Shown here piece by piece: positions 1-64,000 of a stretch of DNA of 64,000 nucleotides. The translations under genes were made by a program, and so were the position numbers. Position 1 is the first letter of the stretch. Every line of letters starts with the position of its first letter. The notes below the pieces were generated by a model that made no database searches, was not told the DNA's origin, and saw nothing but the letters and a program-made list of their open reading frames with translations. This DNA is from Lytechinus pictus. Its lineage: Eukaryota. The stretch is taken from positions 54,932,001 to 54,996,000 of the forward strand of contig NC_087249.1 of the NCBI RefSeq assembly GCF_037042905.1. The letters run 5' to 3'.

Positions 1-1379
1 TACGTAAAATAACAATTACTCGCCTCTTTTTTTGCCAAATGAAGGTGATCATGATAGATAATGTATATAATTTAGTTGGCATCAAAACAGCATCTTGTAG
101 ATAATTTCCTAAATGGAAGATTGTTTAAAGTATTGTTTTTGTAATTTCTAATGTATTTCTTTGTTTTTCTGATATAAATTACAATATCTTTTTCAACTTT
201 AGTATATGTATGTACGGGGGTCTTTTTTTACATATGAAAATTATTCCTTTTGTGCTTTGTATGACCAAATAAAAATACAAGTGTGCTATTTTCTGATATA
301 TTTGATTGTTTTACCAATTCCTTATGTATTCTATTGTTTCAACAATTTGTTATACATGTATAATATGTAACTCTTGATTTTAGAGACAATGGACATTTGA
401 TTACAATTTTTTTAGGAGGGATGAGCAGCTGAGTGTGAAATATGTATGAAGCATTGTATGCAATTTATTAGAAGTATCAAGAAGGATAAAAATCAAGCTT
501 TAATATATTCTATCAGTTTTCAATGCATATTTGTAGACATACATTGTATAACAAAGGCCCTGTTTGAGCTATCTTTAAAGAAAAATAAATAAATTCAGAT
601 TCTAGAATGAAATCACTGCACATAAATGAACACATTAAATACAATACTTCCATATTATTATGAAACATAACAAAAAAAATATAGCAAGATTTTGTAGAAA
701 AGAACTTACCAATCTCCCTATGGATAGACTTGAAAGGCACCAAATTATTAGTTGAAGCAAAAAGGAAAAGAAAAGAGTGGTCTATTTCTTTCAAAACAAA
801 GAAAAAAAAACAACCAGGAAAAAAACAGATATCAAAGCTCTAAACAACAACAAAAACAGACATCAAAGCTCCAAACAAACACTCGAAAAACAAGAGAAAC
901 AAAAGTGACACAAAACTTGTACCAATCCCATCCCCATTTTCCAGTTTAAAACACAACCCCCACCTGCACCCCTAAGGAAAAAAAAAAGGAAATAAAAAAA
1001 GATAATAAAATTAATAAAATAGAGAGAGAAAAAAAATCATAAATACAGGACTTAGACCCATCTGGAAATGAAATATTCTTTCCTCTGAGTTTATTTTTTA
1101 AATAAATAAACAACAACAACAAAATAAACAACATAGTCCTTGCATTCTAATAAAAAATCAACATTTAAGATATTCCCCTTTCCAAAGCAAATCCAGTCTC
1201 CAAATAATGAAAGAAGAAAAAAAAAATAACAAAAAATAAAAAAGAACGATAAAAATAAATAGATAAGCAAGCATTCCTTATCCGGGGTTAGCAATAACAA
1301 TTTGGCATCTGTAAAAAGGGTAATATTAAAACTTATATACAGAAAGTGCACATCGTCGACTATCTGAAAAAAGGCACAT

Positions 1380-1700
1380 GCCACTATGTGCGCATTTGCA
1401 TTAAACCCTATTTTTTAGGAGCCGGCCAGACAGAGGCGATGCCACTTGTAGCAAAACCTGTGCAAAACCGGTGCAGCCAAAACCAGCGCTCGCGATGCGA
1501 CGGCACTCGCACATACCTAGATAAGGGCGCCTGTGATCTCTCTTGCGCCTTAGGCTTAGCCCTTTAAATACCATACCCTTACGCTTAGTTCGCCTTCTGA
1601 CTCTGATAGCTGATGATGATGACAAGCGAAATTCACTAATCAAGACAAATGTCGACTTCCATAATTATATAATGGAATATAGTATATTTTGGGTATGTAT
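1380..1700 (+). promoter_or_regulatory. Putative promoter / 5' non-coding exon region of BRCA2
   Basis: Local CpG-rich patch in an AT-rich background about 1.2 kb upstream of the first coding exon; plausible donor G|GTATGT at 1692/1693. TSS cannot be determined from sequence. Confidence 0.35.
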
Positions 1701-2089
1701 CCAATTTAATGAATTCCTTGTTCAAATTTTGTGGGGGGGGGGGGGGAGGGGGTAGCCAGGGAGGCTCGTAACCGTACTTTGGGTTAAACTTTAATAGAGA
1801 ATGTCATATCACTGACGTGCTTGATCTCCTCTCCACGGAGCCAGGGACGGGATGCCATTGCACTACACGCACCAAGTATTTTGCCAACGATAAAGGCGCT
1901 AAAAAATACACATTTTCTTTAAACATGTTAAAATTTTGGGTTTTGAGCCCAAACTTAAATGTAAATGGGCTACAATATCATTTGGACCCAGTGCTTAATT
2001 CAGATTAAAAAAACCTTGTATTGGCTGATAAATATCATGAATCTTAGCATTGAGGTAAAGATTCATGATATTTATCGGCCGATGCAAGC

Positions 2090-2614
2090 ATTTTTCAGGT
2101 CAAGGTTAAAGTTTACTTGCAAGACTCTTATGACACATAACTCTGCAACCATAAGTCACTTTTCATCCAAACTTAGATAGTAGATGTACTTAGGGAACGT
2201 GCATGTTATGCTGCAGCTGGAGTTCAAAGACAAAGGTCAATTTCAGGTCAACATTAAAGTTTACATGCAAGACTCTCTTAAGACCTACAACTCCACAACC
2301 GAAAGTCACTTTTCACCAAAGAAACCTGGGTTGTTGATGTACTTAGGGAACCTGCATGTTATGCTGCAGTCAGAGGTCACATGGTAAGGTCAAAAGGTAA
2401 TTTTAGGTCAACATTAAAGTTTAAATTTATGCCAGATTCTTACGGCAATACACCAGACTGGCCTGTACTGTTACCAGATGAAGAAGAAGACAAATGTTAT
2501 TCAACCCCAGTTATTTCGCAATGAACTTTGATACAATTCTGTTCTGTGCCCATGCAAATCGCGATATTTCTGTTTATTTTCACAAGTGGGCGAGACACAT
2601 TGCGTATGCCTTGT
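2090..2614 (+). mobile_element. 5'-truncated copy of HINE-like family B
   Basis: About 2 degenerate units of the 9761 element repeat, and the same 3' end (gtgggcgagac...gccttgtt). Confidence 0.75.
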
Positions 2615-2846
2615 TTTTTTTTTACAAATCCCGTGATTAAACCATGTAGTTCTTGGGTATAATCTAGTACATGTAGATGCCAAGGACCTAAAACATGAAA
2701 AAAAAAATGAGATGATTCATTTTATAATTAAGATATGGTAATATATTCATCGGTAACACATGGGACCAGAAAAAATAGTGTTTTTCAACCTTGACTTTAT
2801 TTCATTATCTTGGCTTCCCCTGTTCATCAATAGATAATGACTGTCA

Positions 2847-2964
2847 ATGTTAGCTGACATGATGGAATCTACATGTACACCCAAAAGCTCCCAGTCTAGA
2901 TTCATCAGCCAAGGATGCAAGAAACACACAAGACTCAGACACAGACCACTGCAGTTTACCCATG
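2847..2964 (+). CDS. BRCA2: BRCA2 coding exon 1 ([13 protein letters not shown]...LQFTH)
   Basis: Acceptor tag at 2831-2833, in-frame TGA at 2838 upstream of ATG 2847 (alternative ATG 2859), donor GTACGT; phase 1 joins the next exon in frame. Confidence 0.6.
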
Positions 2965-5900
2965 GTACGTTTCTCTGTACATGTGTCCAATAATTTATTT
3001 CTTCTTTATTTGATTTGATATACATTTAATTTAGAAGTTTGAGTGTCTTGATCATGTACTTTTCAAGCCTGAATGTAGAATAAATCCAGGCAGGGAAAAA
3101 ATTACACTGGGGCTGGTGGCGATTTACATGTAGCCTCGAAAGACTAAAAAGTGCCCTGGAAACTAAAAAATGAGCCCTGGAAATCTCCGTTCATCAGAGT
3201 GTTATTGCATCAATGTTGCAGATTTATGCAGTCGATAGTGAAAAGTAGCCTCTGAAATAAAAAAATAAAAAAAGGAATTTTTTTTTTTTTTTGGGGGGGC
3301 CTGAAACCATGTGATATTATTTCGTCACAGCTGCTATTGACTTTTGGCAAGCCATTGGAATTTCCTTGGCTTATTTGTCTCTCTCATGTTGTGTCAACTC
3401 ACTGCTCTTCATTGTAATACATGCAGGTTTGTTACGCTGCTTAGGTTTGTACTATCAAGCTTTTTATTGTATAAAACATTTTATACATGGTGTGCAATTA
3501 TAGTTGTTTGAACAATGATAACATTTCAGATTTCATACCGGTTCAACACTCTGCACATTCTAACTCGTCACTGGCATCCCTTTTTGAAGAGAGCTCCCTC
3601 TGTAGTTCACTTGGTGAAATAGATACCAGCTGGTTTGACAGTGGAAGATGGACATCTAATGATGAAACAAAATGGAAAAAAGAGGTGAGAATCATCTTCA
3701 TGGGATTTGGGATGATCAAAAAGAGTGATTGTACAACAAACGATATTTACTTGTCACAAGTGTAAAAGGTTTCTTATTTTGACAACCGTTTGAAAAGAAT
3801 ACCTTCCCAAAAAGTTGCTGAAATTTTACATTTCATGTCCTTACTATACATCCAGGAAATGCCCATCTATTTTCCAGATTTCCTTTCAATTCTTTTTATC
3901 ATTTTTAAAACTATCAAGAGAATTAGAAATATTTCCTCCGTTTTTTTTTTTACTTTGAAAGATCATAGTTTACAGTTGATGTTACACAGTTTGAACAACT
4001 ACATGTACATGATAGTCTAAGTACATGTGGAACTACATGTACAATATGTGTATGATATTTTCCCTCATGAACAGAAGGCAAAGCAATCACATAATATTTA
4101 GAGCAAACTTCACAGGACATGCTGTCCATGAATGCATAAGATAATGGCATTGCTAGCCTTCCATAGTTGAAATCTATGATGTCATACTAACTCAATCATA
4201 CTATCATTACTATGTAGAGCTATTTGTGAGACAGAGTCCTGGGGTGGTATTCTGAAAATTGTCTTAACTTTTCTTGTAACTCAGCAAGATAACAGCTCGC
4301 TAAAATTCTCTTAAATCGGTATTCTGAAAATTGTCTTAGCTCTGAAAGGACGTCCCCTATTTTATCTATGGCATGCCCAATATTCTATCATAAACCAGTC
4401 ATTAAAGTTTTTATATGCTTAGGCCAACCATATAAGTGTCTCTTCTGAAAGTTATTATAAGCGCATTGTTGACATGATGCGTATTTCCCTTGTGCCCTTG
4501 ATGCTTATGTGTGTTACTATGCTAAAAATACATGTGGTCATGTTTTCTTGAAAAGATTCATCATCTCGAATACCAATTTTTAATTGCTGAAAAGTTTACC
4601 AATCCGTCTCTGTAATGTCTTCGGAATGTCTCCTGCAGTAAAACATGATGTTCTTGCAGGATGCAGCAAGAAATTATTTTTGACCGAGAAAAATTGCATT
4701 CAAAATTAAGTTACAATAGCCCCCTACCTCTTGTAAATTTTCTTGTATTTTGCAAGGAATTTAACAGAACCCAAAGATAAGAACATTTTCAGAATACCTT
4801 TTATCTCGATATGTTATCTTGTGCACATAGATATTTAGGCGCCGTTTTTAACTTGCGCATCAATGTAGCTCTGACATCATATGCGCTCAGTGAAAGTTAC
4901 AAGAACATTTACGAGAAAAGATACAAGAATTTTCAGAATACAGATTTTATTGTAACTCCAAAGATACAAGAATATTTATCTTAAGACAATTTTTAGAATA
5001 CGGCCCCTGTTCTCCCTTATAATTAGCCCCTGGTAATGATTGTGCTGCGTATAAAGAAACAGCAGTGTTGACAATGCTGGAGAAAAAGTACTGAGTACCT
5101 CATATTTTGTTAGTGAACTTTTCTGGGTGGGTGGATTCTGAAATGATTATCCTCAGAAAAGTTTTTTTCACTATACATTTTTACCTTATCAAAGGTAAAG
5201 TTTATCATCATTATTTGGTCAGATAATGTATCTTTTTTAAAAACATAATTTACAAAATGTCTAGGACATTCTGAAGACCCCTCAAGCAAGTCAACGAGAA
5301 AGCAAAATCTTTTCTACTCCTGGGCTATTCACTCCTGATAGGCCGTCTCCTGTTTGTAAGCAGTGCAAAGATTACCCAGAATGCAACCCTCCCGATGAAG
5401 AGTCTGCTTCCTCTTTTGTTCGTCCGAAAAGGTTCAGAAAAGGTGAGAATATAATCTCTATTGAATATTTTAATTCCATTGTGTCTTAGTTCCATCATAG
5501 AACTGGTGGGTGTTTCATAATGCTGTTCATAAGTTACAAATGACAGAATCTGGTGACTCTTTCTTCAAAGGTCCGTACTGTAAATTCAGAAATATTCGCA
5601 GTACATTAATTTTTGTGGATTTCGCGCTAAGATCGGCGAGCGCGCATTAGAAAATGCTAATTTATGAGTATCTATTTCAATGTATGTTTTGAACCTGGTT
5701 CAATTCATGTATTCTTTTGGCAAGGAGACTGTATAATTTGACCGCTAGAGGGGTGACATTTAAGCAAGCAAGCTTTTCAAATGCTTCAACATGATTGTAA
5801 CGTGCATCGCAATTTTTTTTCTTCAGTGCAATCATTTTTTTTGTTAGTGGCAGATCGGTGTTTGAATTATGATGTTGCTTGAAAATAAAGTTGCATTTAC

Positions 5901-8900
5901 TGTTTGATTGGTGAGTGTTTAGGTCTGTTTGACACGTCTGATGTCTGTATAATATCTGGCCTTAATTCACAAGAAGACGTCTTGTCGATCACTCAGGTGT
6001 GTCAATTGATCCCAAGCACTTTAAAATCGCCGTAACCCCTCCCCCCCCCAGTCTCTACCCCGTGCTCGGCCCCATACCATACCAGGCAACAGGAAGAGGG
6101 GGTAAGAAGAGATGAAAAAAATTAATGGAGCTATAGGGAAGAATAGGATAAGAACAGAGAGGGACAAGGAAACGATCAAAGAAAGAAAAGAGGGTTGTAT
6201 ACATAGTTTACAGTATCATTTTTTCCACTTTAAAATTTAGCATTAAACTGTTTACATCATTAATAGATCGTTTAATTTGGAAAAATGCTCGAAATGTATC
6301 AAAATTAGTCAGTTTGATCAAAATGTTGACAAAACAAAAAAAAATAAGCAGAGATTGACCATGAACAGGCATGTTGTAGAACATAAATATCTTGATGAAT
6401 TTAAATAGGTTGATAAATCTAATAACAAGTTTAATAAGCATGAACAGGCAATAGAAATGTTGAGAAATTATTTGTAAATTATTAAATGAGTAAACGATAA
6501 TAAGTGGCATCTCCAGACATAAAAAGATCATTGCACATTGACGTGTGTATGAAGTCTGTTAAGACAAGATAGTATTATTGAATATAAATATTTTGACAGG
6601 AAATTAGGCCTACTCTAGATCTTAAGAAACGTTGTGATGTTCTCATCTGTAAAAAGATTGAGCATGGTTCGAGAAAAGTGTATATATCCTTTTTTCTTCA
6701 GTTACTTGTTCAATAATCTGATCAAATATGGCAGCGAGCTCTTACGGTACCTATTAGTTGTGTATTTTATTTCTATGTTACGCTCACTGTGCCGTAGATT
6801 GTTTCTGATTGTCAGATGGAAGCCACTGGGGGAACCTTTCACATATCGTCTTTGCGAACCTCTCACACATGTCAATCCATCTGTCACTCAGTGTATCTAA
6901 ACCACATTGCTTGGCGGCAGCACTGTAGGATTCATAATTGTCTCGTTCTCGAAGTATGACTCTCAAGCAGCGACTTTGTATTCGCTTCAGGGTATTTGAC
7001 AATTTTAACTGTTGGTTAGATAGTGAGGAGTGCCGTACGGGGGAACAGTATTCAAGCAGTAATCAAGTCATTCATTGGCGCTTCATAATGCCTGAGGATC
7101 TGGTGAATGTGAATCTTCCTGGAAGCTTTACAGAGGATGTTCTGAATATGGTCATTCCATTGTAGATTTTCCTGAACTATTTATGCTCCGAGAAACTTGA
7201 CACTTGGGCACTCAGGTACTTGTACGCCATCTATCTCCAGTGCTCCAACTGGAGGAGGATGGCAGGCAAAACACACATGCATGACTTGGTTATTTGAAGG
7301 GTTTAACTTCATATGTGAGGTATGACACCATTCTTGGAGAGATTTCAAAACGCCATGGAGAACTACCGGTGAGGTGATGGGACGACTCTCAGTTATAGTC
7401 GTGTCATCAACATATTTCTATGTGGGGACTGGTGCTCCCCTGAGTGCGTCGTTGATGATCACCAGAAAGATGAGGGGACCCAACCACATACCCTGGTGTA
7501 CTCCTGCTACCTTGGAAAGGTCCAAAAGTTCACCTCTGTTACCCAAGGGATCAAGATGTGGTCTACATGTAGCTCCCATTTCGTAAAGTTTATTGATGGC
7601 AATGTGACTTTGTCGTTGTGGAGTGTACAGCGCGAATTCAAGAACCCTTGAATATGTTTTGAAGCCGCCAAGCGAAAAATTGATAAAATGACTGCATTTA
7701 CAGTTAGTCAACACCAAAGACAATTTGTGGTATATTATTGTCACCAGAAATGGGTCACCAGTTTTGCGTTAAGTCATCTTTATGAAACACCCACCAGAAG
7801 TTGAATAAAACACAGATGATAGACTAAGGGTTAAGGGCTTTGGGAATAACTGTTGGTATGATACTTTTTAACATTGAGATATTTACATGTAATTGTGATG
7901 CCTTATAAAGTATTTAATACTTGAATAGACTTATGCAAGTATCTGTATTAGAAGTTACATTGTGTTCACTGATCATCCTTTTCTCCTTGAATTTGAAGTT
8001 CCCAGCAGCATCCATACAACACCCAATTCTCAAATCATCACATCACACCAGCCAACTAGTGGTCCACTGGCAGAGACAATACAGGAAGAAGATGAAGGGG
8101 AGAGGGGTCCAGCAGATGTTCAGTTTAGTCCATTCCCAACATGGAACCCTACTTCTAACAAAGACACACCTATCTTCATGAAGCAGCTTTTCAAGACTCC
8201 ATCCACGTTGTTTGGTGCAGGGGACAAGCGGGCCTGCAGCACTCCACTACAGCGTTTGGTACGTTGAGCTATAACATTATGTGAATTAAGATAAGACCTT
8301 AAAAGATACATTGAAAAACTATGTAGTGCTTTGAAAAATATATTTGAAGAACCTTTTTCCAAGAGAAGTTAGATCCATTATTTTTCATCAAATTTCAGTT
8401 ATTTACCTTAATCTATATACTTATAGTAACTCTAGAAGGTAACGCCAAGGAAAATTGAAATTCACATGACAAACTAATTAAGAATGGCCAAGAAAATGTA
8501 CTTTATTTTCAAAAGGGTTAGATCCAGTTTGGTTTATATCCAAATGGGGTTGGGTCCCCTTTTATCCATTCGGAGAAATATTTTTTTGTTTACTTCACCT
8601 ATATTGCAGTGTTTCTAATTGTAATAAACTTAAAATAATATACCAACATGGGAATGCAAAATCACATTTGAATTTTTTTCTTTTGAATAATGTTCATAAA
8701 AAAAGAATAATCCCTATGAAATTAAACTGATGTAACCTCTTTTGGAATTTAAATATTGAGATTCCTGCACAATTTTGGTGTCATGTGTGCTGTAATAATT
8801 TAGATTGAGTCCTAGATATAAACATTAGATTTCATCTGCTGGTCTTTTGGAATGGGCAAATGCACAGGGCATGAAAAATAAACATCAGTGTATGATATTA

Positions 8901-11900
8901 ATCTAGGTCAGGGACTCGGTTTTATATGAGAGGAGCAATAAAAAGCTCTTCTAACACTTTTAAGGGGAGCACTACAAAAAGCTTTTCTTTGACATACAAG
9001 AGAACTCTTTTTTCTGATTACAAAATTGATGAAGGAACTTGCACTATTGTTACAAGCTTCAATCTCATCATGCAAGACCTTAGTGTGTTCTATAAATAAG
9101 CAATTACATGTACATGTACATGCCTTCACATGTAATATATTTGGTATACCGGTAATGCAACACAGTCATGTTTATGTATCACTGTATTGTATGTGTTTGT
9201 GAGCAATGTGAACATGCATGCTTGAAACAAGAAATTTAGGTAGCTCTGCCTAAGTTGGATCATTTAGGACCACCAAAATTTTTTTGACTTTTTAATAGGA
9301 AAAATTCAAATTTACTTTATACATGTGTAAATATGTTTTGAATAATCTGGTCCAAAGGATTGCTTCTACATATGCGATTTTTCAACTTAAAAAGGGTAGA
9401 CTTCGGCATAGTTATCTGTAATCAAAAAAAGTTTCAAATTTAAAAATCACAAATTATAAATTTATCTTCTGTAACTTGTCTTTTAATAGAGTATTATTAA
9501 TTGTTTACTTTTCTTTGAGCAGTCTACACCCCAGAGGTTGTCAAGAAGTCTTGGTGCTGAACCTGAGGAGTCGGATCTCTCTTGGACCAGTTCCTTAGCC
9601 ACACCTCCAATGAGTTCCAAGAGCAAAACAGTCACCAGCTCAAACAAGAAACACATTGAAGATGATACATGGCAAACACATGTGAGTACAAGAATATCAG
9701 AATTCATAGGCATCTATTAGGTACCGGGGATCGAAATGAGAATTCTAAGGGATGATGCCATTTTGTCTCGCCCACCAGAGGTGAAGGCGAGACTTAGGGA
9801 TCCAAATGTGGTCCGTCCGTCGTCTGTTGTCCGTCCGTCACAAACCTAATGACACATAACTCCACAACCGTAAGTTGCTTTTCAACCAAACTTGGATGGT
9901 AGATGAAATTGGGGGACCTGCATCTTATGCTGCAGTTGGAGGTCACATGGCAAGGTCAAAGGTCATTTTCAGGTCAACGTTAAAGTTTACATGCAAGACT
10001 CTTATGACACCTAACTCTGCAACAGTAAGTCACTTTTCAACCAAACTTGGATGGTAGATGGACTGGGGAGACCTGCATGTTATGCTGCAGTCGGAGGTCA
10101 CATGGTAAGGTCAAAGGTCATTTTCAGGTCAACGTTAAAGTTTACGTGCAAGACTCTTATGACACCTAACTCCGCAACCGTAAGTCGCTTTCCAACCAAA
10201 CTTGGATGATAGATGGACTTGGGGGACCTGCATGTTATACTACAGTCGGAGGTCACATGATAAGGTCAAAGGTCATTTTCAGGTCAATGTTAAAGTTCAG
10301 GGGCCGCGGAACCGGGGGGCTGGGGGGCTTCAGCCCCCCCACTTTTTTCCAAAACCGTGTACAAAAACGCAAAAATGACCATACAATTGTGATTTTTTTG
10401 CATGGTCAGCCCCCCCACTTTGAAAACCGTTCCGTGGCCCCTGAAGTTTACATACAAGACTCTCTTATGACACCTAACTCCGTAACCGTAGGTCACTTTT
10501 AACCAAACTTGGATGGTAGATGGACTTGGGGGACCTGCATGTTAGGCTGCAGTCGAAGGTTACATGGTAATGTCAAAGGTTATTTTCAGGTCAACGTTAA
10601 AGTTTACATGCAGGACTCTCTTATGACACCTAACTCCGCAACAGTAAGTCACTTTTCAACCAAACTTGGGTGGTAGATGGTCTGGGGGAACCTGCATGTT
10701 ATGCTGCAGTCGGAGGTCACATGGTAAGGTCAAAGGTCATTTTCAGGTCAACGTTAAAGTTTACATGCAAGACTCTCTAATGACACCTAACTCCGCAACC
10801 GTCAGTCACTTTTCAACAAAACTTGGATGGTAGATGTACTTAGGCGACCTGCATGTTATGTTGCAGTCGGGGGTCACATGGTAAGGTCAAAGGTCAATTT
10901 CAGGTCAACATTAAAGTTTACGTGCATTGCTCTTATGACAAGTGTTATTCCATCCCAGTCATTTCACAATGAAGTTTTTAGACACTTCTGTTGCGTGCCC
11001 TCGCACATCACAATATTTCTGGTTATTTTCATTAGTGGGCGAGGCACAAAATTGCTTTTGCCTTGTTTGAAAAGGGCAGTTAAAGGAAAGGGAAGACAGA
11101 GCTCACTTTAGGAGGCATCCAAGGTCATTAGTAAAATGTACTTTTCAATGGGACAATTGCACTAGATTACCACAGGGCACAGGCCAAAGGTAAAAAAAAA
11201 AACACTTATTTTGGCCTTAAATCTCGAAATATTTGGAAGGGCATCAAGGCCATTTCTTGGGACATTGGATTTGAATGCAGGATAGTTTGAATTTCATAGG
11301 TTTTATTGTACAAAGGCATCTTTTATATTACTCCCTATAGAGTACAAATGTGCATTTTCATGTGTGGGTATGATAATAATAATAAAATTTATATAGTGCT
11401 TTGGCCTGAGGATACAAAGTGCTGCTATTATTACCCTGGCTTTAGCTTGAGCTAACAGTATTTCAACGGCTCTCAGAGCATTCAAGGAATATTATAAATA
11501 CATGTAGCCATGTGAAACAAGGTCTTAATCAGTTTTGATTACGTTCTATTTGGCACATACAAATGTGATTTTTTATTTCTTTTCCTATGGCAGGTTGTTG
11601 CCAAGGTTCTCTTCCAAGACGGTGGTTCTGTGGTTGAGATGGATAGCTGTGAGGAAGGGGATGAGGGCTCGACACAGCCTTTGAAAGTCATCAAGTTTCC
11701 ATCTATTAATGATGACAGTCAAGAAGAAGAATTCACCATAGAAACGGAAGATGGTGGAGAAAGTGATAAGAGTTTAGCAGGTGGGAGAAAAGAGATACCA
11801 GCACCCATGGTTAACAAGGAGAGTGATGAGTCTAGAGCTCAAATGGTGACAAAAGATTCTCCTGTGTTGCCTACTACCTTGGGGCAACCTCCTGTGACAG

Positions 11901-14900
11901 ACAATGGAAAGCCACCTCTTGCCAAACATCGAGAACATGAAAGCATCAGTGAGTCTGCAGATTCAAAGAAAGTTTCTGAACTGCATGTGCAGGAAGGAGG
12001 ATCTGTCAGAGAGAAGGTTGAGGGACCCAGTGTAGGCAATGCAGCTGAATTGAATGCCAAGAAGAATGTGAGTGGAGACTCCACAGAAACAAATGCTCTC
12101 TCAGAACTTGATTGCAAACAATGGAAGAAGAGTCCTCCTGTACAACCTGCAACGTCATCCCAGCAAAGCTTTATCATTGGTAGTAATCATGCTAGCCAAA
12201 TATTGTTCAACTCACAGGAAAGTACAAAGAATGATAAGACTGCAATGGAGGAGACACTGGCTTTCCTTCTGGCTACACCTCCAAGCAGGAGAGAGAAACT
12301 TCTTGACAGATTAGGTGCATCTAGAAGTTCCATTGGTGCTGGGACTTCCCTTGAGCAAGGTGCTTGTGATGCATTAGGCTCAACATTAAATGTAAAGAAT
12401 GACTTGTCTGTTTCTAGCCAGAGTGCCCCAATGAAAAGTGTTTTAGATGATACTTTGATGAGTCCTGCAGGTTTGCTCTGTAAGCCAATGAAATCCGGAT
12501 CTGATGAAGGGCAAGAAAGGAAATCTTTAGGCTCTGAAAGCAGCATGAATGGAAAACCTGATAATGGTGTAGTGGAGACACCAAGTAGACCTGCACCAGA
12601 TGTTGATTTGCTGTCACCGATATCACCAAATTATGCAGAAGCTCTCTGTAGAGTTACTGACATTGCATCCAGTGAGCAACCTATTGCCAGTAAGAACACT
12701 CTTGCTGGTCAAAAGTGCCTTGGAGTAGAGAGAAACCTAATGGGTAACTTTGAGAATCCTTATTATGAAGAAATAATTCATATCAGGGTTACCGATCAGT
12801 TACGGTCAGAGGGTCATGATGACCCTTTGGTAAAGCAGACCTTACACCCTACTGAAGCAAATAGACCAGATGCATTAGAAGCGAAGAACTCTTCATTTTT
12901 CCCTTCAAGTCTTCCAGCAAGTGCTAATAACAAGCTTCCAAAACCTTTTCTGTCAAAGCAAGAAGCACGTAAAGCCATGTCAACATCCAAGCCCGTAGCT
13001 GTTGCCAACCTCAAGACACAGTCTGTCACCAAGGGACGGTTTAAATACACAGCTCCTGCACCAGCACCCAGAAAGGATGGAGGAAGCATATCCAAGACCC
13101 GAAGCTGGCTATCCCGAGCTGTATATGTTGAAGAGGAGGAAGATGAGAAGGAAAATGAAGAGAAGAAAGGAGATGCTGTTCAGGCAGAAACTTTGGGTGA
13201 ATCATCAAAGAAGGGATGGACGATGAAGAGACATTCCCGATCAACAACCTGTAAGTTCATTGTTTCCTCGCTCTCGCGGTCGCCTCTTTTGCAATGGCTT
13301 TTTTTACAAAAATGGTGCTGGGATGACAAAATCTCATAACTCTATATTTCTTAAAAGATTATTGTTCAGCAGTGACCAAAATACCTTTTCTGCTATTGTT
13401 ATGTTTACCAAATGGGCCGTGGTTCTTGTGAGATTGTGTTGTGGCTTTATATTTGTCTCACCTGCATAGCAGAGTGAGACTATAGGCGCCGCTTTTCCGT
13501 CGGCGGCAGTGGCGGCGTCAACATCAAATCTTAACCGAAGGTTAAGTTTTTGAAATGACAGCATAACTTAGAAAGTATATGGACCTAGTTCATGAAACTT
13601 GGACATAAGTTTAATCAAGTATTACTGAACATCCTGCCTGAGTTGCAGGTCACATGACCAAGGTCAAAGGTCATTTATGGTCAATAAACTTAGACCATGT
13701 TGGGGGAATCAACATCAAAATCTTAACCTAAGGTTAAGTTTTTGAAATTTCTTCATAACTTCGAAAGTATATGGACCTAGTTGATGAAACTTGGTCATAA
13801 GGGTAAACAAGTATGACTGAACATCCTGCCTGAGTTTCAGGTCACATGACCAAGGTCAAAGGTCATTTAAGGTCAATGAACTTGGCCATGTAGGGGGTAT
13901 TTGTTGAATTACCATCATAACTTTCAAAGTTTATAGATATAGTTTATAAAATATGGATATAGCGGTAATCAAGTATCACTGACAAGTCTTAGGTCACATG
14001 ATCAAGGTCAAATGTCATTTATTGTCGATGAACATAGTATTGTATCATTATATGAATTGTGTTTTTTGTGAATAATTATGTTATAGTAGTTTTCAAAGTC
14101 AGCACTGCTGCTATATTGAATCGCGTGATGCAGGTGAGACTGCCAGAGGCACTCCACTTGTTGAGATGTAGAGGCTGGATTCAGGCAGGTTCATACTTGG
14201 AAGAATTGTCTATTCATTATAAAAAAAAGTGATTCAATCTAATTTGATAATGTGAGATCGAGTTATTCCAATGCTTATATTGCTGTAGTTTATATATAGA
14301 ATTTACTCCATTTTGGGAAAGTCATGTCAACATTTCTAATAAATTAAATGTCGTTTTTTATAGCTCATCTGTAATAATATTAATAATAATAATAATAGGC
14401 ATTTATATAGCGCCATCTATCTAGAAATATTCTATTCCGAGGCGCGTTTTTGTCTCGCCTGCATAGCAGAGCGAGACTATAGGCGCCGCTTTTCCGACGG
14501 CAGCCGCGGCGTCAACATCAAATCTTAACCTAAGGTTAAGTTTTTGAAATGACATCATAACTTAGAAAGTATATGGACCTAGTTCATGAAACTTGGACAT
14601 AAGGTTGATCAAGTATTACTGAACATCCTGCCTGAGTTTCAAGTCACATGACCAAGGTCAAAGGTCATTTAGGGTCAATGAACTTAGACCATGTTGGGAA
14701 AATTATTTTCAAAATCTTAACCGAAGGTTAAGTTTTTGAAATGACATCATAACTTAGAAAGTATATGGACCTAGTTCATGAAACTTGGGCATAAGGTTAA
14801 TCAAGTATTAGTAAACATCCTGCTCGAGTTTCAGGTCACGTGACCAAGGTCAAAGGTCATTTAGGGTCAATGAACTTTGGTCAAGTTGGGGGTATTTGTT

Positions 14901-17900
14901 GAATTACTATCATAACTTTGAAAATTTATGGATCTAGTCCATGGAACTTGGACATAAGGTTAATCAAGTATTAGTGAACATCCTGCCTGAGTTTCAGGTC
15001 ACATGACCAAGGTCAAAGGTCATTTAGGGTCAATGAACTTTGGCCAAGTTGGGGGTATTTGTTGAATTACCATCATAACTTTGAAAATGTATGGATTTAG
15101 TTCATGAAACTTGGACATTAGGTTAATCAAGTACCACTGAATATCCTGTGCGAGTTTCAGGTCACATGACCATGGTCAATGGTCATTTAAGGTCAATGAA
15201 CTTTGGCCGTGTTGGGGGTATATGTTAAATTACCATCCTAGCTCTGAAAGTTTATGGATCTAGTTCATAAAACTTGGACATGAGAGTAATCAAGTATCAC
15301 TGAACATCCTGTACGAGTTTCAGGTCACATGACCATGGTCAAAGGTCATTAAAGGTCAATGAACTTTGGCCGTGTTGGGGGTATTTGTTGAATTACCATC
15401 CTAACTGTGAAAGTTTATGGATCTAGTTCATAAAACTTGGGATATAAGAGTAATCAAGCATCACTGAACATCCCCTGTGAGTTTCAGGTCACAAAACCAA
15501 GTCAAAGGTCAGTTAAGGTCAATAAACTTAGGCCATGTTGGGGTAATTGTTGAAGTGCCATCATAACTTTGAAAGTTTATGGATAGAGTGAATGAAATGT
15601 GGACATGGGTGTAGTTGACAGTCTTAAGTCTCCGTTCAAATGTCATTTATGGTCAATGAACGTGGTATTATGTCATTATATGAATGATTATTTTATAGTA
15701 GTTTTCAAAGTTAGCACTGCTGCTATATTAAATTGCGTAATGCAGGCGAGACTGCCAGAGGCGTTCCACTTGTTTATTATTATTATTACCCCGGCTCTAG
15801 CTCGAGCTGCCTTTCAGCGCTCATGCATTCAAGGAATTACTCCTGCCGGGTACCCATTCACCTCACCTGGGTCGAGTGCAGCACAATGTGGATAAATTTC
15901 TTGCTGAAGGAAATTACGCCATGGCTGTAAAATGATTGTTCAATTTAACCCTTTAGCACCTGAACCGCCCGAGACCGCCCTTCCTATTACACACTGAACC
16001 GCCCTTAACCGCCCGTACGTTTTCTTTGCGCTATAGTATCTCTTGTCTATGATTTACCGTGGTAATATTGCGTGTGCATACCGTATAGGTTGGCTGCTAT
16101 AGAGATCTGCATAGAAAAGTGTATGCTCCTATTGAGTATAATAGAGAAAAACCGATTGACATGCATCGGTGTGTAGCAAGTTCCAGACTGTTGCGCAGTC
16201 GATCTCAGCAAAGATGGCTGCGTCCATGTCTCGGAAAACCACTTACTTCGCCGAAGAAGCTCGGGCGTTGCTATATGTTCATGAAAACGTTGGATATCAC
16301 ACAGAGTGACATCTAGATGTGAGTTCGAATTAATTTTTGACATATTTGATCCAAGATTTGGCGAAAACTTTAGTATTCTGTCAGTGATACTTTACATTTT
16401 TTTGAAGGCGTGGGACTGGGGCGGCTGAAACCCAAACTTTTGTTTTTTTTCTTCTCGCTCTGCAAATGATTGTCAAAGGTCAATATTCGTACATCTGATT
16501 GAACTTTGCCATGTACCATTCTATTCAACAGGTCCTATGCTACAAAATAAATATAACTTGTAATGAACAAAAGTAAATTTATAAAAAACTATTTCAATTT
16601 GTTTGGAACAATGCCTACTTATTACCAGTTTTATTGTTTCCTCCAGTGAGTAATTGCCATTATGCATAGGAATCTGTAGGTGCTATAGGGTTAATACATG
16701 TATCTATTGATGTTGTTCTTTCTTGATTATTTCAATTGATCCATGTACATTCTATGAAGATGAAACAAAATTTACTTTGATTACATTCCATAGTTTAAAT
16801 TCCTGTGTGTCTACAAGAAACAGACCTAAAGTTTGTGCTTTCACTTTTTACAATAGGTTGAAAGAAAAAAAAAACCTTAATCTCTTTTTTATCTTTTCAA
16901 ATGTTAATTATGACAAAAAGGTAGGAAAAGAAAATTAAGTCACAAGAAAAGCAAGTTCTGTGTTATTACATTTTGCATATTTAATTATATAAAATGCATG
17001 TGTGAATGTATGAATTAATGATATGCAAAATAAGTTTTATGAGAAATCTCATTCACCTCTTCAATTTGTGATAAGTTACATGTAGATACAGTCCAATGAA
17101 TGAATAATTGAATTGACATTTGATTTGTTTCTTTTCCCCAGCATTCACTACATTTTCTACATTTTGCAAGACGGCCCCAAACCCCCTTACTAGAGCAATA
17201 CCCACGGCTGAAAGCCAGACTGGTCTTGCATCAAGCACCACTCCTACATCTAGTAGGTCAGTCATCCTAAGTGCACCACCACATAATAAGACTTTGGTAA
17301 GGATCAGAGAGTTCCCACACAGCTGGCCCTCACCAAAGCGATTAAGACTAGACGAAGAGAGAGATGAATGTAACATGAAAAATGACACGAAGAGCAATCC
17401 TTTGCCTGTTGAGGAATGTGATGTAAAAATTCCAAAGTTAGCTCCTGTAGGAAGTGATGAAATGCCACCTCGTGCACAAGATCGGGTGTCTCTGGTCATT
17501 AACAATGCTGGGAATGGTCAAGAATGTGTAGATCTCCATGACAAATTTAATTCAACAGATCATGTATTGTTTACAGAAGTTCATGGTATGACTCAAAATG
17601 TTGGATTCTCGAGTGCTAGTGGGAGAGCCATATTTGTTTCCCCTGAATCCTTGAAGAAAGCTGAAAAACTCATTGGAGATGTAGACAAGGAAAAGCCACC
17701 GGAAGAATATCAACTGAATTTGTCATCAGCAGATTCTCAATGTGGGTTTCAGAGTGCCAGTGGGAAATCTATTCAAGTATCAGATGAGGCACTGAAAAAA
17801 GCTAAGAAAATCATTGATGAAGTGGGTTTGAATGATGAAACAATACACGATTCACCTGGTAAATCGTCACTGTCGGTAGGGTTTACTTCTGCACGTGGTA

Positions 17901-20900
17901 ATGCGATCAATATATCGGCAACTGCCATGGCGAAGGCAAGAAAGATAATGAATGACATTAACCATGATGAGGAATTGAAGACCATTGGGCAGGAAGGAAG
18001 AGTAGTAGAAATTTCTGGTCTTCACCATGTGGATGGAGGGGGAGATAGGAATATGATTCAGACTAAAGAAGGAGTGCAGAGTGGGGGCTTATCTGGAAAT
18101 GCTCAACTGAAAAGTACAGTGGAAAACAGGCAGCGTCACAAAGGATTCCGTCCCTTCAAACCACCATCTCTTGTTGCAAACATACAGCAACCATCTCATT
18201 TGACTTCAAGCATTCCATCCTTGAATCAGACTAGTGCAAATGAATTAATCAAAGAATCGGATAGAGGAAACGGTCTCAAGACGTGTGAAGACAGTATTCC
18301 TGTTGGATTGCAGGAGGGAAATGCAACAATGCCAGAGCTTGAGATCATCACCCTGCAACAAGAACAGAAGATAGAAACTACTAAAAGCAGTAACATGCCA
18401 AGAGAAAAACAGAAACTGGACAGTGGGAATTTACAACCTATTGAGAATAGTGACATTTCTGATGATGACTGTCTGTCTGCCACACAGGCTGCAAGAGAGA
18501 TCAAAGCTGCAGAGGAGATGGAACTTGTTTATAATTTCATGCAAGAAGAAGACACAGCATTCTCTCAGCTTGATGTGTCGTCAATCATAGCAGTTGGTCC
18601 TTCAGAGAAAGGAGCTGCACAGATTCTCAAATGTCCAGAATATCATACAGATCAAAATAGGGAGAGTCAAGTATCAAATTCTCGAGATCATCAGATGTTC
18701 AATCACACCATAGAGCCTACTCCATCGCAAGGCTTTCTTACTGAACAAAGTGGCAATTTCAGTCTCTTGGAAAGCAAGCTTCAAAGAGCCAAACCCATGG
18801 GGGCTGTCAAGCAAACCACTGATAGGAATGAAGTATTATCTACAACCATTAAGCACAATGATGTTCAATTTGAAACGATGGTTCAAAAAAGGATTGATGA
18901 ATCTAAACAATACATACCTTCTCCAAATCATGCAGAGAGAGTAACTTCAGACCTGAAGCAGAATGGAGATTACAGTAAAGTTGAGACCAATACTATTAAA
19001 GAATCACCTGATGTAGACCTGTCTGTGAAGATGATTGGACAGTTTATGGATGATAATTCCATCCTGACAAAGGAGACAGAGGGACTTTGTACCCTTAGTG
19101 TGAAGGACAAAGAGCAACAGGAGGTTAGTCACACTGATAGTCATGAACCATATCAAGGCACATGTAGTACTGATGTTACCGAAATCTCAAGCAATGCCCA
19201 GCAATCTAGTTATGTCCAAGATGTGGAATGTATTGAATCTTTATCTAATGATAAGGATAAAGCACATATTCCAGGTGATCACCTTCAACCGGACATACTA
19301 AATGCAACATCATACCAAGAGAATGACTCCATACCAGACCAGAAAAAGAGAGACAAACGTTGGTTGGAGATGGATGTCACATTAGAGGCTTGTGGCCCTG
19401 TTGGTTTCAAGATAGCTGGGGGACAAAAAATTGAGGTTTCAGAGGCAGCACTGAAGAAGGCTACTTTACTGCTCTCAGATCACAACTCAGATGGAGAAAG
19501 AAATAAGCAGCTCAATCCTGATATTTCCAATAAGTCTTTCAACCAGCTTATTCCAACTGTGTTAGCACATGATATGAGCATATCTCGTGCCACTCATCAC
19601 CAGGGAAATATGGAGCTATCTGAACATGTCAAAGTCCCAGAGTGCAGACCTCTGATTAATGTCTTACAGGGGGAAGAACTGCTGATTGATGATAACAATG
19701 GTGGCTCAACCATTAGAGAGAGTAGCATGTCTGAAGAAGAATCTGCTTCATCTTCTGTATCTGAAGTACGTCAGGCTGGTTTACAGACTGCAAGAGGCAA
19801 GGATAGCAAGGTATCAAAGTCAGCTCTGCAAATGGCAAAAACGGTTATTGGTGATAATCATGAAAATAATCCTGTGGACTATTCCATTGACTCCAAAGCT
19901 TCTAAAGACATTCCTGGCAGCGACCAAGATTTTGTCAACTTTGGTTTCCAGACAGCAGGAGGGAACAAAGTTTATGTTTCAAGTTCTGCACTTCAAAAGG
20001 CAAGGAAGGTTATTGATTCAGCTCTAGAAATCATACCTGAATGTTCTCCTGGAAGGTCCTCAACGATACATCAGAACACCATGGATTCCAAGACTACATC
20101 ATGTACTATGAACAAACATAACATCGTCCATTCAGAGCAGGCTCCACAGAAACATTCATCTCAAACTGGATTATCTCCCAAAGTTGCTGCTTTGGAGCCA
20201 GTTCTTTCAGAATACAATGATGTGTCTGATGTGTCTGGAAATTTGTCAAATACTGAAAGTGGTCTTCTGGTGGCTTTCCATACTGCAAGTGGAAACAAAA
20301 TCAGTATATCAGATGATGCCCTCCAAAAGGCAAGGAGACTGGTTTGCAATGAAATGACGAGCTTTCATGAAGGAGCTATTGAGAAATCTACTAAGGATTC
20401 CCATTCTAAACAAGTTGCGCTGATAGACACATTTGAAAATATCAGTGGAGACTGGGATGAAATTTCTGAAGCATTGCTAATTGGAGAGAGGCAACCAATT
20501 GCTAATGATACAGATTTGTGTAATAAAGGAAATACTGCTAACCAACACGGGGCAAGCGTTGCTAGAGATGTGAACTCCAATATACCATTCTCCAAATCTA
20601 GGCTTCAAAGGAAAAAGTATGGTGACTCGTATGGTAATTCGTTAGGCCAAAAGGGTTCAGAATTCATTACAAAGTCATCCCCAAGAAATGTAGGTTTCCA
20701 GACTGCAAGAGGAGGTGCAATATCTGTTTCAGATGAATCTTTGAAGAAGGCAAAACAGCTGTTAGGAGAGGATTCCGGACATGAAAATATCCAGGAAATA
20801 TCAGGCCTCAAAGAGACTATGTTTGAATCATCCGAATTAATGACTGGCTTTCAAACTGGTAGTGGAAAGCACATCCAAGTTTCAGAATCCGCAATCCAAG

Positions 20901-23900
20901 TAGGTAAGCAGCTATTATCAAATGATCTTGATATCTCCAATGGTGGTGCAACATCCTCTCTACACCAAAAACACCCGGATTCTGCTGAGTTGGAGGTTGG
21001 GTTTCAAACAGGAGGCAGGAGAAGGATTCAGGTTTCAGAATCATCCATATTGAAAGCAAGGCAGCTATTGTGTGATGAATCAAACCAAGATGTGATGGAA
21101 TTCAGTGGTCTGATAATGAAAGAAACGTCAGGACAATTTCAACTTGATTCTGCAAGATCCCCAGATATTCTTATAGGTGAAGAAAAGCAGAACAACACTT
21201 CAAAAGAATCATCAGTGCCCACTAACAGTAAAACTAGAGACCAACAAGTGCAGAGAGTTTCTCGCTCTCTTGAGAGCCAAAAATCTCATATTAAAAGTGT
21301 GCCAGTGGGCTTTCAAACGGGACATGGGAGAAAGGTACAGATTTCTGTGGCATCTCTTCAAAGAGCAAAGGAATTCTTAGCTGCTGGCTCTGATTCAATA
21401 CCAGATCAAAATATAGCTGTTGGCTTTCAAACGGGACATGGTAAGAAGGTCCAGGTTTCTGAAGCGTCTCTCCAAAGAGCAAAGAAATTCTTAGCAGATG
21501 AGTCCAGTGAAGTACCACATCAAAATATAGCTGTTGGCTTTCAAACGGGACATGGTAAGAAGGTCCAGGTTTCTGAAGTGTCTCACCAAAGAGCAAAGAA
21601 ATTCTTAGCTGATGAGTCCAGTGAAGTACCACATCAAAATATAGCTGTTGGTTTTCAAACGGGGCATGGTAAGAAGGTCCTGGTTTCTGAGGCATCTTTC
21701 CAAAGAGCAAAGAAATTCTTAGCGGATGAGTCCAGTGAAGTACCAGATCAAAACATAGCTGTTAGCTTTCAAACGGGACATGGAAAGAGGGCTCAGGTTT
21801 CTGAAGCATCTCTCCAAAGAGCAAAGAAATTCTTAGTGGATGAGTCCAATGAAGTCCCAGATCAAAACATAGACATTGGCTTTCAAACAGGACATGGCAA
21901 GAAGGTTCAGATCTCTGAGGTGTCTCTAAAAAAAGCAAAGAAATTCTTTGCAGATGAGGCCAGTAAAGAAACGGATCAAGACATAGCCATCGGCTTTCAA
22001 ACAGGACATGGTAAGAAGGTCAGGCTATCCAAGGCATCTCTTCAAAGAGTAAAGGAATTCTTAGCTGCTGGCTCTGATGCAGAACCAGATCGAAACATAG
22101 CTGTTGGCTTTCAAACAGGACATGGTAAGAAGGTCCAGGTTTCAGAGGCATCTCTCCAAAGAGCAAAGAAATTCTTAGCGGATGAGTCCAATGAAGTCCC
22201 AGATCAAAACATAGCTGTTGGCTTTCAAACGGGACATGGTAAGAAGGTCCAGGTTTCTGAAGCGTCTCTCCAAAGAGCAAAGAAATTCTTAGCGGATGAT
22301 TCCAATGAAGTACAAGATCAAAACATAGCCATTGGCTTTCAAACAGGACATGGAAAGAAGGTCCAGATTTCTGAGGCGTCTCTACAAAATGCAAAGAAAT
22401 TCTTCGCAGATGAGGCTAGTAAACAAACAGATCAAGACATATCCATCGGCTTTCAAACAGGACATGGTAAGACGGTCAAGCTATCTGAGGCATCTCTTCA
22501 AAGAGCAAAGGAACTCTTATCTGCTGGCTCTGATGCAGAACCAGATCAAAACATGGCTGTCGGCTTTCAAACAGGACATGGGAAGAAGGTCAAGGTTTCT
22601 GAGGCGTCTCTTCAAAGAGCAAAGACATTCTTAGCTGCTGGCTCTGATGTAGAACCAGTAAACTTGGCTGTCTGCTTTCAAACAGGACATGGGACGAAGG
22701 TTCAGGTTTCTGAGAAATCTCTTGAAAAAGCAAAGGAATTCTTAGCTGATGAGTCTATTGCATTATCAGATCAGAACACAACTGGTGGCTTACAAAAACG
22801 ATTTGAGAATAATGACCAGGTTTCTGAGGCAACCCTTCAAAGAACAAAACAGTTAATAGCTATGGAATCTGATGTAGGAACTGAAGTACATGTACATTCA
22901 AATGATTCTGCTGTTTGTGGTGACGTATGTGAAGAGTCACTCTCTGAGAAATCCTCCATGATGACAGGATTTATGACAGGGGATGGAAGAAAAGTTCAAG
23001 TCTCAGAGGCTTTGCTTCAACAAGCAAAGAATAATTTTGACTCCGAGGTATTTACAGATTTCAGCAGAGAAATTGGTAAAAGGGAATTACATGTACCTCC
23101 TGGGAGTCGGCACCAAAATCTTTCCTCCAGTGCTGATGGAAATTCACCGACCCACCAAAGGAAAGATTTAACAGAAGATCGGACATTGGAAAGAGAGCCT
23201 CTGAAAGGGGGTTGCAGTCTTACCAACTTACCACCACAGAAACATCTTCCTGGAGGGCTCACCAAGAGAGGCTTGGTAGACATGAGAAACAGACAGTGTA
23301 ACCAGCAGAGTAACAGGAGAGGTAGCCTCCCAACTGGACAAAAACCATACAAACGTAAGTAATGTCACTTGCATGATTTTTTCTTCATTTATTTATTCAG
23401 ATTAATGTTAAGGACATGTGCAGCCATCAAATTATTTACTAGCTTGTGCTTCTTCAAATGAATCATTAGTATGACTTGAAAATGAAGAATAAATATTAAC
23501 TTATTTCAATGTTATTTGTGGCTTTTCCCATTGGATATTGCTTCAAAAATAAGCATGTCTTACAGAGATAAAATAAAGATAAAATGGTTTTCAGAATACC
23601 ACTTTGCAGAGATTCTAAGGGTATTTTATCTCACTGATTTTAACAGACAAATTGTTTTATTTTATCTGAGATAAAATGGATCTCAAATACCATCCATATT
23701 TTTTTTTCTCCCTGGAGATACATGGAGCTCAAGTGTTAATTAGTATAATTAGCTTGAAACTGGTTATTATTTCCTCCATTTTCCAATCAATTCGCTTTAT
23801 GACCTGAAGCTGTGCCCTTCTCACTATGATAGTAATATTTGCTTGAAGCAATTTGAGATATTAGTATATTGTTTTTAATATTGAAAATGAGATTTTGTCT

Positions 23901-26900
23901 GAAGTCAGAAGGACATTAATTGTATATATTTACAATTTGCATGTGAGAAAAAGGTTTTCAATTTGGTGAAACCCCTGAAAATATGAACCCTGAGAAGATT
24001 TAAAAAAAAAAAACACATTAATTAAAGGTCAAGTCCACCCCAGAAAATTGTTGATTTGAATCGATAGAGAAAAATCAAACAAACATAACACTGCACATTT
24101 CATCGAAATCGGATGTAAAATAAGAAAGTTATGACATTTTAAAGTTTTGCTTATTTTTCACAAAACAGTTCAATGCGCAACTCAGCGATATGCAAATGAG
24201 AGAGTCGATTTCTTTTGTTTTTTATTGTTTGAATAATACAATATCTCAAATTTTACAGATTTGACAATAAGGACCAACTTAACTTAACCATGAACTGTTA
24301 AAATAATGGTAATTGCACATGTTCAGGGAGAAAATAAACTTTGTTACACTTGACAAGGAGGAGAAAATTAGAATATTTCATATAATAAAATACAAAAGAA
24401 ATAGTGAGTGGGTGACGTCATCAGTCTGCCAATTTGCACACCGACCAGGATGTGCATATAACTGTTTTGTGAAATTAAGCAAAACTTTAAAATGTCATAA
24501 CTTTTTTATTTTACACCCGATTTTTGATGAAATTTTCAGCGTTTTGCTTGTTGGATTTTTCTCCTTTTTTTTAAATCAAGTTTTTGTGGACTTGTCCTTT
24601 AATATGATATTTCTTCCAGTCAGAAACTTTTCACCCAGGATTCATATGACCCTCCACTATCCATTATAAAACAACAGATTAATCACTATTTGAGTGATAT
24701 TGATGAGATATTGTGGCCCGAATTCACAAAGGTGGTTTTTAAAACCATCGGTTGAACCCATGGTATATGCAGATTTCCTGTATAAATTTCGCTTATTTAC
24801 TGCATATATTAAAAAATGATGGGCGCTTTTGTCACAGTGCGCCAAGTTGACGCCTGTTGGCATGGTTATCCACGCTATTTTATTCAGTCGTCCACTGTTT
24901 TGAATTAATGAATCCACTGTTCAAACAGTTGACTCATGAATAAAATAGCATACTAAATCATAGCAACAGGCGTCAATTTGGCGCACTGTGACAAAAATGC
25001 CCATCAGCATTGGACATTTTTTTATATATGTGGTAAATAAGCATAATTTATACAGGAATTATAAACCATGGGTTCAACCAATGATTTTAAAAACCACCTC
25101 CATGAATTCGGGCCAATGAGTGTTAGAGAGTTTGGGTGAAAAATCAACTGGTGATAATTTTGGTGATTTTTATTACTCAATCTACCATCTCATGATCTGT
25201 CAAAATTTATTGGTCAGATACAATCTATGCATATAAGAATTTTCAGCCTTTAATTGTCCGTTTTTCATAAAATGGCCAAAAAACATGATTTTCCTTGATT
25301 TCAGCTCCAAGAAGAGTCAATGAAAAGGTATCGTCATCATCCAGAGGTTTGGTTCCTAGAGGTTCAAATCCAACGGGTTAGTTCTTTGAAAACATTACTA
25401 GATTATCAAATTTAATGTTTTCTCAATGAAAGTTTAACAAAGATACAAGTTAACTTGCATGAGTTGAATATTTTCCTAAGGCAACTTGTCAAAAGTCTGT
25501 ACTGTGTGTTTTCACTGGAATCCGGCTAGGGTACTATGTATCTTTTCATAGTGGTGTACCTGCATTCCCTGTTATTGTTTTCTCTGATGATATGTGAAGA
25601 TTGGTAATGAAAAAGCTGCTTGCAAGATTCCTGCGGAAAAGACACTTCTGACTTTTGACAAGGTGACTTTAAGTCAAAGCAATGTTTTAGACCAGGGGAG
25701 CGTTTCATGAAAGGACTTGTCGGACGCTTTATCCAACAAGTCCTTTTTTATCCGACAGATACCATAGTAACAGTGCCTCTCAGCCAATCAAAATCAAGAA
25801 AAGTTGTCAGATCTGACAAATTGTTGGACAAAAATGTTGATGAAATGCTCCCCAGGGGCCAGTAACACAAAGCTTAGCAATCATTGGAGAATATTTTTTT
25901 TATTGATTGCATTAACTACAATGTACAATGATTGATTGCATTTGGTACAATGTACAATTAATCTTGAAGAATTGAGCCTATGATTAATTGCTACTCTTCC
26001 AAGTCGTGCTGATTTCTGTGATCTTGATAGATTTGACTTGTGCAAAAATAACTGTATATCAAAAGATAAATGGCTAATAATTTGTTGTAGTTTTTAATTT
26101 AATTTTTTTTTTCAATTCAATTTATTAAGGTAAAAAAATGACATGAGTAGATATATACGTTGTAAAATGTTAGGATCAAACATCCTAGGAAAGCCAGTGG
26201 CTTGAAAAGTACAGTAAGGGGATCCATGACAAATAAATTAGTTTTTGTTCTTATGTATTTTGTTCTATAGATTCCCCCAAATCATCAATTTTATTGGTAT
26301 ATGCTGACTCAAACCATATTTTTTGAGGAGCAAGTATATGTGTCTCAAAATATGTTTGATGCACATGATGCACATTTTCTGGGAGGGGGTAGTTTATATA
26401 TATTGCATAGTAAATGACACACATGGAGCATTTTGAGACAATTTATTGTCGGAAAAAGAAAACATCATTTGACAGATTTTAAGCTCAAGCCATAAGTTAT
26501 ATTTTTGGTAAAAATTCCACATGATAAAATTGCCCAAGTTTTTATTTAAGAGAATAAGTACACTGCCTGTGGGCATACTCACATTCTTATTTGTTACATA
26601 AATGGGACAAGTGGGCATGTAGATTAGCAAGGAGCTTTAGAAATCACACTGGCCATTAGGTTGAAAAGGATGTCGTCATAGACTTCATTCGCAGTCGCAC
26701 TGTACATCCCTTTATCACTGTCCACTTATTTTCATGATTTTTTTGGTGTCTTTTTAGTTATTCTTAGTGATAGAACAAAGCCATTAAAAGCTCTCCAATC
26801 ATCACCACCTAGCAGTAGGTAAGATTCATTTCTTATTTTGACTTGTTCATTTAATTTTGATTTGTTCATATACGTATATCAGTTATGTAGTTATACTTAG

Positions 26901-29900
26901 ATGTGTGCATTTATACATTCATTTCTGTTGTTGTAAATTTGCTTTCATATTTATGTCTAAATTGTCTATGTATGGGCATGTTTTTTTGTGGGGGGAGGGG
27001 GTAACATTTTCTGTTAAATTTGATACAAAGATTATTACATAACTTGTCTGATATTATAATAGAACTTGTAATAAAGAAACAGCTTGACAATTTCAGATGA
27101 CTGTTCCAAATTTTACTTCCATGCATGATGGATTTCATGGTATAGTTATGAATGAAATGTCAAATTGCTGGGCCTGTTTTACAAGGGGTTGCAATTGATT
27201 CAATTTGAAATCAAATCATTCTGTACTCGTTTCACTTGAGAACATAATAATAGAGATCAGTCTCATTGGGAGTTGATTTGAATCACTTGCAAGAGAATGA
27301 CCTCATTTCCTATCTTTTCTAACACAGTTGAGATCAATATTAATTTCAATGAATCAATCTTAACTCTTGTTGATACAGTGCGGTGGGTATTAACTGTTCT
27401 TATACTTAAATCTTTCAACATTGAAGTACCATGTCTGTTTAATTCTTTTCTAGTAGGCATTCTATCAGTAATGAGAGGCTACATGTACATGAAACAGGAC
27501 CCTTCTTGAAGCCAAGCCTCAATATAGATACCACCAACCAATCACAGAGCCAGCTAGAAGCCACACCTATTCCAGAGGAAGGGGCATGTTCATTTGTCGC
27601 TAGGTGGGATGAGGCTCGAAGAGCTCAGCAACAACGGATCAATGCAAAAAGGGTATGAGAACTTTACTTTTCTTGCTCTAGTACATGTATTAATAGTAAT
27701 ACGTATTTATACTGCACTCTGTTAGAAATGAGTATCACTCAAGGTGCTTATGCAGATTATTATCTCTCTGCTCAGCTATTTCAATCTGTTTTTCTGCACA
27801 CAGTGTATACGCACTCTCCGTTCCTAGGGGAGTATTCCAGCCAGTTGTTAGTGATTTCAATCTAATTTTTCTGCACACAGTGTATACGCACTCTCCGTTC
27901 CTAGGGGAGTATACCAGCCAGTTGTTAGTGATTTCAATCTAATTTTTCTGCACACAGTGTATACGCACTCTCCGTTCATAGGGGAGTATTCCAGCCAGTT
28001 ATGTGATTTAAATCTAATTTTTCTGCACACAGTGTATACGCACTCTCTGTTCCTAGGGGAGTATTCCAGCCAGTGGTTAGTGATTTCAATCTAATTTTTC
28101 TGCACACAGTGTATACGCACTCTCCGTTCCTAGGGGAGTATTCCAGCCAGTTATGTGATTTAAATCTAATTTTTCTACACACACACACACTCTCCATTCC
28201 TAGGGGAGTATTCCAGCCAGTTATGTGAGGTGCTCACAATGCTTGTCAAACTAGAATGACTTCACATCCCTCTGGATACCCATGTACATTGTACATACCC
28301 GGGTGGAGAGTGGCAAATGGAGATATATTCCCAAAGTTCTGCGTTGGGATTCAAATTCTTGATTTTTAGTTCTGGAGACCCAAAGCACCTCATCTCAGTG
28401 AAACTATATGATTTCTGATGATTTTCAGAATTCTACGCGTCTCAAAATTAGTCCTTTTGTACAGAGCAGAGAGAGAGAGAGAGAGACAGAAAGAAAGGAT
28501 CTTTCATTTTTATGAGTGGTATTTATTGGCATCATGAATTATTTGAAAAATAAGATTTAATAGATTTCTGATGTCAGTGTTTAGTAGAATATTTAGGCTT
28601 CCTTGGAAGGTGTATAATGTGAAGACATTTTTATCTTTACCTAGATAAAATGTTCAGTATTGACCAGATTGTCACCAGAAAAAATGAAAACTTGCATCAT
28701 ATTTAAGAGGATTTTAAAGGGAAAAGTTACACTAAATAGCGTTTTCCCCCTAGATATAGGATCTTTGAAACTTGTGAATGATAATTTTGGAATGTTTTTC
28801 AAAATGTTAAAGAAAATTAGGATTGTAGACTTGAAAGTGCATGTAGGGTAAATAGAAATAAAGAATAGGATTTTTCGAAATTAAGGTTCAGTTCTGAAAT
28901 GACCTCATACATGTATGGCTGAATTCTGTAATCCATATTCCACTCTCTGCAATGTTTTAGTAATAGACTATGGAAAATTATTTGGGCAGCATTACATGAG
29001 GGTATTTATACAACACATGGATAGATCCTTGACAGCTGATTGGATGAAAGCGTGTCACATGACATTCAGAGGAATCAGCTATAGCACGCTGAAGTAAATG
29101 AGCCAGCACTGCAAGATCCCTGGGCACACTGAACCCATGGACATGCCCCGTACACGTTAAGTGAATTAGCAGTATACGCGCATATACGTAATCACGTTTT
29201 CGTATCTCTGACCGATGTACATAGCACTGCGCATACACGTTGCTAAGCTGAACACAATGCGCGTACGTACGTTGCTAAGCTAATTATTCCCAGGGTGCGG
29301 CTGCTTACCGTTTGGATTTTCTTCTGGATTTTATGGAATTCGTTCACAAATTGGACTTCATGGATCTATGACTTTATGGATCTATGTTGAAAGTACTTGA
29401 CTCTCCTGGGATTACTGGAGTAAATCTACTTTACGCTCAAAAGACAACATTGTAAGCAAAATAAGACATAACGCACGTTAGTCATAGACTAGACCTATAG
29501 ATCTAGCCTATCGAGATCTAGTCTAAACTGTACGCTATCGGTGTTGTATAAAACAACTATTCAATGTTGTATTCGTGCGACGTTCCGAATATTGCATTCG
29601 TTGCAAGTTGAAAAGGTCTATTCAACTCCTCTTCGCGTCGTTGAATAGACTGTTTCAACTTGCACACTCATGCAATATTCGGAACGATCGCACTCATCAA
29701 CATTGAATATTTGTATACAATCTCATTGGTTCTTAAGATGAGCATATTTTTCATTTACAAAATTATGACTTTGATTTGTCTTCCATTTTTGAACAAATTT
29801 TGTTCGAATGAGTATTACAGGTTATTTAGAATTAATAATCGAACATTGGTGTATAATAACTAGTTCTTTTTGTCCCATCTATTAATATACATGTACAAAG

Positions 29901-32900
29901 TAGGTACATGTAAATATCTAAAGCACCAACTCTCCGAACACTGAATCATTAAAGGAGTCTTCACAATAATGAAATTTCTAATGAAATGTAAACTCATTTA
30001 TAGAATGAATTGGGAGGTGAGGTATGGGAGCTGAGGTATTTACTTCGAGGTCATGGTCATTCTACCATTATCCAGTGATAATCTTGCATTAGAATCTACT
30101 GGCATTTGCTTGCAATATGACAGGTTCACTTCCTACATGTTCCAAGATTTTATAGACTAATTCTAAATATAGAATATTCGAGTGTAAATATAGAAATAAT
30201 TTCTCAATGATGGACTTCAGATAGGGTAAGAAACCTTATGTGGTGCAAGTGAAAATAATGTAAACGATTCCTTTTATGTGTGCACTTTTAAAATACATTC
30301 TATAATTAATAATCAGCTTATGCAACCAGTTCATCATATGCTAATTGGAAGAACAACAAGTCTTCAGAAAAATTCAAATGAGATAACCATTGGCATGTAA
30401 TACTAGATGTTGGATTGATTCCATCACAACAGAAATATGAATCATACTCTCCATATTCACTGGTGTTTGATTTCTCTTTCTTTCAAAGCTTGATTCCATG
30501 CCAGTTTAAAAGAGATATTGCTTTGGCTATAACTTAAATGTCTCACAAACTCATAGGCCCGTATTCTGAAGTCAGGTTTAACTTAAAACCTGGTTTAAAG
30601 TTGTGGTTTAAGTGTGGATAGCCAATTGTTACATAAATCACTAACAGCAGAGACATCATATTTCAGCTCATTTGGCTCTCATATCATTCATAATTGTCTA
30701 GGAGGTATGAATTAATGATCATCTTCACCATCAATGAATCAGGAAAGAGCACAGTAAATACAAGAGAGTGTTGTCAGCAGGATTACACTTCTTGTATGCA
30801 ATGAAGAAATTGCTTTTGATTTTGAATTAAAGAGGAAGTTGACTTTAGTTATAAGCCAAAAAAAATGATGAAATAAATATTTAAAAAAATATTTGAGTGA
30901 AATTTGAAGTAAAAGAAAGAACTTTGAAATTGCAATCAGATGCAACCAAATTTGAAACTGAATGATGTAATCTTCCTTGTGTCTAGTACATTCAAATTTT
31001 CACCATTTGTACTAGTTCTTTCCTTACTTCAAAGAATTCAGTTATTAATGAAATATGTACTGTGATTACATTGTTAATATTTTTCTTATTTGAAGCAGGA
31101 TCTTCCTGGGAAAGTGGGAAAACACTCTGGGTATTAAAAAATTTGTTAACCTAACAGTTTAATACATAAAAAGCTTTTAATCTTCCAAATTTATGAAATT
31201 CTGAAATTGATTTATCCCATCATCAAAAGCAGAGTTATTAATATTTCATGTTCAGGGAAAATCAAAGACAGCAAAGAAGCTGTTTCATAAATAATTAGAT
31301 ATGTTGTTAATATTTCGGCAATGACTTTGCAGTAGCATGTATTTCCTGAGTATAATATCAATCTGCTATTATTTCCTTATATGCATGCAAGCAGGAATTT
31401 ATGCATATGATTAAGTTGAACTTTGTGCTGTGTAAAAGAGTCTCCTTGTTAGATTACTGCTGATTTGACAATTTGTATGAAGTGCATGTACCAGGGCCCC
31501 TAGGAGTTGTGATTGATTGATGCTAATTGATTATAATTTTAAATGTGAAAAGCCATCAACCCCATATATTTTAAGGATTTGAATGTATCGTTCCTTTGTA
31601 GGTAAAGCACACTATTTTTTCCCTTAATTGTATGCACAAATACATACATGTTATGGTAGGCATTTTAGATAATGCACTGCAAAAACTCTGGAATCTAGAT
31701 ATGTCCACACCAGAGAAGTGTTAAACAACACCAGTTTCGTTTTGGTCTAACACCAGAAAGGTGTTTATACAACACCAATTAGTATCAAAACAGCATCGGT
31801 TTGATTCCAAACTGGTGTTGTTTCAATACTTCTCTGGTGTGGACATATATAGATTCCTGGCTGGTGTTAAATAAACACCAGAGTTTTTGCAGTGTGGTTT
31901 GACTAGGTTGCCAGTACCGTAATGAAATTGATTGGAATGAGTCACAACTCTTTGTAGGATCATTCACAACCATAGAGATGTATACTAATTACGCTACAAT
32001 GGGGATCAGTTATTGATTTGTCTTTTTACCTGAATTCTCGGGATGAAATTCTCAAATAATTTGCATCTACGAATACCTGTCCCCCCTGTCCGTTTATAGG
32101 CCTATTATAATAATAGACAACATATTGATAACACATAAATAAATAGATAAATAGATAAAATAAAACATTGATAGTAAATTTTGACATTTAATTCAAAAGA
32201 CAGTTAATCAGCCCATCTTCTATGGATTTCCCTACCTTTTGCTTTAACTGTCATCGTCCTTTGTCAATTCCTTCATCCACATGATTCCATGTTCTCATCG
32301 ACCAATTTATGTCGGATATAATTTTGTAATTTCAATTCACTTCACTTCAATTCATTTTTAAAAATTTCATTTCCATTCAATCATAATACAAAGTTACATA
32401 AATCGGATAGGCCCTATAACAATTTTACAGATGAACATTCTTATCTCGTAAAAAAAAGAAAACAGTAGGCCTAAAAATTGAGCATACATGGCCTACTATT
32501 ATGTAACTTGCCTTAATTTGTATGAAATATATTCTAGTAATATTTTTTTTAATGTACAATAATTTGTATAAGTTAGTGTTTTTATCTTATACTAACTATA
32601 CATGTATATGAGCTATTTTAGTTTTATTAGCAAGTAGTATTTCAGGGCATCTCATTAATTTTTCTTGGTGAGCCTCCCGTTACACCATCAATGGTGAAAC
32701 TATATTGGGTCTTCAGTGGTTTTGTTAATTTTTTTTCTCATAGGAATATGATAAAAATCTGCAGGCCTATACGGCACCGAAAATGAGATATTGATTTAAA
32801 AAATATCTAGAATGACTTTTCATTGTTCCAAAATTTTTGCTTTTAATACCCTTCTCTTTGAGTTAGAATCGGTTTATTTTATTCGCTTTTAGGGGGTGGG

Positions 32901-35900
32901 GTGAAGTGACATACGCATCCAAGCAAATTCACAATCAAAATAAAAGTATTCAAGTACAGGGGGCATGACCGGACCCCTCCCTGAAGTGAAAATGAACAGT
33001 ACATAATACAATTTGATTGCTTTATTTTATGCATCCCCCCCCGACCACCACTTTCAAAATCATTCCGCAGCCCCGTAATAAACTGACATAATAATTTTGT
33101 TCATCCATGGAAATCGTATCATTAAAAAAAATGAGAAAATCAAATTCAGTATATACTTTTAAAATGACCCAAAAAAAGGGGAAACAAGAATCTGTAAAAC
33201 GCGTGTTTATATCTGTTTATACACAGAGCCGAGAGGCCGGTGCCAGTGTTAGGAAATCTTTGTCATTAACATGATTAAGTTAGTATTCAAGCAACACAGT
33301 CACATTCATTTGATTAACACAATTTCAAGACAGGTATTGAGGTTAAATTAGGATGATCACTCAACAGCCGACAATTTGTAATATCTTATTCCAAGGATTT
33401 GTCAGTTATACAATAGGCCTATGATTATTGTTTAATATGTTTGGGTTTCGTACTCACAATTTTACAAAAGTTTTTATGATAAGTTTAAGTGTGCATGTAT
33501 CTCTTTCAGGATATTGTTATCAATTGGTTTTATACACTCAGATGCAGTAACAATATACTTCGTAGTATAATTAAAAAAAATTATTATATCCCCCTCCCGC
33601 TCTGTTTATTCTCCTCTCCTTCTCCTCCTCCTTCTTCCTCTTCTTATTATTCGATCCTTGATTGTTCACATAATATTGGTTCAATCATAGGATCACAAAC
33701 ACAATATCTCAACCGGTTTGTCGATCAGCATGGTATTTCAGCCGGGTTGAATAAAGTCTAGATTTTCCAGAAAATCAAAGTTAAAGAGGAATCCAGCCTT
33801 GGCCATAAAATGTGGTGTTGGGTAGGAGAAAAATTATTTAAACAGAATGGTGAAAGTTTGAAAGAAATCGGACGAGCAATAAGAAAGTTATAGCTGCTTT
33901 AAAATTGAGATCACTAATACTATGTAGATTTCAAATTGGCAACTGGGTAAGTAAATTATGACAAGGGGCAAGGACAACTTTCCCATAGGCCATGTACTTT
34001 ATTATCAGGGATTTGTGGTTTTCTCCTAAGTACCCATTCCTTTGGGGCAGTAATCTAAATATAACCCAGGTAGTATATTGTTTTATGTCCTCATGAAAGA
34101 AAAATATAATTTGAAATAAAACTTTTGGGAAAAATGACATTTTAGCCATAATATGTATTGGAGTACATGGAAGAGTAGTCCTTGCCTTACATCACTTTGA
34201 CATCCCATATGCGGCCAATTTGAAGTCTCCATGGGTATAGTGATTACCAATATTTACAACTTTTAAAAATTCATAACTTTCTTGTTTTTTGTCCAATATT
34301 GTTCAAACTTTCACCCATCAACTTGTCTGATTTTTCTTTTCCTTATAAAAACAAGTTTTTATTTGGGTTGGATTCTCCTTTAAAATCTTTTATGTTGCAT
34401 TAAACACGCATCGTAATTTGTTTATCATGTTTACAAGGCAATGCTGTAAACACAATTACCCTCAATATTAGGCCTCCTGTTTACATTGCAAAATATTTTA
34501 TTGTACGACTGCATGCATGCGCGCATTCGATATGCAAATTTTGCTGTCAACAAACTTTTCTACATTGATTTGCAAGTAAGAAAGTATATGATCGGATGGT
34601 TGCCAACATTGGAAATATAAATCATAAACTTATAGATTCATCAATTAACTGGACCAATGTGTAAATCATTTTCAAATATTATCAATAAAAAGTCATTTTA
34701 TGACTCACGAGTTGATGACGATTACATCGACAATTAAATCCATGGGGGAAAAGGAGTTATGCCCATATGATTTCTATGTGTAGATCTATACATGTATATA
34801 TGGAAAATAAATTATAACAATTATTCTAAAAAATGAAGAAATAAATTATCAGCATCATGGTTATTATGAAACTACTTGAAAATAATGCAATTGTGTTTTC
34901 TATCAATACATTGTGTCTCAGATCAGGCGCGGATCCAGGATTTTCCAAAAGGGGGAGCCGGGGGTGGATAATTCAAAGGGGGGTACACTAGTGTGTTTTA
35001 ACGGCATTTAACATTACAAATTTTAACTGTGCCTCTCAAAATTGTGGGGGGGGGGGGGGTCACGAGCTGGCTCTGCCCCCCTCCCACTTAGATCCGCCAG
35101 TGTCTCATATGCATTAGACACTGATATGGCCTGTATAGGCCAAGTTAACTTTCTTGACTAAATTTCTGAGGTCAACTTGAACATGTTATAAATTTGTTAA
35201 TCAGGACTCCCTATAAAACAATATGCCCAGGCCTACATGTTATTTTTAATATTCATCCCTTCCAAATCTTTAGAAAATAACAGTCATATTAGTGTATCGA
35301 AATGTTATGACCAAAGCAAAAACAATTGGGGATGTATCATTGGCCTGTATATTATGCGCTATATTGATATTCCCATATATATATATATGGGAATTTTTGT
35401 TCTCAGTTTCGTTAGATTTTTTGTTAATTTAAACTGTAATTTTGTACATTCAATACTATTTAATTTTTCATTTGCTTTCGCGCTCATATGTCATCATTTT
35501 GTTCCATTTCTGTGCTATCACAGTACATGCCCCATAGGTACTGTACGCGCATTGCATGCTGCGAAGACCTATCGAGTAATGGCGGCCGGTCTCCGCGTAA
35601 TCACAGTGATTTGACGATGTACGCCCTCTAGCGTTATTAGTATACATCTCTATGTTCACAACCCATTATAATCATTATCATTATGCTGCTTTAATTGAAA
35701 TGAATTTGATATCACTGGTGACTTCTCTGATATTACTCTGCTGCCTGATGGCACGTACAAAATAGTAGCAAACATTTCCTGTGCATAAAGTGGTATAGAT
35801 GAATGTAATGTTAATTCCATTACATGAAGCATTCATGTCTCATATTTCTAATATTTACAATTGTTGAACTACATCATTATGGTGGTTGAAACTTTAATAT

Positions 35901-38900
35901 TCATGTCGGTCAGTTGAGTGAATTTTTAAATGACAGGATTAACGGGACCATTTTCATGGAACTCCCCTCTTCCCGACAAACAAAATCTACCGTAAGTACT
36001 TTTTAAAAAGCCAAAATAACGACAAAAAGCAGATTGTTGTTTTGATTGAAATACTGCTTTATACAGCATCTGCCTCCCATGTTTCCATTCAATTCAGTGA
36101 ATCTATAAAATTGTTTATGCTTTGAAATAGATTATTTGTGCAATGCACATCAACTGATTATTAAACTGAAACACAGAGGTACATGTAATAGAAATGATGG
36201 ACATATATCTGTAAAAATATTGTGATACTAACTGTCATGGAAGAAATAAAAAATGATGATGACCTAAAAATAGAAAGAGGGGTGGAATCCCCTCCCCCCT
36301 CCCATCTCATCTTTGTACAAAAATTGGTACACATTTCATCTCTAGAAAATTGTATGGTCAGTAACCTTTCAAAAAATCATATTTCGAAAGCTTGATTATG
36401 AATCAATTATGCTTTTTATACATCAAAGATACTCTCAATATGTGTAATTTCTGTAGAACAGACATTTTATTGTACATTCAATGTTTTATCCTCTGTTGAT
36501 TGGAAGCTTCCATGTACATGTATGTTCAAAAACAGTAGTAGACGAGATATAGAGGGAGAGAGGACACGAGAAAGACGGAGAAAAATAGACAATCATTATT
36601 TGACTTTGTATGTAATGAATAGAAGATATACATGATATCCTTTTTGAAGTTGATGTTTTTTTTCTTTATAATGACTGTAAATTCCCTACATGCTAATTCT
36701 TTCTTTTGTTTTGAGGGGGGTGCAATCATTAAGGGAAACCTCTCAAAATATTTACATCATGTCATTTTCCTTGCTTTTCTTTTTAGAATGTTAGCTTTCT
36801 GTGAATATAGAAGATAGACCCCCAAAAAATATTTGCCATCTCCAGTGTGATCGTTTTCAGCCTTATAGATTGCCCTCCTGCACGTCCCCCTAATGATAAT
36901 AGATTCACATTAAAATGTTTTCATGTTACAGGGTAGATTGATTAAGCCTGCATTGGGTAGCTTGTGGCGATGTAGAAAGGAAGAGGATCGCATCAGTCTG
37001 AAGGACTTTGTTAATCATCAATATCCCTGCTCTATGACAGACTCTCAGGTAAGAGAATCCAGGGGTTTCTCATAATTAACAGATCTTGGGGGTGTTTTTA
37101 CAGAGTTTAGTTTTTCAATTCAGTGTTTAACGTGTCTTAATTTGTTGTTTGATAAACATTTTGTTGGCTTACTTAGTGCTTCCTTTAATCATTTATTTGA
37201 TAAATGAAATTAACCATCGGCCCCCTAATAATGGATCAACCATGTAGATAACTTTCTTGGGCTGTGCAAGTCAAGTGTGCAGCCAGCTTGCTGTAATATA
37301 CACCTGTCTTATCTGTACCGTGCACAAAACAAGCAAAACAGATCAATCTGAATATTTGCATTTGATAAAGGCCTACAGATATCAAAATCATGATCATACA
37401 CAGTCTCCATTTCCAGAGGAAATTACTAGTCTATTTCCAAAAGTTCTTCCATTTCAGATCTGTTTCCGTAAACGTTTGTTTCTGAAAACATGTCTGTTTC
37501 TGTAAATGTTTGTTTCTTACAGCTGCCTTACCTATTTCTGTCAACGTTTTCTTTTTTAAAGCTTGTCCATTTCTGTAAATGTTTATTTCTGTAACCGTTT
37601 GTTTCTGGACAAATTGTTTGTCCTATCAGAATGAGTAAAAAATTAAGTTTTGGTGTAAATTTAAAAGTGGCCGTAGGAGAGTTACATATGATAAACCAAA
37701 TCTTGCTTGCTTTGCCAGTAGAAGGATCGCCATGGCATTAGTGATCTTGACATTCAAATGCTAATAAATGTCTTTGTTCAATTTTGCTCAAACTTTCAGA
37801 GATCTACATGTAATTCTTTGGTTTTTCTGCTTTTTTACTAGCTAACCTTTTTCAAGGGTTTCATGAACTCCTTTAAGCAGGATGTTTTTCTCTAGTTTTA
37901 TTATGGGCATTTTCACCACAGATGGACACAAAGGCAAAAAAATCAAGTTGATATTCATGTCAAATGCTTTGTTTTTTAATAATACAAGATCTGAAGTTTC
38001 TGGGACAAAACTTTTTCCGACTCTGGCAGCCATTTTTTATTTCAAAATGGCTGCCAAAGTATGGATACAAATTAGTGTTGAAAATAGTATATTGATACAT
38101 ATTTTATTTTGACAGATTTTTAAAGAACAGGGGGGCGTTTCATGAAAGGACTTGTCTGACGTTTTATCCGACAAGTCCCATTTTATCCGACAGTTACCAT
38201 AGTGACAGTACCTCTCAGCCAATCAACATCAGAGAAAGATGTCAGATCTGACAACTTGTCGGATGAAAATGTTGATGAAACACTCCCCAGGTTTCATCAT
38301 GATGTCTTCGCCTGTGATTTAGCTTGCTATTATAACACTTTATAAAATCCCATACAAAGAAACACCAGTAATAATAATAATAACTAGAATTTTAATTCGT
38401 CATGATGATGAATTAGGTGATCTGTCTCTGATTTTCATGATCACGAATACAATCACCATGTTTATTGAGATCAATACGATGATCATATTGAAAACTGAAT
38501 TTTTATTACGAAAAGAACATGTTGAATACTCTTGAAAAGAGTGAAATTGAGAAGTTATGAGAAATAGGTGTAGGTGATACACATGATACATGTTATGTTA
38601 AAAGGGTTTTTAAACTATTTTATTGTGCAATATTTTAACTTATACACCTTGAAATTGTCATAAAGGACCATTTGTGAAATGTTGAAAAGAAACAAATAAG
38701 GAAAAAAAATTTCTCATGTTCACCCCTGGCTTCGAACCGTGGACCCTAAGGACGCAAGTCTGATGCCTTACCAATCGAGCTGGACTGTTTCCCATAGACT
38801 ACACATAAGCAGAATAAGAGGATCTCAAATCCCATTTTGCAAGAGAAATATGGGCATGATCCCGGCATCTGATCGGAACATGGAGACCACATTTACGATA

Positions 38901-41900
38901 GCTTAGAATCTCAGCTACAACATATTCCAAGCTCAGAGAAAATCGACAAAAGGAAATGGAGATATGGCTCGCGAAATAGAGGAATGTAAAATCCAGTTTT
39001 GAGAAAAAGTTATTTCCCATAGAGATTGCACACAAAATGAGCGAAAATGACATGCCTCTATAACTTGCCATTTTCAGGATGATCTGTTCCTTTAAATGTA
39101 AATATAGCCATCACGTTAGAAAGAATGTGTCCTCAGCTACAACATCTAAAAAACTGAGCAAAAAATTTACCTATATTTACGGAGTTAGAGTCAAATTTGC
39201 ATAACTACATGTATGATGACGTCATAAGTAGCAAAGTCGATATTTTGAGTTCCGACGGCCATTTTGATGACGTCATGATAAAATTTAGGGTCAAATATGG
39301 CATGAAATCATATCTCCCATCCATACTCTATTCGATTGTGAAAAAAAATTGGGGGTCAACGCACTTCCTGAAGAGCTATAATGAATTTTGTATAGGCATG
39401 TTTTTGCACATATATTGTCTATGGTTAGTGCGCGCTGTAAAGTTTGATGGAGTCTAATTCCGTTATTACTTGTTGTACAAGGTTCATCAAGGTATCAAAA
39501 TACTCAGAATTATATTATCGATGCATTGATATGAAAAGATACGGCGATTCTATGTTGCGTAATACCGTTACGCGCGAAAACGCGCACGTAATCGTGTGCG
39601 CCCGCAAATTTATGAAATTCTTAAAATGACCTGAATCATACTCTACTTTGGTCAAAAAGTGATTTTGAGCATTTTAAAAGTTTGACGTGCGCGTATGTGC
39701 ACGTCGTGACCTTTACATGACCTTTGATGATATGGACAGTTGACCCTTGACCTGAAGTTAATGTGATGTAAATATGGTAAATTTTTTATAATTGATAATG
39801 AAGATATGATTGATTATGTGATTTTACAAAATGGCGTCTAGATGACGTCATGATGACCTTTTGACCTTGAACCTGTTTCGTACACATGACATGATATGTC
39901 CCCATAACTGATAATATTTTGAAGAAAATTGAAGATGTAGATTTTGAGATTTTAGTGGAACAAGAAAAGGGTGGAAAATAAAAATAAAGAAATGAATAAA
40001 AAAGAAAATTCGTACAAAATTAAAAGTTGATCTGTCGATTGACAGATCACCTAATAATTGGCATTTATATAGCGCTTTATCAATCTACGACTGTTCAAAG
40101 CGCTTCACAATTATTATTACCCAGTCACTGGATCCATAGCATTCCAATTTCCAAGCAGCCTGTTAGGCGCAAACTTGCTAAACCAACCACAATGACAGTT
40201 GTTTCCTACCGGTACCCAATTAGCACCTGGGTGAGAGTGGCAAAGTGTGGATTGACGCCTTGCCAAAGGGCGCTAGGCCATGGTGGGATTCGAACACACG
40301 ACCCTCTGATTACAAGGCGAGAGTCAGAACCGCTACACCACGGCGCTTCCACTTCATTTATTCATTTATCTGATAAAAAAATATTGATGAAGTATGTGAT
40401 ATGGTATGTAACGTCAGTTACCAAAAACATGAACTTTTTTTTCTAATTTCCCGGAAAAGAGGATATATTATATGAAACTTGGTAGATTTTCTCTCCAGGT
40501 AACACCCCTCCCTTCTACACCAAAATGAAAGATTACCAATTAACAATCAAGCCATAGGGTACCAGTAAATATGTGTAACGTCAGTTACCAAGTGGAAAAT
40601 GTAATGACAGTTATCGAGATGTAATGTCACTTACCATGATAAAATGTTGCTACCAATAGTGAAATGCAAATGTGGTCAATTTTATGGTGAAGAAATATTG
40701 TATACTTGTTATTTAAGTCTTTCACTTGGTTTAAAAGTCACACCAGAAGGAGCTTGCTATTGGCTTTTAAAAGGTATAGTTCACAAGGAATACTATATAA
40801 AATTATGAAGGAAGTTGCATTCCCATCGTGCAAAAATAAATTACTATGAAATCGTTTTGCATACATGCACTTACCAATTACCTAATTGTTTGGATCAGAC
40901 AAATTTTTTTTTTTTTTGGTTTTCGGGGGAAGGGGGTACTTTTCCCAACCTATTGCCTAAATCTGCAACATTTGATAAGCTTAACATCGCGATGAAGGGG
41001 GTTTCCAGGACCCCTTTTTTAGTTTCTAGGATTCTTTTGAGCATTGCCGGGCTAAAAGTAAATTCCTGTTTTTTATACCTGTTAGTAGTGTAGATGTCTG
41101 ATACAATTTTTGTTTTTGGTTTACAAATAGATGAAAAGTGAAATTTGTCAGTTCTGATCAATGTTGCATGGATCTACTAAAACTGGGTTGTTTTTTTTAG
41201 TTCAGAAGCTGGAGTTTATTTTTTGTTGACAGCTTAAAAAAGAAATTAGCAAAGAGAATGATTAAACAAATTAAGAAGAGAATTGAAATCCAACAGATAT
41301 GAACAAGCATTGCTTGCACTGACCAGAATAGTAATCAATAAATCTGCATAGCTGCATGAGATTCGGGGGAGGAGACCCTTATTCATTTTGCCTTTTTTGA
41401 GGGGAGGGGGAGGTTGGAGAAGCAAAAGGTTTAAAAAGTCAATATAAAACTGATGAATATTAATGGGAGTATACAGTAGTCAGAAAAATCCATGTGTACA
41501 GTCAATGCAATATTTAATTACTATAGGAATACATGTAGCTGCTATGACCCCCCACCCCCGAGTATTAAAGTAAAACATACATTTCTTATCTTTTGATAAT
41601 TAAAAATGTGAAGTATTATGAAACTTTTATGATTTTGAAAAGCCTTACATATAAGTGCCAAGAAAATTATTCCTTTGAAAATCATACCTGCCAACCAGTA
41701 CGTTTTAGGCGTATTTAGTACGTTTTTGCAACCAAAATACGGCAGTACGTTTTTTCTTTTAAAAATACGTTTTTTTGTTAAAAAAAAAAAAAAAAATGTC
41801 TCTATTTCATAAAACGTACACAAATATGGTTATTAGATCAATGTGATTTCAGGTAACTTGTTTTTTTTTCAATCATTTTGTTAAAACCAGGGTGAAGATA

Positions 41901-44900
41901 TACACACGTTTCAATATATTTTTTTTTATCTGCAAGAGCAGTGCGCATTTTAGCTTGCATGCAGCTTGTGCGTCGCGATGAGCGAGTGCGCCAAGCATTT
42001 TATTATGAAATTATATATTTTTTTTTGCTTGCTGATGCGTAACAAATGTGGTTACATTGAAAAACTTAGTATCAGAGTATACAGCAAGGTTCACTTTATT
42101 AACTCTATCAAAAGCAAACTCCCATCATTTGTTGTTTTAGAGATGCACACAATGAAAGGTGTGTAAAATTGTGCCATGTAACGTCAGTTACCGTGAAAAT
42201 GCCCTTATGTGAACAAATTTGCTTGTACACCACATCTGTATATTGACAGATGTAGATCTAAATGAATTCAATTTATTTTGTACCATTTGAACGATGCAAT
42301 AATAGTCCAATATTATTCAAATTACAGTACTATTGAGTATTTGCTAAATTTTTGTCCAATTCTGATGGCATATTTGTAGTTTTGCTGAAATAATCAACTT
42401 CAAATGAAATTGATTTTAGGGAAGAGCACCCATTGAAAACAATGTTTATTGTGAACTCTTTGCAATATTTGTACATGTATGTATGTGCAATATTATATGG
42501 GAGTTGTCTTTCATATACTTTCCCATATTTATATTGGTGAATCTCATTACATGTATATTTTTTTCTGTAGGGATATTAATATCAGTCTTCCTTCTTTACA
42601 TAGATGAGCCTAAATTAGTTTTAATAGCAAAAATTATAGCAATACCAATTGCTCAGGGCAGAATTATATTACTAACTGCAATGAAAGGGATACATAAACT
42701 GGAAAGGCTATTACATGTATGTAGTAATATAATGATGCTATACTTCAGAGTCCAATTTTTGTTCTCAAGGCATATAGAATAAGACTAATTAGTCAGATTG
42801 ATGAATTTGAAATGAATTCTCCCTGCTGATTAGAAAGATTAATTTTTATCTTTCCTTTGTGTTTCCGGATTATGCCTCTGGCTTTCAAGATTAATTTGTG
42901 ATTTGGAGGATAGTATGAGGTCATGTGGGTATTAATTTCCTGTTTTTCCAACAAAGAGTGAAAAACACACCCAATATTAGGATTTAATAGCCTTATTGTA
43001 TAAAAGATAACTCAAAAGGAAGGCAAAAGAGAGAGAAATGAATGCTTACATGTAGCATCAGTTTTATGATATGAATGGAAAAAACTTGGTGCCCTCATAC
43101 TGTCATATTGAAAATATAACAAGAATATTAAATGAATGTATAACCAAAATGTATTTGGATATAAAGTGTTTGTACCTTTTGGGAAAGTTGGATAATTTTA
43201 CATGTATTTCATAATCCTCAATTCCATAAAGTTGATTCAAGTTTTGATAGCTTGAATATTTTTTTTTTATTTCAAGTTTTGAGCGTGATCGGTTCATCAC
43301 GGACGGACATTCGATATATTTTGAAAATTTTGAAGGCTTGTAACAAATTAGGAATAAGATGAACAAGGTTCCTTTGTGTTTTATAGTGAAGAGTAGGACA
43401 AAGTATGCTGAATGATGAAAAAAGTTTGTTGCCATGGTTACCTACAAACATAGGTATCCACTAAATGTGCCATATCACGGACGGACATGATAGAAATGTG
43501 GTTTTCAGAATTTTTGTACATTTTTAGTATTTCTATCTAAATAGCTTAACATTGACCAATAATTGTTAATGCAACTAATACTCGGGTATGTTAGCTTCTA
43601 TGTTCAGCATATTGAATTCTTAACCAATATCAAACTTCTGAGAGAATCACAAACATTTTCCATCATGGACGGACATCTCGGATGGACATCACGGACGGAC
43701 ACAATTAAAATACATTGGAACTACCTTGTAAGAAGTTTTTATTACATTTTTGGGGAACAAATGCTATTGTATTGATGATTTGTACATTTTTTAATATGAT
43801 TAAACAGTATTAGTTGCACAATCAAGTTGCTACAATTTGATTTAAGATGTAGCAACTTGATTTCTATGCTAGACACACAGTATAATCTACACATGATTGC
43901 TTTAAACACATTTCTTGTCAAAATCAAATGTAAAGAATGTCATAATGCACATTGTCTTCTTTTCAAATTATAGAATACTGGTAGGTACCAAATCAACATC
44001 TAGTTGATCAATGATCATGTTGAATCTTGTGACAAGTATTTTATGATATATCATGATGATATATGTTAATACATTTTTAGGCATTAATTTTTCAATCTAG
44101 GTCCATAAACTAAATCCAAAAGATTCACAGGTTGCTGATCCTTATACTTGTTTGTTGGATCAAGTATGACCACAACACTTGTCAGAAGCTTTCTTCTAAT
44201 TCATCTTTTGCCCATAAAGGATATTAAAGGGGAAACATCCCATAACATCAACAACCCTCAATGTATTTAGGCCCTGACAGAATCCAGAATTGAAATTGAT
44301 AATTCATATACCAATCAAAAGCTTATTAAACTTCTAAACAATGTAGTGCAAGCTTTAGTATGCATTTTCACAGTTTACCAGATACCAAAGCAATTTGCTC
44401 AAAATTAGCTCCAAAATGGACTTTGAAAAAAGGTATTCTTGTACTTTTCTCAAGCCTAAAAACTGTGGGGTCATGTTCTGTTTAATAGAAGCATTGCGAA
44501 TCCATAGGTTTATACATGGAAAAAGTTGATGATTTTTCTGTTTATCAGATTATGCATTCTACTTTCTTCTTTTACATCGCTTTCTGCAAGCTTGTATTGA
44601 TGAAATCTACAGTATTTGACTTGTTCTTGCCATATTTTATTTCCTGCTTTTTTGGCATACATGTAGCTTTCCAACTCTATCTGCAATTCTGCATTCCAAT
44701 TATGTTTAACAATTTTTCCTGACAACAATTTAGCCCCAATAACAGCCAAACAAAGATATCACAAAAATTGTAACGAGTTGTACATGTAGGTTTCCATCCA
44801 TTTGAGTTCTGAATAATTCTCAGTGCCATTTTTCACTGCAAATTGAAACTAAAAATAAATTCGCAATCTGCTCAGCAAAATTTCTCATTTGCGTGTATGG

Positions 44901-47900
44901 ATCTTTCCACAGTATTAGCTTATATTGCTCACTTTTCCGTCCATGATGAAATTAATGTCCGTCCATGATCATTTTTTATTTGTCTCACCTGCATAGCAGA
45001 GTGAGACTATAGGCGCCGCTTTTCCGACGGCGGCGGCGGCGGCGACGGCGACGGCGGCGTCAACACCAAATCTTAACCTGAGGTTAAGTTTTTGAAATGA
45101 CAGCATAACTTAGAAAGTATATGGACCTAGTTCATGAAACTTGGCCATAAGGTTAATCAAGTATTACTGAACATACTGCCTGAGTTTCATGTCACATGAC
45201 CAAGGTCAAAGGTCATTTAGGGTCAATGAACTTAGACCATGTTGGGGGAATCAACATCAAAATCTTAACCTAAGGTTAAGTTTTTGAAATGTCATCATAA
45301 CTTAGAAAATATATGGACCTAGTTCATGAAACTTATACATAAGGTTAATCAAGTATCACTGAACATCCTGCATGAGTTTCACATCACATGACCAAGGTCA
45401 AAGGTCATTTAGGGTCAATGAACTTTGGCCGAATTGGGGGTATCTGTTGAATTACCATCATAACTTTGAAAGTTTATGGATCTGATTCATGAAACTTGGA
45501 CATAATAGTAATCAAGTATTACTGAACATCCTGTGCAAGTTTCAGGTCATATGATCAAGGTCAAAGGTCATTTAGGGTCAATGAACTTTGGCCAAATTGG
45601 GGTATTTGTTGAATTACAGCCATAAATTTGAAAGTGTGTTGGTCTAGTTCATAAAACTTGGACATAATAGTAATCAAGTATCACTGAACATCCTGTGCGA
45701 GTTTCAGGTCACATGATCAAGGTCAAAGGTCATGTAAGGTCAAAGAACTTTGGCCACGTTGGGGGTATTTGTTGAATTGCCATCATATCTCTATAAGTGT
45801 ATTGGTCTAGTTCATAAAACGTGGAAATAAGAGTAACCAAGTATCACTGAACATCTTGTGCGAGTTATAGTAGTTTTCAAAATCAGCACTGCTGCTATAT
45901 TGAATCGCGTGATGCAGGTGAGACGGCCAGAGGCATTCCACTTGTTGATTTATGATATGCATAAAATGTATGGATTTTATCTATGTTTAAATAAAATGAT
46001 GTACAGTGTCTAGTGACATACATGTACTTCTACACACTTTTATTTTTGTTTATATTCTGATAAAGAATAAAAAACTGAATCCATACATACTATCCATTCA
46101 TGAACTTCCACATTTAGTTAATATTTATTACTTTGCCATTTCTCAATTGCTTAATATGAATTATTTATTCAACTCGCTATAGGGGATCCACGCTCTACAA
46201 GCAATGCTTTTTAGTGGATCCCCTCATTTCCATATCCATACACGTTTTTTACTGTTTATACAAGCTTTTGTTATATAATTATGCTAAGGTAAAATTGATT
46301 TTATACTCGTACTTTGATTTGTATCTGTATTTGATTTATATCTGTCATGGAAATGAAATAAACTTCTTGAATCTTGAAAAAAAAAATCAATAAAAAATGA
46401 TCACGGACGGACATTAATTTCATCACGGACGGAAATTTCAAAATGGAAATGTTAACATCTACCAGAAAAATTTACTTCCCCATATTTTTTTTTCTCCTGA
46501 TTTATGTTTAATGATATATTAATGTTCAGAGTGCAAGAACATCCAAACCAAATTAGAGTAACTTTGAAAACAATAAAACTAGAGTGAATTGAATTTGAGT
46601 GAATTTACTTTGTCCGTCCGTGATCAATTGATGTCCGTCCGTGATCATTTTTTATTGAGTTTATGATATGGATAAAATGTATGGATTTCAGCTATGTTCA
46701 AATAAAATGATGTAAAGTGTTTAGTGAGATGCCTCTACACCTTTTTATTTTTTATTTCGATTCTAATAAAGAATAATAAAACTTTTCATCTTTTTTTTCA
46801 TCACGGACGGAAATTTCAAAATGGAAATGTTAACACCTACCAAAAAAAATTACTTCCCAATATTTTTTTCCACTAATTTATGTTTGATAATAGATTACTG
46901 TTCCAGAGTGCAAGAACATCCAAACCAAATAAGAGTGACTTTAATAACCATAAACCTCTAGAGTGAATTTAATTTAAGTAAAAATGTCCGTCCGTGATGA
47001 GAGGTAAGAGCACCCCCATGAATAAAATGGACTATTCCAGTACTTTCGGAGTCATCAATCTTCATGAAACTAAGTTTTTTGAAACCTGAGATATCAAATG
47101 TGACCAGCCACCCTAAAAATAACAATTAGTCGTCCAACATTAATTCTAAGATTTTTTTATTGAGTTTGAAAAAGCACATTCTAAGCCATATAAGTACATG
47201 TACTTGCTTGAATGCAGAAGAAGCTCAGCAAGAGTTTGAAGAAATAAGGGGTAAACAGTGTTTGAAGTTTGGGTTCACTGAAGCATGAGATGTGCACCAT
47301 ATGCAATCTTAATGAAACTTCCAAGCACTTAAAAACTTGTGTCAAAGAAACTCTTGTATCCTGTTTTCTACTCAACTTCACAACTTGAAGGTTTGACAGT
47401 ATGAAGAAGAAGAATAAAGCAATTTTTTGCCTTTTGAAGACCAAATTACTATTTGGGCTTTTTACAGAGAACTTTCCCTGGTGGCTGTTTCATAAAGCTG
47501 TTTGTACATATATGCAAGTTAAAGATAAATACCAGTTGTGGTAACGATCTCAAAGTGAGTTAGAATAGAATCCAATAGGATGACCACCCTATAAATAAAA
47601 AAATATTTGCCAATTGGCTCTGGAAAAAATGTGAAATTGCCGAGAAATGAGCAATATAGGCATGGAATTCCATAAAATGTGGGCTATTTTTCCAAGCAAT
47701 ATTAAAGGGATGGTCCAGGCTGGAGATATTTATATCTCAATAAATAGAGTAAAATTCACAGAGCAAAATGCTGAAAATTTGATCAAAATCGGATAACAAA
47801 AAGCAAAGTTATTTAATTTTAAAGATTTGCATTATTCCGGTGAAACAGTTCTAGGCATGTCATTATGAATATTCATTAGGTGGGCTGATGATGTCATATC

Positions 47901-50900
47901 TCCAATTGTTCTTTTGTATTTTATTATATGAAATTAGGCTTATTCAAAAATTTTCTACCAAGAACTAAAACAATTTGATTGACAACTGATTAAATGCATT
48001 AGTTATTTACTGCCGCAGCTTATTTCATCATAATGGAGAAACATCATTTACACATGCATGAAACAATGAAACATTCATGATTTCATGTAATAACATAAGA
48101 ATATGGAAAGTGGGGATGTGACATCATCAGCCCACCTAATGAATATTCATGACGATGTGCATATGACCGTTTTCACAAAATATTGATAATCTTTAAAATT
48201 CAATAACTTTGTTATTTGTTATCCGATTTTGATGAAATTTTCAGCATTTTTCTCTGTGAATCTTACTCTATTTATTTAGATATAAATATTTTCAGCCTGG
48301 ACCATCCCTTTAATACACTGTTCCACATATGCCTTTTTGTGTTATTTATTGTCAGAATTACCGGTTTTCAGCTAAGATTTCATGATTTCACAAAGATGAG
48401 TTGATTTCAATGTACCAGATCTAGGTCTATGATAATATTGTGGTAATTTACCTTGATTTTATAGGCTTCTTAAATGAAATAATTGTTTGCCAGCACAATT
48501 ACTTTCTTTTACCTTTAAGAGCGACTTTAAGAAGGACTGGTGAACCTTTCTTACGCACTAAAATAATCATCAATGAACATTTAATGGTTCTTAAAGTCAC
48601 TCTTAAAGGTCAAGTCCACCCCTGAAAAATGTTGATTGAGATAAATAGAGAAAAATCAAATTAGCAAAAGTTTCGCTTCTTTTTCACAAAACAGTGATAT
48701 GCACAACTCAGTGACATGTAAATGAGACAGTCGATGATGTCCCTGATCACTATTTCTTTTGTTTTTTATTGTTTGAATTATACAATATTTCATTTTTTAC
48801 AGATTTGGCAATAAGGACCAACTTTTTCGAACCATATACATGTAGTATTTAAAAAATGCTAATTCCACTATTTCACTTGACAATGAGGAGAAAATTAGAA
48901 TATTCCATATTTCATACCATAAAATACAAAATGAATAGTGAGTGGATGATGTCATCGGTCTCCTCATTTGCATACCGACCAGGATGTGCATAACTGTTTT
49001 GTGAAATTATGCGGAACTTTAAAATGTCATAGCTTTCTTATTTTACATCCGATTTTGATGAAATTTCCAGTGTTATGCTTGTTGGATTTTTCTCTTTTTA
49101 TTCAAATCAAATTTTTGTTGGGGTGGACTTGTCCTTTAACTTATGAACAACTTTATGAAACAGCCCCCAGTGAACTATTATTGGTTATGGCGTGGCTGGT
49201 CATGAATGTAACATTAAAAAAAACCAAAATTGGATAGTTGACCAACTGGAAGGTGTAGGACGGCTGTTACTAATCCTATGTGTGATTTCAAATTCATTTA
49301 TTTCACATTTCTTAAAAACAGGGAACAATACATAGTGAATTAATGCAATAAAATGAAAACAATGACAGTTGTAAAATTTAGACCAAAAAAAATAACAAGA
49401 AACACAAAGTAATGAATGGGATGTGAGGGAGTAACAAAAAGCCAATGGCGTATCTAGGCTACTCCCTTTTCAGGGGCCGCGGAACGGTTTTCAAAGTGGG
49501 GGGGGCTGAGCCAAAAGTTGGGGGGCTGACCATGCAAAAAATCACAATCATATGGTCATTTTTTGTTTTTGTACACGGTTTTGGAGAAAAGTTGGGGGCT
49601 GAAGCCCCCCCCCCCCCCCCCCGCTTCCGCGGCCCCTGCTTTTTACATTCATTACTGATAATAAAACAAAACAATATCTTTCAATCAACTTTTGAGATTG
49701 AAAAAAAATCAAAAACAAAGATCTCAAAATCAAACCAAATCAGTAGACTGGTGAAACGAAACAAGAACAATTAAAAGCAAAAAAAGTAAAAAACAAAACA
49801 TAGAACATAACAGGCAAGCTTATTCATTGAGTAGTATGATTATTTAACAGGTATGATTCACATTTTCTTTTAAACGAAGTTAAAGAAGGACATATAAAAT
49901 AACCGTCAAATGTTTCAGGCAACTTATTCATGTAGTATGAAAACATAAAACATGCAGTTTGGAGGGTGTGTATATCATGAATTTTTAAGATCTTTAACTT
50001 ACAGAATTTAATGTTGAAATCTATATATATTTTTTGGTCTTTATCAGCTGTTTGGCAATGGTATCCTATGCAGTACATTATCTGTTAGACCTAGCAATGC
50101 CGAGGGATATGAGTTTGCTGGTGAGGATCATTTCAGTCCTACCTGTCTGGAGAATAGTCAAGGGATTCTATTAGCTGACAGTGGTAGATTGGTCTTCAAC
50201 TCTTCTGGTCTAGCGGGCAAGAAGGAATTCTACAAGTAAGAGGGGCTACATCATATATTCTACTCAAACACCATTGTACTCAGAGCTGCCAATAAGAAAG
50301 ATTTTATCCTCTTTAGTAGGATGTTTGAGGGGAAAGTGACACTAAATAGGATTTGAAACAATGATTTTTGGTATGTTTTTCCAAATTTTAAAGAAAAATA
50401 GGATTTTATATTGAAAATAGAATAAAAGGAAATTAAGAATAGGTCTTTTTTCACAATTTAGTTTGGCAGCTGTGTTATACTTGAAAATTTTCATGTAACA
50501 TCATTATAAAATAGTAATTTTCATTCCAGCTATCAGTACTTAAATATGCAAAGCACCAAGTCTCTTTCTACAAAACTTCCTTTTTATTTGTCTCCCCTAA
50601 ATAATTAACAAGGTCTAATTACAGATCTATTTGCTTAATGTTACTACATCTAGAAATCTTTGAACCCATTGCTCCAAGATCATTTTGTGTCGGTTGGAAT
50701 TCCTCAAATATGATTTTGGAAAGCTTATGCTTTGTGTTATAATCCTTTTTATTTCATTATTTGATTATCCCCTCATTTTTGTCTCGCCTGCATAGCAGAG
50801 CGAGACTATAGGCGCCGCTTTTCCGACGGCGGCGGCGTCAACATCGAATCTTAACCTAAGGTTAAGTTTTTGAAATGACATCATAACTTAGAAAGTATAT

Positions 50901-53900
50901 GGACCTAGTTCATGAAACTTGGACATAAGGTTAATCAAGTATTAGTGAACATCCTGCCTGAGTTTCAGGTCACATGACCAAGGTCAAAGGTCATTTAGGG
51001 TCAATGAACTTTGGCCAAGTTGGGGGTAGTTGTTGTATTACCATCATAACTTTGAAAATTTATGGATTTAGTTCATGAAACTTGGACATTAGGTTAATCA
51101 AGTACCACTGAATATCCTGTGCGAGTTTCAGGTCACATGACCATGGTCAATGGTCATTTAAGGTCAATGAACTTTGGCTGTGTTGGGGGTATATGTTAAA
51201 TTATTTTTATTTCGTTATTTGATTATACTTTTGTCTCCCCTCATTTTTGTCTCGCCTGCATAGCAGAGCGAGACTATAGGCGCCGCTTTTCCGACGGCGG
51301 CGGCGGCGGCGTCAACATCAAATCTTAACCTAAGGTTAAGTTTTTGAAATGACATCATAACTTAGAAAGTATATGGACCTAGTTCATGAAACTTGGGCAT
51401 AAGGTTAATCAAGTATTAGTGAACATCCTGCTCGAGTTTCAGGTCACGTGACCAAGGTCCAAGGTCATTAGGGTCAATGAACTTTGGTCAAGTTGGGGGT
51501 ATTTGTTGAATTACTATCATAACTTTAAAAATTTATGGATCTAGTCCATGAAACTTGGACATAAGGTTAATCAAGTATTAGTGAACATCCTGCCTGAGTT
51601 TCAGGTCACATGACCAAGGTCAAAGGTCATTTAGGGTCAATGAACTTTGGCCAAGTTGGGGGTATTTGTTGAATTACCATCATAACTTTGAAAATTTATG
51701 GATTTAGTTCATGAAACTTGGACATTAGGTTAATCAAGTACCACTGAATATCTTGAGCGAGTTTCAGGTCACATGACCATGGTCAATGGTCATTTGAGGT
51801 CAATGAACTTTGGCCGTGTTGGGGGTATATGTTAAATTACCATCCTAGCTCTGAAAGTTTATGGATCTAGTTCATAAAACTTGGACATAAGAGTAATCAA
51901 GTATCACTGAACATCCTGTACGAGTTTCAGGTCACATGACCATGGTCAAAGGTCATTAAAGTTCAATGAACTTTGGCCGTGTTGGGGGTATTTGTTGAAT
52001 TACCATCCTAACTTTGAAAGTTTATGGATAGAGTGAATGAAATGTGGACATGGGTGTAGTTGACAGTCTTAAGTCTCCGTTCAAATGTCATTTATGGTCA
52101 ATGAACGTGGTATTATGTCATTATATGAATGATATTTTTGTGAATGATTATTTTATAGTAGTTTTCAAAGTTAGCACTGCTGCTATATTAAATTGCGTAA
52201 TGTAGGCGAGACTGCCAGAGGCGTTCCACTTGTTTAATTTGTATCTTCATTTTATTGATAAAATAGGAATAATTGTAGACTTCAGTTAATTGTTATTTAA
52301 TCCTTTTTAAATATTCATTTTGTTTATTATAAAAGAGACATAAAATTTATGTAATTTTGATCAGATTTGTAAATTGCTAAAATGAGACTATGGTCCATGT
52401 TGCGTCAAAGATACATGTACTATTATGGCATGCTTTTGCATCCATTGATAACTAATGGTAACAATGCTCAACAGCCAATCAAAATCAAGGATACTAGTAA
52501 CAATTAGTAATAAGTAACATTCATGAAACAGGGTCTTGATGTGTCCTGTAGTGCATTGTATGTTTATACAGTACCGTTTCTGTATCTTTTCAGTGCTCTT
52601 CTTGACACCCCCGGTGTAGACCCCAAACTGTTGAAAGAAGACTGGGTCTATAATCATTACAAGTGGATCATCTGGAAAGCAGCTGCCATGGAAGTAGCTT
52701 ATCCTCTTCAGTTTGGTGGGAGGTAAGAATTCAGGCTACCTGCCTTACTCAATATTGATGTTATCAACTGATTGCAAGCTGTGGTCCATGGCTAACCATT
52801 TTCTACTCTTCTTCTTTTCTGTCATTTTTATGCCGCTGCCAAAAATATTTTAAAGGGGCTATAATCACCGTAATGTCGGTTGGGCGGGTGGTCCGTTGCA
52901 AATCTTGAGGTTCAAACTACTTCCTCAGTTTTTATCCGATTCTCATGAAGCTTGGAACACACTTGGGGTAAAGTTGTGTGAGACACATTTTTTGCATACA
53001 TGTGTCAGAAACTGTGTTGCCATGGTAATGGTATAGGGCTAGGGTATTAATCACCTTAGGTGATATTTATAGACAAATTCACCCATATCTGATTATTCAA
53101 ATTGTGGCCAAATGAACCTTAACAATAATAATAGGTGGGAAGCACAAATGAAAGTCTTAAAAGTTGTTGGCACTGACCAAATTTATTAGCTCTGAAAATC
53201 TCAGTGAATCCCTTTGATTTGATTGGCTGAGCACCACTTGTCCCTTCCTGTTACCATGGTAATTTTCAGTGCCTACAGACTTCATAAAAAGGGTGACAAA
53301 GGGAGAATACTTTGATTTGCTGTGACACAGAGGTGTCTGACTGTTGTTATGGTAACTGTCATATAAACAGACTTTCTAATAAGTCATCTGGAAAATCCTT
53401 TCATGAAACACTGCTGGGGTTGAATATACCAGATTAAGCATTTTTAGGTTGAATCATATATGTTAGAACTCTGATTTTAATATATTTTTCTCCTTTTTAT
53501 ATGCTTTTCTTCTTTTATTACAGACTATTGACACCAAATTGGGTGCTTCTTCAGTTAAAGTATCGGTATGATAGAGAGATAGATCACAGTCAACGCCCTG
53601 CTCTTAGGAAGATCTTAGAACGAGACGATGCAGCATCCAGGAGAATAGTCCTCTGTGTAGCAGCTATTAATCACACGGGATCATCAACACATCATCATGG
53701 GAAATCACCACAACAATTAAAGGTGATTCTAATGATTGGTTCACATGGATGCCACAGCCACTTAGAACAGTGTCATCTCAAAAACCTGTCCTGTTTCATA
53801 CAGACTTGTTATTATAAGAAATATTCAATTGCTGTTACAAATTTTATATCAAGCAATCAGATTGAAGGATTTCATTAGCATTTAACTATTATTGCAATTT

Positions 53901-56900
53901 TTTTATTATAACAAGTTTTGTTAAATGAGCCCATGAACTATTAAAGTGACATTGCAGGTCGAGGGTCTGTATGTTTGATCATTCAGCTCAAAACAAGAAT
54001 ACCAGTTCTTTGGTGCTTTATTAACAGACTATTCAATATCACTTTGAGACAGTTCTCTACATAATTCAAATTCACAATGAGAACTTTACTTTTTCTTTAA
54101 AAGATTTAGATATTGTGACTTAAAGAAAGTAATCTGAAAATTCTTTTGAATTGATTAGGAAAAGGAAATTGAATGTGTTTTAGTAATTCTTATTTTCTTT
54201 CCTGTTTTTCTTTAGAGTTCACAGCCCTTATCGCATCCTACTCTAGAGCTGACGGATGGATGGCACAGTATATCAACTATCATAGACCCACCCCTAGCAA
54301 ACTATGTAAGGTCTGGAAAGATCTTATGTGGTACCAAGCTGTGTATATATGGAGCAGAGTTGATTGGATCTCAAGATGCTTGTTCTCCTCTTGAGGTTGG
54401 TACTGTAATTCAACTTTTATTTCTAGATTTTCCTACTTTTAGACAATTTATATGCAAAATGTTCAGGATCTCTTTGCTTAGCCTCATTCTAAGAAACTAA
54501 CTGGTAACGCTGCCTTGAATGATAATAACGCTGAATAGATTGAAAGTTAACGTAGTAATTACCATTGAAACCAAAGTTATTGTTGATGGGAAGTTTTATG
54601 AAATGGCACCTAGAAATGAATATCCATTTACATTAGCTCCTCTCCCCTTGGATTAGTATAATGAGACAGTCTCTACATTGTATATATACCACATTGACTT
54701 GCTCGAATACTCCCCAATTAGTAGAAATATATTCACCAAGTAATGAACAGGGTTATCTCTTTTTTAGGTGCTTGGCAAGTTTTTCTCATTCTTGGACTGT
54801 ATACATATCATTACTTCCACTGTATTAGTACAGATGAACCTCCCCTTCTCACTCTCTTGCTATCTACTTTACTTCATATAATGTAGTTTGAGCTGAGCCT
54901 TTGAAAGGTTAATGGCCTCTGCTGGCTCCCCCCACATTATTTTTATTAATTACTTATTTTCTTTAATGTATATTTCTGTAAATGTAATCATTTATTATCA
55001 AATTGGAAATAAAGAAAATAATTCCTCGAAAATCATGCACATTTTGATTCTAGATTCCAGAAAGTCTGAAACTGAAGATAGCGGCCAATTCTACCAGACG
55101 TGCACGCTTTGATGCAAGACTTGGTCTCCAATGTGACCCCCGACCTTTCCCCCTCCCTACGACCTCTCTGCATCCTGATGGTGGTAGTGTAGGGTGTATA
55201 GATGTTCTCATCCTTAGGACATACCCCATGCAGGTAAGATTGATATTGTATTGCATGGCTCAGAATGGGATACCAGAAATATTCCCCAAGTTAGGAATTA
55301 TTACACAAAATGTAGATGAGTGCAATATTGGCATTACAAATCAAATATTTAATCTTTATAGTAAAAGCCATCCAATATATTTATTATTTCAAGTTTTCTT
55401 AATGATCATTTTCCATTAGACTTTATAATACGGCATGATATTGCAAAGCAAGTTTTGTACATTCACATTTCGGTGCTATGTGTAATATGATCTGATATTG
55501 CACAGTACAGACGAATTATGAAGACTGAAATGTTATCGAAATCAGACGTAAAATAAGAAGTTACAATATTTAAGAAATTTTGCGTATTTTCCACAACAGT
55601 GTATTCTGTAATATAAGGATGTATTGTAATCTAATGTTTAGTTCATGGAGAAACTCCCAGAGGGGGAAGTGTGTTCAGTATACTGTAATGATGGTATAAT
55701 AATGTTTGTTTCTTAATGTTTAGTTCATGGAGAAACCCATAGAGGGGGGAAGTGTGTTCCGCATACTATAATGATGGTATAATAATGTTTAGTTCATGGA
55801 GAAACTCCCAGAGGGGGGGGGGAGTGTGTTCCGAATACTTTAATGATGGTATAATAATGTTTAGTTCATGGAGAAACTCCCAGAGGGGGGGAAGTGTATT
55901 CCGCATACTGTAATGATGGTATAATAATGTTTAGTTCATGGAGAAATTCCCAGAGGGGGGAAGTGTGTCCAGTATACTGTAATGATGGTATAATAATGTT
56001 TGTACGTTAATGTTTAGTTCATGGAGAAACTCCCAGAGGGGGGAAGTGTGTTCCGAATACTGTAATGATGGTATAATAATGTTTAGTTCATGGAGAAACT
56101 CCCAGAGGGGGGAAGTGTGTCCAGTATACTGTAATGATGGTATAATAATGTTTGTACGTTAATGTTTAGTTCATGGAGAAACTCCCAGAGGGGGGGAAGT
56201 GTGTTCCGAATACTTTAATGATGGTATAATAATGTTTAGTTCATGGAGAAACTCCCAGAGGGGGGGAAGTGTGTTCCGCATACTTTAATGATGGTATAAT
56301 AATGTTTAGTTCATGGAGAAATTCCCAGAGGGGGGAAGTGTGTCCAGTATACTGTAATGATGGTATAATAATGTTTGTACGTTAATGTTTAGTTCATGGA
56401 GAAACTCCCAGAGGGGGGAAGTGTGTTCCGTAATGCCAAGGAAGAAGCTAAAGCTGCTACTCTTCATGCCAGTCAGAAACAAAACAAGATGGAGCAACTC
56501 TTTACACAGGTCCAGAAGCAGTTTGAAGCAAAGCAATCTCATAAAGGTATTCAATTCTATCAGTTCTGGGTGAAATCAGATGTCTGTGGCTAATAATAAT
56601 TATTATACCGACATGCTTATACAGCGCATATCACTGCCAAATGCGTCCCTGTGCACTCTTTGAAGAAGACAGAAAAAGCAAAGAAAAGAGAGAAATTTGC
56701 TGGCGATCGTGGCACTAACTCATTTGAAATTCTTTTTGAATAAGTATGTTTTCAAAGTGGATTTAAACTTGGGTGTAGAAGAGTTCTTTGCATATGAGGG
56801 GATGGTATTCCAAAGTGAAAAGGCATTATGTATTTCTGTAGAAATATTATCACTCATGAAGAAAGCAGACTTCCTTGTTTATGCTACATTTGAAAAATGG

Positions 56901-59900
56901 CCCAAATAATAGCCCAAGTATGTCTGTGTGATAAATGTTGTTTGTGTCAGAAAGTAAGTAAAGTAGTCAAAATTTTTCATTAAATCTCAAATGCTTACAT
57001 ATCGTTAAATACCAATTGTAGTTTTGATTGAAGTCCTCAAAACAGTTTATTAATATACTTTTTATTTCTAAAATGATCACAAGAAGGACAAAAACGAAAC
57101 TTAGATACAGTGATTGTTTTCCTAATCTAGCTAATTTATAATCATAGCAACAAACAACATATTTTGAATTCATATTTCCTGATGTACAATCAACCTGTTT
57201 AGAAATGTTGCCAGTGGAGTCAGGTGACCTGTATAGACAGGGTCTAGGACACATATTCCTTTAATCCTAAAAAAAGGCAAGTTATTTGGACCCCTCTCAC
57301 AGCCAGGGGGGGGGATTCTGCCCCCTGAGTTCTCGGCCTTTGATCGCACAAGCGCCGCAAAAATTTGCAAAGTGGTAGTGTGCGATAAAATCTACAAGGC
57401 TGTATGGTTAATTTTTTTAAATACGATTTTTCATTTAATGGATCAATTATGCTAATTTATGCATAAAATAAAACATTTGCTGTAATCAACTATCATACTG
57501 CCCCAAAACTGCTAATTTTTTTATTCACAGACTCTTTGTAGGATCCTGATCAAATGTACTTCAAAAAAAATTTGGTATCGCAATTTTTGATGTCTTTAAT
57601 TGTTTTTATATGCCCGTCCTAGACGGGACGTATTATGGTATCACGCTTGGTGTCCGTCCGTCTGTCTGTCTGTCCGTCCGTTAACTTTTCCTTGTAAAGG
57701 TGATAACTTCAGTTTAACTTAACCTAGGCTCATATAATTTGGTGTGTATAATACTAGCATAGATCCCAGGAAGCCTATTGATTTTTAGGTCAAAAGGTCA
57801 AAGGTCAAGGTCACAGTGACATATTTTCATGTTACCCTTCTGCAGTCGTTGTAAATGCGATAACTTCAGTTTAACTTAAACTAGGCTCATATAATTTGGG
57901 GTGTATGATACTAGCATGGATTCCAGGAAGCCTATTGATTTTGAGGACCAAAGGTCAAGGTCACAGTGACATGTTTTTATCTTACCCTTCTGCAGTCGTT
58001 GTAAACGCGATAACTTCAGTTTAACTTAAACTAGGCTCATATAATTTGATATGTATAATACTAGCATGGATTCCAGGAAGCCTATTGATTTTGGGGTCAA
58101 AAGGTCAAGATCACAGTGACATGTTTTCATCTTACCCTTCTGCAGTCGTTGTAAACGCGATAACTTCAGTTTAACTTAAACTAGGCTCATATAATTTGGT
58201 ATGTATAATACTAGCATGGATCCCAGGAAGCCTATTGATTTTGGGGTCAAAAGGTCAAAGGTCAAGATCACAGTGACATGTTTTCATCTTACCCTTTTGA
58301 AGTCCTTGTTAACGCGATAACATTTATTTATTTATTTATTGGTTTTATTTATTTTATACTGCAGGGTAGGCCTGTTCAGTTATGCAAAACTGCTTTCCAA
58401 AGGCGCCCTGCAGTTAAACAAATAATTCAATATCATAGAAAATCAATGTATGTACCATATGATATAGTAAAAACAGAAAAGATTGTATACATATAGAGTG
58501 AAATCAACAATTACTCATGGAATCATTACATTTACATCAAGTTATTCATTGTAATAACATGTACGACAGTCAGAATTTTAATGATTTACAGTGTTTTTTA
58601 AATGCATGGAGGGATGTGCATTTTTGTATATCACAAGGGAGAGAATTAAATACAACGGCAGCAACATATTCAAAAGATTTTCTTTTAGTTGAACTTAACC
58701 TAGGCTCATATAATTTGGTGTGTATACTAGCATAGATCCTAGCAATTCTATCGATTTTGAGGCCAGAAGGTCAAAGGTGAAGTCGCCATCTTCCACTTTT
58801 CTTGCTTGACCAATAGGTCCATTTTCCGCGGCGTTACAGACGGGCGTATTATGTGCTCGCCTTAGCGACACTCTTGTTTTAATTTCTTAATATGTATTTC
58901 TTTGTTTTTCTACTTTTTATTAATTTTTTTTTTCGATGGAAATTGTTGCAGACTTAATTCTGATCATAAACAAGACAAAATTTATTAAGTTTAATCAGTA
59001 AAAGTAGAAATAATGATACATTTATGAATTGTGGCTAAATACACAATTTGCATCGGATTTGTACATGAATTCATGTTTTTTTTTTCCAATTTCTTTTTCA
59101 CCCACAGTAGGGTGTTTTATTCAATAAACCTTCAGTTTACATGTACATTTGCTTTCACAGTCAATGTGGTTCCAGTCTACATTTGTTTTCACAGTCAATG
59201 TACAGAAATAATCAGATAGTGAGTGTTGAACAGTAGTACAACAATTCATGTTTTTTAGCAGTTTTGGGTCTGACATGCACTTACATAATGTTGCGTAATT
59301 TTGTAACCGCGTACCCGGGCATCGCAAATTTGGCCTCAAAAGTTGTGCGAGATTTGAAAGTTAAACGTCAGCAAGCGGCACGGTGGAAAAAATTTTCACG
59401 GCGGATTTATCGTGAAAAATTTAAAAGGGTTAAAAAGCAAGCCAAATATTGGTGGCCACTAAAGACATGTTTTCAAAATAGACAAATGGCTGCTACATGT
59501 ACAACAGGTTTGACTGTATTTGAATGTCTGTGAAAAATGTGAAATAATGATGCATGTATCATTAAAACAAATATATGTATCTAATAACTTTATATATCAC
59601 TACTAGTATCTTACTACCGGTTTATCAATTTATATTTCCATTCATCCACCAATCTATCTATCTCTATCTATCTATCTATCTATCTGTCTGTCTCTGTCTT
59701 TCTGCCTACCTATCTGTCTGTCTTCCTATCTGTCTGTCTGTCTGTCTCTTTGTCTATCTTTCTAAGTAGTCAAAGGTAGAAGGTCATTGCCATCATCTAG
59801 GAGTAGAAACCCATCTGATTTGGAGAGACTGCAATCAGGGGAAGAACTATTTGAAGCTTTAGAGGCAGCTATTGACCCTTCTGCTTTTGAGGTTAGTCTG

Positions 59901-62900
59901 ATCAGAACCCTGGTTCTATGATTTGTTGCATAGTTGTTACAAACTCAATTGTATAAATCAACTGTACCATTAATCATTAATTTAGTACTAAGGTGGCATT
60001 GCCACAACACACTATTAAATGTAATTTATGTGTGTAATAGTTGTGTTATTTGAGTAATTGTGTAGGATCTGTTCCAGGCATTGAAAAGAGTTACATGTAT
60101 ACATGTACAGGAGAATGAGATACATGTAGGTTATGAGGTTTTTTCTTCTTTATTTGAGAAGAAAATCAACTCTGATTCCAAGCTGGCACTAGCAAAAACA
60201 GAAACAAAAATCAAAAATATTAGTGAAGGTCCACTAAAAATCCACCAAAAGTAGCTGAATTTTTTTTACATCTCCAAATTGACGGCTTGATATTTGCATA
60301 CTAGTCTAGGTCATTTTAATCATAAATAGCCATGATATTGTATTTCTATGTGAGAGTTTTTTTCAGGCTTTCACCTTCCTGTTTTTCTGCTTTAATACAA
60401 ATAATTATATTACCAAGGTTGCCTTCCTCATTAAATGAAATCTGTGATCGGGCTCTACATTTAAATAAAGAAACCTTAAAGTCATTAAACTTGTCTGACA
60501 TCCCTTCTAGATTTTATCAAACAGCTTCTCATACCTTGTTATTTATAAGTTTGCAAACAATATCCTCATTACCCAAATGAGTCTATAGAATTATCTGAAG
60601 ACATAAAACAGATTGCTTATGTGAGGATGATGTGGAGGTTGCACAGGATATGTTTCCCCCATACCTTATGTTCTGGTTTTAGATGGGGTTGTGACACAAG
60701 TGTTAGATATAGTCCTGCTTGATAGGTCTAGAGGGTACCGGTCCAGCATGTGAAAGTAAATGGATTTCTCGATCCGATCCAGAAGACCATCTTGCTATGT
60801 GGTCTTGTGTTATGATTCACATTTACATGTAGATCACTGCAGACTCTCATATTATACAGGCTATGCTTTTGAGTGAATCCACCATTTCCACAGATTTCAA
60901 TGAAATTTATGTATCATAAATTGTCTACCAAAAATATTCCATGTTGTGTAAATGCATATGTTGATTATCACAACAACATATGAAATTAATTTGTATTATT
61001 CTTAATGTTCTGTTGGAAATAAAATCAAATTTGAATACAATTTTTCTTGGGGGGGCGGGGTGTTCCGAAACTAAACTTAAGAGAAGCTATAAAGCCAGGT
61101 TTCGCTGTATCTTCCTTCCTTCCTTCTATCTTTCGTTTAATTATTTATATCTTTATTTTCTAGTCTGATCTGAGTGAATACCAACGTTGTATCCTTCATG
61201 CCTACCAGAGATCAGTCAATGATATGAAACAAGCTAACCTACAAGCAGCATTCAATCAAGCCCTCACTCAACAAAACAAAGAGGTAAAACTAAGTAGCAC
61301 TTACATAAACAAACTCTCTGAAATTGTGAATCGCTTAAACATCGGTCACATTTGCTCTACGGCGGCCGTACGGTGAGTCTAAAACAGCTGTTTTAACATT
61401 TTTTTTGTACCAGCTACATATTCATGATATGGGTGGTTTGAATAAGAATGAATAAAACGGCTGTTTTCTACTCGCCGTACGGCCGCCATAGAGTAAATGT
61501 GACCAAGGTATTAGGACCACACAAACTTTAATGTTAGATAAACGAAACATGATTGGGTGATTCCACGCTCTCGTTGTTTAAATTCACAACCTTATGGTTT
61601 TTGGTATTCAGCTATTTGTTAGCTAGTCGTTTCAATAATGTCTGTGTTGTAGTCTGTCTTGACACATTCATGCCTTCGTAGCAATGTCCTTTCCATAAGA
61701 GATTTGCCCATTAGAATTTCACAATTTATTTTTCTTTTGGAATTTGTATTTTAATTGAAATTTAATTTTTTCCATCATCTTACTCTCTTTCTCTCTCTTT
61801 CCCTTTCTACTTCCATCTTCTCTCTGCCTTTCTTTATCTCTCTTTCCTGCACTCTTTAACTTGTTTCATGTTTGTCTCTTGTGACCTTGTTCCCTATCTC
61901 CTCCTACTTTATTTCTGTATCTTGTCTCTCTTGTTCTTTGTTCTATATGTCTCCTATTCCCTGTCTCACTCTTCTCTTCTTTCTCCCTGTCTCTCTATCC
62001 TCTTTCTCATGCTCCCTTTCACCCACACTCACCATCTCTCCATACTTCAGGGTAAGTTTGAAAGAAATGTAGTTCCTCTCATGAAGGTTCGTGTGGCAGA
62101 CTACAAAGCTTCCACCACCAGGGGGCAGCAGACCACTTTCCTGACCATATGGCGACCTGCAGATGATCTGTTATGCCAGCTTGTTGAAGGGAAACGATTC
62201 AGGATATCATCCTTATCTACCTCAGCAGGAAGGTAATTGCTTTTAAGGTTTAAACTAATATTGTGGATTCATAATGAGGTAAACTATATGTAAGAAAGTC
62301 AAGTTATATTGAGTCAAACTAAGGTAACTGTAGTGCTTCATATTCTATTAAACTAAGGCAAATGGTTTGTATTGAGTTTATCTAAGGTAATTGTATATTG
62401 ATTTACATGTAGACTAAAGTAGCTGCTTGGTCTTGACTTGAAGTAAGGTAATTGCTTTGTATTTGATTAAAGTATGGTAATTCCTTTAATTTTCATAACA
62501 GTCAAGAAAGTTTTAAGATATTATGGTGTTTCAAAAATTATAAGAGGAACCCTCTTATGAAGTGAATGTTCAAAGAAAAGCTGAACATTTTTCATAAACA
62601 TCAAAGCAAAATTGATGGATATCCTTGACATGTTGACATGGTTGTCATTCTGTAAAGTTTACTTTTTATCAAGTTATACATATATATATATTTTCACTGA
62701 AATAGTGAGAAGGAAATGTATTTCTTATATATTTTTTGTTGCGCCTCCCTCATAAAACCAGAGGACGGAGACCTTTTAATTTTGTTGATTGCGTAGGTAC
62801 ATAATTTGCTACATGATTTACCAACTCTTGTGTCATATCCCGAAGCCTGGTGTACCATTGTTGATTCATTCTCGGATGCGTCCGATTTTACAGTGTAGTC

Positions 62901-63658
62901 ATATATATATGGTACATGTATATATATTCTTAAAAGTATTTTAAAATATAACTCATCTCCTTCCCCCTCTTCACAGGAACATGCCTGATATGGCACCAGT
63001 TCAGCTAGCCTCCACCAGAGCCACTCGATATGAAGAAATACCTGCAGCTAGCCACATCCTACAGAGAAGCTATATACCCCGGGCAGCTGCTTCAATGCAG
63101 TGGCTGGGAAGAGGCTATACACAAGCAGCGTACGGTGAACTAGATGTTGTAGGAGTAGTTGTGTCACAGGATGAACCTAGGTAAGCTTGGGATGAATGCT
63201 GCATAGGTAAAGGCTTAATGCAATATCTGTGACATAGTTAATTGGCCAAAGAAACTCTTTCTTTGAGAAGCAAGTATATTATCACAGAAGTTGCATTGCA
63301 AATATAAAACTGCATTTTAATTATGTTTGAAGAGAACCAAGATAGCAATTCTAATTATCTTTTTTTTAATGATTTCCACTGTACCTCTGAAACAAGTTGA
63401 CATTTCCTTTTTAAGAAAACACTTATCTATCAATTTGTTACCTCAAAATAAGTTGTGCATTGTATTAAAAATCACTGAGAGACGGATTTAATTCTGTATA
63501 TAAGCTCTGTAATATACATAATGGTATTACATGTTGATTTTCAAATTTCTTCTCCTTATCTAAGCAGGCAGCATCTAGGCAGTTCTCACTCTCATGTAGT
63601 TTATCTAGCTGATCAGGATACAGCTATCATGGCTATCAAATTCTGGACCAGTCCTGCG
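2847..63658 (+). CDS. BRCA2: BRCA2 ortholog, spliced gene span (22 coding exons, >=3646 aa, 3' end beyond window)
   Basis: Hand-assembled exon chain with canonical GT-AG sites and matching phases, total 10,938 nt divisible by 3. Contains BRC repeats and DNA-binding-domain hallmarks ([46 protein letters not shown]). Confidence 0.97.
3530..3684 (+). CDS. BRCA2: BRCA2 coding exon 2, PALB2-binding motif ([10 protein letters not shown])
   Basis: tttcag acceptor, GTGAGA donor; resembles human LGPISLNWFEEL. Confidence 0.85.
4242..5006. mobile_element. Foldback MITE (possibly PIF/Harbinger-like)
   Basis: TIR ggg..gtattctgaaaattgtcttaa / ttaagacaatttttagaatac..ccc; CTG flanks on both sides. Confidence 0.7.
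5265..5442 (+). CDS. BRCA2: BRCA2 coding exon 3 (DILKTPQ...IFSTPGLF...)
   Basis: ctag acceptor, GTGAGA donor, open frame, phases 0/1; resembles human LFKTPQ...STPIIF. Confidence 0.85.
6330..7525 (-). mobile_element. Decayed non-LTR retrotransposon (LINE, CR1/L2-group-like) RT fragment
   Basis: Minus-strand [21 protein letters not shown] (GVPQGSxLGP motif) and KYVDDTT (YxDD), with frameshifts; boundaries approximate. Confidence 0.8.
7999..8258 (+). CDS. BRCA2: BRCA2 coding exon 4
   Basis: Open frame (ORF 7962) with TP-rich motifs (LFKTPS, CSTP); phases 1/0 fit both neighbours; GTACGT donor; aag acceptor is weaker. Confidence 0.75.
9523..9681 (+). CDS. BRCA2: BRCA2 coding exon 5 ([29 protein letters not shown])
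   Basis: Strong match to conserved human [22 protein letters not shown]; cag/GTGAGT boundaries. Confidence 0.92.
9761..11068 (+). mobile_element. HINE/Tsp/pearl-like non-autonomous element, family B, 6 x ~155-bp internal repeats
   Basis: 5' T-run + gtctcgcccac hairpin + (GTCC)n microsatellite, tandem units, 3' inverted copy gtgggcgagg and ...cttgtt end. Confidence 0.85.
10298..10443. mobile_element. MITE with 5-bp TSD (AAGTT), nested in the family B element
   Basis: TIR caggggccgcggaac / gttccgtggcccctg; the empty site is visible in neighbouring repeat units. Confidence 0.9.
11594..13250 (+). CDS. BRCA2: BRCA2 coding exon 6 (large, low-complexity)
   Basis: 1657-nt open frame (ORF 11630), cag acceptor, GTAAGT donor, phases 0/1. 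Confidence 0.88.
13452..14162 (+). mobile_element. HINE-like family A, copy 1
   Basis: 5' gtctcacctgca...gtgagac hairpin, (GGC)n tract, ~3 internal units, 3' tgcaggtgagac...cacttgtt. Confidence 0.88.
14372..15927 (-). mobile_element. SINE (tRNA head lost), split by family A copy 2
   Basis: (AAT)n tail + ggcatttatatagcgc at left, body ggtaccca...cacctgggt at 15775-15927; homologous to the SINE at 40053. Confidence 0.7.
14448..15774 (+). mobile_element. HINE-like family A, copy 2 (~7 units, ~163-bp period)
   Basis: Same termini as copy 1, with G/C variant of the inverted repeats. Confidence 0.9.
15949..16690. mobile_element. piggyBac-type MITE
   Basis: TTAA at 15945 and 16691; TIR ccctttagcacct / aggtgctataggg (1 mismatch). 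Confidence 0.85.
17142..23354 (+). CDS. BRCA2: BRCA2 coding exon 7, giant BRC-repeat exon (6213 nt; human exon 11 equivalent)
   Basis: ORF 17120 of 2080 aa with ~25 F-x-x-[AG]-x-G...VS...L.KA...L/F motifs; cccag acceptor, GTAAGT donor. Confidence 0.96.
21305..22783 (+). repeat. Coding tandem array: 13 x ~114-bp (38-aa) BRC units ([27 protein letters not shown]...)
   Basis: Period of 114 bp visible directly (21305, 21419, ...); one unit is 111 bp; a degenerate 14th unit follows. Confidence 0.95.
24026..24598. mobile_element. TTAA-flanked MITE (Kolobok-type), copy 1
   Basis: ttaa-aggtcaagtccac ... gtggacttgtcct-ttaa; homologous copy at 48607. Confidence 0.85.
24715..25114. mobile_element. Palindromic MITE
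   Basis: Long inverted arms ggcccgaattcac...ggtggttttt / aaaaaccacc...gaattcgggcc. Confidence 0.8.
25305..25376 (+). CDS. BRCA2: BRCA2 coding exon 8 (PPRRVNEK...SNPT)
   Basis: tttcag/GTTAGT, 72 nt, phases 1/1, open frame. Confidence 0.7.
25696..25852. mobile_element. Short MITE with CAG flanks, carrying X-box-like and CCAAT motifs
   Basis: TIR gggagcgtttcat / atgaaatgctccc; homologous copy at 38131. Confidence 0.8.
26758..26818 (+). CDS. BRCA2: BRCA2 coding exon 9 ([11 protein letters not shown]...)
   Basis: tttttag/GTAAGA, phases 1/2 bridge the neighbouring exons; loosely like human GTIKDRR. Confidence 0.7.
27454..27652 (+). CDS. BRCA2: BRCA2 coding exon 10 (...[16 protein letters not shown])
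   Basis: TAGTAG tandem acceptor (start 27454 or 27457), GTATGA donor; matches human NARDIQDMRIKKK. Confidence 0.85.
27779..28227 (+). repeat. Minisatellite, 6 x 75-77 bp, embedded in a decayed minus-strand SINE (~27690-28395)
   Basis: Unit atttcaatctaatttttctgcacacagtgtatacgcactctccgttcctaggggagtattccagccagtt...; SINE-like gggtggagagtggcaaa and gggattcaaa downstream. Confidence 0.9.
29575..29693. repeat. Long hairpin (~53-bp arms), probably the end of an unclassified mobile element (~28970-29710)
   Basis: gtgcga.cgttccgaatattgca...ctattcaac / gttgaatag...tgcaatattcggaacg.tcgcac. Confidence 0.7.
31675..31894. mobile_element. CACTG-ended MITE (CACTA/EnSpm-like), 2-bp TG TSD
   Basis: Perfect TIR cactgcaaaaactctgg / ccagagtttttgcagtg; internal aacacca repeats. 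Confidence 0.85.
33785..34379. mobile_element. TTAA-flanked MITE (Kolobok-type)
   Basis: ttaa-agaggaatccagcc ... ggttggattctcct-ttaa. Confidence 0.75.
34924..35102. mobile_element. hAT-type MITE
   Basis: caggcgcggatc ... gatccgccagtg with 8-bp TSD tctcagat/tctcatat (1 mismatch). Confidence 0.75.
36932..37048 (+). CDS. BRCA2: BRCA2 coding exon 11 ([12 protein letters not shown]...RISLKDFV...)
   Basis: Matches human PQPGSLY...RISLKAAVGGQVP; acag/GTAAGA. Confidence 0.9.
38131..38287. mobile_element. Second copy of the X-box/CCAAT MITE
   Basis: Close homology to 25696-25852; CAG flanks. Confidence 0.8.
38380..40054 (-). mobile_element. HINE-like family D element (~1.67 kb), inserted in the (AAT)n tail of a SINE
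   Basis: Subterminal IR ttaggtgatctgtc (38412) / gacagatcacctaa (40041), terminal hairpin tgatctgtc-gatt-gacagatca, and a minus-strand 3' end ...CTAGTT. Confidence 0.8.
38720..38790 (-). other. tRNA-like Pol III cassette (A box, B box, downstream T-run); not a foldable tRNA
   Basis: Minus strand cagctcgattggtaaggc...ggttcgaagcc followed ~12 nt later by T7; acceptor and anticodon stems do not pair. Confidence 0.6.
40053..40350 (-). mobile_element. Full-length tRNA-derived SINE
   Basis: Minus strand ggaagcgccgtggtgtagcgg (A box) ... gttcgaatcc (B box), conserved body and (TTA)n tail. Confidence 0.88.
43285..47005. mobile_element. Complex rearranged DNA-transposon remnant with subterminal TCACGGACGGAC motifs
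   Basis: Motif repeated in both orientations (43296, 43475, 43690, 44957, 46400, 46612, 46801, 46985), with internal direct and inverted duplications; boundaries approximate. Confidence 0.55.
44980..45946 (+). mobile_element. HINE-like family A, copy 3 (4-5 units)
   Basis: Same termini as copy 1 (A/T variant). Confidence 0.9.
47706..48309. mobile_element. TTAA-flanked palindromic MITE (Kolobok-type)
   Basis: ttaa-agggatggtccaggctg ... cagcctggaccatccct-ttaa, perfect TIR plus internal IRs. Confidence 0.9.
48607..49135. mobile_element. TTAA-flanked MITE (Kolobok-type), copy 2 of the 24026 family
   Basis: Same TIRs and body as 24026-24598. Confidence 0.85.
49471..49638. mobile_element. MITE with 5-bp TSD (CTTTT), inverted copy of the 10298 family
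   Basis: TIR caggggccgcggaa / ttccgcggcccctg. Confidence 0.9.
50048..50235 (+). CDS. BRCA2: BRCA2 coding exon 12, helical domain (LFGNG...GILLADSG...AGKKEFY)
   Basis: Matches human [24 protein letters not shown]; 188 nt; cag/GTAAGA. Confidence 0.93.
50776..51202 (+). mobile_element. HINE-like family A, copy 4 (3'-truncated, 2 units)
   Basis: Intact 5' end; breaks off and is followed by a repeat of its own upstream flank. Confidence 0.85.
51244..52234 (+). mobile_element. HINE-like family A, copy 5 (near-identical to copy 2)
   Basis: Same diagnostic unit variants in the same order as 14448-15774. Confidence 0.9.
52594..52722 (+). CDS. BRCA2: BRCA2 coding exon 13 ([13 protein letters not shown]...NHYKWIIWK)
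   Basis: Hallmark helical-domain motif; ttttcag/GTAAGA. Confidence 0.96.
53524..53722 (+). CDS. BRCA2: BRCA2 coding exon 14 ([14 protein letters not shown]...LRKILERDD)
   Basis: Hallmark helical/OB1 motif; tacag/GTGATT. Confidence 0.95.
54216..54395 (+). CDS. BRCA2: BRCA2 coding exon 15, OB1 (LELTDGWH...[15 protein letters not shown])
   Basis: Matches human IELTDGWY...GAELVGSPDACTPLE; tttag/GTTGGT. Confidence 0.95.
55054..55233 (+). CDS. BRCA2: BRCA2 coding exon 16 ([12 protein letters not shown]...[10 protein letters not shown]...YPMQ)
   Basis: Matches human LKISANSTRPARW...DGGNVGCVDVIIQRAYPIQ; ctag/GTAAGA. Confidence 0.95.
55630..56430 (+). repeat. Tandem array of 11 copies (10 intronic + the real one) of the intron end and first ~35 nt of coding exon 17
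   Basis: Unit taatgtttAG-TTCATGGAGAAACTCCCAGAG(G)nAAGTGTG...tactgtaatgatggtataa; unit lengths ~69-72 and ~82-83 bp. Confidence 0.95.
56393..56546 (+). CDS. BRCA2: BRCA2 coding exon 17, OB2/tower ([20 protein letters not shown]...)
   Basis: Matches human [22 protein letters not shown]; only the last array copy reads through; GTATTC donor, phase 1. Confidence 0.92.
57265..59429. mobile_element. Possible old TTAA-flanked element hosting family C
   Basis: ttaa-tcct... and ...aggg-ttaa ends; weak TIR; some similarity to window positions ~140-180. Confidence 0.35.
57605..58879 (+). mobile_element. HINE-like family C (5 x ~150-bp units, last one interrupted by a ~58323-58685 minus-strand LINE-tail-like insert)
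   Basis: 5' atgcccgtc-cta-gacggg hairpin, (GTCC/GTCT)n, 3' gacgggcgt IR + hairpin + cttgtt end. Confidence 0.85.
59653..59762 (+). repeat. (TCTA)n/(TCTG)n compound microsatellite abutting the exon 18 acceptor
   Basis: Directly visible. Confidence 0.9.
59770..59891 (+). CDS. BRCA2: BRCA2 coding exon 18 (...[21 protein letters not shown])
   Basis: Matches human [27 protein letters not shown] tandem acceptor (59767 or 59770); GTTAGT donor. Confidence 0.92.
61164..61283 (+). CDS. BRCA2: BRCA2 coding exon 19 ([15 protein letters not shown]...NDMKQANLQ)
   Basis: Matches human [25 protein letters not shown]; ctag/GTAAAA. Confidence 0.9.
61338..61512. mobile_element. Short palindromic MITE
   Basis: ggtcacatttgctctacggcggccgtacgg / ccgtacggccgccatagagtaaatgtgacc. 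Confidence 0.8.
62051..62232 (+). CDS. BRCA2: BRCA2 coding exon 20 ([11 protein letters not shown]...LTIWRP...EGKRFRI)
   Basis: Matches human RDVTTVWKLRI...[22 protein letters not shown]; ttcag/GTAATT. Confidence 0.93.
62977..63180 (+). CDS. BRCA2: BRCA2 coding exon 21 ([11 protein letters not shown]...YIPR...[10 protein letters not shown])
   Basis: Matches human IQLAATKKTQY...YQPR...EVDLIGFVVS; acag/GTAAGC. Confidence 0.92.
63568..63658 (+). CDS. BRCA2: BRCA2 coding exon 22, OB3 ([17 protein letters not shown])
   Basis: Matches human VYLSDECYNLLAIKFW; cag/GTGAGT. Confidence 0.9.
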
Positions 63659-64000
63659 GTGAGTTGGGATATCATGATTCATATCATTTCTGAATTCTGA
63701 CCTGCTGATTAAAACTGTCTTTCTTTGTTTTTAAAACTGATGAAAAGAGTGAAATTTTAGCTCTAAAATGATATATATATATATATATATATTTATGAAT
63801 ATAACTAGGTAGATTATAGACCATATTGAACCCTGAATTTTGACAGGTGGTAGAGTGTTTCATAAAATGATGCTATGGAGCCTAATTTAATAATTGGCTG
63901 GAAATAATTCATGTGATCAATCTTTCTTTTTTTTTTAGCTAACAGGCAAATTTTCCAATGGCTTGTACTAATGATTAATTTTAGATTAATTTTATTGACC

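What the first reader, a model, noticed from the sequence alone, without database searches (positions are those of the whole stretch)
17600..23050. About 25 BRC-like repeats, roughly three times the vertebrate number
Seen: 10 dispersed repeats (17600-21075), 13 tandem units, one degenerate unit (~22784) and one terminal repeat (~22964). Established: vertebrate BRCA2 has 8 BRC repeats, and a tandem expansion is known in Trypanosoma brucei. Inference: this is a lineage-specific increase in RAD51/DMC1 loading or sequestering capacity in an animal BRCA2.
Basis: partly seen in the sequence, partly recalled or inferred. Interest (0 to 1): 0.8.

Follow-up and report, generated by a model that had tools for sequence, protein, structure and literature searches.

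The report
Sea urchin BRCA2 with 25 BRC repeats
The giant exon of the sea urchin Lytechinus pictus BRCA2 gene really does encode about 25 RAD51-binding BRC repeats, but similarly high counts occur in other sea urchins and many other invertebrates, so it is a good example of a known kind of repeat expansion, not an exception.

Summary
Observation confirmed. Scored alone with Pfam PF00634, 23 pass, unit 5 is marginal and unit 24 is degenerate. Thirteen units form a 38-aa (114-bp) tandem array. The gene is a true BRCA2: helical, OB and tower exons lie downstream at 50045-63679.

Interpretation partly supported. The count is about three times the mammalian eight, but it is not peculiar to this animal. 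With one profile, S. purpuratus has 27 units (14 in the same array), L. variegatus 17 (6 in the array), Diadema 16-17, a crinoid 17, amphioxus 24, Ptychodera 14, teleosts up to 16, a leafhopper 26-27 and the annelid Owenia 39-40. I found no paper reporting the urchin count.

Additional results:
- The array predates the Lytechinus/Strongylocentrotus split but was amplified or homogenised separately in each lineage, and differs two-fold between congeners.
- The unit core is under purifying selection (pN/pS 0.34, against 0.89 in the linker).
- Units 9-23 and 25 carry FxxG instead of canonical FxxA, a variant concentrated in echinoids, a crinoid and a few other lineages.

RAD51 binding is inferred, not shown. 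Two other first-reader notes in this scan cover the same stretch.

The parts
17142..23354 (+). Giant BRC-encoding exon of L. pictus BRCA2 (6,213 nt; equivalent of human exon 11)
   Evidence: Polypyrimidine tract plus AG at 17140-17141 and GTAAGT donor at 23355. Matches P0001 aa 844-2913 exactly. Open frame 17120-23362.
17597..17701 (+). BRC unit 1 (FSSA)
   Evidence: PF00634 29.3 bits on its own. Orthologous unit in L. variegatus and S. purpuratus.
17738..17842 (+). BRC unit 2 (FQSA)
   Evidence: 47.4 bits with the broad profile.
17873..17977 (+). BRC unit 3 (FTSA)
   Evidence: PF00634 24.4 bits.
18140..18166 (+). KGFRPFKPP, an FxPP-type motif between BRC3 and BRC4 (candidate second kind of recombinase-binding site)
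   Evidence: Translation. KGFRPFKPP is conserved at the same relative place in five echinoid proteins and Ptychodera; amphioxus keeps only the PFKPPS core. The FxPP class is defined in PMC11229353.
19397..19501 (+). BRC unit 4 (FKIA)
   Evidence: PF00634 23.1 bits.
19772..19876 (+). BRC unit 5 (LQTA), marginal; the key Phe is replaced by Leu
   Evidence: PF00634 17.3 bits, below the 20.3 cut-off. The S. purpuratus ortholog keeps FQTA.
19937..20041 (+). BRC unit 6 (FQTA)
20267..20371 (+). BRC unit 7 (FHTA)
   Evidence: PF00634 37.1 bits.
20687..20791 (+). BRC unit 8 (FQTA), the last FxxA unit
20840..20944 (+). BRC unit 9 (FQTG), the first FxxG unit; 51-aa spacing
   Evidence: One-to-one ortholog in L. 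variegatus and S. purpuratus (tree).
20993..21097 (+). BRC unit 10 (FQTG)
   Evidence: PF00634 37.3 bits. One-to-one orthologs.
21302..22771 (+). Tandem array of 13 BRC units (units 11-23, all FQTGHG). Period 114 nt = 38 aa; unit 22 is one codon shorter. Unit starts: 21302, 21416, 21530, 21644, 21758, 21872, 21986, 22100, 22214, 22328, 22442, 22556, 22667. Subtypes: A = units 11, 17, 21, 22; B = 12-15, 18, 19; C = 16, 20; unit 23 divergent.
   Evidence: Tandem Repeats Finder, 13.5 copies. Units listed. Nucleotide identity 69-97% and pN/pS 0.34 in the core against 0.89 in the tail. Subtype clades.
22781..22885 (+). Degenerate unit 24 (LQKR...[13 protein letters not shown]); only the C-terminal half resembles a BRC repeat
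   Evidence: No Pfam hit; 19.3 bits with the broad profile. L. variegatus has a single unit that joins a unit-23-like head to this tail.
22961..23065 (+). Terminal BRC unit 25 (FMTG)
   Evidence: PF00634 24.6 bits. Orthologous FMTG unit in L. variegatus and S. purpuratus.
2847..13282 (+). Upstream BRCA2 coding exons (approximate tblastn bounds): 2847-2963, 3529-3684, 5265-5441, 7995-8258, 9523-9696, 11588-13282
   Evidence: tblastn of P0001 and L. variegatus P0217.
25307..37051 (+). Exons between the BRC exon and the DNA-binding domain: 25307-25375, 27449-27652, 36932-37051. The last begins the helical domain. The RefSeq model P0001 runs on to 37072 and ends there.
50045..63679 (+). Exons of the BRCA2 DNA-binding domain (helical, OB1, tower, OB2, start of OB3): 50045-50233, 52586-52723, 53522-53722, 54216-54416, 55054-55233, 56393-56542, 59757-59900, 61158-61307, 62048-62233, 62948-63181, 63566-63679. 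The gene continues past the window end.
   Evidence: tblastn with Ptychodera BRCA2 P0003 and L. variegatus P0217. Domain positions in those proteins come from Pfam.

Best explanation
This is the large central exon of the Lytechinus pictus BRCA2 gene. It encodes 23 clear BRC repeats plus one marginal and one degenerate unit.

Each BRC repeat is a roughly 35-residue peptide. In characterised BRCA2 proteins it binds one RAD51 monomer in two ways: its FxxA motif is inserted into the pocket RAD51 uses to oligomerise, and a second hydrophobic/acidic module (LFDE in human BRC4) contacts another site.

Units 1-8 are FxxA type. Units 9-23 and 25 are FxxG type. Thirteen of the FxxG units form a compact 38-aa tandem array.

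The array arose before the Lytechinus/Strongylocentrotus split. Since then it has gained, lost and homogenised units, most likely by unequal crossing-over or gene conversion, which produced the A-BBBB-C / A-BB-C higher-order pattern. The RAD51-contacting core stayed under purifying selection.

The most likely function is the ordinary one: multivalent capture and delivery of RAD51 (possibly also DMC1) to single-stranded DNA, with high capacity per BRCA2 molecule. The individual FxxG units probably bind somewhat more weakly than FxxA units.

Shown: identity, count, architecture, evolutionary pattern and sequence constraint. Inferred: RAD51 binding, its stoichiometry, and any benefit of the high number.
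For: - Identity: 100% match to the L. pictus protein P0001. Collinear with the full-length L. variegatus BRCA2, and DNA-binding-domain exons lie downstream.
- Repeats: PF00634 E = 3.8e-223 with 24 stretches; 23 of 25 units pass individually.
- Structural correspondence: a tandem unit aligns to human BRC4 in the RAD51 co-crystal 1N0W chain B, with FQTG matching FHTA and FLADE matching LF-DE.
- Constraint: pN/pS is 0.34 in codons 1-26 and 0.89 in the linker; the frame is intact across 6.2 kb.
- Shared ancestry with turnover: S. purpuratus has 14 units of the same 38-aa period and L. variegatus has 6. Flanking units are one-to-one orthologs, while the tandem units of the two Lytechinus species form a clade apart from the S. 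purpuratus units (93/85 support).
- FxxG is compatible with binding: the FHTG tetrapeptide still occupies the RAD51 pocket with about six-fold lower affinity, and some archaeal RadA proteins use Gly at this position (PMC4855620). Five proteins or fragments in the survey have only FxxG units.
- Repeat number matters elsewhere: in T. brucei, BRC number affects recombination efficiency and RAD51 localisation (PMC2408642).
Against: - No binding data exist for any echinoderm BRC repeat.
- The Ala-to-Gly change weakens the core contact in the human system, so the FxxG units might bind poorly or differently.
- A single BRC repeat supports viability in mouse ES cells (PMC12803100), so a large number need not be functionally required.
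- The two-fold difference between congeners (13 against 6 tandem units) suggests that number is loosely constrained, or that one assembly is wrong.
- pN/pS was computed over non-independent pairs of paralogous units and can be distorted by gene conversion.
- Transcript inclusion of the whole exon rests on the RefSeq model, not on cDNA that I examined.
Confidence: 0.8

Rival explanations
1. The tandem array is largely neutral repeat drift. Slippage or unequal crossing-over adds and removes redundant BRC units with little effect on recombination, so the count of 25 reflects mutational dynamics and not selection for more RAD51 capacity.
For: - Tandem unit numbers differ widely: 13 in L. pictus, 6 in L. 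variegatus and 14 in S. purpuratus.
- BRC counts range from 6 to about 40 across animals with no obvious biological pattern.
- One BRC repeat suffices for viability in mouse ES cells (PMC12803100).
- Serial gains and losses of BRC repeats are documented in Drosophila yakuba (PMC2882388 abstract).
- The linker tail evolves almost neutrally (pN/pS 0.89).
Against: - The unit cores are constrained (pN/pS 0.34), so individual units are kept binding-competent and are not left to decay.
- Only one of 14 array positions is degenerate.
- In T. brucei, reducing BRC number impairs recombination.
- The mouse work reports that multiple repeats give resilience under stress (title and abstract).
Confidence: 0.25
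2. The FxxG units are a functionally distinct class and not simply more of the same. They could be low-affinity or filament-binding repeats (like human BRC5-8), or units tuned to DMC1, so that the protein has an N-terminal FxxA module and a C-terminal FxxG module with different jobs.
For: - There is a sharp positional switch from FxxA (units 1-8) to FxxG (units 9-23 and 25), conserved in L. variegatus, S. purpuratus and both Diadema species.
- Gly at position 4 lowers tetrapeptide affinity about six-fold.
- The residue at position 4 is what separates the two known recombinase-binding motif classes, FxxA and FxPP (PMC11229353).
- FxxG makes up only about 10% of BRC units overall and is concentrated in a few lineages.
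Against: - Apart from the Gly, the units match the BRC consensus along their whole length and align to BRC4.
- The crinoid Antedon has 15 of 17 units as FxxG, and five proteins or fragments have only FxxG units. In those proteins FxxG must carry the general RAD51-binding role.
- There are no data on DMC1.
Confidence: 0.2
3. The number of tandem units is an assembly artefact: expansion or collapse of a repetitive 1.5-kb stretch.
For: The sister species assembly has only 6 units. Tandem repeats are a classic source of assembly error. In T. brucei the genome sequence predicted 15 repeats where mapping found 11 per allele (PMC2408642).
Against: - The units differ by 3-31% in nucleotide sequence, so they can be placed uniquely.
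- The reading frame is intact.
- The independent S. purpuratus assembly has 14 units of the same period.
- The window contains no N.
Confidence: 0.05

Closest known systems
Strongylocentrotus purpuratus BRCA2 (LOC584780, P0218; the species' sequence is also cited as UniProt A5A3F7)
   Same: Same gene and same layout: three N-terminal FxSA units, a spacer of about 450-470 aa containing KGFRPFKPP, dispersed FQTA units, two FQTG units at roughly 51-55-aa spacing, a 38-aa FQTGHG tandem array and a terminal FMTG unit. It has 27 units with my profile and 25 by Pfam.
   Different: It has 14 tandem units of its own subtypes (tails such as ADDTDALP and ANDTEPLP), which group apart from the Lytechinus units. 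It also has two extra dispersed FxxA units.
Lytechinus variegatus BRCA2 (LOC121415003, P0217)
   Same: 91% identical in the N-terminus. The dispersed units 1-10 and the terminal unit are one-to-one orthologs, and it shares the A and B tandem subtypes.
   Different: It has only 6 tandem units against 13 plus one degenerate unit. It has no C subtype. Its last array unit looks like a fusion of the head of L. pictus unit 23 with the tail of unit 24.
Human BRCA2 exon 11 with BRC1-8 (BRC4-RAD51 structure, PDB 1N0W)
   Same: A single giant exon encodes all the BRC repeats. The units align to BRC4 across the FxxA and LFDE modules. Downstream domain order is the same: helical, OB folds, tower.
   Different: Human has 8 dispersed repeats with no tandem array. 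Most human repeats are FxxA, whereas 16 of the 25 urchin units are FxxG.
Trypanosoma brucei BRCA2 BRC expansion (Hartley and McCulloch 2008, PMC2408642)
   Same: A recent tandem amplification of BRC units with copy number variable among close relatives. It has a variant C-terminal unit set apart from the array.
   Different: The T. brucei units are near-identical and number 5-15. The urchin units are 69-97% identical in nucleotide sequence, show higher-order structure and sit alongside 10 older dispersed units. The trypanosome expansion is absent from sister species, whereas the urchin array is shared by at least two urchin families.
Drosophila yakuba dmbrca2 BRC array (PMC2882388)
   Same: Serial gains and losses of BRC repeats by slippage or unequal exchange in an animal BRCA2.
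   Different: The numbers are much smaller, and Drosophila BRCA2 lacks the canonical DNA-binding domain (stated in PMC12412785).

Membership tests
BRCA2 orthologs | BRC repeats (PF00634) in the central region | tested here: met
   E = 3.8e-223, 24 stretches.
BRCA2 orthologs | BRCA2 helical domain followed by OB1, tower/OB2 and OB3 | tested here: met
   tblastn with Ptychodera and L. variegatus BRCA2 finds collinear exons at 36932-63679 covering helical, OB1, tower, OB2 and the start of OB3. P0001 aa 3010-3064 match the PF09169 start at 22.1 bits. The rest of OB3 lies beyond the window.
BRCA2 orthologs | Orthology with full-length BRCA2 of related species | tested here: met
   The non-repeat N-terminus is 91% identical to L. 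variegatus, 64% to S. purpuratus and 44-48% to Diadema. All of these carry the full Pfam domain set.
BRCA2 orthologs | C-terminal TR2 RAD51-filament-binding region | tested here: inconclusive
   It lies outside the window. In L. variegatus and S. purpuratus, PF22687 scores 22.6 and 23.2 bits, below the 27-bit cut-off.
BRCA2 orthologs | N-terminal PALB2-binding motif and DSS1 binding | not tested
   No tool result. The N-terminal exons are present but were not analysed for the motif.
BRC repeat (RAD51-binding A-motif repeat) | Each unit scores with the curated repeat model | tested here: met
   23 of 25 units at E <= 0.001 individually. Unit 5 scores 17.3 bits and unit 24 gets no hit.
BRC repeat (RAD51-binding A-motif repeat) | FxxA core motif | tested here: not met
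   Seven units are FxxA and unit 5 is LxxA. Sixteen units are FxxG and unit 24 has neither. So most units depart from the canonical fourth residue. FHTG still binds the RAD51 pocket about six-fold more weakly (PMC4855620).
BRC repeat (RAD51-binding A-motif repeat) | Second module (LFDE-like hydrophobic pair plus acidic residue) about 21 residues after the Phe | tested here: met
   The alignment to 1N0W chain B places FLADE opposite LF-DE. The tandem units carry F/L-L/F-x-x-[DEG] at this place.
BRC repeat (RAD51-binding A-motif repeat) | Direct binding of RAD51 | not testable with these tools
   This needs biochemistry or a complex prediction with the L. pictus RAD51 sequence.

The most novel reading that the evidence does not exclude
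Echinoid BRCA2 carries a distinct, fast-evolving module of FxxG-type BRC repeats. These would bind RAD51 with deliberately lower per-site affinity but high valency. Their copy number (6 to 14 in three species) would be tuned by selection, for example to meet the recombination demands of very fecund, highly heterozygous broadcast spawners. On this reading, FxxG is a third functional class of recombinase-binding motif beside FxxA and FxPP.
Probability: 0.15. Interest if true: 0.55.

Novelty: new member of a known kind. Interest (0 to 1): 0.3.

Why it matters
BRC repeat number is usually presented with mammals (eight) as the reference and Trypanosoma brucei (up to 15) as the extreme. This survey shows that BRCA2 in many animals carries 15-40 BRC units, that sea urchins carry 17-27, and that the urchin array changes two-fold between congeners while its RAD51-contacting core stays constrained.

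That makes urchins a natural series for asking what BRC number does. They are an experimentally tractable system with large numbers of synchronous embryos and gametes. They also offer a set of FxxG repeats for testing how the fourth residue of the motif sets affinity.

None of this changes the accepted model of BRCA2. It extends it.

Tried and rejected
1. I suspected the gene might be a BRC-only paralog, because the matching RefSeq protein P0001 carries only PF00634. I rejected this. The DNA-binding-domain exons are downstream in the window and collinear with L. variegatus BRCA2. P0001 is a truncated model.

2. The first homolog search used the 2,080-aa exon as query. It missed all other urchins because of the tool's length window (at most 3,640 aa), which briefly made L. 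pictus look unique. Re-querying with P0001 fixed this.

3. I tried to name the organisms behind P0002 (22-23 units, assembly GCA_029980085.1) and P0005 (19-21 units, ENA ERZ25767047). The cluster look-up, contig look-up and a paper search gave no names.

4. Four literature searches for a reported urchin or invertebrate BRC count found nothing explicit, and a search for teleost counts was not followed up. The S. purpuratus sequence is used only as an alignment row.

5. I did not run a structure prediction. A lone BRC peptide is disordered without RAD51, and the tool does not take complexes.

6. My own profile counts run higher than Pfam's at E <= 0.01: L. pictus 25 against 20, Owenia 39-40 against 26, amphioxus 24 against 19. 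Both are given, and the ranking is the same by either measure.


Full report
**What is there.** The window comes from the sea urchin Lytechinus pictus. The 2,080-codon open frame at 17120-23362 is 100% identical to part of RefSeq protein LOC135154073 isoform X1 (P0001, 3,071 aa). The coding exon runs from 17142 to 23354 (6,213 nt). It is bounded by a polypyrimidine tract plus AG and by a GTAAGT donor. P0001 maps to nine exons between 2847 and 37072.

P0001 carries only the BRC repeat family in Pfam and stops just inside the BRCA2 helical domain, so I checked whether this is a real BRCA2. It is. tblastn with Ptychodera flava BRCA2 and with the full-length L. variegatus ortholog finds collinear exons for the helical domain, OB1, tower, OB2 and the start of OB3 at 50045-63679. 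The L. variegatus model splices from 37051 to 50045, where the L. pictus model runs on to 37072 and ends. The L. pictus gene model is truncated, and the gene itself runs off the end of the window.

**The observation.** Pfam PF00634 hits the exon with E = 3.8e-223 and 24 stretches. I placed 25 units (alignment A1):
- units 1-10 are dispersed (17597-21097);
- units 11-23 are head to tail with a 114-nt period (21302-22771);
- unit 24 is degenerate (22781-22885);
- unit 25 is terminal (22961-23065).

Tandem Repeats Finder reports the same array independently (114 bp, 13.5 copies). Scored one by one, 23 of 25 units reach E <= 0.001. Unit 5 scores 17.3 bits, under the 20.3 cut-off, and has Leu in place of the key Phe. 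Unit 24 is not recognised by Pfam, though a broader profile gives it 19.3 bits.

**How unusual the count is.** I built a broad BRC-unit profile (A2) from 143 units: the 25 L. pictus units plus 118 from eight other proteins. I ran it against all 1.84 billion representative proteins. L. pictus ranks third by total score, but it is not alone:

| Species or protein | Group | Stretches |
|---|---|---|
| Owenia fusiformis | annelid | 40 |
| Macrosteles quadrilineatus | leafhopper | 27 |
| Branchiostoma belcheri | amphioxus | 24 |
| Diploptera punctata | cockroach | 22 |
| Ischnura elegans | damselfly | 20 |
| Argopecten irradians | scallop | 21 |

About two dozen further entries in the list have 20 or more stretches.

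In the 220 proteins I held, 81 have 15 or more units, 21 have 20 or more and 5 have 25 or more. Teleost BRCA2 proteins reach 16, so eight is a mammalian figure and not a general vertebrate one.

Pfam's own model at E <= 0.01 gives lower absolute numbers but the same order: Owenia 26, S. purpuratus 25, L. pictus 20, amphioxus 19, the unnamed P0002 18, L. variegatus 14 and Ptychodera 14.

**Echinoderm comparison.** My first search missed other urchins because of its length window. A second search with the non-repeat N-terminus of P0001 found them: L. variegatus (91% identity), S. purpuratus (64%) and two Diadema species (44-48%), all with the complete DNA-binding domain. Unit counts with one profile:

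| Species | Units | FxxG units |
|---|---|---|
| S. purpuratus | 27 | 17 |
| L. pictus | 25 | 16 |
| L. variegatus | 17 | 9 |
| D. antillarum | 17 | 10 (counting one SQTG unit) |
| D. setosum | 16 | 10 |
| Antedon (crinoid) | 17 | 15 |
| Acanthaster (sea star) | 11 | 0 |
| Ptychodera | 14 | 2 |
| Amphioxus | 24 | 2 |

The three camarodont urchins (the two Lytechinus species and S. purpuratus) share one layout:
- three N-terminal FxSA units;
- a spacer of about 450-470 aa;
- dispersed FQTA units;
- two FQTG units at roughly 51-55-aa spacing;
- a 38-aa FQTGHG tandem array;
- a terminal FMTG unit.

The array has 14 units in S. purpuratus, 13 plus one degenerate unit in L. pictus, and 6 in L. variegatus. 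Diadema instead has about ten FQTG units at roughly 55-aa spacing.

**How the array evolves.** Within L. pictus the 13 units are 69-97% identical in nucleotide sequence. They fall into subtypes arranged A-BBBB-C, A-BB-C, A, A, then one divergent unit. This agrees with another first-reader note on the same stretch.

A maximum-likelihood tree of 39 units gives three results (only 38 columns, so many forks are unresolved):
- The two pre-array FQTG units are one-to-one orthologs in all three species (starred branches).
- Eighteen of the 19 Lytechinus tandem units form one clade apart from the S. purpuratus units (93/85 support). The exception is the last L. variegatus unit, which pairs with the last S. 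purpuratus unit.
- The A and B subtypes are shared by both Lytechinus species, while C is nested in B and found only in L. pictus.

So the array predates the split of the two urchin families. Each lineage has since amplified or homogenised it, and L. pictus and L. variegatus have diverged two-fold in unit number. This is what unequal crossing-over and gene conversion produce. The last L. variegatus unit reads like a fusion of the head of L. pictus unit 23 with the tail of unit 24, which fits that process.

**Evidence that the units are functional.** Pooled over unit pairs, pN/pS is 0.34 in codons 1-26 (the part that contacts RAD51 in known structures) and 0.89 in the nine-codon tail, with equal pS of 0.32. 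The pairs are not independent, and gene conversion can distort these values. The contrast between core and linker within the same units is still the expected signature of constraint.

A tandem unit aligns to human BRC4 in the RAD51 co-crystal 1N0W, with FQTG opposite FHTA and FLADE opposite LF-DE. Both binding modules named in the literature, FxxA and LFDE (PMC9162458 abstract), therefore have counterparts.

**The FxxG point.** Units 9-23 and 25 carry Gly where the canonical motif has Ala. In the human system, the FHTG tetrapeptide binds a humanised RadA with a Kd of 1,590 uM, against 280 uM for FHTA. It sits in the same pocket (PDB 5fov), and some archaeal RadA proteins use Gly at this position naturally (PMC4855620).

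Across 2,984 units in 219 proteins, 88% are FxxA and 9.6% are FxxG. FxxG is concentrated in about 19 proteins, five of which have only FxxG units. Some of these are partial gene calls. The crinoid has 15 of 17 units as FxxG.

I therefore read FxxG as a functional, probably somewhat weaker, variant of the A-motif. I do not read it as a sign of decay. Whether it marks a separate functional class is open. The recent classification of recombinase-binding motifs by their fourth residue (FxxA against FxPP; PMC11229353) does not discuss Gly.

**Mechanism.** The most likely mechanism is the standard one. Each intact unit captures one RAD51 monomer by mimicking the RAD51 oligomerisation motif, and BRCA2 delivers the bound RAD51 to single-stranded DNA through its DNA-binding domain. 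More units would mean more RAD51 per BRCA2 molecule.

This is inferred from family membership and sequence constraint. No echinoderm data exist. In T. brucei, lowering BRC number impairs recombination and RAD51 localisation (PMC2408642). In mouse cells one repeat supports viability and several give resilience under stress (PMC12803100). With 3-residue linkers between 35-residue units, it is uncertain whether all 13 tandem units can be occupied at once.

**Comparison with the literature and novelty.** In 2008 the T. brucei count was described as greater than any described elsewhere in nature, with Trichomonas at 14. I found no paper giving the BRC count of a sea urchin or surveying the high counts in invertebrate animals. 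The S. purpuratus sequence has been used as an alignment row for variant classification.

The phenomenon itself is known: lineage-specific BRC amplification and copy-number turnover are documented in T. brucei and in Drosophila yakuba (PMC2882388). The sequences are public and carry precomputed Pfam annotation. I therefore class this as a new member of a known kind.

**Verdict.** Interest is modest. The useful contributions are the corrected baseline, the shared but fast-changing urchin array, and the FxxG-dominated unit class.

Noticed in passing
window 18140-18166 (+): [10 protein letters not shown] motif (FxPP type) sits between BRC3 and BRC4. KGFRPFKPP is conserved at the same relative place in L. 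variegatus, S. purpuratus, both Diadema species and Ptychodera; amphioxus keeps only the PFKPPS core. In vertebrates, FxPP 'P-motifs' bind DMC1/RAD51 at a site separate from the BRC site, but there they lie after the BRC region (exon 14 and TR2).
   Followed up: partly
window 36932-37072 and 50045-63679 (+): The RefSeq model for L. pictus (P0001, isoform X1) ends at 37072, just inside the helical domain. The L. variegatus ortholog splices from 37051 to 50045 and continues through exons that are all present in this window. The L. pictus annotation is truncated, or describes a short isoform.
   Followed up: partly
window 15000-15584: A 163-bp satellite of at least 3.6 copies at 88% identity lies in the intron upstream of the BRC exon. 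The scan region began at 15000, so the array may extend further upstream.
   Followed up: no
window 19772-19876 (+): BRC unit 5 has Leu in place of the key Phe in both Lytechinus species but Phe in S. purpuratus. It looks like a unit that is losing its RAD51-binding core.
   Followed up: partly
P0077 (Owenia fusiformis), P0078 (Macrosteles quadrilineatus), P0018 (Mytilus coruscus), P0005 (unnamed, ENA): Independent BRC tandem arrays with different periods occur in other animals: about 30 aa in Mytilus and 49 aa in P0005. Counts reach 39-40 in the annelid Owenia, higher than any figure I found in the literature.
   Followed up: partly
P0084, P0134, P0169, P0209, P0204 (unnamed proteins or fragments): Every detected BRC unit in these proteins or fragments is FxxG (9-15 units each).
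   Followed up: no
window 55630-56430: Another first-reader note reports tandem copies of a splice acceptor plus exon start just ahead of the tower-domain exon (56393-56542). I did not examine it.
   Followed up: no

What the first reader, a model, noticed from the sequence alone, without database searches (positions are those of the whole stretch)
20843..23050. Sharp switch from FxxA to FxxG BRC repeats: two spatially segregated repeat classes
Seen: repeats 1-8 keep the Ala (FSSA, FQSA, FTSA, FKIA, LQTA, FQTA, FHTA, FQTA), while the 16 intact later ones have Gly (FQTGSG, FQTGGR, 13 x FQTGHG, FMTGDG). Established: Phe and Ala of FxxA fill the two RAD51 oligomerisation-interface pockets, and human BRC1-4 and BRC5-8 differ in function. 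Inference: the amplified class may be low-affinity/high-avidity, filament-stabilising, or DMC1-preferring. Gly does not necessarily abolish binding.
Basis: partly seen in the sequence, partly recalled or inferred. Interest (0 to 1): 0.75.

Follow-up and report, generated by a model that had tools for sequence, protein, structure and literature searches.

The report
Sea urchin BRCA2: glycine-type RAD51-binding repeats
In the sea urchin Lytechinus pictus, the DNA-repair protein BRCA2 carries 8 ordinary RAD51-binding repeats followed by 16 in which a key alanine is glycine; this layout is shared by all sea urchins examined, so it is an old, maintained variant of a known motif, not a new kind of system.

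Summary
The window holds the BRCA2 gene of Lytechinus pictus. Its giant exon (17141-23353, + strand) encodes 25 BRC repeats in this order: 8 with Ala (FSSA ... FQTA), then FQTGSG, FQTGGR, 13 tandem FQTGHG units of 114 bp, one decayed unit, and FMTGDG.

The Ala-then-Gly order is not peculiar to this species. It recurs in L. variegatus, Strongylocentrotus purpuratus and two Diadema species, and is absent from starfish. The three dispersed Gly repeats pair one-to-one between genera, while the array changes copy number (6-14 units) and its units group by genus.

Within the array, FQTGHG shows at least 5 synonymous and 0 amino-acid changes, against 22 and 59 in the rest of the unit. Stranded RNA reads cover the array without splicing.

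RAD51 and DMC1 of this genome keep their own FTTA motif, and the listed Ala-pocket residues are unchanged in RAD51 and, where readable, in DMC1. There is no compensatory change.

FxxG repeats are already known from rice, Leishmania, fungi and tetrapod BRC5, and peptide data show 3-6-fold weaker binding. Hydractinia BRCA2 is all-Gly.

My reading is that these are working RAD51-binding modules with a weakened first anchor, amplified into a multivalent block. A separate function for the Gly class is untested.

The parts
17141..23353 (+). Giant BRC-repeat exon of the L. pictus BRCA2 orthologue (2071 codons)
   Evidence: tblastn of P0001 on the window; Pfam PF00634 at 719.6 bits; P0001 is 100% identical
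17606..20773 (+). Block of 8 Ala-type BRC repeats (FSSA 17606, FQSA 17747, FTSA 17882, FKIA 19406, LQTA 19781, FQTA 19946, FHTA 20276, FQTA 20696), dispersed among unique sequence
   Evidence: HMM scan; each pairs with an S. purpuratus orthologue
18143..18166 (+). FxPP-type motif GFRPFKPP between BRC3 and BRC4, conserved in four other urchins
   Evidence: Regex scan of the orthologues
20849..20926 (+). First Gly-type repeat, [26 protein letters not shown] (BRC9)
   Evidence: orthologous to S. purpuratus repeat 11, also Gly
21002..21079 (+). Second Gly-type repeat, [26 protein letters not shown] (BRC10)
   Evidence: orthologous to S. purpuratus repeat 12, also Gly
21311..22789 (+). Tandem array of 13 FQTGHG units (114 bp = 38 aa each; unit 12 is 111 bp). 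Linker types give a higher-order pattern A-BBBB-C / A-BB-C / A-A-B'
   Evidence: Tandem Repeats Finder; unit table, identity matrix and dN/dS; RNA coverage without joints
22790..22867 (+). Decayed unit ([26 protein letters not shown]) that has lost the FxxG module
   Evidence: HMM score of only 9.4 bits. Its C-terminal half matches the last L. variegatus array unit
22970..23047 (+). Last repeat, [26 protein letters not shown] (Gly type)
   Evidence: orthologous to FMTG[DE]G in L. variegatus and S. purpuratus, SH-aLRT support 98
53597..54404 (+). Two exons of the BRCA2 OB1 DNA-binding fold (53597-53722 and 54225-54404). They show that the BRC exon belongs to a full BRCA2 gene
   Evidence: the genome search with PF09103 on the window's own genome

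Best explanation
The stretch encodes the C-terminal two-thirds of the RAD51-binding region of sea urchin BRCA2. Each 26-30-residue repeat most likely binds one RAD51 protomer the way human BRC4 does. The Phe of FxxG would enter the oligomerisation pocket, the TGHG hairpin would pack on the ATPase core, and the FL/FF-x-D module would fill the second pocket. With Gly, the small Ala pocket stays empty, so each unit should bind several-fold more weakly than an Ala repeat.

The Gly state is old. An early echinoid already had FQTG repeats behind its FQTA repeats, spaced about 51-55 aa apart. That spacing survives as the Diadema array and as BRC8-10 of Lytechinus and Strongylocentrotus. In the lineage leading to those two genera, one Gly unit was then amplified into a 38-aa tandem array. 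The array has since gained and lost units by unequal crossing-over, and its units group by genus rather than by position.

Purifying selection keeps FQTGHG intact. The result is a protein with a few stronger Ala sites followed by a dense multivalent run of weaker Gly sites, which should raise RAD51-carrying capacity.

Shown here: the anatomy, the conservation, the selection, transcription, and the unchanged recombinase pockets. Inferred: binding itself, the weaker affinity, and the avidity or capacity role.
For: - Family membership: Pfam BRC scores are highest in the Gly units, with the best stretch at ORF residues 1433-1460. The gene has BRCA2 helical and OB1 domains downstream.
- Conservation: the Ala-then-Gly order holds in L. 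variegatus (8 then 9), S. purpuratus (10 then 17), P0023 (10 then 15) and two Diadema species (6 then 11, with one FQTA inside the Gly run). Starfish are all Ala. The dispersed Gly repeats pair one-to-one between Lytechinus and Strongylocentrotus.
- Selection: units are 71-96% identical with mean pairwise dS 0.41. dN/dS is 0.28 in the core and 0.69 in the linker. FQTGHG has at least 5 synonymous and 0 replacement changes, against 22 and 59 elsewhere (Fisher p = 0.002).
- Expression: stranded RNA reads cover 27 and 25 of 30 bins, all on one strand, with no joints.
- Recombinase side: RAD51 residues F166, P168, L171, L186 and V189 are identical to human. M158L, Y205L and M251T are general non-vertebrate states shared with starfish. 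RAD51 and DMC1 both carry FTTA.
- Literature: FHTG binds with Kd 1590 uM against 280 uM for FHTA, and the FHTG complex is solved (5fov; PMC4855620). An FxxG mutant of Leishmania BRC1 is 3-fold weaker (PMC9162458). In BRC2, the His that replaces Ser after the Ala keeps the hydrogen bond to RAD51 D187 in simulation (bioRxiv 10.1101/2025.11.13.688182).
- All-Gly BRC regions occur in Hydractinia and in P0029.
- Array turnover: 13, 6, 14 and 12 units in four proteins, and units group by genus.
Against:
- The affinity loss is extrapolated from human, archaeal and Leishmania peptides. In Leishmania BRC2, changing G to A gave no gain (PMC9162458).
- Concerted evolution can hold a neutral state across an array, so the 13 units are not 13 independent votes for Gly.
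- One Diadema unit inside the Gly run is FQTA in both species, so Ala is tolerated there.
- Whether adjacent 38-aa units can each hold a RAD51 protomer at the same time is unknown.
- The pocket residue list is from my memory of the 1N0W structure, not from a tool.
Confidence: 0.55

Rival explanations
1. Founder effect with no functional meaning. Gly and Ala are interchangeable at this position. The block exists only because the units that happened to be duplicated carried Gly, and gene conversion within the arrays keeps them alike.
For: 13 of the 16 Gly repeats are one amplified unit with higher-order duplications. Units group by genus, as expected under homogenisation. Diadema tolerates an FQTA unit inside its Gly array. 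G-to-A in Leishmania BRC2 changed nothing (PMC9162458). Scattered single FxxG repeats occur in many animals.
Against: Three dispersed, non-array repeats keep Gly as orthologues in both genera. Two arrays with different periods (38 aa in Lytechinus and Strongylocentrotus, about 55 aa in Diadema) are both Gly. No Gly appears in any of the 6-10 N-terminal repeats of five urchin proteins, and only one Ala appears among about 77 C-terminal ones, although GGN to GCN is a single base change and units differ by dS of about 0.4.
Confidence: 0.25
2. A functionally distinct class. The Gly repeats would bind the RAD51-ssDNA filament, DMC1 or RAD51 paralogues rather than free RAD51, like human BRC5-8. They might even be homologous to tetrapod BRC5.
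For: Tetrapod BRC5 is FxTG in almost every species in the hit list, and FYTGHG in most mammals. BRC5 is the best tetrapod match to the array units in four of five species compared, even with column 4 masked. Human BRC5-8 are reported to promote rather than block RAD51-DNA binding (cited in bioRxiv 10.1101/2025.11.13.688182). The segregation is conserved.
Against: The BRC5 resemblance rests mostly on the single shared His, which contributes 8 of the roughly 7-point lead. Human BRC6-8 are FxxA, so Gly does not define that class. The listed Ala-pocket residues are the same in L. pictus RAD51 and DMC1, so far as the DMC1 exons can be read, and both carry FTTA. Hydractinia BRCA2 has only Gly repeats. 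A conserved FxPP motif is available for filament binding.
Confidence: 0.15
3. The array is a neutral, non-binding coding expansion, or an assembly or annotation artefact.
For: Tandem repeats can expand neutrally and are prone to mis-assembly. One unit has already decayed (22790-22867).
Against: The frame is open across all 13 units, core dN/dS is 0.28 and the motif has no replacements. The array is present in three other urchin proteins from separate assemblies. RNA reads and contigs from other studies match with no indels or joints.
Confidence: 0.03

Closest known systems
Human BRCA2 BRC repeats (BRC4-RAD51 complex, PDB 1N0W; Pfam PF00634)
   Same: Same family and same gene. The repeats share the F-x-T-x-x-G-K hairpin, the conserved Ser positions and a second hydrophobic-hydrophobic-x-acidic module. 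They sit in the large central exon of a BRCA2 that has helical and OB domains.
   Different: Ala1527 is replaced by Gly in 16 of 24 intact repeats. There are 24 repeats rather than 8. 13 of them lie head-to-tail with only about 12 residues of linker.
Tetrapod BRC5 (FYTGHGRK in most mammals; FYTS in human)
   Same: A conserved FxTG(H)G repeat that lies behind FxxA repeats. It also has an aromatic-Leu second module (WL against FL).
   Different: It is a single repeat, followed by three FxxA repeats. The similarity beyond Gly and His is not distinctive, so homology is not shown.
Trypanosoma brucei BRCA2 BRC expansion (PMC2408642, PMC3553974)
   Same: A lineage-specific tandem amplification of BRC units. 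There, repeat number affects recombination and RAD51 focus dynamics.
   Different: The T. brucei expansion is described as recent. The urchin units have diverged (71-96% identical) and form a second class beside older dispersed repeats. (That the T. brucei units are near-identical FxxA repeats is my recollection, not checked here.)
FxxG BRC repeats of rice, fungi and Leishmania BRC2 (PMC12611145, PMC10684384, PMC9162458); archaeal RadA with Gly in the self-association motif (PMC4855620)
   Same: Gly at the Ala position of an otherwise normal RAD51-binding motif.
   Different: In those cases Gly is scattered or universal. It is not arranged as a conserved Ala block followed by a Gly block within one protein.
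Drosophila yakuba BRCA2 BRC-array turnover (PMC2882388)
   Same: Serial gain and loss of BRC units by slippage or unequal exchange among close relatives.
   Different: I saw only the title and abstract; they do not mention an FxxA/FxxG split. The relative size of that array was not checked.

Membership tests
BRC repeat (Pfam PF00634) of BRCA2 | Significant match to the BRC profile | tested here: met
   719.6 bits against a cut-off of 20.3, over 21 stretches; the best stretch lies in a Gly unit. 25 units by own HMM.
BRC repeat (Pfam PF00634) of BRCA2 | FxxA module: Phe at position 1 | tested here: met
   Phe in 23 of 24 intact repeats and Leu in one (LQTA).
BRC repeat (Pfam PF00634) of BRCA2 | FxxA module: Ala at position 4 | tested here: not met
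   Gly in 16 of 24 intact repeats. Gly at this site is a documented natural variant (PMC4855620, PMC9162458, PMC12611145), so this narrows the subtype rather than excluding the family.
BRC repeat (Pfam PF00634) of BRCA2 | Second module: hydrophobic-hydrophobic-x-[DEQ], about 21 residues after the Phe | tested here: met
   FL-A-D, FF-A-D or LL-x-x in the array units, at positions 22-25. The consensus is quoted from PMC10684384.
BRC repeat (Pfam PF00634) of BRCA2 | Host protein is BRCA2 (helical domain and OB folds) | tested here: met
   OB1 exons lie at window 53597-54404. The helical domain starts at the end of P0001. Orthologues P0021 and P0022 carry the full set of domains.
BRC repeat (Pfam PF00634) of BRCA2 | Direct binding to RAD51 at the oligomerisation interface | not testable with these tools
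No biochemical assay is available.
Two functional BRC classes (human BRC1-4 against BRC5-8) | One class binds free RAD51 tightly; the other binds and stabilises the RAD51-ssDNA filament | not testable with these tools
   Only sequence classes can be seen here. The Gly/Ala split does not map onto the human classes, since BRC6-8 are FxxA.
Lineage-specific tandem BRC expansion (T. brucei type) | Head-to-tail units with copy number differing among relatives | tested here: met
   Period 114 bp with 13.5 copies. 13, 6, 14 and 12 units in L. pictus, L. variegatus, S. purpuratus and P0023.

The most novel reading that the evidence does not exclude
Sea urchins have evolved, and kept throughout their sampled diversity, a dedicated second class of BRC repeat: weak-anchor FxxG units amplified into dense arrays. 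This class would do something the FxxA repeats do not, such as holding a large exchangeable pool of RAD51 or binding the assembled filament. It may share ancestry with tetrapod BRC5, which would make a two-class BRC organisation ancient in deuterostomes.
Probability: 0.15. Interest if true: 0.7.

Novelty: new variant of a known kind. Interest (0 to 1): 0.45.

Why it matters
How the number and affinity of BRC repeats tune RAD51 loading is still unclear, even for human BRCA2, where the role of BRC5-8 remains unsettled. Sea urchins offer a natural series. They have a fixed set of Ala repeats and a Gly block that varies from 9 to 17 repeats between species, while RAD51 is nearly invariant: 1 difference between the two Lytechinus species and 7 against S. 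purpuratus. To my knowledge (not checked here), L. pictus can be bred and edited in the laboratory. If so, the effect of the single methyl group and of repeat valency could be measured both in vitro and in vivo. I found no paper in the searched library that describes this layout. S. purpuratus BRCA2 appears there only as a row in alignments.

Tried and rejected
- Complex prediction. I asked complex prediction for array unit 8 (window 22088-22207) with the RAD51 core. There is no verdict, and I did not try further.
- Getting RAD51. The representative search with one RAD51 exon returned mostly fragments and vertebrate-type proteins. A profile mixing one fish RAD51 with L. pictus exon peptides then brought the urchin RAD51 proteins to the top.
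- Compensatory change in the recombinase: rejected. No listed FxxA-pocket residue is echinoid-specific.
- Assembly artefact: rejected.
- Homology of the array to tetrapod BRC5: not supported beyond the shared Gly and His.
- Gly repeats as a single clade. A tree of 98 repeats built without column 4 is too poorly resolved to decide. It needs 8 label changes against 32 expected by chance, and a single origin is not excluded.
- Identity of the all-Gly protein P0029. The contig look-up gave no organism.
- SNPs seen in the RNA reads could be mis-placed reads from sister units, so I did not use them as evidence.
Full report
**What is there.** The window is G000:C5:54932001-54996000 of Lytechinus pictus. 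A 2080-codon open frame at 17120-23362 on the + strand is the giant exon (17141-23353) of a gene whose other exons lie between 2847 and 37072. BRCA2 OB1-fold exons follow at 53597-54404. The public model P0001 (3071 aa, named 'uncharacterized protein') stops just inside the helical domain. The L. variegatus and S. purpuratus orthologues carry the full BRCA2 domain set. This is therefore the BRCA2 orthologue.

**The observation.** Pfam's BRC profile scores 719.6 bits. An HMM built from the repeats finds 25 units in this order:
- eight Ala units: FSSA, FQSA, FTSA, FKIA, LQTA, FQTA, FHTA, FQTA;
- then FQTGSG and FQTGGR;
- thirteen FQTGHG units;
- a decayed unit (LQKR...);
- and FMTGDG.

The thirteen FQTGHG units form a 114-bp tandem array at 21311-22789 (Tandem Repeats Finder gives 13.5 copies and 82% matches). 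Perfect segregation has a naive chance of 2.7e-6. If the array is counted as one event, the chance is 0.004.

**The array.** Units are 71-96% identical in DNA. Their linkers fall into three types that give the pattern A-BBBB-C / A-BB-C / A-A-B', which indicates duplication of multi-unit blocks. Mean pairwise dS is 0.41. dN/dS is 0.28 for residues 1-25, the part that would contact RAD51, and 0.69 for the 13-residue linker.

The hexapeptide FQTGHG is invariant in all 13 units. It nevertheless carries at least five synonymous changes: Thr is ACG or ACA, Gly4 is GGA or GGG, and Gly6 uses four codons. The rest of the unit shows 22 synonymous and 59 replacement changes (Fisher p = 0.002). Ser12, Ser15 and Lys20 are also invariant. 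Positions 22-25 read FL/FF-x-D, which matches the second binding module of BRC repeats.

Stranded RNA reads from two runs cover 27 and 25 of 30 bins across 20700-23200. All lie on one strand, with no joints or indels. The array is therefore transcribed as part of the exon.

**Comparison with relatives.**

| Species or protein | BRC repeat layout |
|---|---|
| L. variegatus | 8 N-terminal repeats (one now FKTV), then 9 Gly |
| S. purpuratus | 10 Ala, then 17 Gly |
| P0023 (near-identical to S. purpuratus) | 10 Ala, then 15 Gly |
| Diadema setosum, D. antillarum | 6 Ala, then 11 repeats at about 55-aa spacing: 10 Gly and one FQTA |
| Two starfish | all Ala |
| Acorn worm | 2 Gly of 14 |
| Amphioxus | 0-3 Gly of about 18-30, most often one |

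- With column 4 left out of the tree, the dispersed repeats pair one-to-one between Lytechinus and Strongylocentrotus. This includes the three dispersed Gly repeats.
- Array units group by genus, apart from the terminal unit. Array length is 13, 6, 14 and 12 units in the four proteins. This means unequal exchange and either homogenisation or repeated turnover.
- BRC8-BRC10 of Lytechinus and Strongylocentrotus are spaced 51-55 aa apart, like the Diadema array. The 38-aa array therefore looks like a later amplification of one Gly unit within an older Gly run. This last step is inference.

**The recombinase side.** RAD51 (contig C7) and DMC1 (contig C10) were found in the same genome, and their exons were read.
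- Both carry FTTA as their own oligomerisation motif.
- Aligned to human RAD51, residues 146-258 differ at 16 positions.
- None of F166, P168, L171, L186 and V189 is changed. These residues line the Ala pocket according to my memory of structure 1N0W.
- The changes M158L, Y205L and M251T are shared with starfish, brittle star, crinoid and acorn worms. They therefore do not track the Gly block.
- The only echinoid-specific changes in the core are E176D and F/Y195H.
- The DMC1 pocket residues that can be read from the exons are the same.

There is no compensatory change, and the pocket offers no basis for a DMC1 preference.

**What is already known.**
- FHTG binds a humanised RadA about 6-fold more weakly than FHTA, and the FHTG complex is solved. 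Some archaeal RadA proteins carry Gly in their self-association motif (PMC4855620).
- In Leishmania, A-to-G in BRC1 costs 3-fold, while G-to-A in BRC2 gains nothing (PMC9162458).
- Rice BRC repeats are mostly FxxG (PMC12611145), and fungi have both forms (PMC10684384).
- In my own hit list, tetrapod BRC5 is FxTG almost everywhere, and FYTGHG in most mammals.
- Hydractinia BRCA2 and the unnamed protein P0029 have only Gly repeats.
- Tandem BRC expansions are known in T. brucei (PMC2408642, PMC3553974) and D. yakuba (PMC2882388).
- I found no paper in the library that describes the urchin layout.

**Reading.** The Gly repeats are most likely working RAD51-binding modules whose first anchor is weakened by loss of one methyl group. 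They are kept by selection and amplified into a dense multivalent block behind a set of stronger Ala repeats.
- The main rival is that Gly is a neutral founder state maintained by concerted evolution.
- That a separate function exists (filament, DMC1 or paralogue binding) is possible. The only support is the conserved segregation and a thin resemblance to BRC5 that rests mainly on the shared His.
- A conserved FxPP motif at 18143-18166 is a more conventional candidate for filament binding.

**Verdict.** This is a new variant of a known kind, of moderate interest.

Noticed in passing
window 18143-18166: An FxPP-type motif (GFRPFKPP) lies between BRC3 and BRC4. It is conserved in L. variegatus, S. 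purpuratus and Diadema. No second F.PP motif occurs near the C-terminus of the full-length urchin proteins, unlike mammals, which have FVPP after BRC8 and FQPP near the C-terminus.
   Followed up: partly
window 36932-37072 and 53597-54404: The public gene model P0001 (3071 aa, 'uncharacterized protein') ends inside the BRCA2 helical domain, although OB-fold exons lie about 17 kb further on. The model is probably truncated or split.
   Followed up: partly
G000:C7:40112000-40127000 (L011, L014), RAD51: Echinoid RAD51 has only two core changes not seen in 12 other animals: E176D and F/Y195H. Residue 195 follows the strand that carries pocket residues V189, A190 and A192. Whether it touches the Ala pocket was not checked.
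   Followed up: no
P0058-P0080 (tetrapod BRCA2 proteins): BRC5 is FxTG in nearly all tetrapods listed, and FYTGHG in most mammals. The human FYTS form (recalled, and described as FxxS in bioRxiv 10.1101/2024.10.10.617680) would then be the exception rather than the rule.
   Followed up: partly
P0030 (Hydractinia) and P0029 (unnamed ENA protein): In both, every BRC repeat is Gly type: 10 FQTGLG units at a 40-aa period in Hydractinia, and 15 units, many FQTGHG, at about a 46-aa period in P0029. P0070 and P0079 show another Ala-then-Gly order in unknown organisms.
   Followed up: partly
window 22676-22867 compared with P0021:2417-2454: The last array unit of L. variegatus reads like the N-terminal half of L. 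pictus unit 13 joined to the C-terminal half of the decayed L. pictus unit. This is the footprint of an unequal crossover one unit out of register.
   Followed up: no
window 21585, 22050, 22235, 22494: RNA reads carry variants in array units. Two restore the unit consensus (His16 to Leu in unit 3, Val19 to Ala in unit 7). One changes the motif His to Asn in unit 9, seen in 3 reads of one run. These may be alleles or reads mis-placed from sister units.
   Followed up: no
P0024 (Macrosteles), P0002 (Dryococelus), P0027 (Branchiostoma floridae): Other animals have large tandem BRC arrays made of Ala-type units: about 20 units of 33 aa in a leafhopper, 14 units in a two-unit higher-order repeat in a stick insect, and 8 units of 55 aa in amphioxus. 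In the leafhopper and in B. floridae the repeat closing the run is Gly type.
   Followed up: no

What the first reader, a model, noticed from the sequence alone, without database searches (positions are those of the whole stretch)
55630..56430. Ten tandem decoy copies of a BRCA2 splice acceptor plus exon start, directly ahead of the real acceptor
Seen: the junction taatgtttAG|TTCATGGAGAAACTCCCAGAGGG...AAGTGTG (FMEKLPEG...) occurs 11 times, with AG at ~55640, 55722, 55791, 55863, 55933, 56016, 56085, 56168, 56238, 56308 and 56391. Only the last copy continues into the conserved tower-domain exon. The upstream copies I translated (6-G and 7-G types) hit a TAA within ~15-20 codons. Copies 6 and 8 have essentially the same ~45 nt of upstream sequence as the real site, and copy 1 has the best-looking branch point (CTAAT). 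Inference: the spliceosome must skip 10 near-identical acceptors in an essential gene, probably via exon definition from the 56547 donor. Otherwise the array acts as a copy-number-tunable source of NMD-targeted or DBD-truncated BRCA2 transcripts.
Basis: partly seen in the sequence, partly recalled or inferred. Interest (0 to 1): 0.85.

Follow-up and report, generated by a model that had tools for sequence, protein, structure and literature searches.

The report
Repeated decoy splice acceptors in BRCA2
In the sea urchin Lytechinus pictus, the junction between a BRCA2 intron and the next exon has been copied ten times in a row, making ten look-alike splice sites that the cell appears to ignore; it is a neat natural test of splice-site choice but probably has no function of its own.

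Summary
There are 11 copies of ...ttag|TTCATGGAGAAA..., with the acceptor G at 55641, 55723, 55792, 55864, 55934, 56017, 56086, 56169, 56239, 56309 and 56392. The units are 69-83 nt and show higher-order periods of 152, 223 and 375 nt. The array occurs nowhere else in the 811-Mb genome.

The gene is BRCA2 of Lytechinus pictus. The last copy starts the Tower-domain exon (56393-56546), and all ten upstream copies reach a stop within 15-24 codons.

A 5.7-kb spliced RNA contig from the window's own species joins 55233 to 56393, the last copy. Eight RNA-like runs hold only the exon words.

L. variegatus has 3 decoys at the same place. Strongylocentrotus purpuratus and Diadema have none.

Only decoys 2, 6 and 8 match or exceed the real acceptor's score. 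Six others lost a 14-nt pyrimidine-rich piece and score like background AGs.

Best reading: a young, expanding minisatellite that straddles the intron-exon boundary. It is the acceptor-side mirror of the human F7 IVS7 minisatellite. The exon-proximal copy is probably chosen by exon definition, which is inferred and not shown.

I found no evidence for a tunable NMD switch, but RNA depth was low and NMD would hide such transcripts.

The parts
55054..55233 (+). BRCA2 exon equivalent to human exon 17 (end of OB1; ...[19 protein letters not shown]). It is phase 0 and its donor is CAG|GTAAGA.
   Evidence: Translation. tblastn with hemichordate and amphioxus BRCA2. RNA contig piece 55052-55231 with 0 mismatches. 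Donor PWM score 12.5 bits, 89th percentile.
55236..55387 (.). Copy of a dispersed repeat of about 155 nt (transposon-like) that fills the 5' part of the intron. L. variegatus shares it.
   Evidence: At least 687 candidate copies genome-wide, and the scored ones match query positions 1-154 at 76-79%. Very high k-mer depth at 55244-55304. It aligns with L007:55701-55865.
55388..55641 (+). 254-nt intron segment present in L. pictus and absent in L. variegatus. Its last ~48 nt resemble the unit tails and, more weakly, the S. purpuratus intron end. Decoy 1 therefore probably keeps the native upstream intron.
   Evidence: Alignment A1. Pairwise tests against shuffles: 0/500 versus the unit tail and 7/500 versus the S. 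purpuratus tail.
55642..56392 (+). The array: ten tandem units. Each unit is the first 34-38 nt of the exon followed by about 31-48 nt of intron tail ending in ttag. Long units (82-83 nt): 1, 5, 7, 10. Short units (69-72 nt): 2, 3, 4, 6, 8, 9. Higher-order repeat: units 3-4-5 correspond to units 8-9-10.
55642..55723 (+). Unit 1 (82 nt, long type, G5 run). The decoy acceptor before it scores 0.7 bits. It is orthologous to the first L. variegatus unit (2 substitutions, no gaps).
55724..55792 (+). Unit 2 (69 nt, short type). The decoy acceptor before it is the strongest in the array, 5.1 bits, above the real one.
55793..55864 (+). Unit 3 (72 nt, short type, G10 run). The decoy acceptor before it scores -2.6 bits, at background level.
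55865..55934 (+). Unit 4 (70 nt, short type). The decoy acceptor before it scores -1.9 bits.
55935..56017 (+). Unit 5 (83 nt, long type), identical to unit 10. The decoy acceptor before it scores -2.6 bits.
56018..56086 (+). Unit 6 (69 nt, short type). The decoy acceptor before it is a perfect replica of the real site from -107 to +38 and scores 2.9 bits.
56087..56169 (+). Unit 7 (83 nt, long type). The decoy acceptor before it scores -2.6 bits.
56170..56239 (+). Unit 8 (70 nt, short type). The decoy acceptor before it is identical to the real site from -70 to +26 and scores 2.9 bits.
56240..56309 (+). Unit 9 (70 nt, short type). The decoy acceptor before it scores -1.9 bits.
56310..56392 (+). 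Unit 10 (83 nt, long type). The decoy acceptor before it scores -1.9 bits. The long tail of this unit supplies the pyrimidine tract and AG (56391-56392) of the real acceptor.
56393..56546 (+). Real exon (start of human exon 18 equivalent; [22 protein letters not shown]..., Tower domain), 154 nt. Its acceptor scores 2.9 bits (13th percentile) and its donor AAG|GTATTC scores 4.3 bits (13th percentile).
   Evidence: Pfam PF09121 E=1.1e-14. tblastn alignments start exactly at 56393. RNA contig piece 56391-56546 with 0 mismatches, joined to exon 17. PWM scores.
56440..56447 (+). Purine-rich GGAAGAAG, 48 nt into the real exon and absent from every decoy unit. It is a candidate exonic splicing enhancer (inferred only).
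   Evidence: Sequence. GAA-repeat enhancers are established knowledge and were not tested here.

Best explanation
This is a young, lineage-specific minisatellite that straddles an intron-exon boundary of BRCA2 in the sea-urchin genus Lytechinus. An ~80-nt piece, made of the last ~45 nt of the intron and the first ~36 nt of the Tower-domain exon, was duplicated in tandem before L. pictus and L. variegatus split. It then expanded by unequal exchange or replication slippage, to 3 extra copies in the L. variegatus assembly and 10 in L. pictus. The L. pictus expansion included a recent three-unit higher-order duplication. In any tandem duplication only the last copy stays joined to the rest of the exon, so the earlier copies became intron. 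Each earlier copy carries a pseudo-acceptor that would give a premature stop if used. The spliceosome uses the last, exon-proximal copy. The likely reason (inferred) is exon definition. Only the last copy is followed by the rest of the exon, with a GAA-rich enhancer-like element 48 nt in and a 5' splice site 154 nt away. Together these would recruit U2AF/U2 to the nearest upstream acceptor. Six of the ten decoys are further disabled by a 14-nt deletion that removes most of their pyrimidine tract. The array itself most likely has no function. It is tolerated because the correct junction survives intact and rare mis-splicing would be removed by NMD.
For: Shown directly:
- The array, its coordinates and its higher-order structure, and its uniqueness in the genome.
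- BRCA2 identity, with the last copy as the orthologous exon start.
- Premature stops after every decoy.
- A 5731-nt contig from a run of the window's species (0 mismatches in both exons, depth 28) joins 55233|56393 across a 1159-nt GT..AG gap.
- No RNA depth over 55488-56341 in three RNA runs.
- Eight RNA-like runs from two studies hold 0.23 and 0.17 of the sampled words. The exons-only expectation is 0.24 and 0.18.
- L. variegatus has 3 decoys plus the real site, and its NCBI gene model uses the last copy.
- An independent DNA run of the L. variegatus-like organism holds a unit-junction contig at k-mer depth 424 against about 57 for single-copy sequence.
- S. purpuratus and Diadema setosum have a single acceptor and no exon-start copies in the intron.
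- L. pictus unit 1 differs from L. variegatus unit 1 by 2 substitutions. L. pictus units 5 and 10 are identical, units 3 and 8 differ by 1 substitution, and units 4 and 9 by 2.
- PWM scores for the acceptors.
- BRCA2 internal exons have a median of about 180 nt and introns about 840-1010 nt, an architecture typical of exon definition.
- A donor-side precedent exists in the human F7 IVS7 minisatellite (PMC1557585).
Against: - RNA evidence is thin. It rests on one assembled contig, and contigs drop rare isoforms.
- The single junction read in run X31 has only 23 nt on its shorter side and may not tell the copies apart.
- Raw-read depth over the exons was only about 1-5.
- Decoy-spliced transcripts would be NMD targets, so they would be under-represented.
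- Exon definition, the enhancer and the branch points are inferred, not tested.
- My PWM rests on only 45 acceptors from one gene in two species.
- No L. pictus DNA run was available, so the copy number of 10 is not independently confirmed.
- The real acceptor and donor are both weak (13th percentile), and decoy 2 scores higher than the real site. Clean bypass therefore cannot be taken for granted.
Confidence: 0.72

Rival explanations
1. Leaky decoys: the strong decoys (2, 6, 8) are used in an appreciable fraction of transcripts. These transcripts are destroyed by NMD, so the array is a non-adaptive drain on BRCA2 output that standard RNA-seq does not show.
For: Decoy 6 is identical to the real site from -107 to +38. 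Decoy 2 scores higher than the real site. The real acceptor and donor are both weak. All decoy products carry early stops. RNA depth was low.
Against: No array-containing contig or read in three RNA runs. Word shares in eight runs equal the exons-only expectation. BRCA2 is retained with an intact DNA-binding domain in both Lytechinus species.
Confidence: 0.14
2. Regulatory device: the array is a selected, copy-number-tunable switch that diverts BRCA2 transcripts into NMD or DBD-less products in some tissues or stages.
For: Only the formal possibility: ten acceptors that all lead to premature stops, and copy number that differs between species, 3 versus 10.
Against: No alternative isoform was detected. 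The array is not conserved: it is absent in S. purpuratus and Diadema. Units evolve like a neutral minisatellite, with G-run slippage, a 14-nt deletion and higher-order duplication. Most added copies are weakened acceptors, which is the opposite of what a decoy device would need.
Confidence: 0.05
3. Assembly artefact: the array, or its copy number, was created or inflated by the assembler.
For: No L. pictus DNA run was available to confirm 10 copies. Tandem arrays are sometimes mis-sized.
Against: Units differ from each other in an ordered higher-order pattern. An independent assembly of L. variegatus has the array at the same place. An independent DNA run holds a unit-junction contig at about 7 times single-copy depth.
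Confidence: 0.04
4. Splicing helper: the ten G5-G10 runs of the array, now intronic, act as intronic splicing enhancers that prop up the weak real acceptor.
For: Each unit carries a G5-G10 run, and the real acceptor is weak. That G-runs can act as intronic enhancers in vertebrates is established knowledge, not tested here.
Against: No test was possible. S. purpuratus manages with no array. In Lytechinus the acceptor is weaker than the S. purpuratus one, so the array looks like the cause of the weakness and not its remedy.
Confidence: 0.05

Closest known systems
Human F7 (coagulation factor VII) IVS7 37-bp VNTR minisatellite (Borensztajn et al. 2006, PMC1557585)
   Same: A minisatellite whose terminal unit contains an authentic exon-intron junction of an essential gene, so the transcript carries 5-9 identical splice sites in tandem. 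Only the exon-proximal one is used and the others are silent pseudo-sites.
   Different: F7 repeats the donor (5' splice site) and the used copy is the first. Here the acceptor (3' splice site, with branch-point region and pyrimidine tract) is repeated and the used copy is the last. The units are 69-83 nt versus 37 nt. The F7 pseudo-sites were shown experimentally to be functional; these were not tested. Polymorphism is documented for F7 and only hinted at here.
Engineered tandem duplications of donor or acceptor sites in globin genes, as summarised in PMC1557585, which cites pioneering studies with opposite outcomes
   Same: Identical acceptors compete in cis, and the outcome depends on position and on how much exon follows each copy.
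   Different: Those were two-copy artificial constructs. One set reported use of the copy proximal to the partner site. Here a natural 11-copy series uses the copy farthest from the donor and adjacent to the full exon.
Intronization after tandem duplication, and intron sliding (Lehmann et al. 2010, PMC2891723; potato RdRp case, PMC4974935)
   Same: A regional tandem duplication that includes coding sequence and a splice signal, with one copy of the duplicated exon sequence becoming intron.
   Different: Those cases create or move an intron. Here the intron position is unchanged, and the intron has simply grown by 751 nt of former exon-plus-intron copies.
NAGNAG tandem acceptors
   Same: More than one usable AG sits at an intron end.
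   Different: NAGNAG sites are 3 nt apart, share one branch point and tract, and give in-frame isoforms. Here the copies are 69-83 nt apart, each has its own upstream signals, and all give premature stops.

Membership tests
BRCA2 gene (context) | BRC repeats plus a DNA-binding domain with a Tower insertion | tested here: met
   Pfam BRCA2 repeat, 23 stretches, E=4e-223. Tower PF09121 E=1.1e-14 on 56393-56545. Helical, OB and Tower exons mapped by tblastn. The large exon is 100% identical to an L. pictus protein.
Splice-junction-spanning minisatellite (F7 IVS7 type) | Tandem array of 10-100-bp units inside an intron | tested here: met
   TRF finds periods 69 and 83 over 55632-56430; ten units of 69-83 nt.
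Splice-junction-spanning minisatellite (F7 IVS7 type) | The terminal unit contains the authentic junction, so every unit carries a copy of the splice site | tested here: met
   All 11 copies have ttag|TTCATGGAGAAA. The last continues into the conserved exon. This is on the acceptor side, not the donor side as in F7.
Splice-junction-spanning minisatellite (F7 IVS7 type) | Only the exon-proximal copy is used physiologically | tested here: met
   A spliced contig joins 55233|56393. There is no RNA over the array, and word shares equal exons-only. Depth is limited and minor use is not excluded.
Splice-junction-spanning minisatellite (F7 IVS7 type) | Copy number varies among individuals (VNTR) | tested here: inconclusive
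   10 copies in L. pictus versus 3 in the L. variegatus assembly. A unit-junction contig in another L. variegatus-like sample lies at about 7 times single-copy depth. No within-species genotyping was possible.
Splice-junction-spanning minisatellite (F7 IVS7 type) | Pseudo-sites are functional when the authentic site is removed | not testable with these tools
   Needs minigene or genome-edit experiments. In silico, decoys 2, 6 and 8 score at or above the real site, and six others score at background.
Regulated unproductive splicing (poison exon / AS-NMD) | An alternative isoform with a premature stop is actually produced | tested here: not met
   Stops are predicted, but no decoy-spliced or array-containing RNA was found. 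The caveat is low depth with NMD active.
Regulated unproductive splicing (poison exon / AS-NMD) | The element is conserved across related species | tested here: not met
   Absent in S. purpuratus and Diadema setosum. Copy number and unit types differ between the two Lytechinus species.
NAGNAG tandem acceptors | Two AGs 3 nt apart at one intron end | tested here: not met
   The spacing between acceptors is 69-83 nt.
Recursive splice sites (ratchet points) | Acceptor AG immediately followed by a reconstituted donor GT(A/G)AGT | tested here: not met
   Every AG is followed by TTCATG. The best donor-like site in a unit is GAA|GTGTGT, 28 nt downstream.
Structured RNA or embedded small RNA gene | Match to an RNA family, or folding better than shuffled sequence | tested here: not met
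   No Rfam match at E<=1 in 55000-57000. Folding z-score is +0.95, with 17 of 20 shuffles folding at least as well.

The most novel reading that the evidence does not exclude
The array is more than junk. Its strong decoys (2, 6, 8) may capture a copy-number-dependent share of BRCA2 pre-mRNA for NMD, or become used when splicing factors are limiting. BRCA2 dosage in Lytechinus would then be set by a rapidly mutating minisatellite. That would be a heritable, tunable and species-specific control on homologous-recombination capacity.
Probability: 0.06. Interest if true: 0.75.

Novelty: new variant of a known kind. Interest (0 to 1): 0.42.

Why it matters
Natural arrays of identical splice sites are rare and useful, because they separate the strength of a site from its position. 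The human F7 minisatellite has served this purpose for donors. I found no acceptor-side counterpart in the searchable literature.

Here three decoys are as good as or better than the real acceptor. One is a perfect copy over 145 nt. The cell still appears to pick the copy next to the full exon. That argues against simple 5'-to-3' scanning or first-come-first-served choice of acceptors, and in favour of exon-side information.

L. pictus is a laboratory sea urchin with accessible eggs and embryos. L. variegatus offers a natural 3-copy comparison and S. purpuratus a 0-copy one, so the question is directly testable.

For BRCA2 biology the array is most likely a harmless curiosity.

Tried and rejected
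- Dispersed-repeat origin of the unit: rejected. A whole-genome search finds the unit only at this locus.
- Masking of decoys by RNA structure: no support. The fold z-score is +0.95.
- Embedded RNA gene: no Rfam match.
- Recursive-splice or NAGNAG readings: the sequence does not fit.
- Micro-exon use of the units: each unit has a donor-like GAA|GTGTGT (5.8 bits) 28 nt in and a weaker ATG|GTATAA (1.2 bits) 52 nt in. No RNA supports their use.
- Run X22 (raw rRNA-depleted RNA) gave no junction reads and only about 1x depth over exon 18. The single junction read of X31 has 23 nt on its short side and may not discriminate between copies.
- Homology of the S. purpuratus intron tail with the unit tail is not significant (97/500 shuffles). 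It is only modest with the L. pictus pre-array tail (7/500). I therefore do not claim a specific microhomology at the original duplication junction.
- Look-ups of the L. pictus model P0001 and the Patiria model P0127 found no record.
- No L. pictus protein model containing the DNA-binding domain appeared in the length range searched.
- A literature search for a remembered HEXB junction duplication found nothing usable, so I do not cite it.
- No paper mentions BRCA2 together with Lytechinus.
Full report
**1. What is in the sequence**

Between 55632 and 56430 the window holds a tandem array. Tandem Repeats Finder reports periods of 69 and 83 nt and higher-order periods of 152, 223 and 375 nt.

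An exact scan finds ttag|TTCATGGAGAAA eleven times. The exon-like starts are at 55642, 55724, 55793, 55865, 55935, 56018, 56087, 56170, 56240, 56310 and 56393. The window has no N. A search of the whole 811-Mb genome with a 152-nt double unit matches only this locus.

**2. The gene**

- The large ORF 17120-23362 has 23 Pfam BRCA2 repeats. It is 100% identical to a protein named for Lytechinus pictus.
- The stretch 56393-56545 translates to [18 protein letters not shown]... and matches Pfam Tower at E=1.1e-14.
- The upstream exon 55054-55233 ends ...RTYPMQ in phase 0.
- tblastn with hemichordate and amphioxus BRCA2 maps the DNA-binding-domain exons along the window. Its alignment begins exactly at 56393.
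- YPMQ|FMEK is conserved in the BRCA2 proteins of L. variegatus, S. purpuratus, Diadema and starfish.

The eleventh copy is therefore the authentic acceptor. The RNA contig and the donor scan put the exon end at 56546, with the intron starting at 56547. Reading from any of the ten upstream copies gives a stop after 15-24 codons.

**3. Anatomy of the units**

Each unit is the first 34-38 nt of the exon, followed by an A/T-rich tail that ends in the acceptor. There are two types.

- Long units (82-83 nt): 1, 5, 7 and 10.
- Short units (69-72 nt): 2, 3, 4, 6, 8 and 9. These lack 14 nt of T-rich sequence just before the acceptor.

The G-run varies from 5 to 10. Units 3-4-5 and 8-9-10 form a recent three-unit duplication: units 5 and 10 are identical, units 3 and 8 differ by one substitution, and units 4 and 9 by two.

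An acceptor's upstream signals come from the preceding unit. Only copies 2, 6, 8 and 11 (the real one) therefore follow a long tail.

**4. Splice-site strength**

I built a position weight matrix from 45 BRCA2 acceptors of L. variegatus and S. purpuratus, whose exons I mapped exactly from their proteins. It is small and gene-specific.

| Site | Score (bits) | Note |
|---|---|---|
| Real acceptor | 2.9 | 13th percentile |
| Decoys 6 and 8 | 2.9 | same as real |
| Decoy 2 | 5.1 | above real |
| Decoy 1 | 0.7 | |
| The six decoys after short units | -1.9 to -2.6 | |
| Median intronic AG | -2.9 | background |
| S. purpuratus orthologous acceptor | 7.4 | |

Decoy 6 equals the real site from -107 to +38, and decoy 8 from -70 to +26. 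The real donor AAG|GTATTC is also weak at 4.3 bits, the 13th percentile. Each unit has a donor-like GAA|GTGTGT (5.8 bits) 28 nt in.

**5. RNA evidence**

I had one read-laying run.

- In run X4 a 5731-nt contig of depth 28 covers 55052-55231 and 56391-56546 with no mismatch. It joins them across a 1159-nt GT..AG gap, that is 55233|56393. This is spliced RNA of the window's own species using the last copy.
- None of the three RNA runs shows any depth between 55488 and 56341. Raw-read depth on the exons was only about 1-5.
- The lone junction read in X31 has 23 nt on its shorter side and may not distinguish copies.
- As an indirect check, eight RNA-like runs of the same coded organism, from two studies, hold 0.23 and 0.17 of the sampled words for my two queries. 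The share expected if only spliced exons 17 and 18 are present is 0.24 and 0.18.

Contigs drop rare variants and NMD would remove decoy-spliced RNA. Low-level use is therefore not excluded.

**6. Relatives**

I fetched the BRCA2 loci of L. variegatus (L007), S. purpuratus (L008) and Diadema setosum (L009).

- L. variegatus has the same arrangement with three decoys, at exon-like starts 55866, 55948 and 56030, plus the real site at 56112. All its units are long. Its NCBI model uses the last copy.
- Its 411-nt intron consists only of a shared dispersed repeat of about 155 nt plus the units. L. pictus has 254 extra nt between the repeat and the array.
- L. pictus unit 1 differs from L. variegatus unit 1 by two substitutions and no gaps. 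At least one duplication therefore predates the species split. The short units and the higher-order duplication are L. pictus-specific.
- S. purpuratus has one acceptor with a good pyrimidine tract and no copy of the exon start in its 765-nt intron. Diadema likewise has none.
- The coded organism A of the read runs carries the 11-nt insertion and the repeat-to-unit junction seen in L007. It is therefore L. variegatus or very close to it.
- In that organism's DNA run an 87-nt unit-junction contig has k-mer depth 424, against about 57 for neighbouring single-copy sequence. This independently shows a multi-copy array and hints at more copies than the three in the assembly.

**7. Mechanism**

Shown: the array exists, it is lineage-specific and still changing, and the last copy is the one spliced.

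Inferred: the array began as a tandem duplication across the intron-exon boundary and grew by unequal exchange or slippage. Only the last copy stays attached to the rest of the exon, so the other copies were intronized.

The choice of the last copy is best explained by exon definition.
- BRCA2 internal exons have a median of about 180 nt, with introns of about 840-1010 nt.
- Only the last copy is followed by the exon remainder, which includes GGAAGAAG at 56440-56447, and by a donor 154 nt away.
- For decoys 6 and 8 nothing differs from the real site within about 100 nt except what lies beyond +26 or +38.

RNA structure does not explain the choice: z = +0.95. No RNA family matches the region.

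**8. Comparison with known systems**

The closest described case is the human F7 intron 7 minisatellite. Its first 37-bp unit spans the exon 7-intron junction, so that 5-9 identical donors follow each other, and only the exon-proximal one is used (PMC1557585).

The present array is the acceptor-side mirror image. It has a longer unit because an acceptor needs a branch-point region and a pyrimidine tract.

The array also fits the idea of intronization after tandem duplication (PMC2891723; PMC4974935). It is not a NAGNAG site, a recursive splice site or a conserved poison exon; the membership table gives the tests.

Searches of the held literature found no natural acceptor array of this kind, and no paper that mentions BRCA2 together with Lytechinus. 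The library is incomplete, so this is not proof of novelty.

**9. Verdict**

The array is most likely a neutral or slightly costly minisatellite, and a useful natural experiment on acceptor choice. It is not a regulatory device. I rate it a new variant of a known kind, of moderate interest.

Noticed in passing
window 55236-55387: A dispersed repeat of about 155 nt, with at least 687 candidate copies in the genome, begins within a few bases of the exon 17 donor. L. variegatus shares it. In L. variegatus this repeat plus the decoy units make up the entire intron.
   Followed up: partly
window 56586-56710: A second high-copy dispersed repeat lies just downstream of the exon 18 donor. Its k-mer depth reaches about 98,000 in a DNA run, and many RNA reads from other loci run on into unlike sequence there.
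   Followed up: no
window ~1-24000 (protein P0001): The only L. pictus protein model found for this gene (3071 aa, 'uncharacterized protein LOC135154073 isoform X1') has BRC repeats. It stops at the start of the helical domain and lacks the OB and Tower domains. The window nevertheless encodes those exons (50045-63163), and a spliced RNA contig covers exons 17-18. This is probably a truncated isoform or model ahead of the ~22-26-kb intron.
   Followed up: partly
window 55388-55641 versus L007:55865-55866: A 254-nt indel separates the two Lytechinus species. Its edges share TTCA. In L. variegatus the first decoy acceptor AG is formed at the end of the dispersed repeat (tatttattag|TTCATGGAAAAA).
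   Followed up: partly
window 17120-23362: Pfam finds 23 BRC-repeat stretches in the single large exon, far more than the eight of vertebrate BRCA2. The S. purpuratus and L. variegatus proteins are also very long (4305 and 3985 aa).
   Followed up: no
window 55992 and 56005 (run X1): The unit-junction contig of the L. variegatus-like DNA sample differs from the L007 assembly at one position (A>G at window 55992). Its depth suggests about 7 units rather than 3, so the array may vary in length and sequence within L. variegatus.
   Followed up: no
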